NCBI GenBank assembly: GCA_035288465.1
Contig: DATEAH010000007.1
Coordinates: 2,090-66,089 of the forward strand
Length of the DNA: 64,000 nucleotides
Direction of reading: 5' to 3'
DNA from: Patescibacteria group bacterium
GTDB lineage: Bacteria > Patescibacteriota > UBA1384 > DATEAH01
Part shown: piece after piece, positions 1 to 64,000 of the stretch
How the letters are laid out: each line of letters opens with the position of its first letter
Position numbering within the stretch: position 1 is the stretch's first letter
Notes under the pieces: generated by a model
Told to the model about the DNA's origin: nothing
The model's input: only the letters and a program-made list of their open reading frames with translations
The model's database searches: none
Made by a program: the position numbers and the translations under genes

Positions 1-34
1 GATAACAGGGGTTCGACTCCCCTTGGGGCTACCA
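1..34 (+). tRNA. Partial tRNA 3' end (T-arm GGGG-TTCGACT-CCCC, acceptor strand, discriminator A, CCA); 5' part lies outside the window
   Basis: Sequence reads aGGGGttcgactCCCCt tggggct a cca, with a T-loop-like TTCGACT. The acceptor strand would pair with AGCCCCA, not GGGG, so it is not a tmRNA end. Confidence 0.45.
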
Positions 35-242
35 AATTAATAATTTTTCGAGAAGGCAATAGCTCAAATTGAAGCTAAATTCTCAAGAAAATGAATTTTA
101 GCCTTGACAGCCTCAGAGGCTGCTATATAATAAATTTGAAGCTAAAGACTCCTGAATATTCTTTCAGGGTAAAGCTAATATGGTCGAAGCTTTCCCGAAA
201 CTCCAGTTTATGCTTTCGGGAAAAACCTCGAAAGGAGGATAG

Positions 243-389
243 ATGTCAGAAGGATATTGTGTAAAGTGCCGCAAGAAGCAAGAAATGCAAAATGCTCAAG
301 CTATCACCATGAAGAATGGTAAACCGGCGATGACCGGAACTTGCCCATCATGTGGTACCAAAATGTTCAAAATTGGTGCAGCTTCCTAA
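243..389 (+). CDS. Small zinc-ribbon protein, DUF5679-like (48 aa; CxxC...CxxC)
   Basis: ATG at 243 follows GAAAGGAGG; peptide MSEGYCVKCRKKQEMQNAQAITMKNGKPAMTGTCPSCGTKMFKIGAAS; a hairpin plus T-run follows. Too short to appear in the ORF track. Confidence 0.55.
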   Translation: MSEGYCVKCRKKQEMQNAQAITMKNGKPAMTGTCPSCGTKMFKIGAAS

Positions 390-399
390 TTCTCAAATT

Positions 400-446
400 A
401 CAGATAATAATAAAAAGCGGTCGCTCAAAAAGTGGCCGTTTTTTAT
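400..446 (+). terminator. Putative intrinsic terminator
   Basis: GC hairpin gcggtcgc...gtggccg followed by TTTTTTATTATT. Confidence 0.4.
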
Positions 447-541
447 TATTATGTGCTTCTTGACAAATGTTTAATTTAGGAGCATTTTAAAGGTGAGTAA
501 CAGTACATTTACAACTCGAGTTCATCGAGGGGGCAACCTAG

Positions 542-2266
542 ATGAAGCTGGTTGGTCGGTGGTTCTCTTTGATGATGTTATTGTTGGTTTTTTGCATGAA
601 CTCACGCCTTGAAGCGAAAAAATTTGAGATTCAAGCAGAAATTATGGTTGGCCAAATGGTGGCGGGTGATTTGGAAAATCAATTCGGGATTTCTGATAAC
701 CCCGAATTCAATGCCGAAATTCAAAATATTGCGTTGCAATTAGCGCCGCTTGCCCAAAGAGAAGGTATTGACTATCAGTTTAGAGTCTTGAATACCGACG
801 AAGTTAATGCTTACGCGGTGATGGGCGGTAATATTTATATTAATAAAGGTTTACTGAAAGCCTTGGGTTTTGCCAGTAGTGAATTTAATCCACTTCAAAT
901 TTTGCAACAGATGTTTGGCGGCGGTGGTAGCTTGCTTGAACCAATTCCGCCGGCAAAGGACGAATTGGCGTTTATTATGTCGCATGAAATTACACATATA
1001 AAACAAAAACATGGTGTTAAGCAAGTATTATTGAGCATGGGTCTTTCTTTGTTGCTCGGAGATGTTGATTCTAAAAAAGCCGGAGGAGCGGCAAAATTAT
1101 TAGTGGCACAATTACTCACTTCTGGTCGGAGTCGTGACGATGAAAAAGAAGCTGACAAAAAAGGCGTTGAATTAATGGTTGAAGCTGGATATGATCCAGC
1201 GGCAGCTTTGGCAGTAATGCGCCGAATTGAAACCTTATCATCTAATCAAAAAGAATTGGGTATTGAGGGTTTGCTTAGCCGTCAACTGGCGACTCATCCG
1301 CCAACTTCAGATCGGTGCGAAGTTTTAAAGGATAATTTGATAAAGTCCCTGACAGGTTTAACCTTTAAAGCTGATATTGCTTATGCGGCAACACAATATT
1401 TGAATGGTCCTTATAATTATGACGACCCTGCATGGTCTACCAAATTTGAAGATAAAACAAAGAGAAAGATTAGCAATCTTGAATTAGCAAATTCTAGTTA
1501 TCGTAAAATGGGAGAGGAATATTTAGGTCAATGTACATGGTTTGTGGTGGCGGTGAGAGAGGATAACATTCTCCCAATTATTAAAGGTAAAGGCAATGCT
1601 TGGGTTTGGTATGACGCGTTTAAAAATGCAGGATATGGTTGTGGTCCAGAACCCAAAATAGGTTCAATTGCTGTTTGGGATAAAAAGATTGCCGGGACAG
1701 GCCATGTTGCTTTGGTGACAGGTGTTAATGGTGACGGAACATTTGAGGTTTGGGATAGCAACTGGAGCGCTTCATTGGATAGGAAAGTAAGGAACAGGGT
1801 GGTATACTCGAAAAATAATATTACTGGTTTTGTGTATTGGCCGAATGGCAAAACAGAACCAGACAAGATATTGATTTCTCCAGATCCACAAATTCCAAAC
1901 CAGCCGCGCAATATAATCGATATTCAAAATGAGCAATTTCATCTTGGAGATAATCAGGCGGATTCAAAAACGATTTGGCTTAAAGAATTCGCTCTTTCAG
2001 CTGCAGATTTAGCAAATCGGACCAAAGCCAAATTATCTTTGAAAGTTAAAGGCACCCCGAAAAAAGACCCAATTATTTATATTAACCGTCAAAAAATAGG
2101 TTATGCAATCACGCAGACCGACGAATGGGAGGATTTTTCTTTCCCATTTGATCCTAAAATTCTGCAGGCTGGCAATAACTTGATTGATATCGAGACCATT
2201 ATTGCCAATTTGTGGCAGACCTTTGATGAGTGTGAGATCCAAAATATTCAATTAATTTTTGAATAA
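542..2266 (+). CDS. Secreted M48-family Zn-metallopeptidase fused to a C-terminal CHAP (Cys/His amidase/peptidase) domain
   Basis: N-terminal signal peptide; M48 motifs NAYAVMGGNIYINKGLL and HEITHIKQKH (HExxH) plus AGYDP; C-terminal CHAP-like region with CTWFV...GHVALV. Confidence 0.7.
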   Translation: MKLVGRWFSLMMLLLVFCMNSRLEAKKFEIQAEIMVGQMVAGDLENQFGISDNPEFNAEIQNIALQLAPLAQREGIDYQFRVLNTDEVNAYAVMGGNIYINKGLLKALGFASSEFNPLQILQQMFGGGGSLLEPIPPAKDELAFIMSHEITHIKQKHGVKQVLLSMGLSLLLGDVDSKKAGGAAKLLVAQLLTSGRSRDDEKEADKKGVELMVEAGYDPAAALAVMRRIETLSSNQKELGIEGLLSRQLATHPPTSDRCEVLKDNLIKSLTGLTFKADIAYAATQYLNGPYNYDDPAWSTKFEDKTKRKISNLELANSSYRKMGEEYLGQCTWFVVAVREDNILPIIKGKGNAWVWYDAFKNAGYGCGPEPKIGSIAVWDKKIAGTGHVALVTGVNGDGTFEVWDSNWSASLDRKVRNRVVYSKNNITGFVYWPNGKTEPDKILISPDPQIPNQPRNIIDIQNEQFHLGDNQADSKTIWLKEFALSAADLANRTKAKLSLKVKGTPKKDPIIYINRQKIGYAITQTDEWEDFSFPFDPKILQAGNNLIDIETIIANLWQTFDECEIQNIQLIFE

Positions 2267-2281
2267 GAAGATTTTTTTACC

Positions 2282-2333
2282 AGCCGTTGCAGGCGAACTC
2301 GACCCACTTGCGACGGCTTTTTTTATTGTCTCG
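2282..2333 (+). terminator. Rho-independent terminator
   Basis: agccgttgca...tgcgacggct stem followed by TTTTTTTATT. Confidence 0.7.
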
Positions 2334-2385
2334 ATGACGATAATCCCGCATTCCAAGCGTTATTAATAGGAAAGTCTGCGGGATA
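2323..2385 (+). repeat. Conserved two-hairpin element, copy 1 (P1 TTATTGTC-TCGA-TGACGATAA; P2 ATCCCGCA-loop-TGCGGGAT)
   Basis: One of four ~80%-identical copies (2323, 2933, 25598, 60099), each directly after a terminator T-run. Confidence 0.75.
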
Positions 2386-2488
2386 GTTGACATAAAACTT
2401 GATTTTTTGGTAATTATATTGTAAATTATGATTGATTTTAAAACATCCCAATCCGCACACCCTGATCAGCCAAGGAGAGCGATGAACC

Positions 2489-2860
2489 GTGAAAAACGGA
2501 CTGAAACTGTTGGCAATATTTACTATCCTCCTTTTCGTTCTACCGATGCTCAATATATGTTGCTCAAAATCAAATAGTATTGTTGGAACATGGGAAGTTC
2601 AATCTGGCTGCGGCCCAATTCAAATTAACTTTAATAAAGATGGCACGGGTTCAATGACTACCCCGATTGATAATCAGAACTTTAATTGGAAAATTGAAGG
2701 TAATGAGATCGTTCTTGAGTCAACACTCCGCCATAGTAGTATTTCAGGCGAAACCCACACGAATCCAAAAATACAAAGATATCCTTATAGATTAGAAGAG
2801 AATGTTCTCACGATTCATTATTCTGATGGGACAGCTTATGCTTTTCATCGCCTTAATTAA
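2489..2860 (+). CDS. Small putative lipoprotein / secreted protein (123 aa)
   Basis: GTG start; hydrophobic signal peptide with Cys (LNICCSKS); bracketed by element copies 1 and 2. Confidence 0.55.
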   Translation: MKNGLKLLAIFTILLFVLPMLNICCSKSNSIVGTWEVQSGCGPIQINFNKDGTGSMTTPIDNQNFNWKIEGNEIVLESTLRHSSISGETHTNPKIQRYPYRLEENVLTIHYSDGTAYAFHRLN

Positions 2861-2890
2861 GTTCTAACCTATTTATTTCTATTCATTATT

Positions 2891-2933
2891 GCCGAGAGGC
2901 ACCAAGACCCAACTTAGCCTTTCGGCTTTTTTT
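2891..2933 (+). terminator. Rho-independent terminator
   Basis: gccgagaggc / gcctttcggc stem (one G-U pair) followed by TTTTTTT. Confidence 0.7.
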
Positions 2934-2992
2934 ATTGCCTCGACGACGATAATCCCGCATTCCAAGTGTTATGGCAGGAAAGTCTGCGGGAT
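2933..2992 (+). repeat. Conserved two-hairpin element, copy 2
   Basis: TTATTGCCTCGACGACGATAATCCCGCATTCCAAGTGTTATGGCAGGAAAGTCTGCGGGAT. Confidence 0.75.
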
Positions 2993-3001
2993 TGTTAATT
3001 T

Positions 3002-3751
3002 TTAGTACGATTTGATAATATCTCGATAAATTTGATAGGCTTTTTCGCCGCGCCAATTTGAGGGGAGGAATTGTTTGGGGAGTTGGGGATCGTCCCGATA
3101 AATTTGCGCAAACTCCATTTCTAAAAAATTGGCCACTAAGGGCCAAAATTTTCCTCTTTTCGTGCGATGGACGTGCTTGATAAATTGTTGGTATTGAGCG
3201 TTAATTTCGTTGAGTTTCCAGATTTTTTGAATGGTGCTTTTTTCCCGGTCAATTCGATCTGCTTCCGCCAGAGTCATGTATTGCCTGATGCCGAGCTCAT
3301 TGGAAAGGCGGTTGATGGCGCCCAGGAGCGGATGGGGGGAGATATAGACGCCTTTTTGGATTTTTTTGAAGCTCATTTCCGCTAATTTTTTTTGAAGCTC
3401 AAGTCGGTAGGGGCGTTCTTTTTCCGGAAGGCTAAATATCACCATTCGCCATTTGCCGTCCCAGGGATCAAATTTTCGAAATGGTAGTCTGGGCAAAATT
3501 CTGAGCCGACCGCGATTGGTGAGGCTGGGAATTTTATGATGATAACGATGGGTAGTGGTGATTAAGCCCCGTTTTTTAAGAATAGACAATTCTTTCTGAA
3601 GCGTGGCCAAGGAATATGTAGTTTTATAAAAGCGACGAAAAATTTGCTGCAATTGAGAATAAGAGAGCGTGTAATTGATCTCGGGCAGGCAATAGTTAAT
3701 AAAAATCAATAATTTTTCTTGTAAACTGAGATGCTGTTTTATTCTGACCAT
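3002..3751 (-). CDS. PaaX-like winged-helix transcriptional regulator (tentative)
   Basis: 249-aa ORF; N-terminal wHTH-like region; central W-DGKW-MVIFSLPE motif resembling the PaaX family. Confidence 0.4.
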   Translation of the reverse strand: MVRIKQHLSLQEKLLIFINYCLPEINYTLSYSQLQQIFRRFYKTTYSLATLQKELSILKKRGLITTTHRYHHKIPSLTNRGRLRILPRLPFRKFDPWDGKWRMVIFSLPEKERPYRLELQKKLAEMSFKKIQKGVYISPHPLLGAINRLSNELGIRQYMTLAEADRIDREKSTIQKIWKLNEINAQYQQFIKHVHRTKRGKFWPLVANFLEMEFAQIYRDDPQLPKQFLPSNWRGEKAYQIYRDIIKSY

Positions 3752-3830
3752 AATTGTATTTTATCTCAAAAGATTAACTTTTTCCAATAAATATGTTAAA
3801 ATATTATCAACTCAGGAAAGGGTGATCCAG

Positions 3831-4853
3831 ATGAAAGTCCCACGGCCGATCCTCTTTGTCATTATCGGTGTAGTTATAATTGCCGCAACCTTCAGTTTTT
3901 GGTTTTACCAAAAGAAAACTCAGGAACGAATTTGCGAACAAGCTTTGGTCACGAGTTGGTCTTCGGTTATTGGCTTAATGGAAGATATCGGAACCACAAT
4001 TAAGGAAAAAAATCTTGATTTTGCCGATGTTAGCCGATGCTCGAGCGAATGTTACGCCAAACTCAGTGATATGCAAAAAGCAGTGACAGCGCTGGATGAA
4101 ACGGCAAAATTTGCAAAAACCAAATCTGATTTAGTAGGTATAATCCGAGATTCAATGGATTTGATGGAAGATGTTAAGGATTGCTGTGACCAATGGCAGA
4201 CGGCGAATTTTCGAAAATTGGAACTGAAGATCGCTTCAATCAAGCAAGTCGCAGAAAGCACCTTTACAACCTGGCCAACTAGCAGTATGCGCGTCAGGCA
4301 ACCTCAATTAGCATCTCTAAACACTATTCCAACGCAATTTAACAAAATGAGAAACGCCCGCAAACAGACCGCAACTCCTTCCATATTTCCGACTATGATG
4401 TCGATTCCGATTAGCAGAGATTCATTACCAGCCGCGGGTTGGGTTCAGGTAATGACCCCATCTCGTCCAAACTTAGAAGTTTGGTATAGCCCAAACGCAA
4501 ACGATTATTTTCGATCAATGCAATCTTTGCTCAAGGCCTACAAAGGTCTTCGAGGAGACCTCGATGAATATATCGAACGTGCCAAAAAGCAGGGTTGGGT
4601 TTATGGCAGTGCTTATAGCCAATTTTATGATCGTGCTTATGAGTCGCGGCAAAATATTTACAACGCCATGAACGGATTGCCAATTTCTCATGGGTTTGGT
4701 GCTCAGCATCAAGAGGCTTTAAATTGTGTCCTTCGCGGTCTAAATGCGATGGATGCCTTAAAAGCCGGCGATTACTCCACCTTTCATAATCTTTCTACCA
4801 TTAATACTAATGCTTTAAGACGAGTTATGAATGAATATGATCTTAGGGGGTGA
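3831..4853 (+). CDS. Hypothetical membrane-anchored protein (N-terminal TM helix, soluble C-terminal domain)
   Basis: ATG at 3831 preferred over GTG at 3822; hydrophobic N-terminus; stop overlaps the next start (ATGA). Confidence 0.55.
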   Translation: MKVPRPILFVIIGVVIIAATFSFWFYQKKTQERICEQALVTSWSSVIGLMEDIGTTIKEKNLDFADVSRCSSECYAKLSDMQKAVTALDETAKFAKTKSDLVGIIRDSMDLMEDVKDCCDQWQTANFRKLELKIASIKQVAESTFTTWPTSSMRVRQPQLASLNTIPTQFNKMRNARKQTATPSIFPTMMSIPISRDSLPAAGWVQVMTPSRPNLEVWYSPNANDYFRSMQSLLKAYKGLRGDLDEYIERAKKQGWVYGSAYSQFYDRAYESRQNIYNAMNGLPISHGFGAQHQEALNCVLRGLNAMDALKAGDYSTFHNLSTINTNALRRVMNEYDLRG

Positions 4854-5590
4854 GATTCTTGAAATGGCAAATCACTACGTTTTTTATTATTGCCGCATCA
4901 CTGCTTAGTTTATATTTTTATTCTGATAATCATTTGCGAGTTTTGAAAAGTGAAGCGGCGATCGTGCATAATTCCAGCACCGCGCTGCAGGCTCAACGAA
5001 TGAGCCTGCCGGTTGCTTTGCCTGAACGCGAACTTAAACCGAAAATGACACCACCAGAATCAAATCTTTCGACACCAATGAAAAAAATTACCCAAAAAAC
5101 CGCACCTCATTCAGCGAAACAAGCCAAACTTAAATTATCATCAGATTATTATCAGATTTATAATCCCAAGGCAGAAGTAGATTATATCTTAGTTAATCTT
5201 GACACTCAGCAGCTTCACGCTTTTTCGGGTCAAACCTTGGTGCTGACCGAAAAAATTTCCGCAGCTTCAAGCAATATTAATATTCCGTCAGATTATGATC
5301 TTGAAGGTCCTCACAACCATTTTGGAAACTTTTCAGTCATCAATAAAGTTGTTAATGGTTTTAGCCATCAATTCAATTGTCCTATGCCCTATGCCCTGTA
5401 TTATTTTAAAGGTCATGCGATTCATCAAACCGAACCTCAATATTATCACCTTTTAGGCACCCCAGCCAGCCACGGCTGTATCCGCGAGGGACCCGTGGTG
5501 GCTAAATGGTTATTTGATCATACCTCGGTTGGTACTCCAATTAAAATTTTTTCTTCGAATTCAAACTATCAGCGAGAATTAGCGTATTAA
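4850..5590 (+). CDS. L,D-transpeptidase (YkuD) family protein
   Basis: Catalytic motif HLLGTPASHGCIRE (His...Ser-His-Gly-Cys-Arg); N-terminal TM anchor. Confidence 0.8.
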   Translation: MRFLKWQITTFFIIAASLLSLYFYSDNHLRVLKSEAAIVHNSSTALQAQRMSLPVALPERELKPKMTPPESNLSTPMKKITQKTAPHSAKQAKLKLSSDYYQIYNPKAEVDYILVNLDTQQLHAFSGQTLVLTEKISAASSNINIPSDYDLEGPHNHFGNFSVINKVVNGFSHQFNCPMPYALYYFKGHAIHQTEPQYYHLLGTPASHGCIREGPVVAKWLFDHTSVGTPIKIFSSNSNYQRELAY

Positions 5591-5804
5591 GTTCAATGCG
5601 ACATTCTCGCTTTTTTTTGTTATTCATGATATATTATCATACTCTTTTTTATTTTTATCGTCAAGTTTTTGGTATGATTTAAGAATAATTTTATGAAGTC
5701 AGGGGTATTAATTATTGACTTTTTTCTTATTTTAGTGTAATATTTTATGTGACTAAGGAGCTTGTTCCTTAAGCTCTTTAACAACTCAAAAGGAGATGGT
5801 CAGG

Positions 5805-6797
5805 ATGAGAAAGTCGTTGTTGTCAATCGCGATTTTTCTTTTCTTTCTTCGTGTGGGTTTTGCTCAGATTGGACCCGAGGCTCCAATTCTTGGCAAGAGC
5901 GTATTAGGTCTCAACGGAATAGCTGTTTTGGAAGTAGCTTCTCCTTCTGAATATTCATACAATCCTGCCGCTGTTCCTTTGGCGCTGAAAATATTTAATG
6001 AAGAAAAGTATGCTGAAATTGATTACGGTTTGATCAATTTTGCGAAAGGTCCGACCGTAGAAAATACTTGGCAGTATTGTTCTTTTCGAACAAGTCAGGA
6101 TTCAGCCATGCGTGTAGCTCGATATACCATTAAATCAAATTCAAAACCAATTATATATCTTGGACCAGACCTTCTAGTAAAGTTTGAAGGAGAGACATAC
6201 GAAGTTACTTATGGAAAGATGTTTTCGGAAAAAGTGGGCTTTGGCGTAGCCGTCGTCCCTTACGAAAACATTAAAACCAAACTTTCAGCTGATAACATAC
6301 AGCTTGGTGTAGGTGAAGCCAAATCGGATCTGCACTTTAGAGTTGGTGGGATATATCTTATCCAATCGAATCTGAGTGTGGGAGTCGTCTTTACTAAAGA
6401 CAAAATAAACGCTTCAACCCTTCTTTCTCCGCTTCTTTCAGGATCGTCCGAGCCAATTAATTTAAATGCCGATTATAATGAGAAGTTGTGGACAGTTGGT
6501 GTGGCTTGGCAGCCAAAGCAAGGTACGGGGCTATACTCCACTTGGCAAAAGGGGGATATTACAGGTCCAAACCTTCATGAGGATATTGATCTTAAAGCTT
6601 TTGGACTCCAGCAATTTTTGAGTCCAAAACTATGTATTAGGGTTGGTCTTTATGATACTGTTCCTGGATATCAAGTTACCTATTATGGTGATAAATGGAA
6701 TATTGGTGTTTCTTTTTCAAATAATACATACCGTCGGAGTGAAGCTTTTCTCGGATCGGCGGATACCTTTTATATTTGGGCTGGTGGGAGTTTCTGA
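5805..6797 (+). CDS. Secreted hypothetical protein with beta-strand-rich, OMP-like C-terminus (ends GGSF)
   Basis: RBS AAGGAG 9 nt upstream of ATG at 5805; signal peptide; alternating hydrophobic pattern; terminal aromatic residue. Confidence 0.55.
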   Translation: MRKSLLSIAIFLFFLRVGFAQIGPEAPILGKSVLGLNGIAVLEVASPSEYSYNPAAVPLALKIFNEEKYAEIDYGLINFAKGPTVENTWQYCSFRTSQDSAMRVARYTIKSNSKPIIYLGPDLLVKFEGETYEVTYGKMFSEKVGFGVAVVPYENIKTKLSADNIQLGVGEAKSDLHFRVGGIYLIQSNLSVGVVFTKDKINASTLLSPLLSGSSEPINLNADYNEKLWTVGVAWQPKQGTGLYSTWQKGDITGPNLHEDIDLKAFGLQQFLSPKLCIRVGLYDTVPGYQVTYYGDKWNIGVSFSNNTYRRSEAFLGSADTFYIWAGGSF

Positions 6798-6836
6798 ATT
6801 CTATCAATAAAAAATACCCGAGAGAGGTGAAAGAAA

Positions 6837-7118
6837 ATGTATGAAGAAACGAGCCGAATAGTCGTAGTCTTAACAAGTATCATTATTACGATCGGGTTAT
6901 ATTCACAAGGTATTAAGATTTGGAAAACTCGTAGCGCTAAGGATTTTTCCTTTATGCTAATAGTAGCTTTGTTCCTTGACTGGATGAGTTGGTATAACTA
7001 TGGTTTCATGTTACACGAATGGCCAATAATTCTAATTGGATCACTAAGTTTTCCTGGAGTTGTATTGGTCTGTTCCGGCTACATCAAGTACCGAGGGGGC
7101 GAAAATAATGTGGAGTGA
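6837..7118 (+). CDS. SemiSWEET / PQ-loop family transporter (3-TM, 93 aa)
   Basis: Aligns along its length with bacterial SemiSWEETs: YSQGIKIWKTRSAKDFS against LPQVLRVVMTKQTRDIS, and WYNYGFMLHEWPIILIGSL against WFVYGILRSDLPIILANVV. Confidence 0.7.
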   Translation: MYEETSRIVVVLTSIIITIGLYSQGIKIWKTRSAKDFSFMLIVALFLDWMSWYNYGFMLHEWPIILIGSLSFPGVVLVCSGYIKYRGGENNVE

Positions 7119-7911
7119 TTTCTACGCGGAGCTGGTTAACAGGAACATTGGCGTAATTACAGTGGATGAGCAAGATATGTTAAGAAATTCTTGTATTGCA
7201 GTTGCTGGTTGTGGTGGAATGGGAGGTTATTCTGCCGAACAATTAGTACGTTTAGGCGTTGGTCACATTAAAATTGCTGATTTTGATAATTTCGAGGTTC
7301 ACAATATCAGCCGTCAGGCAGGATCAAGTTTTATTACTGTGGGTCAACCCAAAACCCTAGTTCTATCTTCTTATTTTAAGCAGATAAATCCTGAACTTCA
7401 TCTTGAGTCATTTCCTGAAGGGGTTCAGCCTGAAAACGCGGCTGAGTTTGTCAGGGATGCTGATATTGTTATCGATGCGATTGACTACACTTGTTTGTAC
7501 AACTCGGTCGTTTTGCATCGTGAGGCGCGCAAGCAAGGTTTGTGCTTGATTAACCCTCAGGCAATTGCTTTTGGGGTGAGTGTTTTGGTTTTTGGACCAG
7601 GGACCCAAACCCTTGAGGAATACGTTGGTTTGCCCGAAGGTGCTACCAGAGAAGAAATTGAAAAGTTTATACCACCGATTGAAAAATTTTGTCCTTATTT
7701 CCCAAGTTATATAGACAAAAATATCGCCATGAAAGCAGCGACTGGGCAAATTAATATTCCTAATATTATTATGCCCCAATGTTTGGGAACAGCGATAGCT
7801 GTTTCTGAAGCTACGATGATGATTTTGGGAAGAATTCCTCAACCTCAAGGGCCAAATCCAAGAATTTTCATCTTGGATCTCCAAGACAGGTTTTTCAAAT
7901 GCATAGAGTGA
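7108..7911 (+). CDS. ThiF/MoeB/HesA-family E1-like adenylyltransferase
   Basis: VAGCGGMGGYSAEQLVRLGVGHIKIADFDNFEVHNISRQ (GxGxxG nucleotide fold, NxSRQ). Start at ATG 7108 after GAGGGGG, chosen over 7060. Confidence 0.8.
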   Translation: MWSDFYAELVNRNIGVITVDEQDMLRNSCIAVAGCGGMGGYSAEQLVRLGVGHIKIADFDNFEVHNISRQAGSSFITVGQPKTLVLSSYFKQINPELHLESFPEGVQPENAAEFVRDADIVIDAIDYTCLYNSVVLHREARKQGLCLINPQAIAFGVSVLVFGPGTQTLEEYVGLPEGATREEIEKFIPPIEKFCPYFPSYIDKNIAMKAATGQINIPNIIMPQCLGTAIAVSEATMMILGRIPQPQGPNPRIFILDLQDRFFKCIE

Positions 7912-7929
7912 CAAAGGAGGTGGGACGGA

Positions 7930-8541
7930 ATGCTCGAGTTCCGGCAGGCTAATGGTAGGGATGAATTGATGAAAGTTTTTAAATTGCGGTATCAGGTTTA
8001 TTGTCTCGAGAAGTGTTTTTTGCCATCATCGGATTACCCTGAGGGTGTTGAAGTTGACGAATTTGATACGGCGTCTGTTCATTTTGTCGCAATGCATACC
8101 GTTGATGGTCAGGAATTGGTTGGAACAATGCGTTTAATACTTGATTCGGACAATGGTTTTCCGGTTGAGAAGCATTTCAGGCTAACTAAACCCATTACAA
8201 ACCGACAAACAACGATCGAACTTTCTCGGTTGATTGTTGCTCCATCGGCAAGGATAATTGCTATTCCTATTTTGATGGGTTTAGCTCGTGAGATTTATTG
8301 GTATTGCAATGATCATCAGATTGAGGATTGCTATGCAGTTTTAGAGGAGCCGTTGCTTAAGATGCTGAAGAGGATTAGATTTCCTTTCCATGTGGCTGGT
8401 AAGGAACAGTGGTATATGGGTGGTCTAACCCGACCAGCATATTTATCGGTTTCTGAAACGGTGAGAGTAATGGTTCGTAGTAATGCTATATTTAGAGAGT
8501 ATCTTACTGAGTCAAAGGGCAATCCCATGATTCTTAGTTAG
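7930..8541 (+). CDS. GNAT-superfamily N-acyltransferase of the LuxI / N-acyl amino acid synthase-like type (Acetyltransf_5-like)
   Basis: FKLRYQVYCLEKCF...DEFD..SVHFVAMH..DGQELVGTMRL pattern typical of autoinducer-synthase-like N-acyl synthases. Confidence 0.55.
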   Translation: MLEFRQANGRDELMKVFKLRYQVYCLEKCFLPSSDYPEGVEVDEFDTASVHFVAMHTVDGQELVGTMRLILDSDNGFPVEKHFRLTKPITNRQTTIELSRLIVAPSARIIAIPILMGLAREIYWYCNDHQIEDCYAVLEEPLLKMLKRIRFPFHVAGKEQWYMGGLTRPAYLSVSETVRVMVRSNAIFREYLTESKGNPMILS

Positions 8542-8582
8542 CGGGGCGACTAGCTTCACAAGCGAGTTTCCCCGTTTTTTTA
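8541..8582 (+). terminator. Rho-independent terminator
   Basis: gcgggg...ccccg hairpin followed by TTTTTTTATTTTT. Confidence 0.6.
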
Positions 8583-8623
8583 TTTTTACAAATATTGTAT
8601 AATTAATTTAGATAAGGGGGTAA

Positions 8624-10441
8624 ATGAGCTATTCAACAATTATTTTGTTATTTATGGTGATATTAAATGTTGGTTTGGCAACGATTGTTTTATTTAATAA
8701 TCTTAAAAATCGGCTAAATCAAATTTTTGCCTTTTTTATTTTGTTTGTAGTTTTATGGACAATAAGTAATTATTTTGCTAATTTCTACGGTCCTTATTCT
8801 TTATTTTGGACACAAATGACGTTTGCAAGTGCGGTATTGGTCGCATTTACCTTAGTTTATTTTTCATATTATTTTCCAAAATCAGAAAGAAAAATCTCTA
8901 ATAAAGAACACCTTATAATTACAATCCCAACAATTTTAATTTTGTTGTTATTATTATTCACAAAAACAGTAATTGCCGGTATTACTATTATTGAAACCGG
9001 GACTGGTGTTGAACAGGGAATATTGTATTATATTTGGCCTGTCTATTTTTTGTTATTTATTATTTTTACATTTTATAACTTGATTAAAAAATACCGGAAT
9101 CTTAATAAAAAGCAACAAATTCAAATGAGAATACTTTTTGTGGGTTTATTATTGAGTTTGTTATTAGCCATTACCACAAATTTACTTTTTCCCTTAATCT
9201 TAAAAAACGATACCTTAAGCAATTATGGTCCATATTCTACTTTTATAATCATTGGGTTTACAACTTATGCAATTATCAAACATGAGTTATTAAATATTCG
9301 AGTAATAGCGACTGAAACCTTGGTAGCATTAATAATATTAGCCTTGATTGTTCAAACTTTATTATCAAAATCGTGGGCTGAGGGATTGATTCGGACAGGA
9401 TTTTTATTGCTTGTCGCTTATTTTGGTTATTTGCTTATTCGGTCGGTTATTCAAGAAATTGAGCGACGAAAAGAGGTGGAGAAACTATCTCGGGAATTAG
9501 AAAAGGCCAATCTTCATCTGCAGGAATTAGATAAACTTAAATCTGAATTCGTCTCGATTGCCAGCCACGATTTATTAACCCCAGTCGCTGCGATCGAAGG
9601 CTATCTGTCGATGATTTTAGATGAAAAATTAATCAAACTCAAAAATCCGAAATTAGAAGATTATTTACACCGCGTTTACGATTCGGCCAAGCGTTTGACC
9701 CGCTTAATTACAGATTTATTAAATATTTCAAGAATCGAAGAAGGCCGCCTGAGATCAGAAAAACAACCCATTGATATTAATGAAACGATTAAGAGCGTGA
9801 TTAAGGAATTATCTATCCAAGCGGATAAATATCATTTGTATTTACGATTTGATGAGCCAAAAGAAAAACCAAAACCAATTTACGCCGACGAAGATCAACT
9901 CAAAGAAATCTTAATAAATTTAATCGGTAATAGCTTGAAGTTTACCAGAAGTGGTGGGGTAACCATTTCGCTTGAAACTCTTTCGACTCATGAAATTGAG
10001 TCAAGGGTCGCAAAACTCGAAGAGACGGCTTTATCGCAAGCCAGCAAACAAGGCGAGATGTTGCCGATGATGGTGGGAACAAAAAGCCGAGTGATGTTAG
10101 GTGATGAGCAATTAGTAATCCACGTCAAAGATACTGGCGTTGGAATTGCTGAAGACGAATTGCCAGGACTTTTTCAAAAATTTTACCGTGGCCGCACTCT
10201 TTGGACAGTGAAAAAAACTCCGGGTACTGGTTTAGGATTATATATTTCAAAATCATTAGTGGAAATGCACAATGGTCGAATCTGGGTAAATGAATCTCGA
10301 AGGGATAATGGTTCTGATTTTGCCTTTAGCGTCCCATTTGTCAAAGACTCAATTATTGTCGGACATCACGAAAAGAAGTTGACTCTTGAAGAGGAAGCAA
10401 AGCTAAAACCTTTGGCGAAGGGACCAACCAGGGATTTTTAA
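8624..10441 (+). CDS. Sensor histidine kinase with a multi-TM N-terminal sensor domain (HisKA + HATPase_c)
   Basis: About 7 N-terminal TM helices; H-box SIASHDLLTPV; G-box GTGLGLYISKSLVEMHNGRIW. Confidence 0.85.
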   Translation: MSYSTIILLFMVILNVGLATIVLFNNLKNRLNQIFAFFILFVVLWTISNYFANFYGPYSLFWTQMTFASAVLVAFTLVYFSYYFPKSERKISNKEHLIITIPTILILLLLLFTKTVIAGITIIETGTGVEQGILYYIWPVYFLLFIIFTFYNLIKKYRNLNKKQQIQMRILFVGLLLSLLLAITTNLLFPLILKNDTLSNYGPYSTFIIIGFTTYAIIKHELLNIRVIATETLVALIILALIVQTLLSKSWAEGLIRTGFLLLVAYFGYLLIRSVIQEIERRKEVEKLSRELEKANLHLQELDKLKSEFVSIASHDLLTPVAAIEGYLSMILDEKLIKLKNPKLEDYLHRVYDSAKRLTRLITDLLNISRIEEGRLRSEKQPIDINETIKSVIKELSIQADKYHLYLRFDEPKEKPKPIYADEDQLKEILINLIGNSLKFTRSGGVTISLETLSTHEIESRVAKLEETALSQASKQGEMLPMMVGTKSRVMLGDEQLVIHVKDTGVGIAEDELPGLFQKFYRGRTLWTVKKTPGTGLGLYISKSLVEMHNGRIWVNESRRDNGSDFAFSVPFVKDSIIVGHHEKKLTLEEEAKLKPLAKGPTRDF

Positions 10442-10489
10442 AAGTTGACATTTTTAGTGAATCAAATATGATGGAGGTGCGGAGGAAAA

Positions 10490-10897
10490 ATGGTAGAAGC
10501 AAAAGCAACAATTTTAATCGCTGAAGATGATTTAACCCTAAGAGACATGTATCAAATTCGCTTGGAAGCGGGCGGTTATCGAGTTTTGGTGGCAGCAAAT
10601 GGTGAGGAAGCCTTGCAAGTTTTGGAAAAAGAAAAGCCAGATGTAATTTTGCTTGATATTATGATGCCAAAAATTAATGGCTTAGATGTCTTGGAAAAAG
10701 TAAAAACTAACCCAGCTACCAAAGCGACCCCAGTTATTATTTTAACGGTCTTAATCCAAGATCAGACTCGTGTTAAGGGATTGATGTCAGGCGCGGATGA
10801 TTATTTGATTAAATCCGAAACCATGCCTGGCGAAGTCATTAAAAAAATTGAAGAAGTCTTGGCGAGAAACCAAAAAAATAAAACCGAAGAGAAATAA
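10490..10897 (+). CDS. Stand-alone response regulator receiver (CheY-like, no output domain)
   Basis: ILIAEDD...DVILLDIMMPKINGLDVL...LTVL; 135 aa. Confidence 0.85.
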   Translation: MVEAKATILIAEDDLTLRDMYQIRLEAGGYRVLVAANGEEALQVLEKEKPDVILLDIMMPKINGLDVLEKVKTNPATKATPVIILTVLIQDQTRVKGLMSGADDYLIKSETMPGEVIKKIEEVLARNQKNKTEEK

Positions 10898-10905
10898 AAA
10901 CAAAA

Positions 10906-11997
10906 ATGGAAGAAATTAATATTTCCGAAGAAAAACAATCTAAAAAGCCAAATTTTTTATTAAGGCCATTTTCAAGGACTACGAAAATAGTCCTTTTAAT
11001 TTTATTGATAATTTTTGGTTTAGTTTTTGCCTGGGCGATTTATGTTACGCCGATTGCTGATTCTTTTAACCCTTTTGCTAGCCGTAAAGGAGATCAGGGG
11101 GAATTGCCAACCTTAAATGCGGTCTGTCCGTTAAATGGAAGTGCCGCGGCTGATGATATGGTGGGAAATCGTCCTTTTGGCGTCATGATTGAAAACCATC
11201 CCGATGCCAGACCCCAATCTGGTTTAGACAAAGCTGATTTGGTCTATGAAGTAGTTACTGAAGGTGGCATTACTCGGTTCTTGGCATTTTTTGGGTGCCA
11301 AAACCCAAGCCAAATTGGACCGGTTCGATCGTCTCGGATTTATTATTTAGATTGGGTTTCGGAGTTAAAATCATTTTACGCTCATGCGGGCGGTTCACCC
11401 GATTCTTTGGCCGCTATTCAACAACGTGGGATTTTGGATTTAAATCATGCCACTGGTTATTTTTGGCGATCAACAAGTCGAGCTGCACCTCATAATTTAT
11501 ATACCTCATTAGAAAAACTTAAATCGTATGCTCAGAGCCGTCATTATGATTTAAATAAAGCTGATTTCACATTATGGAAATTTAAAGATGATCCGGAAAA
11601 ATCTGCTCGACCTGAATCAAAAAGCGTTAAAATTAATTTTTCTTCAGCCTCGTTTCTGGTTTCTTATTCCTATAATAAAGAGACAAATAATTGGTCAAGG
11701 TCAATGGCAGGCAAATCTCATTTAGACGCGGCGACAGGGAAACAGCTTAAAGTTAAAAATATTGTGGTTCAATATAGTCAAATTGTGGCTCGAAGTGATG
11801 GTCGGGTTGATGTCGGCAATATTGGATCAGGTCAAGCTTTATTCTTTATTGATGGCATAGCCTTGACCGGTACTTGGAAAAAAGATTCGACCAGCGCTCG
11901 AACTATATATGCCGATTCAAATGGCAGGGAGATTGAATTTTCACGTGGTCCAATTTGGATTGAAGTGGTTAAATTAGGAACAGTCATAAATTATTAA
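10906..11997 (+). CDS. DUF3048 domain-containing secreted/membrane-anchored protein
   Basis: N-terminal TM; RPFGVMIENHPDARPQSGL..ADLVYEVVTEGGITRFLAFF..GPVRSSRIYY matches the DUF3048 signature. Confidence 0.6.
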   Translation: MEEINISEEKQSKKPNFLLRPFSRTTKIVLLILLIIFGLVFAWAIYVTPIADSFNPFASRKGDQGELPTLNAVCPLNGSAAADDMVGNRPFGVMIENHPDARPQSGLDKADLVYEVVTEGGITRFLAFFGCQNPSQIGPVRSSRIYYLDWVSELKSFYAHAGGSPDSLAAIQQRGILDLNHATGYFWRSTSRAAPHNLYTSLEKLKSYAQSRHYDLNKADFTLWKFKDDPEKSARPESKSVKINFSSASFLVSYSYNKETNNWSRSMAGKSHLDAATGKQLKVKNIVVQYSQIVARSDGRVDVGNIGSGQALFFIDGIALTGTWKKDSTSARTIYADSNGREIEFSRGPIWIEVVKLGTVINY

Positions 11998-12030
11998 TAA
12001 ATCATAGATAGCTTTAAATTTAGATTTAAT

Positions 12031-12056
12031 AAAATCCGCCAGCAGGCGGATTTTAT
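12031..12056. terminator. Bidirectional intrinsic terminator between convergent genes
   Basis: AAAATCCGCC-agca-GGCGGATTTT perfect palindrome flanked by A/T runs. Confidence 0.65.
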
Positions 12057-12074
12057 TGATTGGCAAGCTGATTT

Positions 12075-12341
12075 CTATTTATAGGGGACGAGAGGATCTG
12101 GCCGACCGGTACTTTCGGTGGCGGAAACCGGATTGGTATAATTTCGGGTAGCCTCAACCTTTTTAGTTTCAGCCGTATCTTTAATCGTAATTTCTGGTTT
12201 AACGACATCTGGAGTGAAATTATATAATAAATAACCTTGATAACCTAAATAAGCAAACAACGCCATAAAAGCAATCACGATTAAAAATTTTACCGTTTTA
12301 TTGATAATTGAAAAGCTTGTTTTGGTATTTTTTTCAGTCAT
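12075..12341 (-). CDS. Small single-TM protein at the 3' end of the pilus operon (hypothetical)
   Basis: 88-aa ORF with a central TM helix; its start overlaps the upstream stop. Confidence 0.4.
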   Translation of the reverse strand: MTEKNTKTSFSIINKTVKFLIVIAFMALFAYLGYQGYLLYNFTPDVVKPEITIKDTAETKKVEATRNYTNPVSATESTGRPDPLVPYK

Positions 12342-12886
12342 TTGGTGGCCTTTCTTTGGTAAACCGAACCATTAATTTTAGCTTTAGTCTTTTCTGGTGT
12401 GTATTGTAATTCAATGCCGGTCGCATTATTAATTTGGGCTAATTGAGTTAAGCCTGACAAGAACCTTACAAACGAGCCAAAATTTCCCTCTAATTCGATT
12501 TCAAATTTACTTTCATCAACACCACTGACAGTAGAAGTGGTTTTGGTTTTTTGATCAGCGGCGGTCGGAAATTTGATTGAGGTGAGGGTATTTCCTGAAC
12601 TTTGGGCAAGAGCTTCAGCCTGAGTGGTAAAATTTGTCGAGCTATCTTGAGGTAGATAATTTAGCATTTTATCAATTTTTGGCTTTTTAGTTTCAAATTC
12701 TTTAGCGAATTTTTCTAAATCGACTAACTCGTCTTTAGCAATAATTAATTCTTGATTTTTGGTTTTATTTTCTTTGTATTGTTTGGCGAGTTGTCCGGTA
12801 AGCGGTTTGACGACAAAATAAAGGACCGCCACAATAATGAAGCTGAAAAGGATCACGACGGTTAAATTTTTTTGTTCTACAGACAT
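12338..12886 (-). CDS. pilO: Type IV pilus assembly protein PilO-like
   Basis: N-terminal TM plus coiled coil; position after pilN; start chosen at MSVEQKN (GAGGAG RBS) to avoid overlap with pilN. Confidence 0.55.
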   Translation of the reverse strand: MSVEQKNLTVVILFSFIIVAVLYFVVKPLTGQLAKQYKENKTKNQELIIAKDELVDLEKFAKEFETKKPKIDKMLNYLPQDSSTNFTTQAEALAQSSGNTLTSIKFPTAADQKTKTTSTVSGVDESKFEIELEGNFGSFVRFLSGLTQLAQINNATGIELQYTPEKTKAKINGSVYQRKATK

Positions 12887-12890
12887 ATTA

Positions 12891-13478
12891 TTACTCCTCA
12901 GATTTGGTGCCGGTTGATTGAGTGGTAGGTGCAAATTTAGCATTTGCTAATTCCGCGATCATTTGAAAAGTTAAGCCACCGCCATCAGGATTAATTGAAG
13001 CGGAAATAAAAACCGGATTATTAAATTCATTCGAAGTAGCCAGTTTAGTCTTAAAAAGCATCACCGTGCGGTAACTACCAGCAAAACCGGCAATTTCGAT
13101 TTTATTTTGGGATTGTTCGTTAATCTTAAAGGTGGTTAATTGGAGATTGCCCGGAGTTTGATTGGCTAAATTCAAGAGAATTTTTTCCCAATCGACTTGA
13201 TACGCGGAGATTTTTTTAATAATGGTAGAAGTTTCATTATATTTTTGAACTTGAGATAAAATCTGGTCGTATTGTTTACGCTTATTGGCAGCATCATTTA
13301 TTTGATTTGCAAGGCCACGATTGATGATATTGAAATATTGGACTCCAGAAAAGATGACGATTAAGATTAAAACAACTAACAGGGCAATCGGAGTCATATA
13401 CGAAGAATAATAAAGACTTTTTCTTTTTGAAATAATTTTTTCTTTTTCTTGTGGCGGGAGAAGGTTGATTTTTATCAT
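12891..13478 (-). CDS. pilN: Type IV pilus assembly protein PilN
   Basis: MIKINLLPPQEKEK N-terminus typical of PilN; TM helix; follows pilM with overlapping start/stop. Confidence 0.7.
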   Translation of the reverse strand: MIKINLLPPQEKEKIISKRKSLYYSSYMTPIALLVVLILIVIFSGVQYFNIINRGLANQINDAANKRKQYDQILSQVQKYNETSTIIKKISAYQVDWEKILLNLANQTPGNLQLTTFKINEQSQNKIEIAGFAGSYRTVMLFKTKLATSNEFNNPVFISASINPDGGGLTFQMIAELANAKFAPTTQSTGTKSEE

Positions 13479-14527
13479 TAGTATTGATCCCTTAAAGCTA
13501 AGCCAGCCGCTGTAGTTAATCGTAAAATTTGTTCTTGAGGCATTTTTCGCCAGGTTCGTGAGGCGATATTAACAAATGGGTTGGCAATATTGGTTTTTTT
13601 GCCAGTCGTTTCGGTTAAATAAGTGGCAATTTCAGGGGTTAATGCCCCGCCCCCACAAAGTCGAATTTCAGAAATTTTACGGGCCGGCTTGGTGCGCGTT
13701 TCATAAAATTTAATGGCGTTATTGATTTCTTCAATGACATCATTGATAACCGGCGACATTGCCGCAATTAGATTTAACTTAGGGTCTTTTTTGAAACCCG
13801 TTTCTCTTTTAAGTTTTTCAGCTTCAACATCAGTAATTTTTAAGCTATTGGCGAGACTTTTCGTTAAAGTGTTGCCGCCATGAGGTACGGTGTAGGTGAA
13901 TTTGATGCTATCAACATCGTAAATGCTAATGCCAATGGCGGCGGCGCCAATATCAAGGATTAAAAAGGTACCTTGTTCTCCTTTTTTGGCAATGGCGCGA
14001 GCGGCGGCGATTGGTTTGGTCTCAAGGGCGATCAAATCAATGCCAATAGATTTAAAGATTTTAAAATAATTATCGACTAAATATCTTGGGGCAGCCACGA
14101 TTAGGACATTTAGGCTATTTTGGGAGGCTGGTCCTAAGGAAAACCAATCTAAATATAATTCATTTTGGGGGATGGGAATATGTCGAGCCGCTTCGGTGGG
14201 GACGGCAACAGCTAATTCTTCATCAGTCATTTTTGGAATTTGAATTATCTTTGTAAAAACCTTAGATTCTGGCAAACCGGAAACGGCGGTTTTTTCGAAA
14301 ATACGAGGCCTGGCAGTTCGACAAGCGTTTTTAATCGCATCAGCAATTACCCGATCGGCAATGTCTTTTTGCTGGTTGGCTTTGGCGGGAATATTAACAA
14401 TATTAAAGGATTTTAAATAATTTTGATTGCCACGTTTTTTTAAAGCCACAATTTTTACGCTATCGTAACCTAAATCAACACCAAGTAAGTTTTCCTGAAT
14501 TTGTAAAAAACGATCAAATGAAGACAT
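13478..14527 (-). CDS. pilM: Type IV pilus assembly protein PilM (actin-like ATPase fold)
   Basis: LGVDLGYDSVKIVALKK...; FtsA/PilM-like family; operon context. Confidence 0.8.
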   Translation of the reverse strand: MSSFDRFLQIQENLLGVDLGYDSVKIVALKKRGNQNYLKSFNIVNIPAKANQQKDIADRVIADAIKNACRTARPRIFEKTAVSGLPESKVFTKIIQIPKMTDEELAVAVPTEAARHIPIPQNELYLDWFSLGPASQNSLNVLIVAAPRYLVDNYFKIFKSIGIDLIALETKPIAAARAIAKKGEQGTFLILDIGAAAIGISIYDVDSIKFTYTVPHGGNTLTKSLANSLKITDVEAEKLKRETGFKKDPKLNLIAAMSPVINDVIEEINNAIKFYETRTKPARKISEIRLCGGGALTPEIATYLTETTGKKTNIANPFVNIASRTWRKMPQEQILRLTTAAGLALRDQY

Positions 14528-14647
14528 TATTCCTCAATAAATAATCAGCCCCGGATAATTTTTAAATTTTAAGGATAGAGATGCGCCCCTGACCTTTAAT
14601 ACTAATTTTAATTTATCAATAAATGAAATATCTGTCAATTTTTAAAG

Positions 14648-15856
14648 CTAATAAATTTCGTTCCAAGTTTTACTTTTCATAAGCCATTTACCGCCAGGAC
14701 CAGTGGTAAAGATGGAACTTGCTAATCCCATGTCATAATCTAAGGTGGCGCTGCTATTCAAGGTGAGTTTTTTACCAATCAGTGATACCACATGGCCATT
14801 TGAATTAATGGTAATGCCACCATTTAAGGCATAAAATAAGCCACCGACACCATTGGAATTAATCGTGTTGGCAAAAACATCAGTGCTGGTGGAGGCGAAA
14901 AGAATATAGCCTTTAGGATCAGCACTGGTTGGATAAATATTGGTGTTGCTTTCGATTACGACGGTGCCGTCAACAACAATCACCGTGCCTGCCGAGACAA
15001 ATTGTGGATCGAGCCTGAGGGTTGAATTTGACCTCATCACAAAATTCCCGGTCACATATATGGGACCTTTGAGGGTGGTATCTGAATTTTGGCCAAGAGT
15101 TAAATTACCAACAACTTTGCGAGGTCCAAAATCGCCGGTGCCAGTAATAGTATAATCGCCGTTAATTTGATCGTCATTTTCGCTGGCGGCATTTTTCCAA
15201 AAATCAATCGTGATAACAGGCATTTGTTGTGATGGGGCACCCGGGTTGGTGGTGCCGGAAATTTCCGGATTTGGAGTGGTAATAGTGGTGACCGCATAGG
15301 CATCACCATTAATATGTGAATTTGAAGCCCCGGCAATATGGCCATTAGAATAAACATTACCATTAATGATAGAATTGCTGGCCATTTCCAAGCCCCATTC
15401 ACCAATTTGGACCGCATAATGGAAGGCGGCTTCTTCTTCAGAAGCTTCGGTGCTGGCAATGATTTGAATTTGGCGTTGGGCGGGAAAGGGTGAAGAAACT
15501 GGGTAGTAACCGGTCGAAGTAATGAGTCTTTCGTTCGGATCAGAAGCTGAAGGGGCAACCGTGACCGTAAATTTGCCCCCACCCAGAGCAGTATTTTGTT
15601 CGCCGGCATAATTTAAACTTGGTTGGTTGAGGCCCCATAGTGCTTTTTGAATGCCAGATTCAGCTAAAGTAAAAGCCAAATTAGAGTTTTTTAAATTTTT
15701 AGTAATTTTTAAATCATAAGAAACAACGGAGATAAAAAGCGTACCAATTGCCATCATAATCACCATAATAAAGAGGACGGTAGTCAGGGCAAAACCAGAA
15801 TTATTACGAAAATTCTGGCCAAAGATTTTAAAATTTAAAAGTTTGTTTTTTTTCAT
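14648..15856 (-). CDS. PilX-N-domain pilus-associated protein (putative minor pilin / tip protein)
   Basis: N-terminal GFALTTVLFIMVIMMAIGTLFISV...LAESGIQKALWGL resembling the PilX N-terminal domain. Confidence 0.6.
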   Translation of the reverse strand: MKKNKLLNFKIFGQNFRNNSGFALTTVLFIMVIMMAIGTLFISVVSYDLKITKNLKNSNLAFTLAESGIQKALWGLNQPSLNYAGEQNTALGGGKFTVTVAPSASDPNERLITSTGYYPVSSPFPAQRQIQIIASTEASEEEAAFHYAVQIGEWGLEMASNSIINGNVYSNGHIAGASNSHINGDAYAVTTITTPNPEISGTTNPGAPSQQMPVITIDFWKNAASENDDQINGDYTITGTGDFGPRKVVGNLTLGQNSDTTLKGPIYVTGNFVMRSNSTLRLDPQFVSAGTVIVVDGTVVIESNTNIYPTSADPKGYILFASTSTDVFANTINSNGVGGLFYALNGGITINSNGHVVSLIGKKLTLNSSATLDYDMGLASSIFTTGPGGKWLMKSKTWNEIY

Positions 15857-16443
15857 ATTAAATTCCGAGGTTTAATTTCTGTTTGTAAATTAATTGTTTG
15901 CGAGCCTTGAGTTGCGGTTAAATCAATGGTGATAATGGAAGTTCCATAAAGCGTCAAGCCGGTGATGTTACTAGAAATAATAGTATCCTCATCAGAGCTA
16001 AGAACGGCATCGCTGGTGTCATATGAAACCCAGACTTCAGCGGAATCGACATAGTAGTGATAAATCTGACGTTTTAAATCTGTGCCGGAAAGGTAATATT
16101 TAATATATCTTATTTTTTCAAAATTAGAATCTCGAAAACTAATTTCATGTGCAACTAAGGGATTATCTTTGGTGGCAGTTAAAACCGTGGCGATTTCTTC
16201 AGTTTCTCTGAGCTCTCGGGAAATTCTTTCCAAGCCAATGCGGGCGTTTTGGGTTAAATCAGTTTGGGCTGAGCCAGTTTTATAAGATTTTTGGCTAACC
16301 GCATAAACAGTATAGATTGAACCTAAAATCAAGAGTGAAACTGTAATCGCAACTAATAATTCCATTAAGCTAAAACCGGCTTGATTGAATTTTAAATTGC
16401 GACGAGTTTTGGAATTTACGAATTTTTGGGGCAAAAATCTCAT
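15853..16443 (-). CDS. Minor pilin with prepilin-type N-terminal cleavage/methylation domain
   Basis: GFSLMELLVAITVSLLILG class III signal peptide. Confidence 0.7.
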   Translation of the reverse strand: MRFLPQKFVNSKTRRNLKFNQAGFSLMELLVAITVSLLILGSIYTVYAVSQKSYKTGSAQTDLTQNARIGLERISRELRETEEIATVLTATKDNPLVAHEISFRDSNFEKIRYIKYYLSGTDLKRQIYHYYVDSAEVWVSYDTSDAVLSSDEDTIISSNITGLTLYGTSIITIDLTATQGSQTINLQTEIKPRNLI

Positions 16444-16444
16444 T

Positions 16445-16882
16445 TTATTTACCTTTAAGATAAGTGCTGGTCAGACTTTTTTGTTGGCCACCGTCAGTCC
16501 AAAAGACGGTGGCGGTAATTTTTTTCAAGTTCGTTTCTGTTTGAGACTGGACTAAGCCATTATTTACATAGATAACTATGGTTTGAAAATAATAATCATA
16601 AAATGGGCTTGTGGTATCACTTGTAATACGGTTTTTTACCTGACTTGTAACTGAAACATATGCAGTATTTTGGATCTTTTCTATTTCACCTTGGAGTAAA
16701 TTTGAAGCGGTGGTTTCCTTTTCAGAAGTTTTGGTGGCTCTTAAGCCAGCTGGAAAAAGTTGAATAATCGCGGTCGTGGTTATAATAAAAACCAGCAAAG
16801 CCAATAAAACTTCAACCAAGGTGAAGCCATTTTTGGCCGGTTTTGAATTTTTTACTTTAAGATTTTGTCTTGATATTCTCAT
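16445..16882 (-). CDS. Minor pilin (prepilin-type N-terminus)
   Basis: NGFTLVEVLLALLVFIITT; start set at MRISRQ (ATG at 16882) directly after the upstream stop rather than 16939. Confidence 0.7.
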   Translation of the reverse strand: MRISRQNLKVKNSKPAKNGFTLVEVLLALLVFIITTTAIIQLFPAGLRATKTSEKETTASNLLQGEIEKIQNTAYVSVTSQVKNRITSDTTSPFYDYYFQTIVIYVNNGLVQSQTETNLKKITATVFWTDGGQQKSLTSTYLKGK

Positions 16883-16883
16883 A

Positions 16884-17333
16884 TTAATAGGTTTTAATTT
16901 GTCCGACCGGGGTAATTTCAATAGTAATTTTTTCACCAAGATTATTATTTAAGATTATGGTACCATAATTTAAGGGTGCACTCGAAGGTGTAAAAGTAAT
17001 TTGATTATTGGTAAGATTTACTTGGAAAAAGCGAATCCCACGAGATAGGTTGGTGTTGCTGACTTCTGTTTCAGAGCCATCAACTGCTAAGCGATAATTG
17101 GTGTAGCTATCGTTTCCTAAATTAAACCTCACTAAATGCCGAGCTTGAGTGGAAACAGTGGAGCTTTGGGCTTCACGTAGGGCTGCGACCATTTCTCTCG
17201 CCGAACCAGTCAACCGATAATGGGGTGCGACTCGAGTCAGGGCCGCGAAGGAAACAACGCTAAGGATTAAAATGATAGAAATTACGACGAGAACTTCAAC
17301 TATACTGATGCCTTGTCGGAAATATTGATTCAT
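16884..17333 (-). CDS. Pseudopilin / minor pilin (GspH/FimT-like, prepilin-type N-terminus)
   Basis: QGISIVEVLVVISIILILSVVSFAAL. Confidence 0.7.
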   Translation of the reverse strand: MNQYFRQGISIVEVLVVISIILILSVVSFAALTRVAPHYRLTGSAREMVAALREAQSSTVSTQARHLVRFNLGNDSYTNYRLAVDGSETEVSNTNLSRGIRFFQVNLTNNQITFTPSSAPLNYGTIILNNNLGEKITIEITPVGQIKTY

Positions 17334-17341
17334 ATTTTTCT

Positions 17342-18559
17342 CTATTTAATAACTTGAACTAAACTATAAATTGGACCTAAAACAGACATCAAAATAAAGG
17401 CAACGCCCGCACCCATGACAATCATTAAAATTGGTTCGAGTAAAGTCGTTAAGTTTTGGCTCATATAAGCGACATCTTTTTCTAAAAATTTGGCTAAATT
17501 ACGTAAAACATAGTCTAAGTTACCCGATTTTTCACCGACCGTGATCATCTCGCAGATTAAAGGTGGAAAATTTTTATCTTCGAAAAGAGAGGCGCCAACC
17601 GGTGAACCATTTTCAATTTTAATAGCCACCTTTCTAAGCCCATTTTGATAATGAACATTGCCGGTTAATTCGACTAAGGTATCGAAAATTTCCAAAATTG
17701 GCAAACCGGCCGCAGTTAGAGTGGCTAAGGTTCTGACAAAAGTGGCCAAATAAGCCTTTTTTTGTAATTGACCAACTACCGGGGTTTTCATGCTAATCCA
17801 ATCAAACACAGATTTAATTTCAGGGAATTGTTTAGTCCAACGGTATAAGAGATATAAACCCACCACAATCGTAATTATTAGCCACCAATAATTAACAAAT
17901 GCATTACTGACACCAACCAAAATTCTGGTGGTAAGCGGTAAAGTGGCACCGACTTCATTAAACAAGCTCGTTAATTGAGGCACCACAAAAATCATAATAA
18001 TAACGACCACCGCGACCAAGGAAATCAAAATAAAGATTGGATAAATTAAGGCGTTTTTTATTCTTGACATTAAGTCATAATTTTTAGATAAATCACCAGC
18101 CAATCTGGTTAATACCTTATCGAGCTTGCCGGATTTTTCGCCTGATTTGGCAATTTGGCTATAAATTTTAGGAAAAATATCGCTTCTTTTTGAAAGTGAA
18201 TCGGAAAGAGCATTGCCCCCTTTGACTTCTTCGGAAATTTCCGCAATTTGCTCGGAGAAATATTTATTATTAGTTTGATTTTTGAGGGTGTCTAAGGCGG
18301 CGACTAAGGGAAAGCCGGATTTAAGCATGACCGCTAATTGTTGAGTGAAAATTACTTTATCGCGGAGAGCGACTTTTTTCGAAAAATAATTTAAAATATT
18401 AAAAGAGCTGGTGGCTAAGTCTTTACTGGAATCGGAAAGAGAGGTCACAAAGAGACTTTGTTTTCTTAAAATTTCCGCCGCCGCCAGGCTATTTGCCGCT
18501 TCAACCTCACCGGCTTTTTCAACGCCATCTTCAGTCTTGGCGCGATATATAAATTTCAT
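17342..18559 (-). CDS. pilC: Type IV pilus platform protein PilC (GspF family)
   Basis: Two GspF repeats and 3 TM helices; follows pilB. Confidence 0.9.
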   Translation of the reverse strand: MKFIYRAKTEDGVEKAGEVEAANSLAAAEILRKQSLFVTSLSDSSKDLATSSFNILNYFSKKVALRDKVIFTQQLAVMLKSGFPLVAALDTLKNQTNNKYFSEQIAEISEEVKGGNALSDSLSKRSDIFPKIYSQIAKSGEKSGKLDKVLTRLAGDLSKNYDLMSRIKNALIYPIFILISLVAVVVIIMIFVVPQLTSLFNEVGATLPLTTRILVGVSNAFVNYWWLIITIVVGLYLLYRWTKQFPEIKSVFDWISMKTPVVGQLQKKAYLATFVRTLATLTAAGLPILEIFDTLVELTGNVHYQNGLRKVAIKIENGSPVGASLFEDKNFPPLICEMITVGEKSGNLDYVLRNLAKFLEKDVAYMSQNLTTLLEPILMIVMGAGVAFILMSVLGPIYSLVQVIK

Positions 18560-18590
18560 ATCAACCCTCTATAATTAATGAATTTTCAAT

Positions 18591-21023
18591 TTATTCTCGA
18601 GTCACTCTCCAAACTTCTTCAACAGTGGTAATACCATCAAGCGCTTTTAAAATCCCATCTTGTTTCATGGTGATCATACCTTCGGAAATCGCTTTGGTGG
18701 CTAATTCTTGGGAGGAAACTTTTTTCAAGATTAAATTTCTCATCGGTTCAGTTAAAGCAAAGACTTCAAAAATTCCAACCCGTCCTTTATAGCCGATATT
18801 ATTGCACGCTGTGCAACCTTTGCCTTTATAAAAGACCATCTCGCGATTATCAAGCTCCTTTTTTTCTTTCTCGGGGAGCTTGGCTAATTCTTGTTTAATT
18901 TCAGTAAGAATTTCATCGGCAATAGGTTCTTTTTGTTTGCAATGTTCGCAGACTTTACGAGTTAATCGTTGAGCCACAACAGTATTAACCGAAGAAGTGA
19001 CTAAAAATGGTTCAACGCCCATATCAATCATACGAGGCACCGCTCCAGCGGCGTCATTAGTATGAAGAGTTGAGAGCACCACGTGGCCAGTTAAAGCCGC
19101 ATGGACAGCCATTTCGGCGGTTTCGAGATCGCGAATTTCACCAACCATAATAATATCCGGATCTTGTCTGACAATTGAACGTAAGCCTTTCGCAAAAGTA
19201 AAACCGATGTCAGTCCGCACCTGACCTTGGTTAATACCCTTAATCTGATATTCAACCGGGTCTTCAAGGGTAATAATATTAACACCTTCTTTGTTTAATT
19301 TGCCTAAGACGGCATATAAAGTAGTGCTTTTACCAGAACCGGTCGGTCCAGTCACTAAAATCATCCCATGTGATTTACTAATGGCATCGTTTAAACGGGA
19401 GAAAGCTTCGCCACGAAAACCCAATTCCTCTAAAGTTAACACGCCACCCGATTTATCTAAAATACGCATGACCGCCTTTTCGCCATAAACAGTGGGAAAA
19501 ACACTTAACCTAAAATCAATTTTACGTTTATTAACCGTGAGTCCAAAACGACCGTCTTGCGGAAGTCGAGTTTCGTCAATTTTTAAATTTCCTAAGATTT
19601 TAATACGAGAAATAACGGCTGGTTGTATCGATTTTGGCAAGGAAACTACCTCTTGAAGCACGCCATCAATTCTAAATCTAACGATGACTTCTTTTTCATA
19701 AGGTTCAATATGAATATCTGAAGCTTCGGATAAGACGGCGCGTTTGAGAATTGATTGGACGGCTCGTGAAGTTGGTGCTTCAGCTTTGGCAATATCTTCT
19801 TCTTGGTCTTCTTTTGTTTTAGTTTCTTTCTCTGGAGTCGCTTTTTTAATTTCTTGAGCTATTTCAGATTCAAATTCTGAATATTGTTCCAAAACATGAC
19901 CAATATCTTCTTGGGTCGCTAAGGCTGGTTTGATTTCTGCACCGGTTTTTTTCTTGATAAATTCGATGGCTTGATAATCTTCGGGATCAACCATAGCGAC
20001 GATTAATTTGCCATTTTTTTCTTCAACCGGAATCGCTTGATAAAGCCTGGCGATATATTCTGGAATTTTGGCTAAAATTTCTTTGGGAATTTTATGGCTT
20101 CGAAGATCAACATAGCTAATATCATTTTTTGGTTTTGCAGTTTCGGATAAAGTCGCGGTAATTTCCTTGCGGGCGTTTTTAAAAACATTGGCTTGATTAG
20201 GGTTTTGAGCTGCAAGATTGTTGGGGTTAGGAGCGGTTTTTGCAGCTGGATTTGTTGGAACTGGAGTTAAAGTTGTGGGCTCTTTTTTGGGACCAGCAAT
20301 TGGAGCGGTTTTTACAGGTTCTATTGGTTTTTCAGATTTTGTTGGGGTTGGTTTTTCTGAAGCATCAAGGGTGGGAGAAGAGGTCCTGGAAGCTGATTTT
20401 TTGCCAAATAAAAAACCGAAAAAGGATTTTTTAGTGGACGGAGTTGGCGAAGGAGCAACTGGTTTAGACTCAGGTTTAGGCGAAGGGGTAGGAATAGTAG
20501 TGCTTGGACTATCAGGGGTAGGTTTTATTTTTGTACCATAATTAATTTGTGAACCAGATTTGAGAAATGATGAAGAAGGTTGATTTTGTGGGGTAGTTTT
20601 TGCTGCCAGAGAAGCGGGCGCAGAGGTAGTGTGGCTAGAAATTTTTTCAATAGGTTCAGTTTTGGCGGGTCTTTGGATTGGAATAATTTGTTCACCAGAA
20701 ATAGGTGCCAACTCTGGTTCAGTTTTAGCAGCTTGCGTTTTGGGTTCAGTATAATCTTTGCCAATCGATTTTTTGAGCGTATAGCTGGTATTAAATGAAG
20801 GTTTCTTTTTATTTGCCGTAGGCTGGGGGTTTTGTTGGGGATCGATGTTTTTATTAGAGATCGCACTCGGCGAGAAAGCCCCCAAATTAGAAATTAAAAC
20901 TTTATTGCCTTGTGCTAATTGCGAGGTCACGACATTAATAAAAGTTCTTACGAATAATTCCGTTTTTTTCACAGGTAAATTTGAATTTGTCGCTAATAAT
21001 CTCACAAATTCTTTTCTGAGCAT
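18591..21023 (-). CDS. pilB: Type IV pilus extension ATPase PilB/GspE carrying a truncated HU-like N-terminal module and a ~270-aa Pro/Thr/Ser-rich linker
   Basis: C-terminus has GSPII_E_N, Walker A GPTGSGKSTTL and the CxxC...CxxC zinc motif. Residues 1-55 (LPVKKTELFVRTFINVVTSQLAQGNKVLISNLGAFS) align with the HU gene in this window (AKASNLNRGEVLKLLNEFSHTLAQTLAKGEKVSLSGFGTFS). Strong RBS AAAGGAGGG upstream of ATG 21023. Confidence 0.85.
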   Translation of the reverse strand: MLRKEFVRLLATNSNLPVKKTELFVRTFINVVTSQLAQGNKVLISNLGAFSPSAISNKNIDPQQNPQPTANKKKPSFNTSYTLKKSIGKDYTEPKTQAAKTEPELAPISGEQIIPIQRPAKTEPIEKISSHTTSAPASLAAKTTPQNQPSSSFLKSGSQINYGTKIKPTPDSPSTTIPTPSPKPESKPVAPSPTPSTKKSFFGFLFGKKSASRTSSPTLDASEKPTPTKSEKPIEPVKTAPIAGPKKEPTTLTPVPTNPAAKTAPNPNNLAAQNPNQANVFKNARKEITATLSETAKPKNDISYVDLRSHKIPKEILAKIPEYIARLYQAIPVEEKNGKLIVAMVDPEDYQAIEFIKKKTGAEIKPALATQEDIGHVLEQYSEFESEIAQEIKKATPEKETKTKEDQEEDIAKAEAPTSRAVQSILKRAVLSEASDIHIEPYEKEVIVRFRIDGVLQEVVSLPKSIQPAVISRIKILGNLKIDETRLPQDGRFGLTVNKRKIDFRLSVFPTVYGEKAVMRILDKSGGVLTLEELGFRGEAFSRLNDAISKSHGMILVTGPTGSGKSTTLYAVLGKLNKEGVNIITLEDPVEYQIKGINQGQVRTDIGFTFAKGLRSIVRQDPDIIMVGEIRDLETAEMAVHAALTGHVVLSTLHTNDAAGAVPRMIDMGVEPFLVTSSVNTVVAQRLTRKVCEHCKQKEPIADEILTEIKQELAKLPEKEKKELDNREMVFYKGKGCTACNNIGYKGRVGIFEVFALTEPMRNLILKKVSSQELATKAISEGMITMKQDGILKALDGITTVEEVWRVTRE

Positions 21024-21280
21024 TAAAAAACCCTCCTTTTTATTCTTTTATCTCAAATTTCAGTTTGGAATTAGTTTTATATTAAAATAAAACTATAAAG
21101 ACGGGATTTCAGTTTATCCGCAATGCAGATCTCTAATTGTTTGAGCATCTATTTTAATCGTACTATTTCCATAATTTGTTGTCAAATCTTGGCATTTTTT
21201 CAATAATAGTTTAAGATAAAAAGAGACAAAACAAAAATTAAAATATTAAATTTATTTCTATAAAACATAAATTTCAACAG

Positions 21281-22870
21281 ATGAGGGGCAAGATGCTTCC
21301 TATTTCTTTGTATCGTAAATGGAGACCACAGCGGTTTGAAGAGGTCGTGAACCAAGCGCCAGTGGTAAAAACTCTCGCTGGCGCAATTCGCCATGGCCAT
21401 ATTTCGCATGCTTATTTATTTGCTGGGCCTCGCGGGACTGGCAAAACCACGATTGCGAGGTTATTGGCTAAGGCCGTTAATTGTGAAAATAATAAAAGTT
21501 TCGAGCCGTGCAACAGATGCCAGTCGTGTCTTGAAATAAGTGAGTCTAGGTCATTGGATATTTTTGAAATTGACGCAGCTTCGCATCGCGGCATTGATAA
21601 AATTAGAGATTTGATTGAAAAAATTAAATTTACACCCGCCCGGGCGCGATATAAGGTATTTGTCATTGATGAAGTCCATATGTTAACTCGCGAAGCGTTT
21701 AACGCCCTGCTAAAAACACTCGAAGAACCGCCAGTGCACGCGATCTTTATTTTGGCAACCACAGAGGCTTACAAGATACCACCAACCATTCTTTCACGTT
21801 GTCAACGTTTTGATTTTAAAAGATTATCAGTTTTACAAATTTCCCAGCAACTCGAAAAAATCGCCAAAACTGAAAAAATCAAAATTGAAGCCGGAGGTAC
21901 GGAGTTATTAGCACAAAATTCTGAAGGATCATTGCGTGATGCCATTGGTTTTTTGGATCAGCTTCGGGCAATGACCAAAAGCAATATCACTTTAGCAGAC
22001 ATTGAATATGTATTGGGTTTGACTTCGCAAAAATCAGTCCTGAGGTTAATGGATTTAATTTTTAAAAACTCTTTAAAGGAAGCGGTTGAATTGGTGAATA
22101 AAATTTTTAGCAAAGGCTATGAATTGCCGCAATTTGCCAATGCCGTGATTGAAGAATTAAGAAAATTAGTCTTAGCTAAAAGTGGTTTGGAATTTTCTTT
22201 TTTAGGCTTAGACGAGGATGAAGAAGCTAAGTTTTCCAAATGGCAAGATCGAGTTAGCCTAAAAAGATTACTAGAAATCATCAAAGCTTTTCGTGGCGTG
22301 GAGGATTATTTAAAAACTGTCTCGCAACCACCACTGGCCCTCGAAATGGTTTTAGTGGAATTAATCGTGCCAAACCTTGAAAAAGACGGAGAAACAAGAT
22401 TTCAGGACAAAATTGTAAAGCCGAGTGTAGATTCGCCAAAATCTGACACATCAAAAAGTAGTTCATCTAAATCAAATTTAAAAATCGAGCACCCAAAACA
22501 GAATCTCAAAACCGAGAATCCTCAAGAAATGACGAAATTTATCGAACTTTGGGCGGAAATTTGTGAAAAAGTTAAAGAGGAAAATAGCTCTTTAGCCTCG
22601 TTTTTGAAAATGTGCGTGCCATTGCAAATTTTAGATGATAAAATAATTATTGGAGCAAAATTTAAATTATATATTGATAAAATTCACGAAAAAAAGGTCT
22701 TAGTTGAAAAAGTGATCGAGGCTGTTTTTGGCCAAGGATATGAATTATCGTGTGAAAAAGTGACTGATCAAAACAAAGACCAATTTCAGCAAAATTCAGA
22801 TAAATTACGGGAAGCGGAAGAGCAGCTCGAAGAAAAATTAGCCCAAGAAGCGCGTCAAGTTTTTGAGTAA
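21281..22870 (+). CDS. dnaX: DNA polymerase III subunit gamma/tau
   Basis: LFAGPRGTGKTTIARLLAKAVNCEN..CNRCQSC; AAA+ clamp-loader motifs. Confidence 0.9.
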   Translation: MRGKMLPISLYRKWRPQRFEEVVNQAPVVKTLAGAIRHGHISHAYLFAGPRGTGKTTIARLLAKAVNCENNKSFEPCNRCQSCLEISESRSLDIFEIDAASHRGIDKIRDLIEKIKFTPARARYKVFVIDEVHMLTREAFNALLKTLEEPPVHAIFILATTEAYKIPPTILSRCQRFDFKRLSVLQISQQLEKIAKTEKIKIEAGGTELLAQNSEGSLRDAIGFLDQLRAMTKSNITLADIEYVLGLTSQKSVLRLMDLIFKNSLKEAVELVNKIFSKGYELPQFANAVIEELRKLVLAKSGLEFSFLGLDEDEEAKFSKWQDRVSLKRLLEIIKAFRGVEDYLKTVSQPPLALEMVLVELIVPNLEKDGETRFQDKIVKPSVDSPKSDTSKSSSSKSNLKIEHPKQNLKTENPQEMTKFIELWAEICEKVKEENSSLASFLKMCVPLQILDDKIIIGAKFKLYIDKIHEKKVLVEKVIEAVFGQGYELSCEKVTDQNKDQFQQNSDKLREAEEQLEEKLAQEARQVFE

Positions 22871-22893
22871 TAAATAATTTTAAAGAGGATTAA

Positions 22894-24297
22894 GTGGCGA
22901 GAAAACGCAACCGCACCACCCATGCCAAAAAATTTGATCAAATGGCGGATATTGTCGGCAAATTGCCACCACAAAACATTGAAGCTGAAAAATCGCTTTT
23001 AGGTTCTCTATTGATTGATAAAGACGCGATTATAAAAGTGGCGGATATTTTAAAGGTTGAAGATTTTTATCGGGAAACGCACGGCCAAATTTATGGGGCA
23101 ATGCTGGGTTTGTATGATAAAAAAATGCCAATTGATTTAATTACTTTGACTGATATTTTAGAGAAATTAAAAATTTTAGAAGAAGTTGGCGGGGCAAGCT
23201 ATTTAGCCACCTTAGCAAATTCCGTACCCACTGCCAGCCACGTGGTTTATTATGCCAATATCATTAGCCAAAAAGGAATTTTAAGAAGGCTTATTGAAGC
23301 TGCGCAAAATATTGCCCAGTTAGGTTATGAAGAATCTGAAGATGTTGATGCAGTTTTAGATAGCTCAGAGAGAATTTTGTTTGATGTCACCCAAAAATTT
23401 TTAAAGCAAGAATTTGTTTCCATGAAAGATGTTTTATCTGATACTTTTGAGAGGATTGATAAGCTTCACAAAGAAAAAGGCAAAATGCGGGGTGTACCGA
23501 CTGGTTTTGACGGCTTGGATAATATTTTGGCTGGTTTGCAGCCTTCTGATTTTATTGTTTTAGCTTCCAGACCTTCGATGGGAAAAACTACCCTAGCTTT
23601 AAATATGGCCGCACATGTGGCAATTAAATTAAAAATTCCGACCGGAATTTTTTCTCTGGAAATGAGCAAAGAACAATTAGTTGACCGAATGCTTTGTACG
23701 CAGGCGGGCGTGGATTCGTGGAAATTACGGACCGGCAATCTTGATGATGAAGATTTTCCGAAAATTGGTTATGCAATGGGGGTCTTGTCTGAGGCGCCTT
23801 TGTATATTGACGACGCACCGGTTTTAAACTCGATGGAAATTCGCACCAGAGCTCGAAAATTAAAAGCGGAACATGGTTTAGGTTTGATAGTAATTGATTA
23901 TTTACAGCTAATCCAAGGTCGAAGTTTTACAGGTGATCAAAACCGTGTCCAAGAAATTTCTGAAGTGAGCCGTTCCTTGAAAGCCTTGGCTCGGGAATTA
24001 AACATTCCAGTTTTAACCTGCTCACAACTTTCAAGAGCCGTGGAAATGAGGCCGAATCACCAGCCGCAATTAGCTGATTTACGAGAGTCAGGTTCAATTG
24101 AACAAGATGCAGACGTGGTGATGTTTATTTATCGGGAAGATTATTATGACAAAGACACGGAAAACAAAAATATTGCGCAAATAATGATTAAAAAACATCG
24201 CAATGGCCCAACTGGCGAAATTGAGCTTTATTTTGTACCTGACCAATTAGCTTTTAAGGATTTGGAAAAAAAACGTAAAGTTGAAGCTCGTTCGTAG
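22894..24297 (+). CDS. dnaB: Replicative DNA helicase DnaB
   Basis: GFDGLDNILAGLQPSDFIVLASRPSMGKTTLALNMA Walker A; DnaB N- and C-terminal domains. Confidence 0.9.
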   Translation: MARKRNRTTHAKKFDQMADIVGKLPPQNIEAEKSLLGSLLIDKDAIIKVADILKVEDFYRETHGQIYGAMLGLYDKKMPIDLITLTDILEKLKILEEVGGASYLATLANSVPTASHVVYYANIISQKGILRRLIEAAQNIAQLGYEESEDVDAVLDSSERILFDVTQKFLKQEFVSMKDVLSDTFERIDKLHKEKGKMRGVPTGFDGLDNILAGLQPSDFIVLASRPSMGKTTLALNMAAHVAIKLKIPTGIFSLEMSKEQLVDRMLCTQAGVDSWKLRTGNLDDEDFPKIGYAMGVLSEAPLYIDDAPVLNSMEIRTRARKLKAEHGLGLIVIDYLQLIQGRSFTGDQNRVQEISEVSRSLKALARELNIPVLTCSQLSRAVEMRPNHQPQLADLRESGSIEQDADVVMFIYREDYYDKDTENKNIAQIMIKKHRNGPTGEIELYFVPDQLAFKDLEKKRKVEARS

Positions 24298-24339
24298 AAA
24301 CATTAAATACAGTAGAAGCATTAAATACATAGGAAAGAG

Positions 24340-24951
24340 ATGAAAGATTTTTTTGATGAAAACGTGATTGATTGGCGAACAATTGATGACTACCAAAATG
24401 AGGGAACTTTGGCGGGTTTGTGTATGGCGCTGGCAGAATCTGACAAATTATTAAATTATATTCTCACTCAGCAACATTATTTGGGCAAGAATGTTTATGA
24501 AAAAATCCATGAGGCCAAAGGCCGCTTTTCTGATTTGAAAAATTTAGCGCGGGCGCTTGAAGTAAAAGAGAGTATTTTTGTAGAATATGACCAGGAAGTT
24601 TCCAAAGAAGATATTAAAATGGCTTTAAAATATTACCGTGAGGCGATTTTAGATCTTACCGAGAACAAAAAGCCAGATTCAGGTGCTTTTGAAAGAATTT
24701 CATCCTGGATAAATTATAATTTTATTTTTCATTCAGGTCGATTCAGAAAAGTGGTAATCAGTTTTTTGGTGGCGATTTTCTTATTGATAATTTTAGACGT
24801 AACTCATCCTGGCCAGGCAATCGTGCACTTTTTAACAAGTTTGTTATTTAAAGCTGGAAATTGGTTTTTGGTGGCTGGTGTTTTTGTGGTTGGAATCGTG
24901 ATAATTGTTTTAGGGGTAATTATCTATTTTGAGAAAAAAAACCGAAAATAA
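24340..24951 (+). CDS. Hypothetical protein with C-terminal TM helices
   Basis: 203-aa ORF; two C-terminal hydrophobic helices. Confidence 0.45.
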   Translation: MKDFFDENVIDWRTIDDYQNEGTLAGLCMALAESDKLLNYILTQQHYLGKNVYEKIHEAKGRFSDLKNLARALEVKESIFVEYDQEVSKEDIKMALKYYREAILDLTENKKPDSGAFERISSWINYNFIFHSGRFRKVVISFLVAIFLLIILDVTHPGQAIVHFLTSLLFKAGNWFLVAGVFVVGIVIIVLGVIIYFEKKNRK

Positions 24952-25070
24952 TAAATTTAGGCTGTGGATAACTCATCAAAAATCAAAATGCAAAAATCAA
25001 AATGCAAAATGAAAATTAGCAAAAACGAATTCAGTTTTCAAAGAAAATTAAATTAGCCCCCTTTTAGGTC

Positions 25071-25099
25071 TTGACAAAATTAAACCCATGGCATATAAT
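25071..25099 (+). promoter_or_regulatory. Sigma70-like promoter (TTGACA-17-TATAAT, with a second TATAAT 3 nt downstream)
   Basis: tcTTGACAaaattaaacccatggcaTATAATggTATAAT in a 790-bp gene-free region. Confidence 0.5.
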
Positions 25100-25500
25100 G
25101 GTATAATCTTCAGAAATGAAGATGAAGATTAACAACTAATCTCTACCGAAAATTTTCTGAAATTGCATCGGGTGGAAGAAGACAAGGAGGGCTTTTTAAT
25201 ACCTTAATTCTTCTGCTATACAACACTACAAAATTGCACCTAAAAAAATAAAAATAAAAAATGAGTAGTTGGTACACTTAAGCTGGATAAAAATTATCTT
25301 GCTCAAGCGTACCAACTACCCAAAATAGGGTAGAGATTGGTACAACAGAGGATCGGCACTCGCACCTTCTAAACAAAGGCTTGCAGAGACTGAGTTTTCT
25401 CTGAAGGGCCAATAGGTTTTTCGGGGATCATTAGAAGACTGCAGCCTTCCAAGGCGCGGAACGCGCCAAACATTTTAAAAATAGTGGGCGTTTAGTTCCG

Positions 25501-25597
25501 CGCCTATTCTAACACAAAGCTTGAAGAAAATCAAGTCTAAGCGCAGCCCGTCTCACCTTATCGGTGAGCCGAGGTAAAAAGAATAGGCGCTTTTTTT
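25501..25597 (+). terminator. Long-stem terminator-like structure ending in a T-run
   Basis: gcgcctattct (25501-25511) pairs with agaataggcgc (25581-25591), followed by TTTTTTT; internal ctcacc-ttatc-ggtgag hairpin. Confidence 0.45.
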
Positions 25598-25656
25598 GTT
25601 GCCTCGATAGCAACAATCCCGCACTCCTATCGTTAAGAAAGGAAAATCTGCGGGAT
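25598..25656 (+). repeat. Conserved two-hairpin element, copy 3 (P1 with compensatory TTGTTGC/GCAACAA)
   Basis: GTTGCCTCGATAGCAACAATCCCGCACTCCTATCGTTAAGAAAGGAAAATCTGCGGGAT. Confidence 0.75.
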
Positions 25657-25744
25657 ATTTGTTGCGAGTCTTTATTTATTCGTAAATTTTTGGTATATTA
25701 ACCACAAGCTGTTTAATCGCCACACAATCCGAGGAGGTACCGAA

Positions 25745-25954
25745 ATGACCAGCAAAGAGTTTAGGCAGATGATTTTTAACCCTAACATTACTGATGTGGA
25801 TTTGGAAGAGCGTTTTTACGGAGTCGAAGTTGAGAGCGAAGAAGATGCACAGCAGCTTTTAGAACTGCTTAGAGAGCATCGCCAAGTTACGATTGATATT
25901 ATTTATGCTAAGAATTTGCCTCTGCCAAGATCTGCTTATGAGCGAGGTTATTGA
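25745..25954 (+). CDS. Small acidic hypothetical protein (69 aa)
   Basis: RBS GAGGAGG 6 nt upstream of ATG; no recognisable domain. Confidence 0.4.
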   Translation: MTSKEFRQMIFNPNITDVDLEERFYGVEVESEEDAQQLLELLREHRQVTIDIIYAKNLPLPRSAYERGY

Positions 25955-26046
25955 GAAAAACTATTATTAAATGAGGTGGACCCGTGAACTTTTCCGAGGC
26001 TCTACCTCTTTTTTCTTTGCCTAAAAACTGGTAAAATTAGAAAGCA

Positions 26047-28242
26047 ATGAAAGATATTTTGGGAAATCTCAATCCAGAGCAAAAAGAGGCCGTTCTCACC
26101 ACCGAGGGTCCGGTATTAATAATTGCCGGTGCAGGGTCGGGCAAAACTCGAGTCTTAACCCATCGCATCACTTATTTAATTTATCAAAAAAGAATCAGTC
26201 CTCAGCATATTTTAGCAGTTACTTTTACCAATAAAGCCGCCGCGGAAATGAAAAAAAGAATTGCCAAACTTTTAGGTCGAAATGAAAACGACCATTTTCG
26301 GCTGATGCCGTTTTTAGGTACTTTCCATTCAATTTGCGTGCGAATTTTGCGCGAAGAAGCCAAAACCTTGGGTTTTAAATCGAACTTTGCCATTTTTGAT
26401 ACCGCAGATCAAAAAACCGTGGTCAAAAAAGCGATGGAAAAATTACAAATTGATCCCAAGCAATATGCGCCAGAATTAATTTTAAATATGATTTCAGGGG
26501 CGAAAAATGAACTTTTAACCCCTCAAGATTATGCGAAATACGTGAGCAGTTCTTTTCATGAAATAGTTTTGGCAGTGTATGCTGAATACCAGAGGATCTT
26601 GAAAGATAATCAAGCTTTGGATTTTGATGATTTGATTATGAAAACAGTTTGGTTGTACAAAAAATATCCGGAGATTTTAATTAAATGGCAAAAACGCTTT
26701 CAATATATTTTGGTTGATGAATATCAGGATACGAACCGAGCTCAGTATATGTTGGTGAAATTATTAGCAGCTGAGCATAAAAATATTTGTGTGGTTGGAG
26801 ATGATGCGCAGGCAATATACGGCTGGCGCGGAGCAGATATTCGCAATATTTTGAATTTTGAATCGGATTTTCCTAAGACGAAAATCATTAAATTAGAACA
26901 AAATTATCGTTCGACAAAGAGAATTTTAGCCGCGGCACATGAAATAATTTGTAAAAATGTCGTCAAAAAAGAAAAACAGCTTTGGACGGAAAATGAAGAG
27001 GGTGTGCCAGTGACAATTTTTGAAGCCCAAAATGAAAAAAATGAGGCGGAATTTATTGTCAATGAAATTAAAAGCTTATCTGATGATTCGTCTCCGGTCA
27101 GAACTAGTCAGCTTTCGTTAAAAGATTTTGTGGTTTTATACCGCACCAACGCGCAAAGCCGAGCGATTGAGGAAATTTTTCTAAAATATGGTTTGCCGTA
27201 CCGGATCATTGGCGGGACGAAATTTTATAGCCGTAAAGAGATCAAGGACACGCTAGCATATTTACGTGCGATTTATAATTTAGATGATTTGGTAAGTTTG
27301 GAAAGGATTATTAATTTGCCGCCACGCGGAATTACTCCCAAGACTTGGACACAAATTGTGAGTTTGTTTGAAAAAAATGGCAAGGATTTAGAAAAAGTTA
27401 AGATTGGTCTTGATAAATTGGAAATAATCAATAGTCGGGCGCAGAAAGCGGTCACGAAATTTTTGGAATTAATGGCAATATTGCGCGAAGCAGCTCACAA
27501 ATTAAATATTGAAGAATTGATTGATTTTGTTCTATCTGCCACCAAATATAAAGAATATTTGTTAGACGGTACCATTGAAGCTGAAAGCAGATGGGAAAAT
27601 ATCCAAGAATTAAAATCGGTGACGAAGAATTTTAAAAACATGGCACCCATCGATAGCCTGGGTTCGTTTTTGGAAGAGGTGTCTTTGGTAGCGGAAATTG
27701 ATAATTGGGATCCAAATTCTGAAGCCGTCACCTTAATGACCGCGCATAACGCGAAAGGTTTGGAATTTGCGGTAGTATTTATGGTCGGCATGGAAGAGGG
27801 TTTGTTTCCGCACGCCAACAGTTTGTTGGAACCGGCAGAAATGGAAGAGGAACGGCGCTTATGTTATGTGGGGATGACTCGGGCGAAAAAAAGGCTTTAT
27901 TTGCTTTTTGCCAGATCGCGTTTGTTGTATGGTTCAATTCAAGTTAATTTGCGGTCGCGCTTTTTGGATGATTTGTCCAAAGAATTAATTGATGAAATCA
28001 GCCATGAGCAAATTAAACCGGCGAGCCAATCATCGGAAGGGACGGATGTTTCGGTTGATGATATTAATCAAGACCTTGAAACTAATATTTCTTTTACTGA
28101 TGGTGATCGCATTGAACATGAAGAATTTGGACAAGGTATAATTGTGGAATTGGATGGGGATATCGCGACCGTGGCGTTTGCCGGGGTAGGGGTAAAAAAA
28201 CTATCTTTGAGTATCGCGCCAATTAAAAAACTCAAAAACTAA
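26047..28242 (+). CDS. pcrA: ATP-dependent DNA helicase PcrA/UvrD
   Basis: GAGSGKTRVLTHR Walker A; UvrD motifs I-VI; C-terminal Tudor-like tail. Confidence 0.9.
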   Translation: MKDILGNLNPEQKEAVLTTEGPVLIIAGAGSGKTRVLTHRITYLIYQKRISPQHILAVTFTNKAAAEMKKRIAKLLGRNENDHFRLMPFLGTFHSICVRILREEAKTLGFKSNFAIFDTADQKTVVKKAMEKLQIDPKQYAPELILNMISGAKNELLTPQDYAKYVSSSFHEIVLAVYAEYQRILKDNQALDFDDLIMKTVWLYKKYPEILIKWQKRFQYILVDEYQDTNRAQYMLVKLLAAEHKNICVVGDDAQAIYGWRGADIRNILNFESDFPKTKIIKLEQNYRSTKRILAAAHEIICKNVVKKEKQLWTENEEGVPVTIFEAQNEKNEAEFIVNEIKSLSDDSSPVRTSQLSLKDFVVLYRTNAQSRAIEEIFLKYGLPYRIIGGTKFYSRKEIKDTLAYLRAIYNLDDLVSLERIINLPPRGITPKTWTQIVSLFEKNGKDLEKVKIGLDKLEIINSRAQKAVTKFLELMAILREAAHKLNIEELIDFVLSATKYKEYLLDGTIEAESRWENIQELKSVTKNFKNMAPIDSLGSFLEEVSLVAEIDNWDPNSEAVTLMTAHNAKGLEFAVVFMVGMEEGLFPHANSLLEPAEMEEERRLCYVGMTRAKKRLYLLFARSRLLYGSIQVNLRSRFLDDLSKELIDEISHEQIKPASQSSEGTDVSVDDINQDLETNISFTDGDRIEHEEFGQGIIVELDGDIATVAFAGVGVKKLSLSIAPIKKLKN

Positions 28243-28330
28243 AATTTGACAATTTGGAATGCTTTGCTAAAATCAAACAGGAAAGGAGAGGATTATTCTT
28301 TCTTTTTTAAACCGATATAAATTTGGAATA

Positions 28331-29284
28331 GTGCTCACAATATTTTTCTTTTTCTTAGTTTGGCTTGGAATTAGGGGACATCAAAATTCCGCTCAGGTTT
28401 TGGGCGCCCAGATTAGTGCAAAGCCAATCATTATTATTGATAATGGTGTGGAAAGTCAATATTTTGTGACTGAGAGCCGGCTTGCGGAAATCTATGATGA
28501 AATCGGTTTAAAAATTTATCCAGAAGACCGCGTGACGGTTTTAGTTGATCCGCAACTCGGTTTGGGTACTCAAATTCGAATCCGGCGCGCGACGGCGATT
28601 TGGGTCAATGATGGTGGCATTCCGAAAATTTTTCGAACCTGGAAAGAAACTGTAGGGCAATTATTAGACGAAAAACAGATTAAAATTGGGCAACTTGATC
28701 GGTTAACACCGTCTTTGGAAACAACTTTGACAGATAATTTAAAAGTTGTGATCGTGAGGGTGAAACAAAAAGAACAAACCGAAATGGTTTCAATTGCTTT
28801 TGAGACAAATTATAAAAATGATGCTTCGCTTTATATTGGTCAAAATCGGGTGGAACGAAGCGGGGCAAATGGCAAAAAAGAGGTTTTATTCCGTTTAACT
28901 TTTGAAAATAATCAGTTGGTGAGTAAGGATTCAATTAAAGAAAAAATTATTACCGAGCCTACGACAAAAATTGTTTTACGCGGTACCCGTAAAAAAGTAA
29001 CGGTACGGTGTGCTGGATATAATTTATTGGCTGAGGATGCCGCGGCCAAGAATAATATTGATCCGAATTCTTTATGCCGGACAATGATGGCAGAAAGTAA
29101 TGGTCACTCGGATTCATATAATCCAGCTGGACCATATTATGGTTTATTTCAATATGCTTACTCTACTTGGCAATTATTAAGTCCAAAAGCTGATTTTGCT
29201 GGTGCGAGTATTAGTAACGCGCGGGCGCAAATTTATGTGACGGCTTGGGCATGGGCGCACGGCTATCGCGGCCGATGGCCATAG
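28331..29284 (+). CDS. RpfB-like protein (DUF348 repeats + G5 domain + Rpf/lytic-transglycosylase-like domain)
   Basis: N-terminal TM; G5-like middle region; C-terminal ..AESNGHSDSYNPAGPYYGLFQYAYSTW.. transglycosylase-like motif. Confidence 0.65.
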   Translation: MLTIFFFFLVWLGIRGHQNSAQVLGAQISAKPIIIIDNGVESQYFVTESRLAEIYDEIGLKIYPEDRVTVLVDPQLGLGTQIRIRRATAIWVNDGGIPKIFRTWKETVGQLLDEKQIKIGQLDRLTPSLETTLTDNLKVVIVRVKQKEQTEMVSIAFETNYKNDASLYIGQNRVERSGANGKKEVLFRLTFENNQLVSKDSIKEKIITEPTTKIVLRGTRKKVTVRCAGYNLLAEDAAAKNNIDPNSLCRTMMAESNGHSDSYNPAGPYYGLFQYAYSTWQLLSPKADFAGASISNARAQIYVTAWAWAHGYRGRWP

Positions 29285-29361
29285 TTTCGGCTTGGCACTC
29301 GAAAACTTTTTCTATATAATAAGGATAGAGTCATTTATTCTTTTTTCATTTTCGAGGATTT

Positions 29362-30204
29362 ATGAAGCTGACCGACAAAAAAGTGCTGGCGGAAATCTTA
29401 TCGCAGCATCATTTATGGGCACAAAAAAGACTGGGTCAGAATTTTTTGTCGGATTTTGAGGTTTTGCAAAAAATTGTTCAAACCGCGGAGATTAACCATA
29501 AAGATTATGTGGTTGAAGTTGGAGCCGGGATTGGGACCCTAACTGATCAACTTTGCCAAAACGCGAGATGGGTAATGGCAGTCGAAGTCGATCCTAATAT
29601 GGTGAAAATTTTACAAGAAACCTGTGGTCATTATTTAAATTTAAAAATTATCCAAAAAAATATTTTGGGTTTAGAATTGAATCGAGTTTTAGGCAAAATT
29701 GCTGAATACAAAGTGGTCGCAAATTTACCTTATTATATTACCCAGCCAGTTTTGCGATATTTTTTAGAAAATGAAACCAAGCCCGAGAGTATGGTTTTGA
29801 TGGTTCAAAAAGAAGTCGCGGAAAGACTCTGTGCGAAACCGGGCGAAATGAGTTTGTTATCGGTTTCGGTCCAATTTTTTGGCCAGCCCAAATTAATTCA
29901 GATTGTGAAAGCTGAAAGTTTTTTCCCAGCTCCCAAAGTAGATTCAGCCATTATTAGAATTAATAAAATTCGCGAAAGATTTCTCGAAGTTTCGCAACCA
30001 TTATTTTTTACTTTAGTTAAGGCTGGATTTTCGGAAAGACGAAAACAAATTCATAATTCACTTGCGACTAGCTTACAATTAGCACCCGAAACAGTGCAAA
30101 AAATATTAACCCAAGCTGAAATCGATCCTACGCGTCGAGCTCAGACTTTATCAATGGAGGAATGGCATGAACTCTACCAAGCCTTTACCAGAGAACAAAC
30201 CTGA
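29362..30204 (+). CDS. rsmA: 16S rRNA (adenine1518/1519-N6)-dimethyltransferase RsmA/KsgA
   Basis: LGQNFLSD...VVEVGAGIGTLT SAM motif. Confidence 0.9.
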   Translation: MKLTDKKVLAEILSQHHLWAQKRLGQNFLSDFEVLQKIVQTAEINHKDYVVEVGAGIGTLTDQLCQNARWVMAVEVDPNMVKILQETCGHYLNLKIIQKNILGLELNRVLGKIAEYKVVANLPYYITQPVLRYFLENETKPESMVLMVQKEVAERLCAKPGEMSLLSVSVQFFGQPKLIQIVKAESFFPAPKVDSAIIRINKIRERFLEVSQPLFFTLVKAGFSERRKQIHNSLATSLQLAPETVQKILTQAEIDPTRRAQTLSMEEWHELYQAFTREQT

Positions 30205-31771
30205 AGAAGAATCTGCATCGTCAAAAAATGAGCAATTAAATGTTCAACCTGATTCGCAAACTCCGGAAAAATTGCCAGAAGAAAAACCAGCAGGAATAGT
30301 TCGAAAAGGGATTGATACTACCGGTGCGATTGTAAAGGGCGGGGCTGAGTTGGGAATTAAGGGCGCCGAAAAAGGTGCCGAAATTACCGAAAAAGGTTTT
30401 GAGGTCGCGGGTAAAAGTTTGGAATTAGTTGGTAAGGGAGTAGAAGCCACTGGCAAGGGTGTTCAATATGCGGGTAAAGGAGTGGAATACACGGGCGTGG
30501 TAGTGGAAGGAGAAGTTAAATCTGGTCTAAAATATCTTTCTGGCATAATCAAGAATCGTCGTGGCATTAAAGATTTTTTCTGGAAATCAAAACGGGGTGT
30601 TATCACCGGTAGTGCCGATAATGATCCTTCTGGTATAGTCACGTATACTCAGATTGGAGCAATCGCTGGGTTCCAGTTGCTTTGGCTTTGTTTGGTGGCT
30701 TGGCCGTTGTTGACGGTAGTCGAAGAAATGTCAGCCCGCATTGGCGTCGTTACCAAAAAAGGTGTAAACTCTATTGTTATTGAGAATTATGGCCGAGCCT
30801 GGGCATATTTGGCGACTTTGATAATTTTAATTTGTAATACTTTTACAATGGGCGCAGACATTGCGGCAATGGCTGATGTGGCTTCAATATTAACTAAAAT
30901 TCCGGAATTAGTGTATATCTTATTGCTGGGTGGAATATTTTTCTGGTTACTTTGGACCAAAGGTTATCAAGCAATTAGCCGTTATTTGTTTTTATTAACC
31001 CCTTTCTTTTTGTTATATATTGGTTCGGCTTTATTTTTAAATGTTCCTTGGGGTGAAGTTTTAAAGAATACTTTAGTTCCGACCTTGGGATCAATTAATA
31101 TGAGTTTTGCTTTAATTGCGGTGGCATTTTTAGGAACAACCTTAACCCCGTTTTTAATTTATTGGGAAGCAACACAGGAAATTGAGGAAAATAAAACCGT
31201 CGCCAAACTTCATGATGAGAGTATTGGGGTTACATCAGGGATGTTTTTTTCGCAGTTTATTGCTTTTTTCATTATTGTCGCCGCCGCCGCGGTTTTTGCT
31301 GGTGCAAATCATGAGTTAAATTCAGCCCGCGAAATTGCCTTAGCGTTCAAGCCATTAGGTAAAATGTCATTTTTACTCTATTCTTTAGGGATATTAGGAT
31401 CTGGTTTTTTGGCAATTCCGGTAATGGCAGCTTCAACAGGATATACTTTTTCGGAAACCTTTGGTTGGAAAAAAGGTTTGGATCAGCCATATTCAAAAGC
31501 AAAAGGATTTTATGCAGTAATGATTTTAACTTTAATTTTTGGAGTAGCAATTGCTTTATTGAAATTTAATCCAGTTTTAGCTTTGGTTTATTCCCAGGTT
31601 TTAAACGGTTTATTGATGCCAGTTTTGGTGGTGTTATTATTGTTTATTTGTAATAATAAAAAAATTATGGGTCAACACACAAATCGGGTTTGGAGTAATA
31701 TTTTTGGTTTTTTGGCCTTGATTGTTTTAGTTTTAGCTGATTTTGCCTTAATATTTCAGTGGTTAAAATAA
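30167..31771 (+). CDS. mntH: NRAMP-family divalent metal transporter (MntH-like) with an N-terminal KG-repeat extension
   Basis: GSADNDPSGIVTYTQIGAIAGFQLLWL...MSARIGVVT matches the Nramp DPGN/MPH region; ~130-aa N-terminal (K/E)G(A/V)E repeats. Confidence 0.75.
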   Translation: MNSTKPLPENKPEEESASSKNEQLNVQPDSQTPEKLPEEKPAGIVRKGIDTTGAIVKGGAELGIKGAEKGAEITEKGFEVAGKSLELVGKGVEATGKGVQYAGKGVEYTGVVVEGEVKSGLKYLSGIIKNRRGIKDFFWKSKRGVITGSADNDPSGIVTYTQIGAIAGFQLLWLCLVAWPLLTVVEEMSARIGVVTKKGVNSIVIENYGRAWAYLATLIILICNTFTMGADIAAMADVASILTKIPELVYILLLGGIFFWLLWTKGYQAISRYLFLLTPFFLLYIGSALFLNVPWGEVLKNTLVPTLGSINMSFALIAVAFLGTTLTPFLIYWEATQEIEENKTVAKLHDESIGVTSGMFFSQFIAFFIIVAAAAVFAGANHELNSAREIALAFKPLGKMSFLLYSLGILGSGFLAIPVMAASTGYTFSETFGWKKGLDQPYSKAKGFYAVMILTLIFGVAIALLKFNPVLALVYSQVLNGLLMPVLVVLLLFICNNKKIMGQHTNRVWSNIFGFLALIVLVLADFALIFQWLK

Positions 31772-31783
31772 CTTTGAGGAAAT

Positions 31784-32464
31784 ATGAATTTGGGAACTTT
31801 ATATATTGTTGCCACCCCGATTGGTAATTTGGCGGATATTACCTTGCGAGCTTTAGAAACTTTGAAAAAAGTTGATTTGATCGCGGCCGAAGACACTCGT
31901 CTGACCACTCGGCTGCTATCAAGATATGAAATTAAAAAACCGCTTATTTCTTATCACCAACATTCGCGCTTATCGAAAATTGACGAGATTATTTGGGAAT
32001 TAAAAAATGGTAAGCAGGTGGCTCTGGTGTCAGATGCGGGTACGCCTGGGATTGCTGATCCTGGTGCCAGCTTGATTTTAAAAGCGCTTGAGAATAAAAT
32101 AGAGATTATCCCGATTCCAGGAGCGCAAGCAGCCGTCACTGCCTTATCAGTGAGTGGTTTTTCGGAATCAAAATTTATTTTTGTGGGATTTTTACCTAAG
32201 AAAAAAGGTCGTCAAACTTTATTAACACAACTTTCGGAAATGGTTTTTGAGGGCGTATTGATTTTTTACGAATCACCATATCGTATTAATAAAACCTTGC
32301 TGGACTTGCAGAACTATTTTGGTGACATTGAAGTAGTAGTGGCTCGAGAATTGACAAAGATTTATGAAAGCTTTTATCGAGGAAAAATTAGCGAAGTTGA
32401 AAAACAAATTAAGGCTAAGGGAGAATTTGTAATATGCCTCAAAAAAGCTATCAATGCCAAATAA
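31784..32464 (+). CDS. rsmI: 16S rRNA (cytidine1402-2'-O)-methyltransferase RsmI
   Basis: LYIVATPIGNLADITLRALETLKKVDLIAAEDTR. Confidence 0.9.
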   Translation: MNLGTLYIVATPIGNLADITLRALETLKKVDLIAAEDTRLTTRLLSRYEIKKPLISYHQHSRLSKIDEIIWELKNGKQVALVSDAGTPGIADPGASLILKALENKIEIIPIPGAQAAVTALSVSGFSESKFIFVGFLPKKKGRQTLLTQLSEMVFEGVLIFYESPYRINKTLLDLQNYFGDIEVVVARELTKIYESFYRGKISEVEKQIKAKGEFVICLKKAINAK

Positions 32465-32715
32465 CAGGTCGGGTTCAAGGAGTCTTTTTCAGGTCGTATT
32501 TAAAAAAACATGCCGATAATTTGCACCTGGCAGGTTGGGCAAAAAATGAGCCTTCAGGTTCGGTTTTACTTGAAGTCCAAGGTGAAGGGGACGCGGTAGA
32601 TGAATTTTTAAAACTGGTTAAAATCGGGTCTGAAAATGCAAAAATTACTAAAGTTAAAGTTCGCAAAATCCCCAATCAAACAAATTTAAAAGAATTTATA
32701 ATTAAAATAATTTAA
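32434..32715 (+). CDS. acyP: Acylphosphatase
   Basis: ITGRVQGVFFRSY...GWAKNEPSGSVLLEVQG acylphosphatase signatures. Confidence 0.8.
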   Translation: MPQKSYQCQITGRVQGVFFRSYLKKHADNLHLAGWAKNEPSGSVLLEVQGEGDAVDEFLKLVKIGSENAKITKVKVRKIPNQTNLKEFIIKII

Positions 32716-32722
32716 GGTTAAA

Positions 32723-34129
32723 ATGAAAAAATTTTATCTCACCACGCCAATTTATTATGTTAATGATAAGCCTCATATCGGTCATGCTTACACGACAATC
32801 GCCGCTGACGTAATCGCGAGATATTATCGTGCCAAAAATAAACCAGTGATGTTTTTGACCGGTACTGACGAGCATGGTAAAAAAGTCGCTGAGGCGGCTG
32901 AGAAAAATAAGACGACGCCGCAACAATTTGTCGATGATATTTCCGGGCATTTTAAATCAGCTTGGCAAAAATTAAATATTTCCAATGATTATTTTATCCG
33001 CACCACGGATGTGAACCATGTCCAGGTAGTAAATAAGGTTTTACGACAATTATTTAAAGCGGGTTTAATTTATAAAAGTAATTATGAAGGGTTATATTGT
33101 GTAAGTTGCGAGGAGTTTAAAACTGATAAGGATTTGGTTGATGGACTTTGCGCAATTCATAAAACTAAACCCGAGAAAATTAAAGAGGAGTGTTATTTCC
33201 TCAAAGTCTCAAAATATCAATCGCAGCTGCAGGAATTAATCACCAAAGGCGATTTAGAGATAAGTCCTCAGACTCGAAAAAATGAAATTATTAGTTTTTT
33301 GAAAAATGAAAAATTAACTGATGTGGCAATTTCCCGTCAAAAGGAAAAAGTTGATTGGGGAATTAGTTTGCCTTTTGATAAAAATTATACCACTTATGTT
33401 TGGGTGGATGCGCTTTTAAATTATTTAACCGCGACAAATTGGCCAGATAAGGATTTTGATCAAGTTTGGCCGCCCGACCTTCAATTGATGGCGAAAGATA
33501 TTTTGCGAATTCATAGCACGGTATGGCCGGCGATTATTTTAGGTCTTGGTTTAAAATTACCCAAGAAAATCTTTGCCCACGGTTTTTTTACTATTAATGG
33601 TCACAAAATGAGCAAGAGTTTAAATAATGTGGTTGATCCGGTAAAATTAGCTGATGAGTATGGGGCAGATGTAGTTCGATATTTTTTACTGCGCGAATTT
33701 ACTTTTGGTCATGATGGTGATTTTAATTTAGAGAGATTTGCCGAGCGATACAACGCTGATTTAGCCAACGATTTGGGTAATTTAGTACAACGAATTTTAA
33801 GTTTAGCCAAAAATAACCAAATTCAGACCATTCCCGATAAGACAAAAACTTTAACCGAGGTTGAAAAAGATTTGGAAAATTTGAAGTTTAAGGATGCTTT
33901 AGACCGGATTTGGGAATTTGTGGTGACCGCAAATCAAGAGATAGAACTTGCCGAGCCGTGGAAATTAGCCAAAACCGAGCCTGTGAAATTTGCCAAATTT
34001 ATTGGGGAAATGGTCGTGAAAATTAGTCTGATTGCCAACTCATTAGCGCCATTTATGCCTAAAACTAGTGCACAAATTTTAAAGCAGATTAAAACTCAGG
34101 AAATTGAACCGATATTTCCTAAAAAATAA
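32723..34129 (+). CDS. metG: Methionine--tRNA ligase (short form without C-terminal tRNA-binding domain)
   Basis: HIGH-type PHIGHAY; KMSKS; zinc knuckle CVSCEEF...CAIH. Confidence 0.9.
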   Translation: MKKFYLTTPIYYVNDKPHIGHAYTTIAADVIARYYRAKNKPVMFLTGTDEHGKKVAEAAEKNKTTPQQFVDDISGHFKSAWQKLNISNDYFIRTTDVNHVQVVNKVLRQLFKAGLIYKSNYEGLYCVSCEEFKTDKDLVDGLCAIHKTKPEKIKEECYFLKVSKYQSQLQELITKGDLEISPQTRKNEIISFLKNEKLTDVAISRQKEKVDWGISLPFDKNYTTYVWVDALLNYLTATNWPDKDFDQVWPPDLQLMAKDILRIHSTVWPAIILGLGLKLPKKIFAHGFFTINGHKMSKSLNNVVDPVKLADEYGADVVRYFLLREFTFGHDGDFNLERFAERYNADLANDLGNLVQRILSLAKNNQIQTIPDKTKTLTEVEKDLENLKFKDALDRIWEFVVTANQEIELAEPWKLAKTEPVKFAKFIGEMVVKISLIANSLAPFMPKTSAQILKQIKTQEIEPIFPKK

Positions 34130-34166
34130 ATTATTTCAGCCAATTTTTTGACCCAAAGGAGGGTTT

Positions 34167-35006
34167 TTGATTTTGTACCCATTACTGGCGATGCTAAGTA
34201 ATGTTATCGGAATTGTGGTTGATAAATTTGCTTTATCTCGCCAGAAAATTCAACTCGATGTTTTTAAAGTGACTTTATTTCTATTGTTGTGTTTATTTAC
34301 CGCAATTTTTTTGCCATTTTTAGGCTCGATAAATATTACTAAAGCCTTAACACCAACCTATTTAATTATTTTTGGACTAATGTTGGTAACGGCAATTGTC
34401 TGGAATATTTTTTATTATCAAGGGATTCAAAAAGAGAAACTTTATGAGTTTCAAACGATCATTACTTTTACTCCCTTAGTGACGATCTTGTTGGCGAGTT
34501 TGCTCTTCATCGAAGAGAGAAAATGGCAAGTTGAATTGGCAGCAATAATTGCGAGTTTGGCATTAATTTTTGCCCATGTCAGAAAATCTCATTTCCAGAT
34601 TAGCCAATATTCTGCGGGTTTGATAATTTGTGTTATTTTAACCTCCCTAGAATTAATTTTAATTAAAGTTTTGTTAAATGTTTATTCGCCAGTGAGCTTG
34701 TATTTTTTGAGGACTTTAATTATTTTTATCTTTTTTGCGCTTTGGTACCGTCCCAATTTAAATAATTTACCAAAATCAGGTTTGGCTTTAATTGCGGCCT
34801 CAGCGGTAATGGGGGCGGCACAAATGATTTTGAAGTTTTACGGTTTTGAATTTTTTGGAGTGGTCTATACTGTGATGGTGATGACTTTGGGACCGATTTT
34901 GGTTTATTTGTCTTGTTTTTTGATTTTTAAAGAGGAATTAAAAAAAAGAACTATTTTGGCGGCGCTGGTAATTTTGGCCTGTATAGTTTGGGCGACGTTT
35001 CAATAA
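34167..35006 (+). CDS. EamA/DMT-family membrane transporter
   Basis: TTG start after AAGGAGGG; ~10 TM helices with an EamA-like duplication. Confidence 0.55.
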   Translation: MILYPLLAMLSNVIGIVVDKFALSRQKIQLDVFKVTLFLLLCLFTAIFLPFLGSINITKALTPTYLIIFGLMLVTAIVWNIFYYQGIQKEKLYEFQTIITFTPLVTILLASLLFIEERKWQVELAAIIASLALIFAHVRKSHFQISQYSAGLIICVILTSLELILIKVLLNVYSPVSLYFLRTLIIFIFFALWYRPNLNNLPKSGLALIAASAVMGAAQMILKFYGFEFFGVVYTVMVMTLGPILVYLSCFLIFKEELKKRTILAALVILACIVWATFQ

Positions 35007-35064
35007 AATTACTAAATAGTGCTGACAATACAGAATTCTTGAGAACTATTTAGAATTTGAGAAC

Positions 35065-35994
35065 CTATTTTTTCTTTTTAATTTGATGAGAGATTTTTCC
35101 GGTCTTAGTCCGATATACATCTCCTAAATCGGAAAATAATTTTTCGACTTTTTTTTCGTCCATATAACGATGCAAATGTGGAGTTAAATTTTCGGCTTTA
35201 TCCTGCAACTCTGATTCTTTTGATTTTAGTTCTAAATATTTTAAAACGATTTCATCAATACTTCTTTTTTGTTGGCGAAATCGGTCTTTCATAATGGGAC
35301 AAAACTGTTGAAAATCGCACCAACCACAAAGCGGACCCGGTTTTGGTGCAAATTTTTCTAATGAAATTTGTTCAGCAGTTTTGTTCACCGTTTCTTCGAG
35401 CTGTTGGTGATCCTCTTTTTGCCTTTTAGTGCTTAATTTTAAATCCGGTGCTAAAAAATGGAGCGAGAGTTTAACATCGGTCAGGTGGGGCCATTTTTGT
35501 TTGGCGGCCCAATCGTACATAGTGAGCTGTAAATTATCATCAACTTTGTCTTGTGTCGGTACCCGGCCAGTTTTATAATCAATGATCTCAAAATGATTAT
35601 CAGTTATTTTATCAACCCGGTCAAAAACCCCGGAAATGTTATGTTCGCCCATTGGCAAGACAAATTTTTCTTCAATACTGACAACGGCCGGCATGGCTTT
35701 TTTGATTCGGGAATAAAAATTTTCCACAATTTTCAGGCCATTGGCAAAATAATTTTGCGCCACTTCATTTTCGGCAAAAATGCTCTTATCGAAATTTTCG
35801 GAGTAGAGTTTGATTGTTTCTGCTTGAGTTGGTAAATGATAAACATCTTCCAAAATAAACTTTAAGGTTTCGTGGAGATGATTGCCAAACCACATTTTTT
35901 CCGAAGGTTTGGTGGGGAGGCGATCGAGATATTGGAATTTAAACATTAAGGGACACGTTTGATAAGTATTAATCGCAGAATATGAAAGTCTCAT
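35065..35994 (-). CDS. PD-(D/E)XK (Cas4/RecB-like) nuclease with C-terminal 4-Cys Fe-S cluster motif
   Basis: N-terminal C-x in CPLMF, D-x..EIIDYK core, C-terminal CGWCDFQQFCP; no CRISPR array nearby. Confidence 0.65.
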   Translation of the reverse strand: MRLSYSAINTYQTCPLMFKFQYLDRLPTKPSEKMWFGNHLHETLKFILEDVYHLPTQAETIKLYSENFDKSIFAENEVAQNYFANGLKIVENFYSRIKKAMPAVVSIEEKFVLPMGEHNISGVFDRVDKITDNHFEIIDYKTGRVPTQDKVDDNLQLTMYDWAAKQKWPHLTDVKLSLHFLAPDLKLSTKRQKEDHQQLEETVNKTAEQISLEKFAPKPGPLCGWCDFQQFCPIMKDRFRQQKRSIDEIVLKYLELKSKESELQDKAENLTPHLHRYMDEKKVEKLFSDLGDVYRTKTGKISHQIKKKK

Positions 35995-36149
35995 AAAATC
36001 CTCCGGATTATTTAATAACTAATATCTAATTTCCCCAAAGGGGAGCCTTCGGCTCTAATGCCTAATCAGCCCCCAATGATTAAATGACGAAATGGCTAAA
36101 ATTTAATTTCAGGCATTAGGTATTTATTAGGTCAATTAGAATAATTAGG

Positions 36150-36581
36150 TTAATTTTTCTTTTTATTATGTTGGTAATTTTCAATCGCTTTTTTAATACC
36201 TTCGGCAGCCAAAACCGAGCAATGCATTTTAACTGGTGGTAATCCTTGTAAGGCATCAGCGATTGCTTGATTAGTTAATTTTATCGCTTCGCGAAGTGGT
36301 TTGCCCATAATCATTTGTGTGGCCATGGAAGAGGTGGCAATCGCGGCGCCACAGCCTAAAGTTTCTACTTTAACATCGGCAACATATTCAGTATCTTTAC
36401 CTTTAATTTTTTTGGTTTTAACCTTAATATAATATTTTGCCACGTCACCGCATCTGGGATTGCCAACGACCGCTTCTCCAGAGGGGTTTTTCATGGCGCC
36501 AATATTTTGTGGGTGCATAAAGTTTTCTAAAACTTTTTTGCTATATAAATGATCTATTTTTGCTCCTAATTTAATGAGCAT
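36150..36581 (-). CDS. Fe-S cluster assembly scaffold NifU/IscU-like
   Basis: NPRCGDV...GCGAAIATS...C conserved cysteines. Confidence 0.85.
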   Translation of the reverse strand: MLIKLGAKIDHLYSKKVLENFMHPQNIGAMKNPSGEAVVGNPRCGDVAKYYIKVKTKKIKGKDTEYVADVKVETLGCGAAIATSSMATQMIMGKPLREAIKLTNQAIADALQGLPPVKMHCSVLAAEGIKKAIENYQHNKKKN

Positions 36582-37770
36582 TTACTTTTTTATTTGGTCC
36601 AAAAGGGGAGATTTGACGTAACTTTTTAATTATTTTTGGTAAAACTTTGATGACATAATCAATTTCCTGTTGGGTAGTTTTCCAGCCTAAACTAAATCTG
36701 ATCGAGCCATGAGCCCGAAACGGGTCCTGGTACATCGCCATAATTACATGAGATGGTTCGAGGGAACCTGAGGTACAAGCAGAACCGGTTGAAGCGGCAA
36801 TGCCCTTAAAGTCTAAATTCAAAATGATTGATTCGCCTTCAACATATTTAAAATTTAAATTTAGGATGTGCGGGACACGCTTTTTAATATCGCCATTAAG
36901 TTGGACATCAGGAATTAGATCGATAATTTTTTTCTGCAAATAGTCGCGTAATTTTTTAATTTTTTTCGTTTCCAAAGAATTATTTGCCATTTTAATGGCT
37001 TTACCAAAACCGACAATTGCTGGGACGTTTTCCGTACCTGCCCTTAAACCAAATTCATGTTCGCCACCTAAACTCTGCGCTTTAATTGGGGTATTTTTTT
37101 TAACAAATAAAGCCCCAATTCCTTTAGTTGCTCCTAATTTATGTCCAGATAATGTCAGCAAATCGACATGTAGCCATTTGGTATTGCAGTTTTCATAACC
37201 TGCCGCTTGGACGGCATCAGTATGAAAATAGATTCGATGTCCATTTTTGGCACGGCTTTTATTCATTTTTTCAAGCATTTTTCCAATTTCGCGAATCGGC
37301 TGCAAACTCCCAGTTTCATTATTAGCGTACATAATCGAGACTAAAAGCGTATTTTTTTGGATAACTCTTTTGATAGATTCAAGATTGACTTGACCCTGTG
37401 GATTGACTCTAAGATATGTTACTTTAGCTCGTTTCGCCTTTTCTAATTCACGGTAACAATTTAAAACCGCATGATGTTCAATTTGGGTAGTAATAATATG
37501 AGGAATAAATTTTGAATTTGTGACCAGACCACGAACGGCTAAATTATCAGCTTCAGTGCCACCAGAAGTAAAAATTACTTCATCTGCCTGGCAATTTAAA
37601 AAATCTGCGATCGTTTTTCTATTCTCATCAACTGCTTTTCGAGCTTCCCGGCCAAATTTATGGATCGAAGATGGGTTGCCAAATTTTTCTGAAAAATATG
37701 GCAAAATTTTGCTTTTTATTTGAGGACGAACTGGCGCGGTCGCCGCATAGTCCAAATATATTTTAGGCAT
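36571..37770 (-). CDS. Cysteine desulfurase (NifS/IscS/SufS, class V aminotransferase)
   Basis: PLP lysine in SGHKLGATKGIGALFV; C-terminal active-site Cys in GSACTSG. Confidence 0.9.
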   Translation of the reverse strand: MPKIYLDYAATAPVRPQIKSKILPYFSEKFGNPSSIHKFGREARKAVDENRKTIADFLNCQADEVIFTSGGTEADNLAVRGLVTNSKFIPHIITTQIEHHAVLNCYRELEKAKRAKVTYLRVNPQGQVNLESIKRVIQKNTLLVSIMYANNETGSLQPIREIGKMLEKMNKSRAKNGHRIYFHTDAVQAAGYENCNTKWLHVDLLTLSGHKLGATKGIGALFVKKNTPIKAQSLGGEHEFGLRAGTENVPAIVGFGKAIKMANNSLETKKIKKLRDYLQKKIIDLIPDVQLNGDIKKRVPHILNLNFKYVEGESIILNLDFKGIAASTGSACTSGSLEPSHVIMAMYQDPFRAHGSIRFSLGWKTTQQEIDYVIKVLPKIIKKLRQISPFGPNKKVNAH

Positions 37771-37909
37771 AAAATAAGATTTCCTATAAAAAACATGCAG
37801 CCATAAGGATTTGGTTTTTTTCCGTTTGGCATATTATCTCCTAAATGTTATTATAACATAGGAATGAAAAAAGTTAAAGTTTTAGGCAAGCGACTAAAAG
37901 GAGCGAAGA

Positions 37910-38092
37910 ATGGCAAAGGTGAGCGTTGATAAAGAAAAGTGTATTGGTTGCGGGGCGTGTCAGACATCATGTCCTAAGGTTTTTAAAGTCGGCGATGATG
38001 GCAAATCATCAGTTATTAATCCTGATGGTAAGTGTAACCTTAAAGAGGTTGCGGCCGCATGTCCGACAGGCGCAATCACTATTTCGGAATAA
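37910..38092 (+). CDS. 4Fe-4S ferredoxin (60 aa)
   Basis: CIGCGACQTSCP plus a C-terminal C...CP. Confidence 0.8.
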   Translation: MAKVSVDKEKCIGCGACQTSCPKVFKVGDDGKSSVINPDGKCNLKEVAAACPTGAITISE

Positions 38093-38108
38093 TTTTAGGA
38101 CTCATATC

Positions 38109-38660
38109 TTAATAATATGAAGGATAATAAGCAAATTGATATTCAACAATGTTCTCATCTACGGTGCTGGTGGTGACAGTCAGGCTGGCTGAGTTTTTTG
38201 AGAAGGAAAGGCTTTCTTCATCCGAATCTAATAATTTCCAACCAGCACTAACTAAATTTGTGCGATAATAATTTATGATTTTAGTTGAAGTCGCGCGAAC
38301 TTTGTAGCTTATCTGATAAAAATTATTGTCTTGAGTAGTCGAATATCGGGTACGAATTGAACCAGGATACCTGACAACACCAACTATATCAGTGCCGGCA
38401 ACATCAGTGGTGGGCATGGTTTCAGTTGAACTCGAACTGCCAGTGTCGCTGGAAGTTGAAGTCGGGGTGCTGGTGACAGCAGTTTTGATGGCTTTTTTGG
38501 CTTTGCTATAAGCATAATAGCCTAAACCGCCACCCAAAAGTAGTAAAAAAACGAGCACTAAGACAATAATCAGCACCACTTTAGTTCCTTTTTTGGGTTC
38601 GGTTGAAGGCGTGGGCGTGGGTGCGGATTGTGGCTGTGGTTGTGGTTGAGAACTTTCCAT
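38109..38660 (-). CDS. Hypothetical membrane-anchored protein with a Pro/Thr/Ser-rich linker
   Basis: TM helix after a PQPQ/PTP-rich N-terminus; T/S-rich low-complexity region. Confidence 0.45.
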   Translation of the reverse strand: MESSQPQPQPQSAPTPTPSTEPKKGTKVVLIIVLVLVFLLLLGGGLGYYAYSKAKKAIKTAVTSTPTSTSSDTGSSSSTETMPTTDVAGTDIVGVVRYPGSIRTRYSTTQDNNFYQISYKVRATSTKIINYYRTNLVSAGWKLLDSDEESLSFSKNSASLTVTTSTVDENIVEYQFAYYPSYY

Positions 38661-38809
38661 TTCCCTCCTTTAAATTAAAATTAGTCAAGAAAATCTTGAT
38701 CAAATTTAACATGTAATTCTATATTTATTATATCCTTAGAGTTGGGCTTGTCAAATTAGGATTGAATTTGAAGCAATTTTATGGTAAGATTAGTCATAAA
38801 GGAGTTAAA

Positions 38810-39094
38810 ATGAACGAAATTTCTCCTGAAACCAATGAGTTACAAACAGAACGAGAAATTGTTATTGCCGGCACGGCGATTGAAGGAGCGGTCCAACGGC
38901 TCGCAGAAGTAGCTCCGGATTTTAATCTAGAGGGCAAGAGTTTAAGTGATTTAGAAAAGGAAGCGACGCGGTTAGAAGAAAAAGCGGCGGCGATAAGGAG
39001 TTTGGCGGTGCATTGTCGTCCCGATAATAACATTCTGGGGATCGTTGAGGGTGGATTAAAGGTAAAAATTAGAGAATTGTCAGAAAATTCTTAA
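38810..39094 (+). CDS. Hypothetical small protein
   Basis: ATG at 38810 with strong RBS AAAGGAG; the upstream in-frame ATG at 38762 lacks an RBS. Confidence 0.45.
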   Translation: MNEISPETNELQTEREIVIAGTAIEGAVQRLAEVAPDFNLEGKSLSDLEKEATRLEEKAAAIRSLAVHCRPDNNILGIVEGGLKVKIRELSENS

Positions 39095-39096
39095 AG

Positions 39097-40287
39097 ATGA
39101 ATCAAAAAGTATTGGTCGCAATGTCTGGAGGCGTAGATTCTTCGGTCGCGGCGGCATTGCTTAAAAAAATGGGTTTTAAACCGATTGGGATTTTTTTAAA
39201 GTTTTGGCAGCCTGAAAATAACGATCATTTTACGAACCGATGTTGTTCTACTGAAGCATCTTTTATGGCGCGTCAGGTGGCTCAAAAAATAGAAATCCCT
39301 TTTTATGTTTTGGATTTTCGAGAGCAATTTAAAAAAGAAGTTGCAGATTATTTTATCTCGGAATACAAAAAAGGCCACACGCCAAATCCCTGCGTGAAAT
39401 GTAATCAGAAAATTAAGTTTGGTTTATTATTGCAAAAAGCACGTGAATTTGGGGCAGAATTTATTGCGACTGGTCATTATGCACAAATTTTTCCGCTTAC
39501 TAATAAATCTGGCAGCGGGAAAAAGATATTTAATGAGAGTGCAGGTTTGAATTTTAGTAATTCCGAGCAAACAAAGCCAGTTTTAAAGTCTGCTTTGGAA
39601 AAATATTCCCGAGCTAAATTAATTTTGACTGAGGCTCGAGACAAGACGAAAGATCAATCATATTTTTTATGGACCCTTAAACCTGAACAGCTTCAAAAAA
39701 TTTTATTTCCAATTGGCAATTTCACTAAGCCCGAGGTGAGAAAGTTGGCTAAAAAATGGGGTTTGCCGAGTGCTTTAAGTCGAGAAAGCCAAGAAATTTG
39801 TTTTGTAAATTCGAGTTTGTGGGATTTTTTACAAAAATATTTGAAGCCAAAAAAAGGTAAAATTGTCGATTTAAATGGTAAAATAATTGGTGAACATTTT
39901 GGAGCGTTATTTTATACAATTGGGCAAAGACATCATTTGGAAATTCCGGCTGATAATCCTGAACAAAAACCATATTATGTAGCGAGAATTGATTTGGCGA
40001 AAAATGAAGTGATAGTCGGGCATGAAGCAGATTTGTATTCAAAAGACTTAATTGCGAACGAAATTAATTGGATAAAATCAATCAACAATCAACAACCAGC
40101 AATCAATAATGTCGAAGCTCGAATTCGTTATGGCCACCCCAAAGAAAAGGTGAAAATTAAATTTCAAAATTCAAAAATTCAAGCCACTTTTGATAAACCG
40201 CAACGGGCAATTACGCCTGGACAATCCGTGGTTTTTTATCAAAACGAGGCGGTTCTTGGGGGTGGAATAATTGAAAATAAAAAATAA
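39097..40287 (+). CDS. mnmA: tRNA 2-thiouridine(34) synthase MnmA
   Basis: PP-loop VAMSGGVDSSVAA; conserved Cys in CCST and CVKCN. Confidence 0.9.
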   Translation: MNQKVLVAMSGGVDSSVAAALLKKMGFKPIGIFLKFWQPENNDHFTNRCCSTEASFMARQVAQKIEIPFYVLDFREQFKKEVADYFISEYKKGHTPNPCVKCNQKIKFGLLLQKAREFGAEFIATGHYAQIFPLTNKSGSGKKIFNESAGLNFSNSEQTKPVLKSALEKYSRAKLILTEARDKTKDQSYFLWTLKPEQLQKILFPIGNFTKPEVRKLAKKWGLPSALSRESQEICFVNSSLWDFLQKYLKPKKGKIVDLNGKIIGEHFGALFYTIGQRHHLEIPADNPEQKPYYVARIDLAKNEVIVGHEADLYSKDLIANEINWIKSINNQQPAINNVEARIRYGHPKEKVKIKFQNSKIQATFDKPQRAITPGQSVVFYQNEAVLGGGIIENKK

Positions 40288-40308
40288 AAAATAAAAAATT
40301 AAAGATAA

Positions 40309-42363
40309 ATGATGTTAACATCAAAGACCCCGATTCAAAAAATTGCCGGGATTGGACCCAAAATTGCCCAAAAGCTCGAAAAATTGGGAATTTTGACGAT
40401 TTCCGATTTATTACATCATTACCCCTACCGGTTTGAGGATTTTTCAAAAATTTCAAAAATTGGACAAATTAAACCTGGCACGCATTGTGTAAAGGGAAAA
40501 ATTCTCGAAATTAAAAGTAACCGCACCTTTCGTAAAAAAATGTTTATCACCCAAGCGATTATTCAGGACGCGACTGGTTCAATAAAAGTTGTCTGGTTTC
40601 ACCAACCATACTTAACTAAAATGTTTAAAAGGGGTAGTCAGGTATTAATTGCTGGCCGTGTTGATTATGGCTACGCAGGTTTAGCTTTTCAAAATCCAAC
40701 GATTGAAAAATACACCAAGGGTGGTTTGCATTCGGGTCGAATTGTACCCATTTATCCGGAAACGGCGGGTTTAAATTCTCGATGGCTGAGAAGAATTATT
40801 GCTTCGCTTCTAAAATTAACTGATAAAATTCCAGATTATCTGCCTAAGCAAATTAAAAAAGAATATGATTTACAGGATTTACCCCAGGCTTTAAAACAAG
40901 TTCATTTTCCAGATTCTTTCGAGAAACTAGAAATTGCTAAGAATCGAATCGCTTTTGATGAATTATACTTATTGCAATTGAAAATGTTGAGATTACGCCA
41001 GAAATGGCAAAAAATGACCGCCTCAAAAATTCAAATTGATCTTGAAGCAGTTAAGAAATTAGTCAAAAAATTGCCTTTCAAATTGACTAATAGCCAGAGA
41101 AAAGCGGCTTGGGAAATTTTGCAGGATTTATCTAGAAAATATCCGATGAATCGGCTTTTGGAGGGTGATGTTGGTTCTGGTAAAACTGTCGTGGCGGCAA
41201 TTGCGATGTTGGCAGTAGCAAAATCTGGTTTACAATCAATGATGATGGCACCGACGGAAATTTTAGCCCAGCAACACTTCCATACTTTAAAAAAAGTTTT
41301 AGCGCCTTTTCGGTTAAAAATTGCCCTATTGACTAGCTCGAAAGCCGAAGCCGCGGGGATAAAAAATGCGGCTCGTCCAAAGATCATTGAAAAAATTAAA
41401 AACGGTCAGATTCCGATTGTGGTTGGCACGCATGCTTTGATTGTGGAGAAGATGTCTTTTGAAAAATTGGGTTTAGCGATTATTGATGAACAGCATCGTT
41501 TCGGGGTCGAGCAGCGCACTAAATTACATCAAAAAGCGAAAGGTTGTCCGCATTTATTATCAATGTCAGCCACACCAATTCCTCGCAGTTTAACTTTGGC
41601 GCTTTATGGCGATTTGGATTTATCAATTATTGACGAAATGCCCAAGGGTCGTTTAAAAATTGCCACTTATTTGGTACCGGCCGAAAAACGGCGCAAAGCT
41701 TATGAGTTTATCGCCAAGCAAATTAGAGCTGGTCGGCAGATTTTTGTGATTTGTCCATTAATTGAAGAATCAGATCGGCTGGGCGTAAAATCGGTGGAAA
41801 CTGAATATTGCAAACTAAAAACTCAAATTTTTCCCAAATTCAAAATTGGTCAATTGCATGGCAAAATGAAACCTAAAGAAAAAGAAAAAATTATGGCTAA
41901 TTTTTTAAAAAATAAATACAATATTTTAGTTTCGACTTCGGTAGTTGAAGTTGGCGTTGACGTACCAAATGCCTCGGTGATGATGATTGAGGGGGCAGAA
42001 AGGTTTGGCTTGGCACAATTACACCAATTTCGAGGTCGGGTGGGTCGTGCGGAACATAAATCGTATTGTTTTATATTTTGCGAAAGTCCCACTACGAAAA
42101 TTTGGCAACGCTTATCAGCTTTAACTAGAATTAACGACGGTTTTAAATTAGCAGAAAAAGATCTGAAACTGCGCGGACCGGGCGAAATTGATGGTATTCG
42201 GCAGCATGGCTTGGTGGATTTGAAAATGGCGAAATTAACTGACTTGAAAATGGTCAAATTAACCCGCGAGGCAGCGGAAAAAACTCTTAAAATTGGACTC
42301 GAAAATTTACCGCTTTTAGAAAACAAAATAAAAGAATATAATAAGAACAAGAATAGAGATTGA
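40309..42363 (+). CDS. recG: ATP-dependent DNA helicase RecG
   Basis: Wedge domain; DEAD-like DEQHRFG; helicase C-terminal domain. Confidence 0.9.
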   Translation: MMLTSKTPIQKIAGIGPKIAQKLEKLGILTISDLLHHYPYRFEDFSKISKIGQIKPGTHCVKGKILEIKSNRTFRKKMFITQAIIQDATGSIKVVWFHQPYLTKMFKRGSQVLIAGRVDYGYAGLAFQNPTIEKYTKGGLHSGRIVPIYPETAGLNSRWLRRIIASLLKLTDKIPDYLPKQIKKEYDLQDLPQALKQVHFPDSFEKLEIAKNRIAFDELYLLQLKMLRLRQKWQKMTASKIQIDLEAVKKLVKKLPFKLTNSQRKAAWEILQDLSRKYPMNRLLEGDVGSGKTVVAAIAMLAVAKSGLQSMMMAPTEILAQQHFHTLKKVLAPFRLKIALLTSSKAEAAGIKNAARPKIIEKIKNGQIPIVVGTHALIVEKMSFEKLGLAIIDEQHRFGVEQRTKLHQKAKGCPHLLSMSATPIPRSLTLALYGDLDLSIIDEMPKGRLKIATYLVPAEKRRKAYEFIAKQIRAGRQIFVICPLIEESDRLGVKSVETEYCKLKTQIFPKFKIGQLHGKMKPKEKEKIMANFLKNKYNILVSTSVVEVGVDVPNASVMMIEGAERFGLAQLHQFRGRVGRAEHKSYCFIFCESPTTKIWQRLSALTRINDGFKLAEKDLKLRGPGEIDGIRQHGLVDLKMAKLTDLKMVKLTREAAEKTLKIGLENLPLLENKIKEYNKNKNRD

Positions 42364-42462
42364 AATAACCAATAATTAATAACCAATCAAATTCTAAACC
42401 CCAGTTACCAAATGTTTGAGAGTTATGTTATTGAAAATTGAATGTAAATTGGAATTTGAAAA

Positions 42463-43071
42463 TTGATTTTTAGCGATGAGATTATGATTGATTTTATTGA
42501 AAAATACAAACTTTACATTGTCGGTTTTTTGGTCTTGGTAATTTTAGTCGGAGTGGTGATTTTGCTTTGGCAAAAGAAAAATAGTCCGAAATCATCGATT
42601 ACAAAAAATAGTAGCGAAATTAGAGTTGATATTGAGGGCGCCATTAAAAAGCCCGGCGTTTATGTTTTAAAATCCGAAGCGATTTTAGAGGATTTAGTCG
42701 CTCAAGCTGGCGGCGTGACCGAAAATATTGATAAAATCAGGTTTGCTCAGGAATTTAATCGAGCCGAAGTGTTAAGTGATGGCCAAAAAATTTATTTGCC
42801 ATTTGCCGGAGAAGTGGCAGGTGCGGCGACAAATAATACTAGCGGTAGTGCGACTGAATCTAACACGATCCAAACTGCGGGAAAAATTAACTTAAATTCA
42901 GCTACTGCCGAGCAATTAGATACTTTATCTGGAATTGGACCAGCTTATGCGGCCAGAATTATTGAATATCGGCAGGCGCATGGTGGCTTTAAGATTATTG
43001 AAGAAATAATGGAAATTAAAGGGATTGGCCAAAAAACTTTTGATAAAATCAAAGACCAGATTACGATATAG
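42463..43071 (+). CDS. comEA: ComEA competence DNA receptor (SLBB + helix-hairpin-helix)
   Basis: N-terminal TM; INLNSATAEQLDTLSGIGPAYAARIIEYR..GIGQKTFDKIK HhH motifs. Confidence 0.85.
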   Translation: MIFSDEIMIDFIEKYKLYIVGFLVLVILVGVVILLWQKKNSPKSSITKNSSEIRVDIEGAIKKPGVYVLKSEAILEDLVAQAGGVTENIDKIRFAQEFNRAEVLSDGQKIYLPFAGEVAGAATNNTSGSATESNTIQTAGKINLNSATAEQLDTLSGIGPAYAARIIEYRQAHGGFKIIEEIMEIKGIGQKTFDKIKDQITI

Positions 43072-43225
43072 AGTCAATGAACAGTAAACAGTTCCAACCA
43101 GGGTCTGGTCCGCCTCTGGCGGAAACAATTAGCAATCAAATTTCTTGACAATTTTAGAAAAATTGTTAAAATATAAACAGGAGAAGCAGACTCCTTTTTT
43201 GAAACCCCAAAGGAGGCAGATAGCG

Positions 43226-44131
43226 ATGCAGGTTCAGGCAGTGAGGGACGTTAAGTGCGATCGTTGCGGCATGGTTGGTAGACCGGTTTTTTCAGTAAAT
43301 TTTAATGTTGTGGTCAGCCAAAGCAAGGAGAGCTTAACTTGTATTAAACCTGTAAGTGTTGCGATTTGTTCAGAGTGCATTGAGGGATTAGGTGCGTTTG
43401 TTAAGGATTTGTTAAAAGATGATGATTATTTCAGAGAAGAAGCATCAGTAGTTTTGAAGGGCGATATCCGCGAAGATTATCTAGATGAAATTATTGAAAG
43501 TTTAAAAGTTTGCTTGAAAGATGCTGGTGTTAGCAGCGAAAGTCTGAGCGGAAATACTCCGGAAAGTAAAGATGATTGGAAGGCACTTTTTGAGACCCTT
43601 GGGCATGATTGGATTGTGGCATTTACGGGATTTTTTGAGGCGGATGAGGATGGAGTCTGTAATCTAATTGAAGCGTGGCAGCAAGATCAGGAAAGCAAAA
43701 AAGACTCTGAAGATACTGAAACCACTGAAGCCGCAGATAAAGTAGCCCTAATTGAACGAAAGAGACAAATAATTGATGCTCTGGGTGGATTTACAGTTTT
43801 TCGCGAAGCACTAACTTCTGGATTGCACGAAACGTCAACGATTATTGATGGGATGGAAATTGCTAATGATGAGTTGGAAAGTTTGTTAGATGATGACCGT
43901 TGTGAAGAATTTCTCACCAGACTGCAGGGGATATTTATCGGAAGATTTTTGCATTCTCTTGGCGTCGAATTTGAAGCGGCAACTCTTTTAGCTTCTGAAT
44001 ATCAAGATGCAATTAGATCTGCTCTAGAGAGCGAAACAGGCGAAGATATTTCTCTTGAAGAGTTTAGGGGAAAACTAATTAAAGCCTTGGGTGCTTTTTC
44101 AGCAGAAGTAATTGATATTCAGATAAAATAA
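43226..44131 (+). CDS. Acidic hypothetical protein with N-terminal CxxC...CxxC
   Basis: ATG at 43226 after AAAGGAGG; no recognisable domain. Confidence 0.5.
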   Translation: MQVQAVRDVKCDRCGMVGRPVFSVNFNVVVSQSKESLTCIKPVSVAICSECIEGLGAFVKDLLKDDDYFREEASVVLKGDIREDYLDEIIESLKVCLKDAGVSSESLSGNTPESKDDWKALFETLGHDWIVAFTGFFEADEDGVCNLIEAWQQDQESKKDSEDTETTEAADKVALIERKRQIIDALGGFTVFREALTSGLHETSTIIDGMEIANDELESLLDDDRCEEFLTRLQGIFIGRFLHSLGVEFEAATLLASEYQDAIRSALESETGEDISLEEFRGKLIKALGAFSAEVIDIQIK

Positions 44132-44245
44132 TTATTTATTACTTTCGGCTACTGGTCGATCTTTGCCAACGGCTTGTAGCCCTTTTTGTTTAAAATGGAC
44201 AAATCAGCTTCTATTTGATATAATCAGAGTAATAAATAAATTTTT

Positions 44246-44322
44246 GCCGCCATCGTCTAGAGGCCTAGGATACCAGGTTTTCATCCTGGAGATCACCGGT
44301 TCGAATCCGGTTGGCGGTGCCA
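44246..44322 (+). tRNA. tRNA-Glu (anticodon TTC), CCA encoded
   Basis: GCCGCCA..TCGTCTAGAGGCCTAGGATACC..TTTTCAT..GGTTCGAATCC..TGGCGGT G CCA; D-arm near-identical to E. coli tRNA-Glu. Confidence 0.9.
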
Positions 44323-44478
44323 AGATAAAACTGTAATCTCCTTGATTACAATTTTATCTTATTGCCACACTGGGTGAGAACCTGTTGGCGAAAAAATTAA
44401 ACAAAAATCAAAGTGAAATATTATACTTTCCGTTCAGTCGTTAGTTGAGTTGTTTTGCGTTGAGACGGGCTTTAGCCC

Positions 44479-44501
44479 TTCGAATCCGGTTGGCGGTGCC
44501 A
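44479..44501 (+). repeat. 23-bp direct repeat of the tRNA-Glu 3' end (att-like scar)
   Basis: TTCGAATCCGGTTGGCGGTGCCA identical to 44300-44322, 156 bp downstream of the intact tRNA. Confidence 0.8.
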
Positions 44502-44685
44502 AAATAGAATTCCAATTCATAATTTATAACTCAGAATTACATTACAGAATCCACAATTCGTAATTTGTCCCGTTAGCTGGCGGGCTTTTTTAATTTGAAA
44601 GCCGTTTACTTTGTTTGCCGCATATGATATATATAGTATAATCTCCGGAATGGTCCGGTCTGGTCATCTGCTAAGGAGGCGCGAG

Positions 44686-45234
44686 ATGGGTGGGTTCTCG
44701 ACCGGTGTTTTCACCCAACTTTATCAGCAGGTTCATTACGGCCAAGAACCAGCAATACTTCAACGCTCGGTGAGAGAGGTATTTGCCGAAGTATATGGGT
44801 TGAACATGGTAGATGTTGATTCTAAACTTCAGGAATGGGGGATCGACCTTTCAGGGTTTGGCATGCGGCTCGTTTGGGAAGCTGATCGAACCCATCCAGG
44901 AAAGGAAACGGGTGCTGTTATCGCTGTTCCTGGATGTGAACCCGATGCTTTTATTTTCAAAGTTCCAGCTGGTACCCATACAGAATTCATAATGGCTCTT
45001 TATCGTAAAGTATTAAGTAAAATCGAAGCCAAAGACATTGTAAAATTTGATGGTAAGGGAATTCTTTGCCGCGAAGCAGATTCATATCTCCTGCAATCTC
45101 TCGCAAAGACAGCCAAAATCTTAGAGGTGTTAGTTGGTAAAAGAGCCGCGAATAAGTGGCTCAAAGAGCAAACAGAGCTACTCGAAGAGATGATATCCAC
45201 CCGCCCAAAAAAGCTGGGTGTTTCAAAAGTTTAA
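44686..45234 (+). CDS. Hypothetical protein (GC ~47%, above the local average)
   Basis: ATG 44686 after TAAGGAGG; no recognisable domain. Confidence 0.5.
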   Translation: MGGFSTGVFTQLYQQVHYGQEPAILQRSVREVFAEVYGLNMVDVDSKLQEWGIDLSGFGMRLVWEADRTHPGKETGAVIAVPGCEPDAFIFKVPAGTHTEFIMALYRKVLSKIEAKDIVKFDGKGILCREADSYLLQSLAKTAKILEVLVGKRAANKWLKEQTELLEEMISTRPKKLGVSKV

Positions 45235-45260
45235 TTTGAAACCTAATCAAACCAATTATT

Positions 45261-46406
45261 TTGAGGGATCTTATTCCGGCCTTCGCTATCTCATTTCGGC
45301 GTAGACCTTTTTTAATTGCCAATTTTTCAAAAAACGCATACAATAAAAATGAGGGAAAATTGACAAATTCAGATAAGCAATTATTTAAATTTAGTTACAC
45401 TCGACTAATTATCATTATTTTAGTCGCCCTTGGCATCTATTTATTAATCCCTAAATTAGTCGGGCTCAAAGAAGGTCTTAGATTAGTCCAGCAGGTAAAG
45501 CCGATTTATATTGTCTTGGGCATTTTGGGCGAAGTGGTTAGCTATACTGGTGCAGCGATGCTAATGGGTTTGGTGATTAGAAAACTCAAAACCCGCCTGC
45601 CGTTTATTGATTTAATCCGCATGGGCACAATTGGCGCTTTTGCGATTCACTTTTTTCCAATTTCCGGGGCTGGAGAAGCAACCATTAATTATTATTTATT
45701 GCGCTCAAAAAGTGTTTCCTCGGGTGACGCACTTTTTGTTTTTATCATTCGTGGGATATTTTTATATATCGCCTTTTTTATAATTTTTGCTTTGGGTTTA
45801 TTGTTAACACCGTCGCATCCTTTGCTGAGCTTAACGCAAAAAATTATTTTTATAGCTTTATTTATTGTTATTATTATCGTGACGTTTTGGGTGAGATATT
45901 TATATCGCAATCGCGATCGTTTTTGGTCAGCAGGCTATAAGTTTTTAGGGATAATTAATTGGTTTAGCCGCAAGCTTTTCAAAAAAAGAGTTTTTACGCC
46001 CGAGACTTGTGAGATTTTGGTTTCCGATATTTATAATGGATTTGGGACATTTTTTAGGAATAAACGCAAAGAGTGGTTACCGGCTTTAAGTTGGTCAGCA
46101 ATCTATTGGCTGGGTGATATGTCTTGTTTATTTTTTAGTTTATTGGCATTTGGCTTTGTGGTTCATCCTGGCGTGCTGATTTCCGCATATGGCATTGCCA
46201 CACTCTTGGGATTAATTTCGTTTATCCCGGGAGGTTTGGGGGTGGTAGAGGGTGTTTTAAGTTTGGGCTTGATTGGTTTGGGCGTTTCTGCTAATATAGC
46301 TTTGTTTGGAGTTTTGCTATTTCGCTTAATGTCTTTTTGGTTAATTATGCCAATTGGCTTTGTTTCTTTTGTGACGATGCAGAGCGAGATCAAAAACCAT
46401 AAATAA
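45261..46406 (+). CDS. Flippase-like (LPG-synthase TM / UPF0104) integral membrane protein
   Basis: About 8 TM helices; SFIPGGLGVVEGVL motif near the C-terminus; true start uncertain. Confidence 0.55.
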   Translation: MRDLIPAFAISFRRRPFLIANFSKNAYNKNEGKLTNSDKQLFKFSYTRLIIIILVALGIYLLIPKLVGLKEGLRLVQQVKPIYIVLGILGEVVSYTGAAMLMGLVIRKLKTRLPFIDLIRMGTIGAFAIHFFPISGAGEATINYYLLRSKSVSSGDALFVFIIRGIFLYIAFFIIFALGLLLTPSHPLLSLTQKIIFIALFIVIIIVTFWVRYLYRNRDRFWSAGYKFLGIINWFSRKLFKKRVFTPETCEILVSDIYNGFGTFFRNKRKEWLPALSWSAIYWLGDMSCLFFSLLAFGFVVHPGVLISAYGIATLLGLISFIPGGLGVVEGVLSLGLIGLGVSANIALFGVLLFRLMSFWLIMPIGFVSFVTMQSEIKNHK

Positions 46407-46410
46407 ATTT

Positions 46411-47220
46411 ATGCCACAATTTAAATTGAAAAATAGACAAACTCAAGTAATTTTGATGATAATCGTCATTGTCGGGGCGGTTTATTTTTTAGTGGCAAAT
46501 CGACCTAAAAATGCGGTTTCGCCGGTGCAACAAGAAAATGACGGTTTAACTAATTTGTTGTCGCCGCGAGAAGAAAAAAAATTAGATAGTAAAAATCAGA
46601 CCAAAACTACTAATACCCAATCTAATACTCAAACTGCGATTAAAGATTCGGTTTTATTGTCAGTGCCTTTTACTTCCCAAGCACCTTTGGTGGTTTGGGA
46701 TGATTTGCATAATGAAGCTTGCGAAGAGGCGTCGGTAATCATGGTGGCTGAATATTTATCAGGTAATCATAATCGTAAATTAGAAGTGAATTTTGCTGAC
46801 CAACAAATTATCAAGATGGTTAATTGGGAAATTAATAAATTGGGTTCACATAAAGATTTAACCGCCGAAGAAACCGTCAGATATTTAGCAATTGGTAATT
46901 TGGGTTATAAAAATGCTCATGTTCATCGTGATTTTTCGATTGATAATATTAAAAGGGAATTATCAGCTGGCAAACCCGTGGTTATCCCGATGGCGGGCAG
47001 GCTTCTCGGAAATCCGAATTTTCGGCAGCCTGGTCCGGTCTATCATATGTTGGTGATTAAGGGTTATAATTCAAAATATTTTATTACCAATGACCCCGGG
47101 ACGCGTAAGGGCGAAAGTTATAAATATTTGTTCTCCACAATTGAAAAAGCCGCCCATAATTGGGCGGGTACTCCTGATAAAATCGAGTCTGGCGCGAAAG
47201 TCTATTTGACTCTAAATTAG
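46411..47220 (+). CDS. Peptidase_C39-like (C39_2) domain protein, membrane-anchored
   Basis: N-terminal TM; QAPLVVWDDLHNEACEEASVIMVAEY with candidate catalytic Cys. Confidence 0.5.
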   Translation: MPQFKLKNRQTQVILMIIVIVGAVYFLVANRPKNAVSPVQQENDGLTNLLSPREEKKLDSKNQTKTTNTQSNTQTAIKDSVLLSVPFTSQAPLVVWDDLHNEACEEASVIMVAEYLSGNHNRKLEVNFADQQIIKMVNWEINKLGSHKDLTAEETVRYLAIGNLGYKNAHVHRDFSIDNIKRELSAGKPVVIPMAGRLLGNPNFRQPGPVYHMLVIKGYNSKYFITNDPGTRKGESYKYLFSTIEKAAHNWAGTPDKIESGAKVYLTLN

Positions 47221-47229
47221 ATTATATCT

Positions 47230-47900
47230 TGAGGTGGGAGATTTATTTTGGAAAGATGGGGCTACGAGGCAGGAAGGAAGAGTTGGTTGGTGTTTCCCCA
47301 GTTTGGGGGAACTAAGTTGGCACCAGCCTGTCTTTCTTCTTCCTGCCTCGCAGTTTTCTATGTGAACCCAACATTAGGTCCTGAGTTTGAGAAATTCTCA
47401 GAACCGGTTGGGGTTGAAGACTGACCAGCAGCGTCCGGGTTTTCTATCCCCGAGTCTTGGCGTCTCAGGCCTCGCTATTCGACGCTGCCGGTCAGATTCT
47501 GAGAGGGTTAGCGGCTGGGATAACCGTGGGGTAGTGTGATTGGACTGCAGACGGGGAACCACCTGAGGCTGTCCCATTTCCAACCCTCTCAAGCTGAAGG
47601 GGGAAAGGTGCGCCAAGATTTCCAGACCAGGATTGCAACCGCTATTTGGGTTCCTTATTCCCCACGAAACTGGCGAAGGCATTTGGTTCTACGCCAGGTC
47701 TTGCACACCATCCGGAGAACTTCATGCCTTCATGACTGTTGGAGAGAGGAGAGTGATACCCAACTGAAGCTGCGAAAGTGATAACCCTTTCCTCTCTTTT
47801 TGGTTCCGTAGTGACGCTCCTTCCTCGCCGTGAGTCTTGAAGCGTCTAAGCTCTTACAGTTCTCCGAACTGTCGCAGCTTAAGAGCTAAGCTATAATATT
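47230..47900 (+). ncRNA. GC-rich (~55%) highly structured noncoding locus of unknown identity; strand not established
   Basis: No credible ORF (track ORFs here are antiparallel overlaps). Long-range stem 47262-47284 / 47335-47355, nested ccccag-ttt-ggggg and ggttggtg/caccagcc helices, several GNRA-type loops, and a 3' hairpin agctcttacagttc...gaactg..taagagct. Confidence 0.4.
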
Positions 47901-47945
47901 GTACCAAATCCTAAAAATTTGTCAAGTCAATATCAAAAAATTGGT

Positions 47946-47975
47946 TTGACAAAAGTGGTTCTTTCTTGTTATAAT
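47946..47975 (+). promoter_or_regulatory. Sigma70-like promoter upstream of rny (TTGACA-18-TATAAT)
   Basis: ttTGACAaaagtggttctttcttgtTATAATtt. Confidence 0.5.
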
Positions 47976-48059
47976 TTAAGCAGATTATAGTAATTTTTTA
48001 TTTAAATTTTGATCCCATAAAAATGGGGAATTGAATTGCGAACATGAGAGGAAAATACA

Positions 48060-49583
48060 ATGAACAATTTGATCTTAGGGTTATTGATCGGCCTGCCGAT
48101 TGCTACTGGCGTGGCCGGATATTTTTTAAGAAAACTAACGGTCCAGAAAATTTTCAAGACTCAAGAAAACAAAGCTTCTAAAATTATTAACGACGCAAAA
48201 AATCAAGAAAAAGAAATTTTGTTAAGCGCCAAAGACGAGGCTCTCAAAATTAAAGAAGAGGCAAAAAAAGAAGCTGACACGAAGCAGAAATACATTTTTG
48301 ATTTGGAAAGAGCTTTACGTTCCAAAGAAGATTTATTGGAAAGAAAATCCCAAAACTTAGAGGATGATAAGGCTAAATTATCAGAAAAAATTTTAGAAGT
48401 GGAAAAATTTAAAGAAGTTTTAAAAAAAGCCAAGGCTGAGCAAATGACCACTTTGGAAAAGATTGCGAAAGTTTCTCAAGATGAAGCAAAAAAAATTTTG
48501 TTAGACTTGGTGGAAAAAGAGTATAAAGATGAATTGGTAGAAAAAATCAAAGAAATGGAGCTTTTCACCAAAGACCAAGCCGAAGACAAAGCCAGGGAAA
48601 TTATTATTACCGCGATTCAAAGATTAGCCTCGGAACAAACCGCAGAAACAACCGTAGCGGCAGTATCAATTCCTTCTGACGAAATGAAAGGCCGCATTAT
48701 TGGTCGCGAAGGCCGCAATGTCCAGACTTTTGAAAAATTAGCCGGCGTCGACGTCATCATCGATGACACTCCGGAAGTAGTGGTGATATCATGTTTTGAT
48801 CCGGTGAGACGGCAAATTGCTCGCATGGCTTTGGAAAAATTAATTGCCGATGGCCGAATTCACCCGACTCGTATTGAAGAAATGATTGAAAAAGCCAAAG
48901 TGGAAATTTCTCAGCAAATCAAAGAAGCCGGTGAGCAAGCAGTTTATGATGTTGGCGTGGCTGGTTTGCATCCGGATTTAGTTAAAATTTTAGGCAGATT
49001 AAAATTCCGCACCTCATACGGCCAAAATGTGTTGATGCATTCGATGGAAACCGCAAATTTAGCGGCCATGATTGCTTCTGAACTTGGTGCAGATGTGAAT
49101 ATGGCAAAAAAAGCGGGCTTATTGCATGATATTGGTAAAGCCGTTGACCACCAAATTGAAGGTTCGCATGCGGTAATTGGGGCTGATATATTGAAAAAAT
49201 ATGGTATCAATCCTGATATTGAAAAAGCAGTTCGAGGCCATCACGAAGACATTGAGCCAACTTTAATGGCAATTATTATTCAAGCCGCAGATGCGATTTC
49301 CGGTTCCAGGCCAGGGGCGCGTAAGGAATCTTTGGACTCTTATATTAAAAGATTGGGTGATTTGGAAAATGTCGCCAATGATTTTGAGGGAGTTGATAAA
49401 TCTTATGCAATTCAGGCTGGTCGTGAGATTCGTGTGATTGTGAAACCTGAAGATATTGATGATTTAGCCTCGGCCAAATTGGCGAAAAATATCGCTCGAA
49501 AAATTGAAAAAGAATTAAAATATCCAGGCCAAATTAAAGTAAATGTGATTAGAGAAACGAGAGCGGTTGATTTTGCAAAATAA
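48060..49583 (+). CDS. rny: Ribonuclease Y
   Basis: N-terminal TM, coiled coil, KH domain ([10 protein letters not shown]) and HD domain ([14 protein letters not shown]). Confidence 0.9.
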
Positions 49584-49600
49584 ATTATAAAAGAGGGAAA

Positions 49601-49876
49601 ATGAATAAAAAAGAACTGGTGTCAGAAATTGCCAAAGCCTCGAATCTGAATCGTGGCGAGGTTTTGAAATTATTAAATGAATTTTCTCATACCTTAGCGC
49701 AGACTTTGGCAAAAGGGGAGAAGGTGAGTCTTTCCGGTTTCGGAACTTTTTCTCTATCTAAAAGACAAGCTCGAGTTGGGACGAATCCGAGAAATCCCAA
49801 GGAAAAAATCCAAATTCCGCCTTCGGTGACAGCTCATTTTAAACCATCGCAAACCCTAAAATCGAAAATTAGTTAA
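49601..49876 (+). CDS. hup: DNA-binding protein HU
   Basis: MNKKELVSEIAKASNL..GEKVSLSGFGTFSLSKRQARVGTNPRNPKEKIQIP. Confidence 0.9.
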   Translation: MNKKELVSEIAKASNLNRGEVLKLLNEFSHTLAQTLAKGEKVSLSGFGTFSLSKRQARVGTNPRNPKEKIQIPPSVTAHFKPSQTLKSKIS

Positions 49877-50327
49877 AGTCGCGGAGTTCTCTTCGGGCGT
49901 TTTTAGCGAGATCTCTTTCTTTAAGAATTTGTTTTTTATGATAAGTTTTTAAGCCTCTGGCGAGACCGAGTTCGAGTTTAATACGATTCTTTTTCGAATA
50001 TAATTTTAAGGGCACTAAAGTGAGCCCTTTTTGTAATTTGCCCGCAATTTGTACAATCTCAGCTTTATTTAACAATAATTTTCGAGATCTTTTAGGATCA
50101 AAACTGATTTTAGAATATTTATATGGCGAAACGTGTGTCCCAATTAACCAAATTTCACCGCCTAAAATTTGGGCAAAGGCATCACCCAAATTAACCTGAT
50201 GATTTTTAATCGATTTGGTTTCAGCGCCATTTAAAATTAACCCAGCTTCAATGGTTTCTAAAACCTGATATTTTAGCCGGGCTTTTTTATTAATCGCAAA
50301 AACGCCTGATTTAAATTTTTTATTCAT
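49869..50327 (-). CDS. smpB: SsrA-binding protein SmpB
   Basis: ARLKYQVLETIEAGLIL.G.E.KS typical SmpB; implies a tmRNA elsewhere in the genome. Confidence 0.9.
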   Translation of the reverse strand: MNKKFKSGVFAINKKARLKYQVLETIEAGLILNGAETKSIKNHQVNLGDAFAQILGGEIWLIGTHVSPYKYSKISFDPKRSRKLLLNKAEIVQIAGKLQKGLTLVPLKLYSKKNRIKLELGLARGLKTYHKKQILKERDLAKNARRELRDFN

Positions 50328-51354
50328 CGCTTTTTTTAACTAAATTTTGCCACTCTGAAATAAGAACATACATTCCAGCCATGATTGGTACGGCCAAAAT
50401 TACTCCTAAAATGCCAGCTAAGACGCCACCGATTAAAAGTGCCACAATAATAATAACTGGTGACAAACCGACTGCTTTTTGCATGATTTTAGGTACCAAA
50501 ATATGTCCTTCGAGTTGTTGGACAATCACGAAGATGATTAAAACTATCAAGGCTAGCCAGGGTGAAACAAAATAAGCGACAATTAAGGCAGGAATGGCGC
50601 CCAAAACTGGTCCCAAATATGGAATTATTTCCGTTAATCCAGCCCAGACCGCCAGGGCTAAAGCATACGGAACTCCCAGAATAAACAAGGCGATAAAATC
50701 AATTACCGCAATAATAATGCATAAAATAATTTGGCCTCTCATCCAAGCGCCCCATTTTTCTCGAACTTTATGAAGAATTGTGAAAATTGCAGTTTTTTGG
50801 TGGATCGGTAAAAATGGTTCAACGATATTTTTCAAACCATTCTTTTCAATCAAAAGGTAAAAAACTAAGACTAAAATTGTCACGATTGCACCAATTGCCG
50901 TAAAAAAGCCGCGTGCCGTGGAAAAGATATTTATTGAGAATTTTGCCAATTGGTCAGAAGCAGTTGAGAGGGGTTTTTGCAAAATTGTTATAATTGAAGA
51001 TTGCTGTGAGAAAAAGTTTTGTAAAAAATGATAAGAAGAAGAAACCTGGCTAATAATATTTGGGGCATTATCGATTAAATCTTGAATCTGCAAGACTAAG
51101 GGCGGAATGATTAAATATGAAATTCCAGCTAAGATCGCCAGACCGATAATATAAATAATTATTGCCGAAAGAATCCGGGGAATTTTTTTGGCTTCAAACC
51201 AGTCTACGGTTGGATTTAAAGCGGCAAAAATGATCAGCACGACAGCTAATAGAATAATAATTCCAGATATACGCCAAGCCAACCAAATCAAAAAGATAAT
51301 AAATAAAATTTTTAACAAAGTACTGGTTGAAATTTCGATCGTTTTTTTCTCCAT
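50320..51354 (-). CDS. AI-2E family transporter (PerM/UPF0118)
   Basis: 8 TM helices; conserved AI-2E C-terminal core. Confidence 0.8.
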   Translation of the reverse strand: MEKKTIEISTSTLLKILFIIFLIWLAWRISGIIILLAVVLIIFAALNPTVDWFEAKKIPRILSAIIIYIIGLAILAGISYLIIPPLVLQIQDLIDNAPNIISQVSSSYHFLQNFFSQQSSIITILQKPLSTASDQLAKFSINIFSTARGFFTAIGAIVTILVLVFYLLIEKNGLKNIVEPFLPIHQKTAIFTILHKVREKWGAWMRGQIILCIIIAVIDFIALFILGVPYALALAVWAGLTEIIPYLGPVLGAIPALIVAYFVSPWLALIVLIIFVIVQQLEGHILVPKIMQKAVGLSPVIIIVALLIGGVLAGILGVILAVPIMAGMYVLISEWQNLVKKSDE

Positions 51355-51402
51355 GACACTCCTTCGTTATCCTTACTTTGATTTTATCTTACTACTTTTT
51401 AT

Positions 51403-52200
51403 TTAATTGGTAAAGACGATTTTTTGAAATTTAATTCGATTTCGGGATAAAAAGTGTTTCGCCATTTTTTCGATACCTAGGCTAAGGTCGGAAACAAAAA
51501 AGGTGTGTTTTGGTCTCGAATTATTTTTAATTTTATTTTTGGATAAATATTGTTGAAGTTTTGAGCTAACAGTTTGAGCAGAATCGATTATATTGGCTTG
51601 ATGCTTGATAATTTTTTTAATTTGATTTTTGAGTTTTGGAAAATGAGTACAGCCTAAAATTAAAGTATCAATCTTTTTTTGGCTCAAAGGTTTTAAATAT
51701 TTTTTGAGAATTAGGTTTGTTTCGGGTTGTTTTTCCCAGCCTTCTTCAATTAAAGGAACGAGTAAAGGGCAAGCTTGGCTGTAGACCTTGATTTTTAATT
51801 CAGATTTGGATTTTTGAAGAATCGCTTTTTCGTAGGCAGAACTTTGTATGGTGGCGCGGGTGGCGATGACACCAATTTGCTGATTTTTAGTGTTAGCCAG
51901 GGCTTTTTGAACTGCAGGAGAGATAACATCAAAAAAAGTTATTTTTGGAAATTTTTTATATAGAGTTGACATGGCATATGCCGAAGCAGTATTGCAGGCA
52001 ATGATGATAATTTTTGCCCCTTGTTGTTTTAAAAAATTAACCCCCTCAAGAGCGTGTTTAATAACAGTTTCTGGAGATTTATTTCCATATGGAAGATGGG
52101 CTAAATCGCCAAAATAAACGGTTGATTCATTTGGGCTCTTTTTTAAAATTTCTTTTAAAACAATTAAACCGCCCAAACCCGAATCAAAAACACCAATCAT
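51403..52200 (-). CDS. murI: Glutamate racemase
   Basis: IGVFDSGLGGL..; ..CNTAS..; ..LGCTHFP catalytic cysteines. Confidence 0.9.
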   Translation of the reverse strand: MIGVFDSGLGGLIVLKEILKKSPNESTVYFGDLAHLPYGNKSPETVIKHALEGVNFLKQQGAKIIIIACNTASAYAMSTLYKKFPKITFFDVISPAVQKALANTKNQQIGVIATRATIQSSAYEKAILQKSKSELKIKVYSQACPLLVPLIEEGWEKQPETNLILKKYLKPLSQKKIDTLILGCTHFPKLKNQIKKIIKHQANIIDSAQTVSSKLQQYLSKNKIKNNSRPKHTFFVSDLSLGIEKMAKHFLSRNRIKFQKIVFTN

Positions 52201-52390
52201 TTTATCCTCTGATAAATTAAATTTTCAATACCCCAATTTTATCCCAATAAGATTGAAAATTCCAGCCTAAAAGAGTAAAATAGGATTAGAATTGCCCTCT
52301 AAGCTTCTGGCCCCGCAAAGGCGGGGCCCGAGTCCTTGACTCCGACCAAATCGGAGTCGGGCAATTAGATACCTGCCCGCCGATACCTAT

Positions 52391-52462
52391 GCCCCCGTAG
52401 TTCAACGGATAGAACAAGGGACTCCTAAGCCCTAAATAGAAGTTCGACTCTTCTCGGGGGCG
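52391..52462 (+). tRNA. tRNA-Arg (anticodon CCT)
   Basis: GCCCCCG/CGGGGGC acceptor; D-stem GTTC/GAAC; anticodon loop CTCCTAA; T-arm AGAAG-TTCGACT-CTTCT; no encoded CCA. Confidence 0.8.
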
Positions 52463-52474
52463 CAATATTTTTTT

Positions 52475-52546
52475 CGGAGCGTGGCCTAGCGGTAAGGCGC
52501 AGCCTTCGGGAGGCTGAGATCGTGAGTTCGAATCTCACCGCTCCGA
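52475..52546 (+). tRNA. tRNA-Pro (anticodon CGG), C1:G72 as in bacterial tRNA-Pro
   Basis: CGGAGCG/CGCTCCG acceptor; anticodon arm CAGCC-TTCGGGA-GGCTG; T-arm GTGAG-TTCGAAT-CTCAC. Confidence 0.8.
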
Positions 52547-53335
52547 TTATTATTCAGCGCGTCCCGCCAACGGCGGGGAGGCCGTCCCGCCAGGGCGGGA
52601 CCAGCCCGATATTAAAAAAACCTCCTTTTTTGAGAGATTTTTTTAATTATAAAAATTTCTGGTCCCGCATAATCAAAGCACACGGGATAAATGGAGGTGC
52701 CGGAAGTTGCATCCGGGTCCAAAAGTTTTAAAAAATATCTTCTACAAGTTTATTCCAGATAAGTACTTAGGTAATCAGCTTAAATCTGGACTAAAAACTG
52801 AAAACCGCAATCTTTTATTAGCTTAGGTTCGGTAAAAAAGATGATTACCAAACTGCATCCGAAATTATGACACCAGATTTGCAACTTTCGGAAAGCTGCA
52901 AGAGGCGCCCCGTCAAAGGCGGGGATGACAATAGCGGTTAGGCTACTGCCATTTGTAAAGCAGGTTTGTTGCTTGTTTTTTTCTAGTTTTGATTGGGCTA
53001 GAAACCAAACTTGCGACATTTTTCGCAGTCTTTTGTCGAGGCTTGTCACCCCCTTATGGCGTTGGTAGACTGATACGCTACCGACCTCAGACCATTTTCT
53101 TTTTCGGAAAGAAAAAGTCTGACAAAAAGAAAACTTATTCGAAATTCCTATCGTGGCAGAATCATGGAAAGGTTGTTTAACTTTCATGGTCTGATTTACT
53201 GTCATTTTTCTGATCTTAAATCCGAATTTTTAAAGTTCTATCTTAATTTTACCACAAATTTTAATTTTGTCAAGACTGGTGGGCGGTATCCCAATGGTCA
53301 TCGGGATGACCTTCTGCACATTCATTTGATATAAA

Positions 53336-53410
53336 TGGTGCGCGCGGTAGGACTTGGACCTACGACCTTCTCTACGTCAAAGAGACGCTCTACCCCTGAG
53401 CTACGCGCGC
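53336..53410 (-). tRNA. tRNA-Val (anticodon GAC), CCA encoded
   Basis: Reverse complement GCGCGCG TA GCTCAGGGGTAGAGC G TCTCT-TTGACGT-AGAGA ... CGCGCGC A CCA. Confidence 0.8.
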
Positions 53411-53521
53411 ATATTCAAATTCGAACTATAGGTATCTTAATTTTAGCCTAAAACCACCAAAATTTCAAGCTCTTTTTCGTATTTTTGTATCCGTCAACTG
53501 GCGGATTTTGTATTTCGTAGA

Positions 53522-54520
53522 CTAATCAGTAAATTCTTGGGTGAACATCTCTCCCCAATTATCAGCTGAAATTATCCCGATGCCAATTTTATGAAAATTA
53601 GGAGATAAAATATTAGCGCGATGTCCAGGACTATTCATCAGCCCATTATGCGCAACCTCAACATCCGGGGCATAAGCTAAATTTTCGCCCGCAGTTTTAA
53701 AATTAATTTTTGCGGCCAATAAACGATCGGTCGGAGTGCCAGTGACAGGCGAATTGTGATCAAAATATGATAATTTAAACATTTCTAAAGAATGTTTGCG
53801 GGCAATCGCGGATAGGGCGGGATCGGCAATAAGAGAGCCTAGACCTTGTTTGCTTCTTTCTGCGTTAATTAGTTCAAGCATCCTTTTTTCGGCGTTATAG
53901 TTGATAGTCAGCTCAAGATTGCCGGGAAAAGAAATGGTCTGATTTTCTCCTGGGAAAATGGCGCCTAATAAATTATCGATTTTAGCTCGAGTTTCCTTTT
54001 CGGCCGGAGCTAATAAATTTTCAATTTTCTGATCAAAAAAGGAGAACTTGTTTAGGAGAAATGGGGTGAATTTTGAGTCAGACATAGTTGATTTTAATGC
54101 CGGACTCAAAGGTAAAATGACCAAATTAATAATGATAATATTAATGGCGATAAAACCATTAATGAGACCGGGAATCATGCCTAAAAGCCTATTTATAATT
54201 TTAAAGGCTCGATTTTGATTCCATCTTTCAACTAGGGGCTTGAGAGTTCTTCTGAGAATTATTCCCGAAATAATGGTCCAAATAATTTCCACGCCCACAA
54301 AAATTACCAAAAAACCAATTAAATTGGCTAAACCAATGCTAAACTTAAAACTTTCGGCTAAAGTTTGACCGAGATAAGGGTATAAAAATAAGCTTGCCAC
54401 CACCGAAATAGCAAAGCCAATAAGTGTGAATAATTCGTCAAAAAAGCCTCGCCAAAAGCCAATGAGGACGGAAATTGCTAAAATTGCAATAATGGCAATA
54501 TCAATAATATTCATATCCAT
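53522..54520 (-). CDS. CvpA-family membrane domain fused to a C-terminal CAP/SCP (YkwD-like) domain
   Basis: 4 N-terminal TM helices (CvpA-like); C-terminal ..HNGLMNSPGHRANIL..; CAP signatures. Confidence 0.65.
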   Translation of the reverse strand: MDMNIIDIAIIAILAISVLIGFWRGFFDELFTLIGFAISVVASLFLYPYLGQTLAESFKFSIGLANLIGFLVIFVGVEIIWTIISGIILRRTLKPLVERWNQNRAFKIINRLLGMIPGLINGFIAINIIIINLVILPLSPALKSTMSDSKFTPFLLNKFSFFDQKIENLLAPAEKETRAKIDNLLGAIFPGENQTISFPGNLELTINYNAEKRMLELINAERSKQGLGSLIADPALSAIARKHSLEMFKLSYFDHNSPVTGTPTDRLLAAKINFKTAGENLAYAPDVEVAHNGLMNSPGHRANILSPNFHKIGIGIISADNWGEMFTQEFTD

Positions 54521-54626
54521 AATTACATTATACCAAAAAATAAAAATATTTTTTAAAGCTTGAATTTTAAGCTAAATGGTTTAAAATTGAAGTAAATTAA
54601 TAATTTGATTTAGAAATGGGGTAAAA

Positions 54627-56348
54627 ATGTCAGATAAAAAACAAGCCACCAAATTAGAAACAATGCGCCATTCCTGCAGTCATGTTTTGGCTGAGGCGGT
54701 TTTAGAAATTTTTCCTGAAGCAAAATTAGGCATTGGTCCAGCCACGGCTGATGGTTTTTATTATGATTTTCAACTGCCGGTGCCGTTATCTGAAAAAGAT
54801 TTGCCAAAAATTGAAGACCGAATGAAAGCAATTATTAAAAATAACAAAGCTTTTGAAAAAAGCATAATTTCTCGTGAAGAAGCTCAAAAACTTTTCAAAA
54901 AATTAGAGCAACCCTTAAAATTAGAATTAATCGCTGAATTGCCAAAAGATGATAAAATAACCATTTATAGGACTGGTAATTTTATTGATTTATGCCGTGG
55001 GCCACACTTGGCGTCGACTGGTAAAATTGGACCTTTAAAATTAACTTCAATCGCCGGGGCATATTGGCGCGGTTCAGAACAAAATCAACAATTACAGCGG
55101 ATTTACGGAACATGTTTTAATGATAACAGCGAGCTTTCAGAATATTTAGAAAAACTTGAAGAAGCGGAAAAGCGTGATCATCGCAAATTAGGCAAAGCCT
55201 TAGATTTATATTCGGTCTCAGATGATATTGGGCCTGGTTTGATTTTATGGCATCCAAAAGGATCGGTGATTAGAAAAATTATTGAAGATTTTTGGCGTGA
55301 AGAACATTTAAAGCGGGACTACCAATTGGTTTTCTCGCCTCATATTGCTCGAGAATTGATTTGGAAAAAATCCGGACACTTGGATTTTTACTCAGAAAAT
55401 ATGTTTTCTTCGTTTGGTATTGAAGGCGATCATTATTTGATTAAACCGATGAATTGCCCTTTTCACATTGCGATTTATAAAACCCATTTACACTCTTATA
55501 AAGATTTGCCAATTCGCTATGCTGAACTTGGCATGGTTTACCGATATGAAAAATCTGGAGTTTTGCATGGTTTAACTCGGGTGCGAGGTTTTACCCAGGA
55601 TGATGCGCACATCTTTTGTACTCAAGGCCAAATGGAAGATGAGTTAGTAAAAACCGTAAAATTAGCGCAATTTATGTTAAAGAAATTTGGTTTTAAAAAT
55701 TATAAAGTCTATCTGGCGACTCGACCTGAGGATTTTGTGGGCAAAATTGAAATTTGGGATAAAGCGGAAAAAGCCTTAGATTCAGCTTTAAAAAAAGCCG
55801 GCGTAGAATTTCAAATAGATGACGGCGAAGGCGTTTTTTATGGTCCCAAAATTGATATTAAATTAGAAGATTCTTTGGGCCGGTTATGGCAAGGTCCCAC
55901 AATTCAGATTGATTTTAACGAACCAAAGAAATTTAAGGTTAATTACACTGGTGATGACGGTCAAGAACATCAAGCGATTATGATTCATCGCACCGTCTTA
56001 GGTTCAATGGAAAGATTTTTTGGTTGTTTAGTTGAGCATTATGCAGGGGCATTTCCATGGTGGTTGGCGCCAGTTCAAGTAAAGGTGGTGCAAATTACTG
56101 ATCGAAATCAAAAATATGCTAAAAAGATTGTTGAAGAATTGAGCAGGCGAAAATTAAGGGTTGAATTAGATGATCGAAATGAATCGGTAGGTAAAAAAAT
56201 CCGCGACGCGGAATTAGAAAAAGTGCCTTATATTTTAGTAGTTGGCGATAAAGAAGAAAAAGCAGAATCTGTTTCAGTGCGAAAGCGGGGGAGTAAAGAG
56301 CTGAAAAGCTTAAAAATTGATAAATTTATACTTCAAGTCACCGAATAA
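54627..56348 (+). CDS. thrS: Threonine--tRNA ligase (lacks N-terminal TGS domain)
   Basis: Starts in the second additional domain (HSCSHVLA); class II motifs; C-terminal anticodon-binding domain. Confidence 0.9.
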   Translation: MSDKKQATKLETMRHSCSHVLAEAVLEIFPEAKLGIGPATADGFYYDFQLPVPLSEKDLPKIEDRMKAIIKNNKAFEKSIISREEAQKLFKKLEQPLKLELIAELPKDDKITIYRTGNFIDLCRGPHLASTGKIGPLKLTSIAGAYWRGSEQNQQLQRIYGTCFNDNSELSEYLEKLEEAEKRDHRKLGKALDLYSVSDDIGPGLILWHPKGSVIRKIIEDFWREEHLKRDYQLVFSPHIARELIWKKSGHLDFYSENMFSSFGIEGDHYLIKPMNCPFHIAIYKTHLHSYKDLPIRYAELGMVYRYEKSGVLHGLTRVRGFTQDDAHIFCTQGQMEDELVKTVKLAQFMLKKFGFKNYKVYLATRPEDFVGKIEIWDKAEKALDSALKKAGVEFQIDDGEGVFYGPKIDIKLEDSLGRLWQGPTIQIDFNEPKKFKVNYTGDDGQEHQAIMIHRTVLGSMERFFGCLVEHYAGAFPWWLAPVQVKVVQITDRNQKYAKKIVEELSRRKLRVELDDRNESVGKKIRDAELEKVPYILVVGDKEEKAESVSVRKRGSKELKSLKIDKFILQVTE

Positions 56349-56364
56349 ATATAAATATTAAATT

Positions 56365-57474
56365 CTATTTATTAATTAATGTGTTTAAAATCTGCCAGCG
56401 ACGTTTCTTCTCGAGGCGTGAAACGTCATCTTTGAGACGAGCCGCGGCAGTGTCAGGTCTGGGTGAATATTGGGAGATGTAAGCCTTGTCAAATTGAGCT
56501 TTTCGACAAAGCAAGGGTGTGTTTTGAAAAGCTTTTTTTGTTTCGCCAGGAAATCCGACAATAATATCGGTGGAGAGTTTCAGACCCGAGATTTGAGACC
56601 TGAGATTTGAGACTAAGTCTAAATATTGTTTTGAAGTATAAGGTCGGTTCATGCGCTTTAAAATCTGATCATCGCCAGATTGGACTGGAAGGTGGATTTG
56701 TTTAGATATTTTAGGCTCGGTGGCAATTAGTTTGATTAATTCAGCCGGAAAATCCCAGGGATTCGGGCTCATAAAAAGAAGCTGAAAATTACCCGGGATC
56801 TTGATTAATTTTTTCAATAATTCCACAAATGGAGTTTTTGTATTTAATAATTTTGAATTTTTTCTTGTCATTTTGATTTTTGATTTTTGATTTTTTAATT
56901 TATAACGATTCACATTTTGCCCAAGGAGCATTATTTTTTTCGCGCCATTTTTGACCGCTTTTTTGACTTCGGCAATAATTTCTTGCTCCGAGCGAGATTT
57001 TTCGCGACCTCGGGTAAAGGGGACAGCACAATAAGAACAGAAGTTGTTACATCCATATATAATAGGAATATAAACTTCATCCTTTTTAGAATATTGAGGG
57101 GTGATTTTGGAATAATTTTTCGGACAAAGCCAGCTTTTTTCCAAGTGGGTGATTTCTTGAATTTTTTTTGCTAGCTTATTAAGATCATTAATTTTAAAAA
57201 TCCAGTCAACTCTAGGGGTAAGTTTTTTAATATCTGCCGGTAGAATGCAGCCGGTAAGGAAAATGAGCGGTTTTGATTTTTTTTGCCAGACTTTAATGCG
57301 GCCAAAGATTCGATCAACCGCGGCTTGGCGGACCGAGCAAGCATTGATAATTACCAAATCAGTCCCGCCAGCTGGCGGGACTGATTTTAGTCCGCTCTTT
57401 TCGCAAACTGTTTTTAGACGCTCGGAATCAGAAATGTTCATTTGACAACCGAGCGTTACAATAAAATATTTCAT
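56365..57474 (-). CDS. MiaB/RimO-family radical-SAM methylthiotransferase with a Lys-rich low-complexity insertion
   Basis: MTTase N-domain KYFIVTLGCQMN; radical SAM CNNFCSYC; TRAM-like C-terminus; internal LKNQKSKIKMTRKNSK insert. Confidence 0.8.
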   Translation of the reverse strand: MKYFIVTLGCQMNISDSERLKTVCEKSGLKSVPPAGGTDLVIINACSVRQAAVDRIFGRIKVWQKKSKPLIFLTGCILPADIKKLTPRVDWIFKINDLNKLAKKIQEITHLEKSWLCPKNYSKITPQYSKKDEVYIPIIYGCNNFCSYCAVPFTRGREKSRSEQEIIAEVKKAVKNGAKKIMLLGQNVNRYKLKNQKSKIKMTRKNSKLLNTKTPFVELLKKLIKIPGNFQLLFMSPNPWDFPAELIKLIATEPKISKQIHLPVQSGDDQILKRMNRPYTSKQYLDLVSNLRSQISGLKLSTDIIVGFPGETKKAFQNTPLLCRKAQFDKAYISQYSPRPDTAAARLKDDVSRLEKKRRWQILNTLINK

Positions 57475-57484
57475 AAATTAAAAA

Positions 57485-58234
57485 TTATCGAGGATTGTTA
57501 TTTTCAGGATTTTCCGGCGCCGGAGTTGGAGTAGCGGGTGTGGCCGTTTTTTCACCCTGTGCTTCTTCGGTACCAGCGGCAACTTCTGTTTCTTCGCCTT
57601 TTTCAGCTTCCGCTTCAACTTCGACTTCTTCAACCTTTTCTTCAACTTTTTCTTCCAATTCAGCTAATTCTTCTTCCGAACGAGGCGGCATCACCATTGC
57701 CACCACTTCATCCGGATTATCTAAAATTGTGATAGTTTCCGGGACTTTCAAATCAGAAACTAAAATACGGTCTTCGAAAGTTTTAAGGCTAGAAATATCA
57801 ATTTTAATTTCGTGAATTAAATCTTGAGGGAATGTTTCAGTTTCCACCGTCGCTTTTTGCAGGATTAAACTGCCTTCCAAGTCTTTCACTGCCGCAGATT
57901 CGCCTTCAGCTGAAATTGGAACATCGGTTTTAATTTTTTCGGTCATTTTCACTTGATATAAATCAGTGTGAATTGCGTCACCTGAAATTGGGTCAATTTG
58001 GACTTCTTGGATTAAAACTTTTTTCGGATTTTCATTTTCAATTTTTAAATCAACCAAAGTGGTTTGGCCAGCTTCCTCAAAGACTTTTTCAAAATCTTTA
58101 TGAGGAATCTGCAAACTTATATTCTTGGTTTTATGGCCATATAAAATAGCCGGAATAAAGCCTGATTTTCTCAAAGCCTGATTTTTTTTGCCGAAAGTGT
58201 TTCGGATTTGCGCGTTTAGTTTTGTCATTTCCAT
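57485..58234 (-). CDS. rplY: 50S ribosomal protein L25 / general stress protein Ctc with acidic C-terminal tail
   Basis: MTKLNAQIRNTFGKKNQALRKSGFIPAILYG; Glu-rich C-terminal extension. Confidence 0.85.
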   Translation of the reverse strand: MEMTKLNAQIRNTFGKKNQALRKSGFIPAILYGHKTKNISLQIPHKDFEKVFEEAGQTTLVDLKIENENPKKVLIQEVQIDPISGDAIHTDLYQVKMTEKIKTDVPISAEGESAAVKDLEGSLILQKATVETETFPQDLIHEIKIDISSLKTFEDRILVSDLKVPETITILDNPDEVVAMVMPPRSEEELAELEEKVEEKVEEVEVEAEAEKGEETEVAAGTEEAQGEKTATPATPTPAPENPENNNPR

Positions 58235-58282
58235 TTTAAATCCTAAATAGGGATAGGTTTATTTAATGTTGTGAAAAATTAT

Positions 58283-58633
58283 TTAAAAGAGATCTGAAAT
58301 TTTGCCGCGATAACGAGTTAAAAATTGATGCATTTGGATGATTTCATCGCTCGAAATTGGGACGCGATTTTGAGATTTTTTAGTTTTAGTAATATCTTGG
58401 CCAATTTTGTTTTGGGTATGGGTAGTTTTGGGCAAATTTGGAAGATTACCCTTAATGGCGATGTTCGCATAAACCGGAGTTTTACAATTAGCACAATTCA
58501 ACTGCAATTGGTAATTTGAGCCAGCTTGGCCCTTAAGGAAAATATTTTCCAGATGAAAAATCTGGTTACATTTTGGACAACGCATCACAATTTGCAAATT
58601 TTTAATTAACTCACGGATTTGTTCAGAATTCAT
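58283..58633 (-). CDS. Hypothetical zinc-ribbon protein
   Basis: CPKCNQ...CANCKT; 116 aa. Confidence 0.5.
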   Translation of the reverse strand: MNSEQIRELIKNLQIVMRCPKCNQIFHLENIFLKGQAGSNYQLQLNCANCKTPVYANIAIKGNLPNLPKTTHTQNKIGQDITKTKKSQNRVPISSDEIIQMHQFLTRYRGKISDLF

Positions 58634-58884
58634 ATGCCTCCTTTATCTCGAGCTTGCTGAGAAATTTACCCCGACTTATCCCGAACTTAGTTGAGGGAGT
58701 ATGCTCGAGGGGTTTGTCCGGTAAAATTACTAGATTTTACATTTATATTCTATCTTTAAAAATTAAAATTGTCAAGATAAAATTGGTAATATTTTGTAGG
58801 CTAGCTTGATTTTGACTTAGTTTTGTGGTATTTTTTAGTTTTAGAACCTTTATAATTTATCCTGAAGCGGAAAGGGTGATCGGC

Positions 58885-59406
58885 ATGGTCGGCGCGGCAA
58901 AAGCCATCTTCATTACGTACAATTCGGTTGGTATTGGTCGTGAAATGTTGGGCAATGGCTGGCACGGCAAAGATGGCGAACATCAAATTTTTATTGCGAG
59001 TACGGAAAGCATCCGAACAAAATCAATTACAAGCGGTAAGGCAATTCGAGAAAAGGACATTGATGGAATACTCGTCCCCCTTGCTGATATTCTTCATCTT
59101 ATGGATGAAAAAATGATTTTTGTGATTTATCTTGGCGGGGAAGGACATGAACATATCTTTTCATATCTTTACCAGATCCCTGCAGAAAGAATAGTTTTCG
59201 TGATGTGCGAATGTGATAGACAAGGAAAGATGCATCAACTAAGAGAACACCGTTTGCTTGGAGCTCGAAGGATTGACAGCGAATGTGGTGGAGAGCTGAC
59301 AATGAAAAAATTAGCTGATCACTTTCTGACTACTGGTCAAATTCCAGAGACAGAAGAAGAATGGGTTGGAGATCCAAATTCGGCAATCGTCTGGCGACGA
59401 AAATGA
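58885..59406 (+). CDS. Hypothetical protein (GC ~46%); start uncertain (58825 or 58885)
   Basis: No recognisable motif; elevated GC relative to neighbouring housekeeping genes. Confidence 0.4.
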   Translation: MVGAAKAIFITYNSVGIGREMLGNGWHGKDGEHQIFIASTESIRTKSITSGKAIREKDIDGILVPLADILHLMDEKMIFVIYLGGEGHEHIFSYLYQIPAERIVFVMCECDRQGKMHQLREHRLLGARRIDSECGGELTMKKLADHFLTTGQIPETEEEWVGDPNSAIVWRRK

Positions 59407-59424
59407 AAAAACAATAAATTAAAC

Positions 59425-59453
59425 TTGACAAATCGTGATAAGTTTGGTATAAT
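59425..59453 (+). promoter_or_regulatory. Consensus sigma70 promoter (TTGACA-17-TATAAT)
   Basis: aaacTTGACAaatcgtgataagtttggTATAATaagg directly upstream of the GC-rich small ORFs. Confidence 0.6.
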
Positions 59454-59534
59454 AAGGACATTCCAGCCTTGATTGTTTTGATTCTGCTCACCTCAGGCTT
59501 TGTGCCTGATAATCTCTGTTTAGGGGGGAACGTT

Positions 59535-59747
59535 ATGTCGTTGAAGTTCTGGGCCATCGTGGCTGCGATCATCTCCTTCGGGCTATATGCCTGCGGGAAG
59601 GTCGAAGCCGGAAATGACGTGGCGTCCACCGGTTGGTGGATAGCCTCGACCATCGGTATGGCGATCGCGTTTTTCCTGGCGATTGCCTGCATGTGGCAGC
59701 CGTTCGAGGACATCCCTGACACCGCCGACGACTTTGAGTCGTACTGA
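59535..59747 (+). CDS. Small hydrophobic 2-TM protein (70 aa) in a ~60% GC segment
   Basis: MSLKFWAIVAAIISFGLYACGK...; codon usage and GC unlike the host. Confidence 0.4.
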   Translation: MSLKFWAIVAAIISFGLYACGKVEAGNDVASTGWWIASTIGMAIAFFLAIACMWQPFEDIPDTADDFESY

Positions 59748-59818
59748 CGATTAGGTTTCGCCCCCAGTTTCACCCCGGTTGCGTTTCAGCACCACAAACC
59801 CCAGGAGGAGTCGATCAG

Positions 59819-59992
59819 ATGGGCAAGAAGCAAACGTCTAAAGGACTCTGTTCCGCGATTGTCGGCTCTGCACCGTGCCAGCGAGCTTTCAAGAGCCACA
59901 CCTGCCCGGCACACCCGAGCCGCAAGAATGACAAGACCTGCCTGGGGATCGCGAAGTTCGCGAAGGGTAGCGGACACCGCAAAAAGCGGTGA
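59819..59992 (+). CDS. Small basic Cys-rich peptide (57 aa), GC-rich
   Basis: RBS AGGAGG 10 nt upstream; MGKKQTSKGLCSAIVGSAPCQRAFKSHTCPAHPSRKNDKTCLGIAKFAKGSGHRKKR; the overlapping alternative-frame ORF 59859-60119 runs through the terminator and is considered spurious. Confidence 0.3.
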   Translation: MGKKQTSKGLCSAIVGSAPCQRAFKSHTCPAHPSRKNDKTCLGIAKFAKGSGHRKKR

Positions 59993-60019
59993 CTACCGCG
60001 CCACACCAACCCGACAGCA

Positions 60020-60098
60020 TTCGTTGTTTACCGGCGAGCAAGAGTGGAAAGGGCTTCACCCCTTTCGCAACCCCCACTCCTTGCCCGCCGGTTTCTTT
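60020..60098 (+). terminator. Long GC-rich stem followed by a T-run
   Basis: ccggcgagcaagagtgg...ccactccttgcccgccgg then TTTCTTTTT. Confidence 0.5.
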
Positions 60099-60159
60099 TT
60101 ATCGCCTCGATGGCGATAATCCCGCACTCCTAGCGTTATAATCGGAAAATCTGCGGGAT
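60099..60159 (+). repeat. Conserved two-hairpin element, copy 4 (P1 TTATCGCC-TCGA-TGGCGATAA, perfect)
   Basis: TATCGCCTCGATGGCGATAATCCCGCACTCCTAGCGTTATAATCGGAAAATCTGCGGGATA; lies between the GC-rich cassette and the uvrB stop codon. Confidence 0.75.
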
Positions 60160-60168
60160 AAAGAGAAC

Positions 60169-62151
60169 TTATTCAAATAGCTTTTTAATCCGCACCTTAG
60201 AACCCTGGGCGGCTTTTTTTAATTCAATAATTTCATCGCGGATTTCGGCGGCTTTTTCAAATTGTAAATTTTTTGAAGCCAATTCCATCTGATTCTGTAA
60301 ATTGACAATCAATCGTTTTAGCTCATCTTTGGGAATTTTATCTAAATTTATCACTTCTTCTTTTGGAGCAATAAATTCTTCACCAATTTCTTTTTGGATT
60401 GATTGAGGTTTTATACCGTGTCTGAGGTTATGTGCAAGTTGAATTTTACGACGACGGCCAGTTTCTGCGATCGCTTCGCGCATAGATTTGGTGGTTTTAT
60501 CCGCATACATTATCACTTGACCCATCTGATGACGGGCAGCACGCCCCATCACCTGAATGAGCGACCAACGGCTGCGCAAAAAACCTTCCTTGCCTGCATC
60601 TAAAATCGCCACCAATGAAACCTCAGGCAGATCCAAACCTTCGCGCAACAAATTAATACCCACCAAAACATCATAAACTCCAAGCCTGAGATCGCGCAAA
60701 ATTTGCGGTCGCTCCAAGGTATCGATTTCATGGTGCAAATAAGCGGTTTTAATGCCTTTTTCAACTAAAAATTCAGTCAGTTCTTCGGCCAATCTTTTAG
60801 TTAAAGTAGTGATCAAAACGCGTTGTTTTGAGGCAATTCTTTTTTTTACCTCAACAATCAAATCACTAATTTGTCCTTGAGTGGGTCGAATTTCAATTTC
60901 CGGGTCGATTAAACCGGTAGGTCTAATAATTTGTTCCACGACCTGGTTTGATTTTTCTAATTCAAACGGACCTGGTGTGGCAGTGGTAAAAATTGTGGTG
61001 CCGAGCCTTTTTTCAAATTCCTCAAAGTTCAAAGGCCGGTTATCCATAGCCGAAGGCAAACGAAAACCAAAATCAACCAAGGTTTGTTTTCGAGCTTTGT
61101 CTTGATTATACATACCACGAATTTGCGGCACGGTCATATGTGATTCATCAATAATTAATAAAAAATCTTTAGGAAAGAAATCCAAAAGCGTAAAAGGTGG
61201 TTTACCCGCTTGGCGTCGGTCAAAATAACGGGAATAATTTTCAATCCCCGAGCAAAAACCAGTTTCTTGAATCATTTCCAGGTCAAAATTAGTTCGAGAT
61301 TCAAGACGGTGCGCTTCGAGAATTTTGTCTTGATTTTTTAACAGCGAAACTTGTTTTTTGAGATCTTGGCGAATTTGGGCGGTGGCTAATTTGGTGACAC
61401 TTTCGTCTGTGATGTAATGGGTAGCCGGAAAAAGATCAATATTATTGAGAGTTGAAATGACCTCGCCAGAAATAGGCGAAAGGGTGAGAATTTTTTCAAG
61501 CCGGTTACCAAAAAATTCCAAACGGATGACTTCTTCACCATAGGCTGGTAAAATTTCCAAAACATCACCTCTGGGTCGGAAACTGCCTCGTACCATCTCA
61601 AAATCATTTCTTCTATATTGGATGGCCACTAATTTTTTAAAGAGTTCAGTCATGGTTTGATTTTGATTTTTCGCTAAGCTAATTTTGGTTTGGTCGTACA
61701 AAACTGGTGAACCTAAACCAAAAATACAAGAAACCGAAGCGACAATAATGACATCTTTCCGAGTTGCCAAGGCTTGGGTAGCAGCATGGCGGAGTCGGTC
61801 AATTTCGTCGTTGATGTTGGTTTCTTTTTCAATATATGTGTCAGTACGCGGTAAATACGCTTCAGGCTGGTAATAATCATAATATGAAACAAAATAATTG
61901 ACTGAGTTTTCCGGGAAAAATTGTCGAAATTCTGAGGTCAGTTGGGCGGCTAAGGTTTTGTTATGGGAAATAATTAAGGTAGGTTTTTGATATTTGGCGA
62001 TCAAATTAGCCATGGCAAAGGTTTTACCAGAACCGGTCACGCCCAAAAGAGTTTGAAATTTATAATTCTTTTTCAGGCCAGAATTTAGTTTTTCAATCGC
62101 TGTAGGTTGATCACCGGTAGGATTAAATGTAGAAACTAATTTGAAATTCAT
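60169..62151 (-). CDS. uvrB: Excinuclease ABC subunit B
   Basis: GVTGSGKT Walker A; beta-hairpin; helicase motifs; C-terminal UVR domain AAEIRDEIIELK. Confidence 0.9.
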   Translation of the reverse strand: MNFKLVSTFNPTGDQPTAIEKLNSGLKKNYKFQTLLGVTGSGKTFAMANLIAKYQKPTLIISHNKTLAAQLTSEFRQFFPENSVNYFVSYYDYYQPEAYLPRTDTYIEKETNINDEIDRLRHAATQALATRKDVIIVASVSCIFGLGSPVLYDQTKISLAKNQNQTMTELFKKLVAIQYRRNDFEMVRGSFRPRGDVLEILPAYGEEVIRLEFFGNRLEKILTLSPISGEVISTLNNIDLFPATHYITDESVTKLATAQIRQDLKKQVSLLKNQDKILEAHRLESRTNFDLEMIQETGFCSGIENYSRYFDRRQAGKPPFTLLDFFPKDFLLIIDESHMTVPQIRGMYNQDKARKQTLVDFGFRLPSAMDNRPLNFEEFEKRLGTTIFTTATPGPFELEKSNQVVEQIIRPTGLIDPEIEIRPTQGQISDLIVEVKKRIASKQRVLITTLTKRLAEELTEFLVEKGIKTAYLHHEIDTLERPQILRDLRLGVYDVLVGINLLREGLDLPEVSLVAILDAGKEGFLRSRWSLIQVMGRAARHQMGQVIMYADKTTKSMREAIAETGRRRKIQLAHNLRHGIKPQSIQKEIGEEFIAPKEEVINLDKIPKDELKRLIVNLQNQMELASKNLQFEKAAEIRDEIIELKKAAQGSKVRIKKLFE

Positions 62152-62295
62152 ATTCCCTTTTTAGTTTTAAGGCTGACTTGCCCCGCATATATGACACCGT
62201 GAGGCGAGAATGGAATTCTCGCGAACTGCGAATATTGTGCGGGGTCGACGGTCGGTAAAAATTTAGAATTTAATTTAAAGCGCATAAAATTCTCA

Positions 62296-62979
62296 TTAAT
62301 TATTTTTTAAGAGATCTGGCCGATTTTTTTTAGTTTTTGAAAGCGACATTTTTTGACGCCATTTTTGAATTTGAGCGTGGTTTCCAGAAAGCAATATTTT
62401 TGGCACCGCCATTTTTTGGTAGATTTCTGGTCGGGTGTATTGAGGATATTCGAGAAGTGAATTTGAGAAAGATTCTTCTTTAAGCGATTCTTCTTTGCCG
62501 ACCACGCCTGGAATTAAGCGTACTACCGCATCGCAAACAACCTGACTAGCTAATTCTCCGCCAGTGAGGACAAAATCACCAACCGAAATTTCCATATCCA
62601 CTAGTTTTCTGATTCTTTCGTCAAAGCCTTCAAAATGGCCACAAATTAAAATTAAATGATCAAATTTAGATAATCTTTGCGCCATTTTTTGATGAAAGGT
62701 TTTCCCTTGCGGTGTCAATAAAATTACCTTTAGCTTTTTACTTTTTACTTTTGATTTTAAGTTTTTCAGGGCTCGATCAACAATATCCACGCGCATCACC
62801 ATACCAGGGCCGCCACCGTATGGGCGATCGTCAACGGTGCGATGTTTGTCTTTGGTGTATTTTCTTAAATCAATCACGTTGATTTTAACAATTTTATTTT
62901 TTTGAGCTCTCAAAATCAGGCTTTGGTCTAAAAAGCCTAAATAAGCCCCAGGGAATAAAGTTAAAATATCAATAATCAT
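62296..62979 (-). CDS. trmD: tRNA (guanine37-N1)-methyltransferase
   Basis: MIIDILTLFPGA...GGGPGMVM SPOUT knot motifs. Confidence 0.9.
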   Translation of the reverse strand: MIIDILTLFPGAYLGFLDQSLILRAQKNKIVKINVIDLRKYTKDKHRTVDDRPYGGGPGMVMRVDIVDRALKNLKSKVKSKKLKVILLTPQGKTFHQKMAQRLSKFDHLILICGHFEGFDERIRKLVDMEISVGDFVLTGGELASQVVCDAVVRLIPGVVGKEESLKEESFSNSLLEYPQYTRPEIYQKMAVPKILLSGNHAQIQKWRQKMSLSKTKKNRPDLLKNN

Positions 62980-63083
62980 TTTTTCCTATAAAAAAGATCG
63001 TAACCTAAAGTCTGTGGTCACGACCTTTTTAATAGCTCCGATTAAGTTCGAAGCTTTTCCCAAATGGGATAGCGTCATCTGTA

Positions 63084-63380
63084 TTATGCTTGAGGTTCTT
63101 CTTCTTTTTTCGCCTCAGTTGAACGTTGTCCGCCAGCAGGTTCAATAATCTTCAAGTTGATTCTGGCGTTATTCTTGGCTCCAAGAACTCTCAAAAGGGT
63201 TCGCAAAGCTTTTGCGGTTTGCCCTTCTTTCCCGATGACTTGACCCATGTCTTCTGGGTTAACAGTCAATTCGATTAAAACACCCATTTCATCGACTGTT
63301 CTTTTAACGGTAACATCATCAGGATGGCTGACGAGAGCTTGAACGACGTATTCAACAAACTCTTGATCTTTTTCTGCCAT
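63084..63380 (-). CDS. khpA: KH-domain RNA-binding protein (KhpA/YlqC-like)
   Basis: VIGKEGQTAKALRTLL GXXG KH motif; position between rpsP and trmD. Confidence 0.8.
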   Translation of the reverse strand: MAEKDQEFVEYVVQALVSHPDDVTVKRTVDEMGVLIELTVNPEDMGQVIGKEGQTAKALRTLLRVLGAKNNARINLKIIEPAGGQRSTEAKKEEEPQA

Positions 63381-63480
63381 TTTTACTCCAAGTTTGATTT
63401 TCTTATATCGGTACGTTCGACCATTTCCCTCTGATTACATATTAATGATAACAAAAATATTTAGCTTCGTCAAGTGTTTT

Positions 63481-64000
63481 TTAGGATTTTGGCTGGTCTG
63501 CCGGCTGTTTGGTTTCGGGCTTTTTTTCTTGGGGATTTTCAGCGGTATCAGCTGGTGATTTTTCGGGTTTATTTTCGGCTAGCGTAGATTCAGGCGTGGT
63601 TTCTTCGGCAGGGGTTTCTTCAGTTTTGGCTTCTTCTTCCTTTAATTCTTCCTCGGCTTGCTCTAAAAGTCCGCCACCTTCAGTTTCGGCTTTTTGCTGT
63701 TGAGGCGTTTCAATCACAGCTGGTTTTTCGGGCTTTTCTTCTTTTTTCTTTTTCTTCTTTTTGGTGACGGTTTTTTTAATAAGTTTAGATTTTTTGAAAA
63801 AGCCAATTTTAACTAATAAATTATTGACTGTGTCAGAAGTCAGGGCGCCATTTTTTAACCAATATTCAAGCCGGTCTTTTTTAATTTCAATTTTTTCCGG
63901 ATTTGAAATTGGATTATAAGTGCCTAAAATTTCAATAAATTTACCTTTGGGGCTGGTGGTTTTGGGGGTGACGACAATTCGATAAAAGGGTTTTTTCTTT
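63481..64000 (-). CDS. rpsP: 30S ribosomal protein S16 with long K/E-rich C-terminal extension (5' end beyond window)
   Basis: Reverse-complement translation of 63718-64000 gives ..KKPFYRIVVTPKTTSPKGKFIEILGTYNP..DRLEYWLKNGALTSDTV..; the track ORF 63481-63717 is its in-frame C-terminal tail. Confidence 0.8.
   Translation of the reverse strand, partial: KKKPFYRIVVTPKTTSPKGKFIEILGTYNPISNPEKIEIKKDRLEYWLKNGALTSDTVNNLLVKIGFFKKSKLIKKTVTKKKKKKKEEKPEKPAVIETPQQQKAETEGGGLLEQAEEELKEEEAKTEETPAEETTPESTLAENKPEKSPADTAENPQEKKPETKQPADQPKS

Follow-up and report, generated by a model that had tools for sequence, protein, structure and literature searches.

REP sequences and BIMEs are short, hairpin-forming extragenic repeats that are species-specific and are found at transcription-unit 3' ends and where two genes converge; their stems are kept by compensatory changes, and they have neither terminal inverted repeats nor target duplications. 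They consist of one 20–40-nt palindrome or an inverted REP pair, carry a conserved 5' GTAG/GTGG tetranucleotide, lie inside the transcript, and are mobilised in Proteobacteria by RAYT, a Y1 transposase whose gene often has REPs on its flanks. Derivatives of IS200/IS605 elements (PATEs) have hairpins at both ends, the left and right hairpins resembling each other, and likewise lack terminal inverted repeats and target duplications; they have conserved cleavage tetranucleotides and insert with strict polarity on the 3' side of a short T-rich target, and their last hairpin is followed by a tail of ~9–10 nt. MITEs, among them the Correia elements of Neisseria, RUP and BOX of Streptococcus and RPE of Rickettsia, are small, non-coding, multi-copy, lineage-restricted structured insertions, for which filled and empty sites are found between related genomes. 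In 2007, Robart et al. reportedly found class C group II introns inserted right after the stem-loop and T-stretch of intrinsic terminators, in the terminator's polarity.

CPR genomes are tiny and compact and are regarded as poor in mobile DNA. To our knowledge, small interspersed repeats have not been described from Patescibacteria/CPR, and a full-text literature search for such repeats in these organisms found nothing relevant. The repeats analysed here are from a Patescibacteria group bacterium (assembly GCA_035288465.1, contig DATEAH010000007.1), and the whole 64,000-nucleotide stretch of DNA that was analysed is referred to as the window. A sequence-only reading had reported a family of four two-hairpin elements in it. 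This four-copy family is real and previously undescribed.

Copies, anatomy and placement of the repeat

The window contains exactly four copies of the element, all on the + strand and ~60–68 nt each (Table 1). Their positions and strand, as first reported, were borne out both by pattern matching and by a covariance model. A 41-nt core pattern matched copies 2–4 with 0 mismatches and gave 0 matches in 100 shuffles; copy 1 departs from it by one additional loop base only. The covariance model derived from these four sequences (65 positions, 19 pairs) scored them at 87–93 bits when the window was scanned with filters off. The runners-up were the antisense of the same four copies at ~13–15 bits, followed by noise at ≤12 bits. 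Within the window, the exact 8-mer ATCCCGCA is confined to the elements (8 occurrences, both arms counted), and no other substantial dispersed repeat family is present. The GC content of the window is ~38% and its GC skew is positive throughout; all four copies are on the G-rich strand (leading-strand sequence).

Table 1. Positions of the element copies, of the terminators that precede them and of the adjacent regulator gene (window coordinates)
Feature	Position	Strand	Details
Copy 1 terminator	2283–2324	+	35-nt hairpin 2283–2317, T7 2318–2324, −17.7 kcal/mol; ends M48/CHAP peptidase gene (542–2266)
Copy 1 element	2323–2384	+	Helix 1 2324–2330/2336–2342, loop TCGAT; helix 2 2343–2350/2377–2384, 26-nt interior; 90.5 bits
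Copy 2 terminator	2891–2933	+	36-nt hairpin, T7 2927–2933, −17.9 kcal/mol; ends DUF5640/lipocalin-like lipoprotein gene (2489–2860)
Copy 2 element	2934–3001	+	Core to 2992, helix 2 arms 2952–2959/2985–2992, then 9-nt tail; 87.1 bits
PaaX-like wHTH regulator gene	3002–3751	−	PaaX_M 1.5e-22, PaaX_C 1.9e-9; TIGR02277 67 bits, below cut-off
Copy 3 terminator	25541–25597	+	50-nt branched hairpin, T7 25591–25597, −17.8 kcal/mol
Copy 3 element	25598–25656	+	Helix 1 TTGTTGC/GCAACAA; helix 2 arms 25616–25623/25649–25656; 88.6 bits
Copy 4 terminator	60031–60100	+	61-nt long hairpin, TTTCTTTTT 60092–60100, −31.9 kcal/mol; ends GC-rich small-ORF unit (59469–59992)
Copy 4 element	60101–60168	+	Core to 60159; helix 1 TTATCGCC/GGCGATAA; helix 2 arms 60119–60126/60152–60159; 9-nt tail; 92.9 bits

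Both hairpins of each copy fold as had been described. Conservation along the element is block-wise: invariant stretches adjoin a saturated loop block, and the changes seen in helix 1 are compensatory. All 8 bp of helix 2 are invariant, as is most of its interior (YTCC, GTTA, GGAAA-R-TC), and two loop blocks are saturated with changes; the inner TTCC/GGAA pairing that had been proposed for this loop is reduced to TCC/GGA in copies 3 and 4. Terminal inverted repeats were found in none of the four copies; T-run/ATYGYC at the 5' end has no inverted counterpart at the 3' end, which consists of CTGCGGGAT and a variable tail. There was no consistent flanking direct repeat indicative of a target-site duplication, only copy 3 having TTTGTTGC on both sides, and the 9-nt tails after the element core are unconserved. 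In copies 2 and 4, the T-run is separated by exactly 68 nt from the stop codon that ends the convergent gene, the PaaX-like gene in the case of copy 2 (stop codon 3002–3004) and uvrB in that of copy 4 (60169–60171). Equal spans are as expected of a fixed-length unit inserted at a contiguous T-run/stop-codon junction, and this contiguous state is present in three related loci (L027, L108 and L106).

Several simple identities for the element were rejected. Conserved −35/−10 hexamers are absent from it, which disposes of an internal promoter; a mini-ORF (M-x-IIPHS) is found in copies 1 and 4 only, without an RBS; and resemblances to a K-turn, a tRNA-like T-arm, group II domain V and RNase P P4 each came down to a short shared string. 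As DNA uptake sequences, the elements are far too sparse and the unit is too long, even though ComEA and type IV pilus genes are present.

Each copy starts at the end of a T7–T9 run closing a strong hairpin and shares the polarity of that terminator (4/4), and the reported placement directly after a terminator thus holds for every copy (Table 1). It is the hairpin preceding each copy, not the element, that has the makeup of an intrinsic terminator; after the element's own hairpins, no consistent T-run was found on either strand in the four copies. An element accompanies only ~4 of the roughly 11 compact intergenic terminators on the + strand, and 0 of the few on the minus strand; it is thus no generic terminator part. 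The terminator of copy 3 closes an ORF-less, highly structured unit of ~490 nt with a consensus promoter at 25071–25099.

Copies 1 and 2 had been noted to flank a single lipoprotein gene, and they are indeed direct repeats around one promoter-gene-terminator unit. Their homology reaches into the terminator hairpins, which have in common a GCCG...CGGC base and a GACCCA(A)CTT loop (GACCCACTT in copy 1) and show compensating differences in mid-stem. The pair arose when the terminator and the element were duplicated as one around the lipoprotein gene. Such an arrangement could also be left by an attC- or att-like recombination site capturing small gene cassettes. The lipoprotein gene would then represent integration at a pre-existing copy, a single crossover would produce the homology that extends into the terminator hairpin, and the single polarity of all copies would be accounted for. 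Integron attC sites and CALINs do resemble the element in being ~60-nt structured sites at the 3' end of small gene units, in one orientation, with recognition that would be partly structural. The likeness proposed in the sequence-only reading does not extend further than this. Whereas attC sites have R'' (RYYYAAC) and R' (GTTRRRY) core sites, the ends of the element have neither, and the one GTTA that it contains is central in the loop of helix 2, with TTA, TGG, AGA or TAA after it. The single long attC hairpin with extrahelical bases contrasts with the two independent hairpins of the element. Moreover, the copies are dispersed over 58 kb and form no array, copies 3 and 4 are without a partner copy, neither an IntI integrase nor another recombinase is encoded in ~84 kb, and one "cassette", that at copy 4, predates the element (see below). 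We consider a recombination site of this type very unlikely.

Folding, covariation and possible recognition

Folding of both hairpins gave z values of −2.5 to −4.5, similar on the + and − strands. In helix 1, 3/7 pairs vary (one AU→GC, one CG→UA and one UG/CG/UA series); 2 pairs are changed on both sides, and one pair occurs as three pair types. The G-U wobbles reported for copies 1 and 2 are present as a G.T wobble in both, but copy 2 additionally has a C.A mismatch. Copies 2 and 3 have one such non-standard pair each. When covariation measures were compared with shuffles of the four sequences, the observed values were reached in 49–65 of 500 shuffles and are not significant, and covariation support for structure is for this reason suggestive, for helix 1 only. 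From the original claim of covariation, the two compensatory pairs of helix 1 can be kept, whereas the values do not stand out against shuffles (n = 4) and helix 2, its 8 bp being invariant, is uninformative about structure. That helix 2 does not vary points to recognition by sequence and not to an RNA helix.

If the element were a structured RNA, it would be made on the + strand by terminator read-through and could serve as a back-up terminator or insulator, as a block to 3'-exonucleases, or as a 3' UTR processing or protein-binding module. The two stable hairpins that are predicted, the double changes and the U.G/C-G/U-A series through which helix 1 keeps its pairing, and a polarity that is always that of the upstream transcription unit are in keeping with such a role. 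The element lies beyond a strong hairpin and U7, however, and most transcripts should for this reason end before it; nor does a consistent U-run follow it. The G.T wobble of copy 1, tolerated on the + strand only, is in favour of an RNA; against it, the minus strand folds about equally well and the mismatches of copies 2 and 3 become wobbles there. Orthologous terminators in relatives work without the element, and the absence both of Rfam similarity and of conservation in any relative examined would be unusual for a functional RNA. The non-significant covariation and the invariant helix 2 likewise speak against an RNA. An RNA role is therefore improbable in our estimation, and the structural-RNA and integron-like readings first put forward are at best weakly supported.

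Host cis-regulatory DNA is another candidate identity, as an operator or roadblock for the PaaX-like winged-helix regulator encoded next to copy 2 (249-aa product), which would bind as a dimer to half-sites ~three helical turns apart. Such a site would serve as an insulator after terminators, or in the control of promoters that lie a short way downstream of copies 1 and 3. In E. coli, the sequence of the PaaX site is TGATTC(N27)GAATCA, with half-site centres 33 bp apart (PMC9493321). The inverted arms of the element, ATCCCGCA-N25/26-TGCGGGAT, have a centre-to-centre distance of 33 bp in copies 2–4 and 34 bp in copy 1, and they are 100% invariant while loop positions are saturated, as expected for protein recognition. 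The half-site sequence itself is a different one, the match in geometry could be coincidence, and the protein scores 67 bits against a PaaX equivalog cut-off of 265 bits. With regard to position, the end of the PaaX-like gene is 9 nt from copy 2, and promoter-like sequences are found 3–38 nt downstream of copies 1–3. The copies do not lie over promoters, however; the spacing to the putative −10 is variable (27–38 nt), there is nothing to regulate downstream of copies 2 and 4, each of which has convergent genes on its two sides, and there is no element at the regulator's own promoter. A PaaX operator would also leave helix 1 and its compensation, the internal GTTA and GGAAA blocks, the 4-nt asymmetry of the arms and the adjacency to the T-run unexplained. 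We judge this reading unlikely.

Database searches and orthologous junctions in relatives

The elements had not been recognised as a described motif family, and in a scan against Rfam 15 no match was obtained on them at the gathering threshold; with E up to 5, only unrelated sub-threshold matches in flanking hairpins were seen at the four loci. A strict pattern (CCCGCAYTCC-N10-20-GGAAARTCTGCGGG) gave 0 matches in 185,579 GTDB species genomes and JGI metagenome contigs, and IMG/VR contained no family match. A loose stem-only pattern (AATCCCGCA-N24-28-TCTGCGGGAT) gave 74 GTDB and 2 viral loci; since all were scattered single matches in unrelated taxa, scoring ≤28 bits by the model, they were rejected as homologues and taken for chance matches or ordinary palindromic terminators. 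With the covariance model, nothing was found in ~130 kb of related CPR loci (L027–L029, L106–L110), nor was there a further copy in ~18 kb of additional flank sequence. Two loci related by their PaaX-like protein were found, neither of which has the element; an ATCCCGC stem after the PaaX-like gene of L106 was rejected as a trace of it and judged an ordinary shared terminator.

Searches of Pfam, NCBIfam and PHROGs revealed no transposase, integrase, RAYT or TnpA/TnpB gene in the ~84 kb examined, in agreement with the statement made earlier that the window holds no recombinase. The same databases gave no assignment for the neighbouring hypothetical proteins, and the proteins of the region have no paralogues inside it. 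Over all three element regions compared, >20 metagenome contigs of the same genome showed 0–1 differences (one SNP); these contigs being clonal, no within-species presence/absence polymorphism of the element was seen among them.

The closest other UvrB is 71% identical to that of the window, and relatives with ~70% UvrB identity retain the synteny trmD-uvrB ... L25. As in the window, uvrB of L027, L028 and L108/L111 is met by a convergent GC-rich gene that encodes a small membrane protein with two TM segments and ends in a long hairpin and T-run. Copy 4 had been thought to close a foreign GC-rich micro-cassette, for which no DNA match was found among plasmids or phages. Because gene, hairpin and T-run are conserved beside uvrB in three relatives without the element, the unit is older than the element and not foreign, and the element did not arrive with a cassette at this site, contrary to what capture by recombination would imply.

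At the uvrB 3' junction itself, the T-run overlaps the uvrB stop codon in L027 and L108/L111, giving an empty site, whereas in the window 68 nt (element plus 9 nt) are found between the two. No target-site duplication is apparent when filled and empty uvrB junctions are compared. On the tree, a gain in the window lineage and a loss in the ancestor of L027/L028/L108 are equally parsimonious. Insertion is favoured over loss for the window element at this site because the element is multi-copy and the empty junctions are precise.

The same junction in L028 holds an unrelated AT-rich palindromic repeat of ~75 nt. A second copy of this repeat (~85% identical over ~70 nt) is located directly after the T7 of the KhpA-trmD terminator, and each of the two copies comes directly after a T7 run, oriented like the terminator. 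In the window, L027 and L108/L111, the KhpA-trmD junction is 10–30 nt long and without an element; the L028 repeat is absent from both sites in L027 (92% UvrB identity), L108 (89%) and the window. Judged by these junctions, recent gain is demonstrated for the L028 repeats, since both sites are empty in sisters with 87–92% UvrB identity (the range among L027, L028 and L108). The two L028 copies are in opposite chromosomal orientations; their polarity is that of the terminator, not that of the replication fork. Ter/KOPS/Chi-type oriented chromosomal sites were rejected as an identity for the element, the unit being too long and the L028 family tracking terminator rather than replication polarity.

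Likeness to insertion elements and a possible mode of mobilisation

With moderate confidence, we regard the element as a lineage-specific, non-autonomous structured insertion element (REP/PATE/MITE-like) occupying a post-terminator niche. The features of REP sequences and BIMEs set out at the beginning, from the extragenic hairpins at transcription-unit ends and between convergent genes to the compensated stems, recur in the element, which is likewise extragenic, multi-copy and species-specific (four intergenic copies in 64 kb; absent elsewhere searched). Unlike them, it has two unlike hairpins in ~60–68 nt, no GTAG/GTGG before either hairpin in any copy, and a position beyond the T-run of the terminator, not within the transcript; its host is a CPR bacterium, its density is low (4 per 64 kb), and no RAYT gene is found in ~84 kb. 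An ordinary REP sequence was the outcome against which the sequence-only reading had set its own proposal. The evidence favours something close to it, a species-specific extragenic palindromic insertion element, in which the REP tetranucleotide is not present.

The IS200/IS605 derivatives are matched in that hairpin 1 is at the 5' end, hairpin 2 is 9 nt from the inferred 3' end, a T-run always lies directly before the element, and all four copies are on the lagging-strand template. The left and right hairpins of the element are unrelated, however, its ends show no conserved cleavage tetranucleotides, neither TnpA nor TnpB is encoded in the sequence examined, and both chromosomal orientations are represented in the analogous L028 family. 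With MITEs, the element shares its small size, lack of coding capacity, copy number, restriction to a lineage and structured nature. The site of copy 4 is empty in L027, L108 and L111, with gain and loss equally parsimonious there. The element lacks the terminal inverted repeats and target-site duplication, and no related full-length IS was found. Class C group II introns are alike in insertion site and in polarity relative to the terminator, but at ~60 nt the element has no ribozyme domains, reverse transcriptase or GUGYG...AY ends.

The element is a discrete unit of ~60–68 nt, copied to at least four loci just 3' of intrinsic-terminator T-runs. Under the insertion reading, it would be mobilised in trans, the enzyme having its gene elsewhere in the genome. 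Our best guess for this enzyme is an HUH/Y1-type transposase or nuclease (IS200/IS605 or RAYT-like) that is structure-specific and acts on single-strand DNA, because of the lack of terminal inverted repeats and target duplication, the hairpins at both ends, the strict polarity after a T-run and the lagging-strand template. The mobilising or binding protein probably reads hairpin 1, in which stem pairing is kept by compensatory changes and the loop CTCGAY is invariant, and probably also GTTA, GGAAA and the arms AATCCCGCA...TCTGCGGGAT, which do not vary. Placement after terminators is probably part targeting and part survivorship, the latter being proposed because a compact genome offers almost no other harmless place for ~70 nt. 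Once inserted, the element would probably be near-neutral, or mildly useful as added insulation between convergent or tandem transcription units.

Several observations speak against insertion: the missing terminal inverted repeats and target duplication, the unconserved tails, the lack of a mobilising gene in ~84 kb and of within-species polymorphism, the equal parsimony of gain and loss at copy 4, and the small number of copies (n = 4). Against an HUH/Y1 enzyme in particular stand the dissimilar hairpins, the lack of a conserved cleavage motif and the opposite chromosomal orientations of the L028 copies. The block-wise conservation, together with the compensation in helix 1, is equally in keeping with a host function for which each copy has long been under selection. 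We consider it distinctly unlikely that the element is no selfish DNA at all but a host-maintained, structure- and sequence-specific DNA module placed after selected terminators, either as a platform bound by the PaaX-like regulator (a protein roadblock or insulator) or as an integrase-independent capture site with the lipoprotein gene as one captured unit. Should the PaaX-like or the recombination reading be true, the family would represent a new kind of terminator-linked DNA module.

The finding has practical consequences. A few compensatory pairs are insufficient to read such repeats as new regulatory RNAs, and the repeats are a hazard for assembly and annotation; the covariance model and the diagnostic junctions can now be used for tracking the element. 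The family is most likely of an ordinary kind, a palindromic insertion element of the small interspersed type, though its host is an unusual one. Different and unrelated structured repeats are present in two related CPR lineages, wedged in each exactly between the T-run of a terminator and the gene that comes next; the two repeats share this niche and agree in their polarity with respect to the terminator. This suggests that such genomes have a recurrent landing site in the post-terminator position, and a trans-acting mobilisation activity operating there.

A putative structured transcription unit before the third element copy

An ORF-less unit of ~490 nt lies behind a promoter of perfect consensus (TTGACA-17-TATAAT, 25071–25099, plus strand) and ends immediately before element copy 3. 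Its predicted fold (−167 kcal/mol, z = −8.1) is far more stable than those of shuffled sequences, and a 29-bp hairpin within it (25262–25322) is followed on the minus strand by T6. A search of the unit against Rfam gave no match. The unit is a candidate for a novel large structured ncRNA. The 840-nt intergenic region between the C39-like peptidase and RNase Y genes (47220–48060) likewise matched no Rfam family; it has raised GC (0.46), hairpin-plus-T-run sites and divergent consensus promoters (47925–47898, minus; 47946–47975, plus).

Features of the window and of related CPR loci
Feature	Sequence	Coordinates	Strand	Remark
ORF-less unit	window	25071–25597	+	~490 nt, structured, behind promoter
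Type IV pilus gene block	window	12338–21023		pilins, PilC-like, PilB-like
ComEA-like gene	window	42463–43071
GC-rich two-TM gene unit	window	59469–60100
GC-rich two-TM gene unit	L027	11990–12345
GC-rich two-TM gene unit	L028	5990–6360
GC-rich two-TM gene unit	L108	8377–8800
L028 repeat copy	L028	1868–1960	+	GCA_004196255.1, SDBU01006028.1
L028 repeat copy	L028	5850–5975	−	GCA_004196255.1, SDBU01006028.1

Terminators, repeats and the gene beside uvrB

Across the three 20-kb stretches of the window scanned, canonical short-loop intrinsic terminators were about as frequent as expected by chance in two and somewhat more frequent than that in the third, 44–64 kb; the convincing terminators of this genome have long stems and loops of 10–16 nt. 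In the relatives, one hairpin is common to both genes of a convergent pair, with its T-run overlapping the opposing stop codon. The related uvrB locus L028 carries a second terminator-adjacent repeat family, unrelated to the element of the window: an AT-rich imperfect palindrome of ~75 nt (TACKAATTACAAAT...GTACAAAT...ATTCGTAATTAGT), directly preceded by a hairpin and T7 in both copies. The positions orthologous to its two copies are unoccupied in the window, in L027 and in L108/L111. A 67-kb metagenome contig, L004 (ENA ERZ27254762 k141_1294449), ends 11 nt past element copy 2 (locus end 12464), a possible assembly break at the repeat.

Convergent with uvrB, and conserved in the window, L027, L028 and L108, is a gene for a small two-TM membrane protein, which is possibly toxin-like. 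Its GC content is ~50–58%, compared with 38% for the genome, and its 3′ end forms an unusually long hairpin (60–90 nt). The window holds an additional 57-aa Cys-rich ORF (59819–59992) with a good RBS.

Possible integration remnant and putative competence genes

The tRNA gene at 44246–44319 has a second copy of its 3′ end 179 nt downstream (44300–44337 versus 44479–44516, 87% identity over 38 nt), and this duplication looks like the att-site remnant of an element that integrated or excised. The PilB-like protein of the pilus block has an HU-like domain at its N-terminus. The type IV pilus block and ComEA-like gene suggest natural competence; these genes bear on the route by which foreign or mobile DNA enters this CPR genome.

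Follow-up and report, generated by a model that had tools for sequence, protein, structure and literature searches.

The genes described here lie on the forward strand of a 64,000-nucleotide stretch of DNA from a member of the Patescibacteria, referred to below as the window. They encode a SemiSWEET-like three-helix membrane protein of 93 residues (6837-7118), a ThiF/E1-like adenylating enzyme of 267 residues (7108-7911), and a 203-residue FeeM/LuxI-like GNAT (7930-8541) that by its sequence is an N-acyl amino acid synthase (NAS). An earlier, sequence-only reading of this DNA had described the trio as tightly packed and followed by a terminator, and all of the features that it listed are present; the terminator is a strong one. 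The ThiF start overlaps the end of the SemiSWEET gene by 11 nt, as claimed there; the enzyme, which had been given as 268 residues, is 267 residues long with its ATG at 7108, a start backed by a ribosome-binding site and by the N-termini of 35 homologues. The placement of the GNAT gene 19 nt after ThiF is correct for its start, which falls on the 19th nucleotide, and incorrect for the gap itself, which is 18 nt.

The intrinsic terminator predicted to follow the GNAT gene was found by folding (8540-8583, + strand), and consists of a hairpin at 8540-8576 and then a U7 run; the hairpin has a folding energy of -20 kcal/mol (z = -4.25), with none of 200 shuffled sequences folding equally well. Together with the packing of the genes it supports the proposal that the three form one transcription unit. 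This terminator is not picked up by a simple pattern scan. A TATAAT box can be read in the sequence at 8598-8603, between the terminator and the start of the downstream kinase gene.

The flanking genes are those of the earlier description, with a YkuD L,D-transpeptidase, a secreted beta-rich protein and an M48-CHAP protein upstream, and a multi-transmembrane sensor histidine kinase and a stand-alone receiver downstream. The kinase (605 residues, 8624-10441, + strand) has an N-terminal 7TM domain and matches PF16927 (HisKA_7TM), PF00512 and PF02518; the CheY-like receiver (135 residues, 10490-10897, + strand; PF00072, 4e-26) has no output domain and is likely the phospho-acceptor of the kinase. 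No ubiquitin-like or ThiS/MoaD-like ORF with a C-terminal GG occurs in the 64-kb window, in keeping with the claim that the ThiF-like enzyme has no such partner, and the window contains neither an ACP-like ORF nor an acyl-CoA ligase. At least 24 contigs, drawn from several samples, carry the identical locus, and there are approximately 100 homologues of the ThiF-like protein with 46-70% identity, from which we conclude that the genes are real.

The secreted beta-rich protein (333 residues, 5796-6797, + strand) has no Pfam or NCBIfam matches. An AF2 model, built from only 4 sequences (pLDDT 83.1, pTM 0.79), predicts a 14-stranded beta-barrel with N-terminal helices, and every one of the top 21 Foldseek matches in the PDB is FadL, TodX or CymD (E 3e-10 to 2e-8, TMq 0.51-0.62). 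Judged from this model, the barrel resembles FadL-type channels for hydrophobic molecules and is possibly an accessory part of the module. Homologues are rare, with only 4 among 5.8e9 proteins; at loci L135 and L137 the gene immediately upstream of the trio is an orthologue, and L005 has one some 4 kb upstream.

The synthase and the ThiF-like enzyme

The suggestion that the GNAT is an Acetyltransf_5-type, LuxI-like N-acyl amino acid synthase is confirmed by Pfam and NCBIfam models, which rule out a generic acetyltransferase. It scores 122.8 bits against TIGR03694, over the curated cut-off of 111.95, in a match of two stretches that reflects the absence of an internal insertion from the window protein, and it matches PF21926 (FeeM; 62.9 bits, 4e-17) and PF13444 (52.1 bits, 1e-13). 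The score against PF00765 (Autoind_synth), 23.4 bits, falls under the gathering score of 24, and the NCBIfam models of OlsB are weak secondary matches (1e-4). Ten residues are invariant (R20, E27, E41, D43, D46, H51, R68, E97, S99 and R100); those other than E27 and H51, unchanged among 13 homologues, correspond to conserved residues of LuxI-type enzymes. The nearest solved relatives by sequence are acyl-homoserine lactone (AHL) synthases (6wn0, 2e-9 with a family profile).

The ThiF-like enzyme (PF00899, E = 1e-33) is not an orthologue of TcdA, MoeB or ThiF. The comparison with TcdA that the sequence-only reading had recommended leaves a wide shortfall against the curated cut-offs (62 bits versus 304), as do those with the models for MoeB (64-73 versus 266-376) and ThiF (76-89 versus 152-275). 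The top NCBIfam models are instead PRK08223 (169 bits), PRK14851 (132) and PRK14852 (99); here too the protein is under the curated cut-offs (169 versus 266 for PRK08223, and likewise for the other two), and its C-terminal 75 residues diverge. It has no rhodanese domain, as had been claimed, and no Zn-binding CxxC pairs can be read in its sequence. The AF2 model (pLDDT 94.7) has the ThiF/MoeB fold with TM-scores of 0.73-0.76, and MccB and PaaA are among its structural neighbours; by sequence and fold, the top matches among solved structures are TcdA and the ThiF/MoeB activases.

The adenylation site is intact. Residues G34-x-G36-G37-x-G39-G40, D58, D60, N66, R69, Q70, K82, D123 and D126 do not vary among 35 homologues, and the adenylation motif aligns with that of TcdA. 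D126 sits in this conserved motif at the position of Asp217 in TrzS, where the substitution D217A abolishes cyclisation (PMC12856293).

We searched 1.84e9 representative proteins with a profile of the ThiF family. The best 146 matches include at least 10 NAS-ThiF fusions and 19 fusions of ThiF with a nitroreductase domain in either order (ThiF-NTR or NTR-ThiF), as well as PilZ-NAS-ThiF, ThiF-methyltransferase and ThiF-glycosyltransferase proteins. The ThiF-like protein and the NAS of the window align to the two halves of a single fusion, P0151, with the NAS 29% identical to its half. Over its whole length the ThiF-like protein shares 34-35% identity with the ThiF domains of one ThiF-nitroreductase fusion, a protein of OxzB architecture (34%), and one NAS-ThiF fusion. 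PRK14851 aligns end to end with the ThiF-nitroreductase protein P0176 (749 bits), which has the OxzB/TrzS architecture, and the PRK08223 cut-off is passed by a stand-alone ThiF at locus L118 (423 bits versus 266), beside NAS genes and PEP-CTERM proteins. Placed by these PRK models and fusion relatives, the enzyme probably belongs to the clade of N-acyl-amino-acid cyclases (the PRK08223, PRK14851 and PRK14852 group). Its closest relatives, at 53-65% identity, are mostly from Omnitrophota and are encoded by stand-alone genes with variable neighbours and no NAS within 6 kb, which suggests that this ThiF subfamily can function with no NAS next to it, or with a different substrate.

Conservation of the gene neighbourhood

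Adjacent ThiF and NAS genes occur in eight distinct Patescibacteria lineages, with ThiF 64-72% and NAS 38-56% identical; five of these have a SemiSWEET gene, two a DedA/VTT-like replacement, and five the orthologous 7TM kinase directly downstream. The sequence-only reading had asked whether the linkage is kept in related genomes, and in these eight lineages it is. Of 80 metagenomic loci selected solely because they carry a distant NAS, 13 have an adjacent ThiF of the same family. Since the Patescibacteria lineages are related, part of the shared gene order may be inherited synteny and not an effect of selection.

The SemiSWEET-like protein passes the Pfam gathering score for MtN3_slv (PF03083, 31.2 bits versus 23.7), and among solved structures it is closest to the Thermodesulfovibrio SemiSWEET (4rng, E 3e-9). 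It shares with SemiSWEET sugar transporters the three-helix PQ-loop organisation and a length of about 90 residues, but differs from them in several respects: the pocket Asn of solved SemiSWEETs, which has a functional role in those proteins, is Gly in all five orthologues, the PQ motif reads S/A-Q rather than P-Q in all five, and the NCBIfam score (NF037968, 41 bits) is under the cut-off of 80. The pocket Trp is kept. The SemiSWEET and ThiF genes overlap by 4-11 nt in five lineages, a sign of translational coupling, and a small membrane protein is co-encoded with ThiF and NAS wherever the upstream gene is known. At L138 and L139 a protein of 153-156 residues, VTT/DedA-like in L138, takes the place of the SemiSWEET. 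DedA/VTT proteins are linked to lipid flipping, and the replacement of the SemiSWEET by a non-orthologous protein in this operon slot speaks for a function connected with what the operon makes rather than with sugar uptake. We propose that the SemiSWEET-like protein is an exporter or flippase of the product, or an importer of its precursor.

The 7TM kinase lies immediately 3' of the NAS gene in five of seven informative Patescibacteria lineages. Orthologues at L135, L137, L138 and L142 are 45-52% identical and start 61-90 nt after NAS, and L142 keeps the kinase in this position although all of its other neighbours differ and are mobile-element-like. At L005 the kinase is 4 kb from the trio, and at L141 there is none within 8 kb of the ThiF-NAS pair. 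No receiver follows the kinase at L005 or L142; an orthologous kinase-receiver pair beside pilO/N/M is also found at L047. The same 7TM domain is encoded beside related ThiF operons with other outputs, fused to GAF-GGDEF at L129 (hhalign 95.9%, 5e-9) and to GAF-HK at L144 (2.7e-18); it lies beside a ThiF operon at both L144 and L145, and as a truncated ORF at L022. We found no reported ligand of HisKA_7TM in the literature.

Comparison with characterised systems

N-acyl-oxazolone pathways that combine an NAS with a ThiF-type cyclase are represented by OxzAB, TyzABC and TrzAS: TyzA, OxzA and TrzA N-acylate amino acids, and TyzB, like the ThiF domains of OxzB and TrzS, is an ATP-dependent cyclase (PMC10404671, PMC12856293, bioRxiv 10.1101/2020.06.11.147165). 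These pathways, which the sequence-only reading did not mention, are the closest characterised counterpart of the locus. TrzS with an inactive oxidase still yields the saturated, cyclised intermediate, indicating that the ThiF step is independent of the oxidase (same three sources). The window resembles OxzA/OxzB of Pseudoalteromonas rubra, and TyzA/TyzB/TyzC and TrzA/TrzS of Mycobacterium tuberculosis, in having a FeeM/LuxI-like NAS beside a ThiF-family enzyme with intact adenylation residues, whose best models are the stand-alone and nitroreductase-fused forms of the clade. The window proteins are, however, only about 30-35% identical to their fusion-type relatives, and the host belongs to the Patescibacteria rather than to the Pseudomonadota, Actinomycetota or Planctomycetota. 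Further differences are the small transporter-like gene translationally coupled to ThiF, the 7TM sensor kinase conserved directly downstream, and the FadL-like barrel gene upstream in the window.

The window also lacks a nitroreductase-family flavin oxidase, whether as a fusion to the ThiF-like enzyme or elsewhere in its 64 kb. When the oxidase domains of 19 fusion proteins were used to build an HMM, no frame of the window gave a match, whereas the same HMM finds an oxidase at L118, L054 and L021 and gives a weak partial match at L057; none was called in the eight Patescibacteria loci. A conjugated, stable oxazolone is consequently not expected. All characterised oxazolone pathways have an oxidase, which counts against a simple transfer of their product to this locus.

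Members of the TIGR03694 family lie beside PRK08223-type ThiF, PEP-CTERM proteins and two-component genes at several metagenomic loci, and PEP-CTERM/exosortase-type genes flank distant homologues at L073, L077, L078, L087, L118 and L119. The kinase of the window is of a 7TM membrane type and not PrsK (TIGR02916 is not matched), and no match to PEP-CTERM, exosortase or pepcterm_CAAX was found among the scanned or annotated neighbours in the window.

Genes for autoinducer synthases and membrane sensor kinases are paired in LuxM-LuxN and CqsA-CqsS of Vibrio and in LqsA-LqsS of Legionella. These systems share with the window a gene for the synthase of a hydrophobic molecule beside one for a polytopic histidine kinase with no periplasmic domain, the layout expected for a signal that partitions into the membrane and its receptor. 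The NAS-kinase adjacency places the window among such synthase/polytopic-kinase pairs as a functional class and not as a homology family, as neither the synthases nor the sensor domains are homologous and the window kinase is not a hybrid.

The likeness to TcdA and the ThiF/MoeB activases extends to the Rossmann-type E1 fold and carboxylate adenylation, and TcdA also cyclises an N-carbamoyl-amino acid moiety. Set against this, the window enzyme lacks their Zn-binding CxxC pairs and a ThiS/MoaD partner, differs in its C-terminal half, and belongs to a family that is encoded beside, or fused to, NAS and nitroreductase domains.

Proposed function and alternatives

The NAS and the ThiF-like enzyme very probably act in one pathway. 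The NAS would take a fatty acyl group from an acyl-thioester, either acyl-CoA or acyl-ACP, and attach it to an amino acid at the alpha-amino group; the ThiF-like enzyme would then use ATP to adenylate the N-acyl amino acid's free carboxylate, and attack of the amide oxygen on the adenylate would give a 5(4H)-oxazolone (azlactone). With no flavin oxidase partner the ring would stay saturated and reactive, so that it could also act as an activated acyl-aminoacyl donor, and because saturated azlactones hydrolyse readily the final product may be a different one. The SemiSWEET-like protein, or the DedA/VTT-like protein in sister lineages, would carry the amphiphile or a precursor across the membrane, and the upstream FadL-like barrel may pass the amphiphile, or incoming fatty acids, through an outer layer. 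Counting against the first step, Patescibacteria generally lack fatty-acid synthesis, and the window has neither an ACP nor an acyl-CoA ligase to supply the acyl donor; CPR organisms are thought to scavenge lipids.

Among the roles put forward in the sequence-only reading, the evidence favours a small-molecule module in which N-acyl signal biosynthesis stands beside a two-component system. On balance we think, by a modest preference, that the operon makes and moves a lipid derived from an N-acyl amino acid, with the adjacent two-component system as its dedicated sensor. The 7TM domain of the kinase would sense the lipid in the membrane and phosphorylate the CheY-like receiver, which lies beside a type IV pilus cluster. 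That the kinase in particular senses the product, or the effect of the product on the membrane, is suggested by gene context and seems to us plausible, at somewhat below even chances. A terminator separates the trio from the kinase, and a receiver is not conserved after it; both observations run counter to a dedicated circuit. A fuller version would have CPR bacteria operating a self-contained lipid-signal circuit composed of an NAS, an oxidase-less ThiF cyclase, a small exporter, a FadL-like conduit and a cognate receptor, with HisKA_7TM as the receptor for such lipids also beyond CPR and with a transient N-acyl amino acid azlactone or a related lipoamino acid in activated form as the product; we put this forward tentatively, as possible and rather doubtful.

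The product could instead be a structural membrane lipid. The NAS and the ThiF-like enzyme would then make a lipoamino acid or aminolipid for the cell envelope, comparable to OlsB-type ornithine lipids, in an organism that must scavenge lipids, with the ThiF-like enzyme activating the N-acyl amino acid for another head group or an envelope amine, the SemiSWEET/DedA-like protein flipping the lipid, and the kinase monitoring the envelope or lipid state and being a neighbour for regulation only. PF13444 also covers OlsB, whose models match the NAS weakly, a DedA/VTT-like protein stands in the SemiSWEET position at L138, the FadL-like barrel, L,D-transpeptidase and M48-CHAP hydrolase upstream are envelope functions, and the terminator divides the trio from the kinase. 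Mycobacterial oxazolones, moreover, are found mainly in cell pellets (PMC10404671, PMC12856293). We nevertheless regard a structural lipid as unlikely, as an OlsA-like second acyltransferase and a head-group transferase are absent from the module in all eight lineages, and the 7TM domain turns up next to related ThiF operons in unrelated lineages and with three different outputs, a recurrence more easily explained by ligand sensing. A different chemistry would arise if some nucleophile besides the amide oxygen attacked the activated N-acyl amino acid, whether a side chain, converting N-acyl-homoserine to an acyl-homoserine lactone independently of SAM or Lys/Orn to a lactam, or an external protein or peptidoglycan amine, amounting to lipidation. 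ThiF-family enzymes use many nucleophiles after adenylation (reviewed in PMC12596934), and MccB turns a C-terminal Asn into a succinimide; the absence of an oxidase, and hence of an oxazolone-stabilising step, the AHL synthases as nearest solved relatives of the NAS by sequence, and the PEP-CTERM proteins adjoining several NAS-ThiF loci point the same way. Such chemistry is without precedent in the ThiF clade, however, all characterised members of which cyclise to oxazolones (PMC10404671, PMC12856293), and the sequence gives no sign of amino-acid specificity, so that we consider it distinctly improbable.

Two further explanations fare poorly. The sequence-only reading had drawn an analogy with MccB/MccE. 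In such a RiPP or peptidyl-nucleotide route, the E1-like enzyme would modify the C-terminus of a small ribosomal peptide and the GNAT would be an immunity or tailoring acetyltransferase. Apart from that suggestion, what speaks for it is the presence of MccB and PaaA among the structural neighbours of the ThiF model. The ThiF domain, though, begins at about residue 10 of 267, versus about 110-127 in MccB and PaaA, leaving no room for the N-terminal peptide clamp or RRE of about 100 residues; no conserved short ORF that might be a precursor peptide was found in or beside the operon, the GNAT is of the FeeM/TIGR03694 type and not the RimI/MccE type, and the fusion partners of the ThiF family are NAS and nitroreductase domains. 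The analogy does not hold, and we give such a route very little credence. The same slight weight attaches to a chance assembly of a housekeeping ThiF enzyme (a tRNA ct6A dehydratase or sulfur-carrier activase), a generic acetyltransferase and a sugar SemiSWEET. The stand-alone Omnitrophota orthologues in their variable contexts would suit it, but the curated TcdA, MoeB and ThiF models fail by wide margins, there is no ThiS/MoaD gene, and translational coupling and a gene order kept across eight lineages are not those of unconnected neighbours; conserved linkage and the NAS-ThiF fusions refute it.

The preferred reading, a lipid-producing operon with its own sensor, would set this locus apart from the known N-acyl-oxazolone pathways in pairing an NAS with a ThiF-like enzyme that has no oxidase, and in adding a small membrane protein and a 7TM kinase. 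Its layout of synthase, exporter and sensor links the poorly understood N-acyl amino acid lipids with the HisKA_7TM domain and makes the role of both testable, and the module takes up five or six genes of a minimal genome and recurs in other phyla with different signalling outputs. For enzymology, the oxidase-less ThiF-NAS pair represents a possible natural route to saturated azlactones or other products of carboxylate activation. If the fuller version with HisKA_7TM as the receptor is correct, it would provide the first receptor and physiological role for oxazolone or N-acyl-amino-acid lipids, and in CPR bacteria the first signal system for sensing other cells or a host. For the biology of these organisms the locus would be a rare instance of specialised metabolism, with a possible circuit of that kind beside type IV pilus genes.

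Composition of the operon and identity of its enzymes

The operon is compact, and begins with a SemiSWEET-like gene (6837-7118, + strand, 93 aa) that overlaps the following ThiF-like gene (7108-7911, +, 267 aa) by 11 nt; the ThiF-like start is the ATG at 7108, where a ribosome binding site is present and the predicted N-terminus agrees with 35 homologues. After an 18-nt gap comes a GNAT gene (7930-8541, +, 203 aa), the product of which is discussed below as an N-acyl amino acid synthase (NAS) of FeeM/LuxI-like fold. A strong intrinsic terminator follows, its hairpin (8540-8576) leading into a U-run (folding energy -20 kcal/mol, z = -4.25; none of 200 shuffles is as stable), and the 82-nt spacer between NAS and the next gene includes a TATAAT box. 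That gene (8624-10441, +, 605 aa) encodes a histidine kinase with HisKA_7TM (PF16927), HisKA and HATPase_c domains, here called the 7TM kinase, and 3' of it lies a receiver-only regulator (10490-10897, +, 135 aa). The ORF list and the sequence agree with the three-gene packing, the terminator and the downstream two-component genes of the sequence-only reading, and its 11-nt overlap stands, although the ThiF-like protein has 267 rather than 268 residues and the gap before the GNAT is 18 nt.

The GNAT scores 122.8 against TIGR03694 ("PEP-CTERM/exosortase system-associated acyltransferase"), above the curated cut-off of 111.95, and also matches Pfam FeeM and Acetyltransf_5, bearing out its earlier description as an N-acyl synthase of Acetyltransf_5 type. 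It narrowly misses Autoind_synth (23.4 against a threshold of 24), and AHL synthases are its nearest solved relatives by sequence. The core residues R20, E41, D43, D46, R68, E97, S99 and R100 are invariant among its homologues.

The ThiF-like protein is less readily placed. Its top models are three labelled "hypothetical" (PRK08223, PRK14851 and PRK14852); it scores under the curated cut-offs of its best models and diverges over its last 75 residues. The PRK14851 model matches a ThiF-nitroreductase protein (P0176, 749 bits) over the full length, and at locus L118 a stand-alone ThiF clears the PRK08223 model with 423 bits, its neighbours being two NAS genes, a PEP-CTERM protein gene and a nitroreductase gene. 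The predicted structure of the window protein is a complete ThiF/MoeB fold (pLDDT 94.7), and all adenylation residues are invariant in the homologue alignment. A recent ThiF-fold structure with bound substrate is that of AclA (PDB 9egb).

Orthology to TcdA, MoeB or ThiF is rejected, the protein lying far below every curated cut-off for these families and the window containing no carrier protein gene; TcdA, a tRNA-modifying role that the sequence-only reading had kept in play, is among the models failed widely. As that reading had it, there is no ubiquitin-like partner: across the 64-kb window we found no ORF ending in Gly-Gly, no ACP-like ORF, and no second ThiF or NAS. The parallel it drew with MccB/MccE peptidyl-nucleotide synthesis was not sustained, and a RiPP reading is rejected with it, as there is neither a clamp domain nor a precursor ORF and the GNAT is of FeeM type.

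The remaining window content consists of housekeeping and type IV pilus genes, among them one (18591-21023, -) for an 810-aa protein in which a PilB/T2SSE-type ATPase, itself carrying an MshEN domain, has an HU-like Bac_DNA_binding domain at its N-terminus, an unusual pairing of pilus ATPase and DNA-binding module. An Rfam scan gave neither a riboswitch nor any other RNA element close to the operon, and no further family reaches its gathering score window-wide; the matches are a tmRNA (52689-53053, -) and four tRNA genes, far from the operon (listed spans 52391-53410 and 44246-44319). A PaaX-like regulator (PaaX_M and PaaX_C; 3002-3751, -) is kept in the related Patescibacteria locus L005 (4513-5259, -), and in both lineages precedes the module by a few kb. 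PaaX-type repressors in other bacteria respond to acyl-CoA ligands, which makes a regulatory link to the module conceivable.

Coupling of NAS and ThiF within and beyond the Patescibacteria

The ThiF-NAS pair is present in eight distinct Patescibacteria lineages (the window and loci L005, L135, L137, L138, L139, L141 and L142), with 15-31 nt between the genes and with identities to the window proteins of 64-72% for ThiF and 38-56% for NAS. The SemiSWEET gene overlaps ThiF in five of the eight. The linkage proposed from the sequence alone is thereby found beyond the window as well, ThiF with NAS in eight lineages and SemiSWEET in five, the window being counted in both figures. L138 and L139 have in the SemiSWEET position an unrelated membrane protein of 153-156 aa (L138 368-829; L139 616-1086), with a VTT/DedA-type Pfam match in L138 and a resemblance to the L138 protein in L139, so that the small membrane protein has here undergone non-orthologous displacement. 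L142 has neither a SemiSWEET nor a DedA-like protein before ThiF.

An orthologous 7TM kinase (45-52% identity) begins 61-90 nt past NAS in five lineages; it is 4 kb off in L005, there is none within 8 kb in L141, and the contig ends in L139. Part of this synteny may be inherited, since the lineages share ancestry. In L142 (1541-10270), ThiF, NAS and the 7TM kinase are flanked by genes for an XRE-type regulator, a D12-class DNA methyltransferase, a TraG/TrwB-like coupling protein and a serine recombinase, surroundings that are all different, showing that the three genes stay together when the context changes; the module may travel on a mobile element.

Coupling of the two enzymes extends well beyond this group. 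When a ThiF-family profile was compared with 1.84 billion representative proteins, the best 146 matches included at least 10 NAS-ThiF fusions and 19 ThiF-nitroreductase or nitroreductase-ThiF fusions, together with PilZ-NAS-ThiF, ThiF-methyltransferase (P0150), ThiF-glycosyltransferase (P0185) and ThiF-ThiF (P0141) proteins. One NAS-ThiF fusion (P0151) aligns with both window proteins, its C-terminal half sharing 35% identity with ThiF and its N-terminal half 29% with NAS, which by sequence is a textbook Rosetta-stone link. We note that in the 680-aa triple fusion P0206 (PilZ-NAS-ThiF) a c-di-GMP-binding domain sits on the synthase pair, which hints at second-messenger control of lipid synthesis. 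A metagenome scan for NAS relatives with a generic pattern listed distant matches only (27-43% identity), close relatives having been retrieved individually; among the listed loci, chosen solely for a distant NAS, a family ThiF adjoins NAS in 13 of 80. Pathway coupling of NAS and ThiF is well supported.

The N-acyl-oxazolone pathways OxzAB, TyzABC and TrzAS use the same kind of enzyme pair as the window, with OxzA, TyzA or TrzA N-acylating an amino acid, a ThiF-type enzyme (TyzB, accession P95234, or a ThiF domain joined to a nitroreductase-family oxidase in OxzB, accession A0A5S3UR53, and TrzS) cyclising the N-acyl amino acid to an oxazolone in an ATP-dependent manner, and the oxidase step desaturating the cyclised product (bioRxiv 10.1101/2020.06.11.147165; PMC10404671; PMC12856293; review PMC12596934). 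N-acyl dehydrotyrosines are the products of related clusters (PMC12479983).

In a neighbour-joining tree drawn without bootstrap, the NAS-linked Patescibacteria ThiFs form one clade, nested in a family of otherwise stand-alone, mostly Omnitrophota genes; the next relatives are the ThiFs of the NAS fusion and of loci L022 and L129. The closest ThiF orthologue outside the CPR, at 64% identity, is in the Omnitrophota loci L006/L010 (7297-8807); it begins 2 nt past a Flavodoxin_2/FMN_red gene (NAD(P)H:quinone-oxidoreductase-like), and lacks a neighbouring NAS. The genes around other Omnitrophota orthologues are unrelated to these, and clustering of the neighbours of these closest orthologues gave no conserved partner, the contexts varying.

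The 7TM sensor domain in other ThiF operons

The sensor domain of the window kinase recurs beside related ThiF genes with other outputs. L129 encodes in order a ThiF, a methyltransferase-NAS fusion and a 7TM-GAF-GGDEF protein, the 7TM domain of which matches that of the window kinase (hhalign 95.9%, E 5e-9 over 268 columns; HMM 3e-13). Methyltransferase-NAS fusions of 414-456 aa are found in L129 (771-5519), L122 (4203-8040) and L115 (626-1996); in L129 and L122 the 7TM-GAF-GGDEF protein lies one or two genes 3' of the fusion, an arrangement suggesting that the sensor domain is wired there to c-di-GMP. L022 has a ThiF, a GNAT-like gene and a truncated 7TM ORF, in that order.

Two Elusimicrobia contigs (L144/L145, 4030-11485) encode a ketoacyl synthase, a membrane methyltransferase (PEMT/ICMT-like), a ThiF 38% identical to that of the window and a B12-binding radical SAM protein, then a 7TM-GAF-kinase with the window sensor domain, an HD protein and ScmC/PqqD/radical-SAM genes, with a sigma-54 regulator upstream. 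This is a different, uncharacterised ThiF-containing pathway of lipid type with the same receptor type. In two other Patescibacteria loci (L047 4176-9495; L054 5632-11057), a different ThiF, approximately 380 aa long and extended by about 100 aa at its N-terminus, lies directly upstream of an orthologous 7TM kinase; PDB sequence searches with these ThiFs gave weak TcdA-like matches or none. Before the L047 ThiF is a gene for a 504-aa protein that matches AMP-binding_C_2 weakly, and after it the kinase, the receiver and pilO/N/M repeat the gene order of the window; after the L054 ThiF come a nitroreductase-type gene and a 372-aa protein without an assigned family.

A literature search found no reported ligand for HisKA_7TM. 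A PrsK-like 7TM region, as in the kinase of PEP-CTERM systems, was considered and rejected, TIGR02916 giving no match. Another recurrent pairing of NAS with two-component genes is that of PEP-CTERM-type contexts (L077 3101-6501; L078 4150-8075; L059 6756-9124), in which the genes flanking NAS encode a pepcterm_CAAX protease-like protein (TIGR03008), a PAS-type kinase and a sigma-54 NtrC-type regulator, the latter two similar to PrsK/PrsR and below cut-offs; these kinases are soluble, in contrast to the 7TM kinase of the window.

Departures from known pathways and proposed function

Whereas the known oxazolone pathways carry an oxidase, the window module does not: an oxidase HMM found no nitroreductase-type enzyme in the 64-kb window, read in all frames, and none in the sister loci, while recovering those of L118, L054 and L021. 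A ThiF-only step is chemically feasible, since TrzS continues to yield the cyclised, saturated intermediate when its oxidase is inactive (PMC12856293), and the oxidase-less product would be a reactive azlactone. Oxazolone rings are opened by acid, methanol and ethanol (PMC12856293).

The second departure is the transporter-like gene. Solved SemiSWEETs have a pocket Asn and a P-Q motif, whereas all of the orthologues here have Gly at the former position and S/A-Q in place of the latter, and these changes, with the DedA-like replacement, argue for a pathway-tied substrate rather than a sugar. Directly upstream, a gene for a secreted 333-aa protein (5796-6797, +) matches no family and has only four detectable homologues among 5.8e9 proteins; L135 and L137 have an orthologue in front of the module, and L005 has one in the vicinity. 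The predicted structure of the window protein is a 14-stranded beta-barrel whose N-terminal segment resembles a plug, and each of the best 21 PDB matches is a channel for hydrophobic compounds (FadL, TodX or CymD). As the model is built on four sequences, we treat it as a lead; a transmembrane-type barrel is unexpected here because Patescibacteria are presumed to lack an outer membrane, and the site of action of the modelled barrel might be an outer layer or a host membrane.

In the best-supported reading of the whole, NAS would make an N-acyl amino acid, ThiF would adenylate its carboxylate and then cyclise or transfer it, the small membrane protein would move the amphiphile, and the 7TM kinase would sense it. 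The exact NAS and ThiF chemistry is putative, carried over from the homologues, and it is gene context that points to the 7TM kinase as a possible receptor for the product. The main rival is that the product is a lipoamino acid with a structural role in the envelope, and that the kinase serves as an envelope sensor. Against a pathway of synthesis, export and sensing stand the terminator between the trio and the kinase, the low ThiF scores and divergent C-terminal residues, the lack of a nearby NAS in the closest Omnitrophota relatives, and possible inheritance of some of the synteny; a further point is the need for an acyl donor in an organism that scavenges lipids.

The module itself is real, and more than ordinary housekeeping. 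It is not categorically new, as its enzyme pair is probably of the recently described N-acyl-oxazolone pathway type; what is new is the absence of the oxidase, the coupling to a transporter-like gene, the CPR host, and the orphan 7TM sensor conserved beside it. Of all the results, the association of this sensor domain with ThiF-type lipid operons across phyla is of greatest interest and the most open to test.

Follow-up and report, generated by a model that had tools for sequence, protein, structure and literature searches.

The gap between a C39_2 peptidase gene and rny

In the 64-kb window (the whole stretch of 64,000 nucleotides analysed here), a C39_2-family peptidase gene and rny, whose product is labelled 'ribonuclease Y [Patescibacteria group bacterium]' by NCBI, are separated by an 839-nt intergenic gap. 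Inside this gap, at 47225-47895, lies a GC-rich block which interrupts no gene (Table 1). Its GC content is 0.505-0.58 (200-nt windows, 47300-47799), against 0.30-0.44 in the flanks and 0.382 for the whole window. Comparable values are reached elsewhere in the 64 kb only by the tRNA/tmRNA cluster (52.2-52.75 kb), Rfam identifying a genuine tmRNA at 52689-53053, and by a cassette at 59.35-60.25 kb. The latter is a second GC-rich cassette of ~670 nt, at 59426-60130, which contains two small ORFs and is served by a consensus promoter of its own. A ComEA-type DNA-uptake gene is also found nearby, and no integrase, transposase, recombinase or replication gene was found near the block.

The longest ORF of the block is 94 aa in the ORF listing, and its period-3 SNR is 0.79 (95% of shuffles up to 1.92), compared with 8.8 and 10.0 for the neighbouring genes and 3.3 for the GC-rich small-ORF cassette 59460-60130. 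No period-3 signal appears in any 300-nt sub-window of the block, and Pfam search of its ORFs gave zero matches. Protein homologues are limited to self or a junk repeat protein: the sole match of the 58-aa ORF 47248-47424 (plus strand) among 5.8 billion proteins is its own entry, and that of the longest open frame (96 aa) among 1.84 billion representatives is a junk tandem-repeat protein. A search for small ORFs with ribosome-binding sites returned one weak candidate, which was rejected. The initial annotation of a ~670-nt GC-rich block without plausible ORF is thus borne out by GC content and by the lack of codon periodicity, Pfam match and protein homologue. The block is real, non-coding, GC-rich and strongly self-complementary.

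It had also been placed at the distal end of a tRNA-Glu-associated segment. This part of the description did not hold: the only tRNA-derived repeat (copies at 44300-44337 and 44479-44516) lies 179 nt from the tRNA, and the genes separating the tRNA from the block, LPG synthase and C39_2, are conserved in synteny among relatives. A tRNA-Glu island is ruled out by the repeat position together with the synteny of these intervening genes.

Table 1. Features of the rny upstream region, in window coordinates. The 'slot' extends from the C39_2 stop codon to the rny promoter; domains are those of the predicted minus-strand fold, numbered from its 5' end.
Feature	Coordinates	Strand	Remarks
C39_2-family peptidase gene	46411..47220	+	PF13529, E = 8.9e-13; its stop codon bounds the slot on the left
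First canonical terminator-like site downstream of the block	47141..47167	-	CCGCCCAAUUAUGGGCGG + CUUUUUCAAU; lies within the C39_2 gene, at its 3' end
Domain 6, 3'-terminal hairpin (97 nt)	47257..47353	-	One arm purine-rich, the other pyrimidine-rich; no U-run after
Domain 5, hairpin (46 nt)	47367..47412	-	Inner 9-bp stem GGUUCUGAG/CUCAGGACC
Domain 4, 86-nt element	47416..47501	-	15-bp closing stem CUGACCGGCAGCGUC/GACGCUGCUGGUCAG; two small inner hairpins
Domain 3, hairpin (90 nt)	47502..47591	-	12-bp closing stem UGAGAGGGUUGG/CUAACCCUCUCA
Domain 2, branched, fold less certain	47604..47829	-	Hairpin arms 47675-47693 and 47713-47731
Domain 1, 5'-terminal hairpin (62 nt)	47832..47893	-	Starts 1-2 nt after the predicted transcript start
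Block promoter	47898..47925	-	TTGACA, 16-nt spacer, TACAAT; 11/12 sigma-70; TG extended -10
rny promoter	47946..47975	+	TTGACA, 18-nt spacer, TATAAT; 12/12; right border of the slot; invariant in nine related loci
rny (RNase Y)	48060..49583	+	Divergent from the block

Both strands of the block are predicted to fold better than their shuffled copies, with z = -4.5 to -4.9 for the plus strand and -4.6 to -7.0 for the minus strand, varying with the shuffle sample; as controls, coding sequences gave -0.3 to -3.4 and the tmRNA of the same window -5.3. In absolute terms the plus strand of the window block folds to a lower energy than the minus strand (-262.9 versus -246.8 kcal/mol), because it is rich in G+U (fraction 0.547). 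Two pairings proposed earlier were recovered: that between 47262-47284 and 47335-47355 corresponds to a helix of 47262-47276 and 47339-47353 (93% complementary) that encloses an inner hairpin, while the long hairpin at 47836-47878 was found by inverted-repeat search and folds at 47846-47890.

The minus-strand fold is made of about six consecutive stem-loop domains, several of which refold identically when isolated. Domain 1 has an inner stem ACAGUUC/GAACUGU with a GGA loop (pair probability 0.96), adopts the same fold alone (-20.1 kcal/mol) and is supported by two inverted repeats. In domain 2 the central hairpin, which also figures among the inverted repeats, has a probability of 0.92 and the outer helices are uncertain. 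Domains 3 and 4 each contain an inverted repeat, of 10 nt (100% complementary) and 15 nt (93% complementary), respectively. Domain 5 displays a pair probability of 1.00 and an unchanged fold when isolated, and domain 6, with two inverted repeats, reaches -45.8 kcal/mol alone. Assemblies from two samples break within this last hairpin. No internal repeat units or terminal inverted repeats were detected in the block by inverted-repeat and repeat search.

Strand and transcription signals

The strong sigma70 promoter announced for rny was confirmed, with a 12/12 match. Back-to-back with it stands a minus-strand promoter aimed into the block, from which transcription would start near 47891. No canonical terminator immediately follows domain 6. 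The first terminator-like site further downstream may provide the 3' end of a ~750-nt transcript, or be a coincidence: its hairpin owes part of its sequence to a conserved protein motif, and block-less relatives have it too, which makes it weak evidence for a terminator. On the plus strand, neither a promoter between C39_2 and the block nor a terminator after the block was found.

Comparison of the strands was extended to equivalent blocks from two related loci, L094 and L096 (see below). Fold z scores are more negative on the minus strand in each: -6.3 versus -4.5 in the window, -5.5 versus -3.9 in L094 and -12.7 versus -4.4 in L096. Single mismatches within helices would be G-U on the minus strand in 8 cases versus 3 on the plus strand, the window block alone being tied at 2:2. 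Judging from these signals, the functional strand is most likely the minus strand, opposite to that analysed in the initial annotation.

Known RNA families and the resemblance to RNase P RNA

Rfam 15 was run on both strands of 47000-48100 and of the whole window, with either the gathering score or E<=10 as threshold. No family reaches the gathering score in the block, and at E<=10 only miRNA-type hairpin noise appears. At this threshold there is no match to the models of GOLLD, ROOL, OLE, HEARO, raiA and tmRNA, nor to group I/II introns (RF00028, RF00029, group-II D1-D4), hammerhead, twister and other small ribozymes. No known family thus matches the block on either strand and, by the measure of Rfam 15 at E<=10, it would belong to no described RNA family. 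The earlier suggestion of a different large ornate RNA stands as far as can be judged from sequence, except that GOLLD, ROOL, HEARO, OLE and tmRNA have to be discarded as candidates and that the opposite strand is now favoured.

The other suggestion was a divergent RNase P RNA, put forward from short stretches resembling conserved regions. RF00010 and RF00011 gave no match at E<=10, either in the 1.1-kb stretch 47000-48100 or in the whole window. The Rfam listing has a floor of ~13 bits, and CPR RNase P RNAs have been reported as low as 5 bits (PMC8172020): for 10 of 35 complete CPR genomes, RF00010 thresholds had to be lowered to as little as 5 bits (Lui et al. 2021, PMC8172020), and in many of those low-scoring RNAs helices are extended or missing (PMC8172020). 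Since CPR RNase P RNAs can be so highly diverged, the universal core was tested directly. With <=3 mismatches allowed, CR-I (GAGGAAAGTCCGGGC; GAGGAAAGUCCGGGC, the 5' strand of P4) has 0 matches in the entire window, both strands included. CR-V (ACAGAANCCGGCUUA, the 3' strand of P4) has five 3-mismatch matches in the window, which is the chance frequency, and none of them is inside the block. Direct reading of the sequence showed no P12 hairpin after the CR-II look-alike.

An RNase P RNA that has diverged far and acquired large helix extensions would be in line with the low-scoring CPR examples and their altered helices. Like RNase P RNA, the block is a GC-rich structured element in an AT-rich genome; it carries look-alikes of the P5-P8 region, CR-II and CR-IV, three short stretches which occur in the correct order on the plus strand, and no RNase P RNA was detected elsewhere in the 64-kb window, itself a small part of the genome. 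On inspection, these look-alikes reduce to short partial matches (16/28, ~16/21 and one 8-mer) with neither P12 nor P4, in agreement with the initial remark that no convincing P4 pairing could be located, CR-I and a CR-V within the block being absent. Moreover, they lie on the promoterless strand, and 670 nt is nearly twice the normal size. The blocks of relatives share no 8-mer with that of the window, and are therefore unlike RNase P RNAs; they have no common motif, and several relatives have nothing at this place. We consider this identity to have a negligible chance of being correct, largely ruled out as it is by Rfam, core motifs, strand and missing conservation, and a false RNase P lead is hereby removed.

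A variable slot in related genomes

Same-species loci and nine related ones were gathered via exact look-ups of closer Rny and C39_2 proteins. In same-species contigs from about ten samples the block is 100% identical, and these copies are therefore uninformative on conservation. The Rny proteins of the nine relatives are 63-78% identical to that of the window, with 69-78% for the nearest ones, and these relatives are about equally distant from each other. Wider searches brought no closer material: searching GTDB genomes with Rny brought up mainly Firmicutes (47-60% identity), with no neighbour of use, and in a metagenome scan with an Rny alignment, relatives among the matches listed are <=55% identical.

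The gene order LPG synthase, (C39_2), gap, rny is kept in the relatives. The rny promoter (TTTGACA...TATAATT) is invariant among them, and similarity ends right upstream of its -35 element. Beyond this point the content of the slot varies, with a block in two relatives, a small protein gene in one and nothing in five. The 1155-nt gap of L094/L093 holds a ~735-nt block (GC 0.41-0.58, genome 0.33), and the 927-nt gap of L096/L097 a ~790-nt block (GC 0.50-0.61). The gap of L091/L092 contains a 136-aa ORF on the minus strand, behind a weaker promoter. No block is present in the 446-nt AT-rich gap of L098 or in the gaps of L095, L100, L101 and L187 (98-203 nt). Loci whose Rny proteins are 83% identical differ by block versus none, and others at 86% by protein gene versus none. 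The slot being empty or protein-filled even between such close pairs, an RNA encoded there is either dispensable or frequently replaced.

The two blocks of relatives are non-coding by the period-3 test and have no Rfam match, the relatives' loci yielding only tRNA, tmRNA and noise. Each is preceded at its edge by a minus-strand promoter back-to-back with that of rny, with 12/12 matches in both and TG in the case of L094. The L096 block ends, on the minus strand, with a long hairpin followed by the UUUUCUUUUUU U-run. In these relatives' loci, only the equivalent blocks and the tRNA/tmRNA genes stand out as GC-rich.

Homology among the three blocks could not be detected by blastn (word size 7) or nhmmer --max, both giving zero matches. 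The window block shares 7- to 11-mers with those of L094 and L096 only at chance level. Pairwise alignment scores stay at shuffle level, save for a window-L094 global score ~4.5 sd above mononucleotide shuffles; on inspection this alignment is unconvincing and probably driven by shared local composition. Similarly, a calibrated covariance model of domains 3-4 (176 nt), run with filters off, found nothing in the relatives. Searches of the 64-kb window and of 171 fetched loci turned up no second copy of the block.

A proposed stand-alone structured RNA and its alternatives

These features are those expected generically of a structured-RNA gene: its own promoter (11/12, with TG), structure beyond composition and a non-coding sequence. 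In AT-rich genomes, such genes are by established practice predicted from long intergenic regions of high GC content (PMC11109978, PMC8632094). We therefore propose, with about even confidence, that a lineage-specific, minus-strand non-coding RNA of ~650-750 nt, to which no function is assigned, is encoded by the block as a stand-alone gene. Against this proposal, the three blocks are not demonstrably homologous, and the Rny of the nearest relatives is only 78% identical.

According to the proposed model, transcription would start near 47891 from the near-consensus extended -10 promoter, divergent from rny. The RNA would open with a stable hairpin and fold into about six successive stem-loop domains. 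Its 3' end would follow the long hairpin 47353-47257 or else coincide with the terminator-like site 47167-47141. It is expected to be abundant and highly expressed, and the hairpins at both ends could protect it against exonucleases. We suppose that its action depends on folded mass and not on conserved nucleotides, and that it most likely serves to bind protein, as a scaffold or a decoy. An obvious candidate partner is RNase Y, whose gene is the divergent neighbour with an overlapping control region, or another RNA- or duplex-binding protein.

The related genera appear to carry in the slot RNAs of like make: same strand and promoter arrangement, 735-790 nt, GC-rich, non-coding and strongly folding. 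As this likeness comes with neither sequence nor architecture detectably in common, we infer selection on a stable, abundant, heavily base-paired RNA and not on individual nucleotides. One evolving, easily lost RNA gene that has diverged beyond recognition is favoured, with moderate confidence, over repeated captures, because three look-alike independent captures seem unlikely and no mobility signature was found in the material searched. A stronger version, which we hold only tentatively and think rather unlikely, is a dedicated slot by rny for a large RNA selected only as a stable base-paired molecule, its sequence and even its helix layout turning over completely between genera. Such an RNA would serve, for example, as a decoy buffering RNase Y or another ribonuclease, or as an RNA-only assembly.

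Alternatively, the slot could be an insertion hot spot for captured or mobile foreign DNA, where unrelated blocks are transcribed from a resident outward promoter. This would account for three blocks without common sequence or modelled structure, for a slot that differs between close relatives (empty, protein gene or block) and for a block GC far exceeding the genome mean. The same genome contains the other ~670-nt GC-rich cassette with a consensus promoter at 59426-60130, and a ComEA-type DNA-uptake gene is close by. This cassette, however, encodes two small proteins, unlike the block. It is unlikely that three captures would all have brought in non-coding DNA of 670-790 nt that folds strongly, is more structured on the same strand, has the same orientation and abuts a perfect promoter. 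Terminal inverted repeats, target duplications and second copies were not found in the 64-kb window or the fetched loci, no integrase or transposase gene is adjacent, and unselected foreign DNA would be expected to drift toward an AT-rich composition. The block has no blastn match in phage and plasmid collections, and five exact 20-29-mers of it have none in viral contigs. Foreign origin is in our opinion not probable, and deserves to be kept in mind as a minority view. The plus strand could also be the functional one: the LPG-synthase/C39_2 transcript would then carry a long structured 3' untranslated tail, or give rise to such an RNA by processing. Between C39_2 and the block there is no terminator, and the plus strand has the lower energy in the window (-262.9 versus -246.8 kcal/mol), with z about -4.5 to -4.9. 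Yet that energy is explained by G+U richness, the minus-strand z is the more negative in 3/3 genomes, and consensus minus-strand promoters are found in 3/3 genomes, whereas no plus-strand promoter or terminator flanks the block; the minus-strand terminator of L096 would face the wrong way. We judge a plus-strand function improbable.

The block could also work at the DNA level, as a cluster of palindromes forming a barrier between the operon and rny, a recombination site or a plasmid-derived single-strand origin. Both strands fold significantly, as palindromic DNA does, and the block sits between two transcription units. Its helices are however imperfect and branched rather than simple palindromes, a dedicated consensus promoter is aimed into the block in three genomes, relatives lack the block, and neither recombinase nor replication gene is nearby; a DNA element therefore looks very unlikely. 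A small or decayed protein gene has, if anything, slightly less to recommend it. It could invoke the 59-aa ORF 47577-47398 (minus strand), where GAGG, a weak ribosome-binding motif, stands 7 nt before the ATG, or the 58-aa plus-strand ORF 47248-47424 called by the JGI annotation. A 12-bp stem, however, sequesters the putative ribosome-binding site, and the block gives neither a period-3 signal, unlike the 59460-60130 cassette, nor a Pfam match, protein matches being the ORF itself or a junk repeat protein only. The encoded residues are rich in Arg/Pro/Ser, typical of out-of-frame GC-rich DNA.

Returning to the stand-alone RNA gene, several known systems echo some of its properties. OLE is usually accompanied by oap genes, and ROOL and GOLLD by phage or tRNA clusters. 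The block lacks these neighbours, which are also those given in PMC12286853. It shares with OLE (~600 nt), ROOL (~580 nt) and GOLLD (~800 nt) the 600-800-nt size class, a stand-alone non-coding nature, GC excess in an AT-rich genome and dense structure; like them it is found as a long GC-rich intergenic region whose neighbours do not reveal its function (PMC12286853; PMC11109978). It differs in having no Rfam model match even at E<=10. Moreover, those RNAs keep long conserved stretches and covarying helices across species, whereas nothing detectable is shared between the block and those of related genera. As for RNase P RNA, the likeness is outweighed by the missing model match, CR-I, CR-V, P4 and P12, by look-alikes on the wrong strand relative to the promoter and by the lack of conservation.

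In its evolutionary behaviour the block comes nearer to 6S RNA and CsrB/RsmZ-type sponges, with which it shares a strong promoter, high predicted abundance and rapid sequence turnover, and the combination of strong promoter and turnover would fit a decoy or scaffold role. The block is, however, three to four times longer than 6S, and its predicted fold is not a single rod with a central bubble. By manual count it has ~13 GGA motifs where ~10 are expected from base composition, which is no enrichment. The shape of 6S and CsrB-type RNAs is conserved, whereas the block shows no common architecture with those of its relatives by covariance model. Integron-like slots likewise combine a fixed site, a resident outward promoter and varying cargo in one orientation, here a structured RNA, a protein gene or nothing. 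Unlike them, the rny slot has no integrase and a single cargo per genome without array, and no attC-type end motifs (RYYYAAC / GTTRRRY) were seen on reading the block.

A literature search found no described large RNA of this kind in CPR bacteria. The genomes of Patescibacteria (CPR) are very small and, to our knowledge, hardly any regulatory RNAs have been described from them. If ~700 nt and a consensus promoter are spent here on a non-coding RNA, this RNA probably does something important. Should a single evolving gene underlie the slot pattern, the overall folded state would be all that is constrained in it, which is rare for a large RNA, and, if selection indeed bears on shape alone, this would be a new class of shape-only or bulk-property RNA in minimal-genome organisms. 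The location beside rny offers a concrete, testable partner. As a minor observation, gene callers place spurious 58-aa ORFs in the block, and that at 47248-47424 (plus strand) is called as a gene in the JGI annotation.

Gene calls and the terminal hairpin of the block

Two apparent coding signals fall within the block, the GC-rich, strongly folding segment proposed to be a minus-strand RNA gene. JGI pipelines called a 58-aa protein at 47248-47424 on the plus strand; since the search for homologues of this ORF returned nothing besides the ORF itself, and since it spans the hairpin that terminates the block, the annotation is almost certainly false. The longest open frame of the block had a sole match in the representative library, the 329-aa protein P0129, with an E value of 1.3e-7 summed across four stretches and 34% identity. 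P0129, which comes from a GC-rich source, is a translated tandem repeat with units about 50 aa long, and was rejected as a homologue, the match being judged a compositional or repeat artefact.

The terminal hairpin (97 nt, 47257-47353) is also the place where the assemblies of two samples are broken (loci L006/L103 and L007/L102): one contig ends there and another starts, with a short overlap between them. The inverted repeat of the hairpin is probably the cause of these breaks.

Cargo of the slot and the tRNA-Glu repeat

In the related locus L091, the slot, i.e. the variable gap between the peptidase gene and the rny promoter, holds a 136-aa ORF with codon periodicity (Table), and therefore can carry protein-coding cargo. 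This ORF is preceded by a weaker minus-strand promoter and followed by minus-strand terminators; a Pfam search with it gave no match.

The 3′ end of the tRNA-Glu gene of the window is duplicated 179 nt downstream (copies at 44300-44337 and 44479-44516), with 87% identity over 38 nt and the first 24 nt identical. This repeat pair is an att-like scar of past integration or excision, and it stops short of the block.

RNA genes and a second GC-rich cassette

The window contains an RNA gene cluster (52391-53410) composed of tRNA-Arg(CCT), tRNA-Pro(CGG), tmRNA and tRNA-Val(GAC). L095, another related locus, has at positions 47-130 a tRNA-like 5′ end (GGCCCTGTCGTCTAGTGGATAGGAC) that a GC-rich stretch of about 60 nt separates from the next tRNA-Glu; this element may be a tRNA that contains an intron or has been disrupted.

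Features of the window and of locus L091
Feature	Position	Strand	Remarks
L091 slot ORF, 136 aa	4399-4809	-	period-3 positive
L091 slot, second segment	3965-4222	-	
tRNA-Glu	44246-44322		
smpB	49869-50327		3 kb from RNA gene cluster
tmRNA	52689-53053	-	72.6 bits
Cassette promoter, 12/12-type	59426-59454	+	TTGACA...TATAAT; direct reading of sequence
Cassette small ORF 1, 70 aa	59535-59747	+	two hydrophobic stretches; ribosome-binding site upstream
Cassette small ORF 2, 57 aa	59819-59992	+	basic, Cys-rich; ribosome-binding site upstream
Cassette hairpin and T-run	near 60030-60100		

A second GC-rich cassette of about 670 nt, with GC up to 0.59, lies on the plus strand at 59426-60130. It has no match in Pfam and no counterpart among the loci retrieved for comparison; its codon periodicity is positive, and by appearance it resembles a set of small genes of foreign origin.
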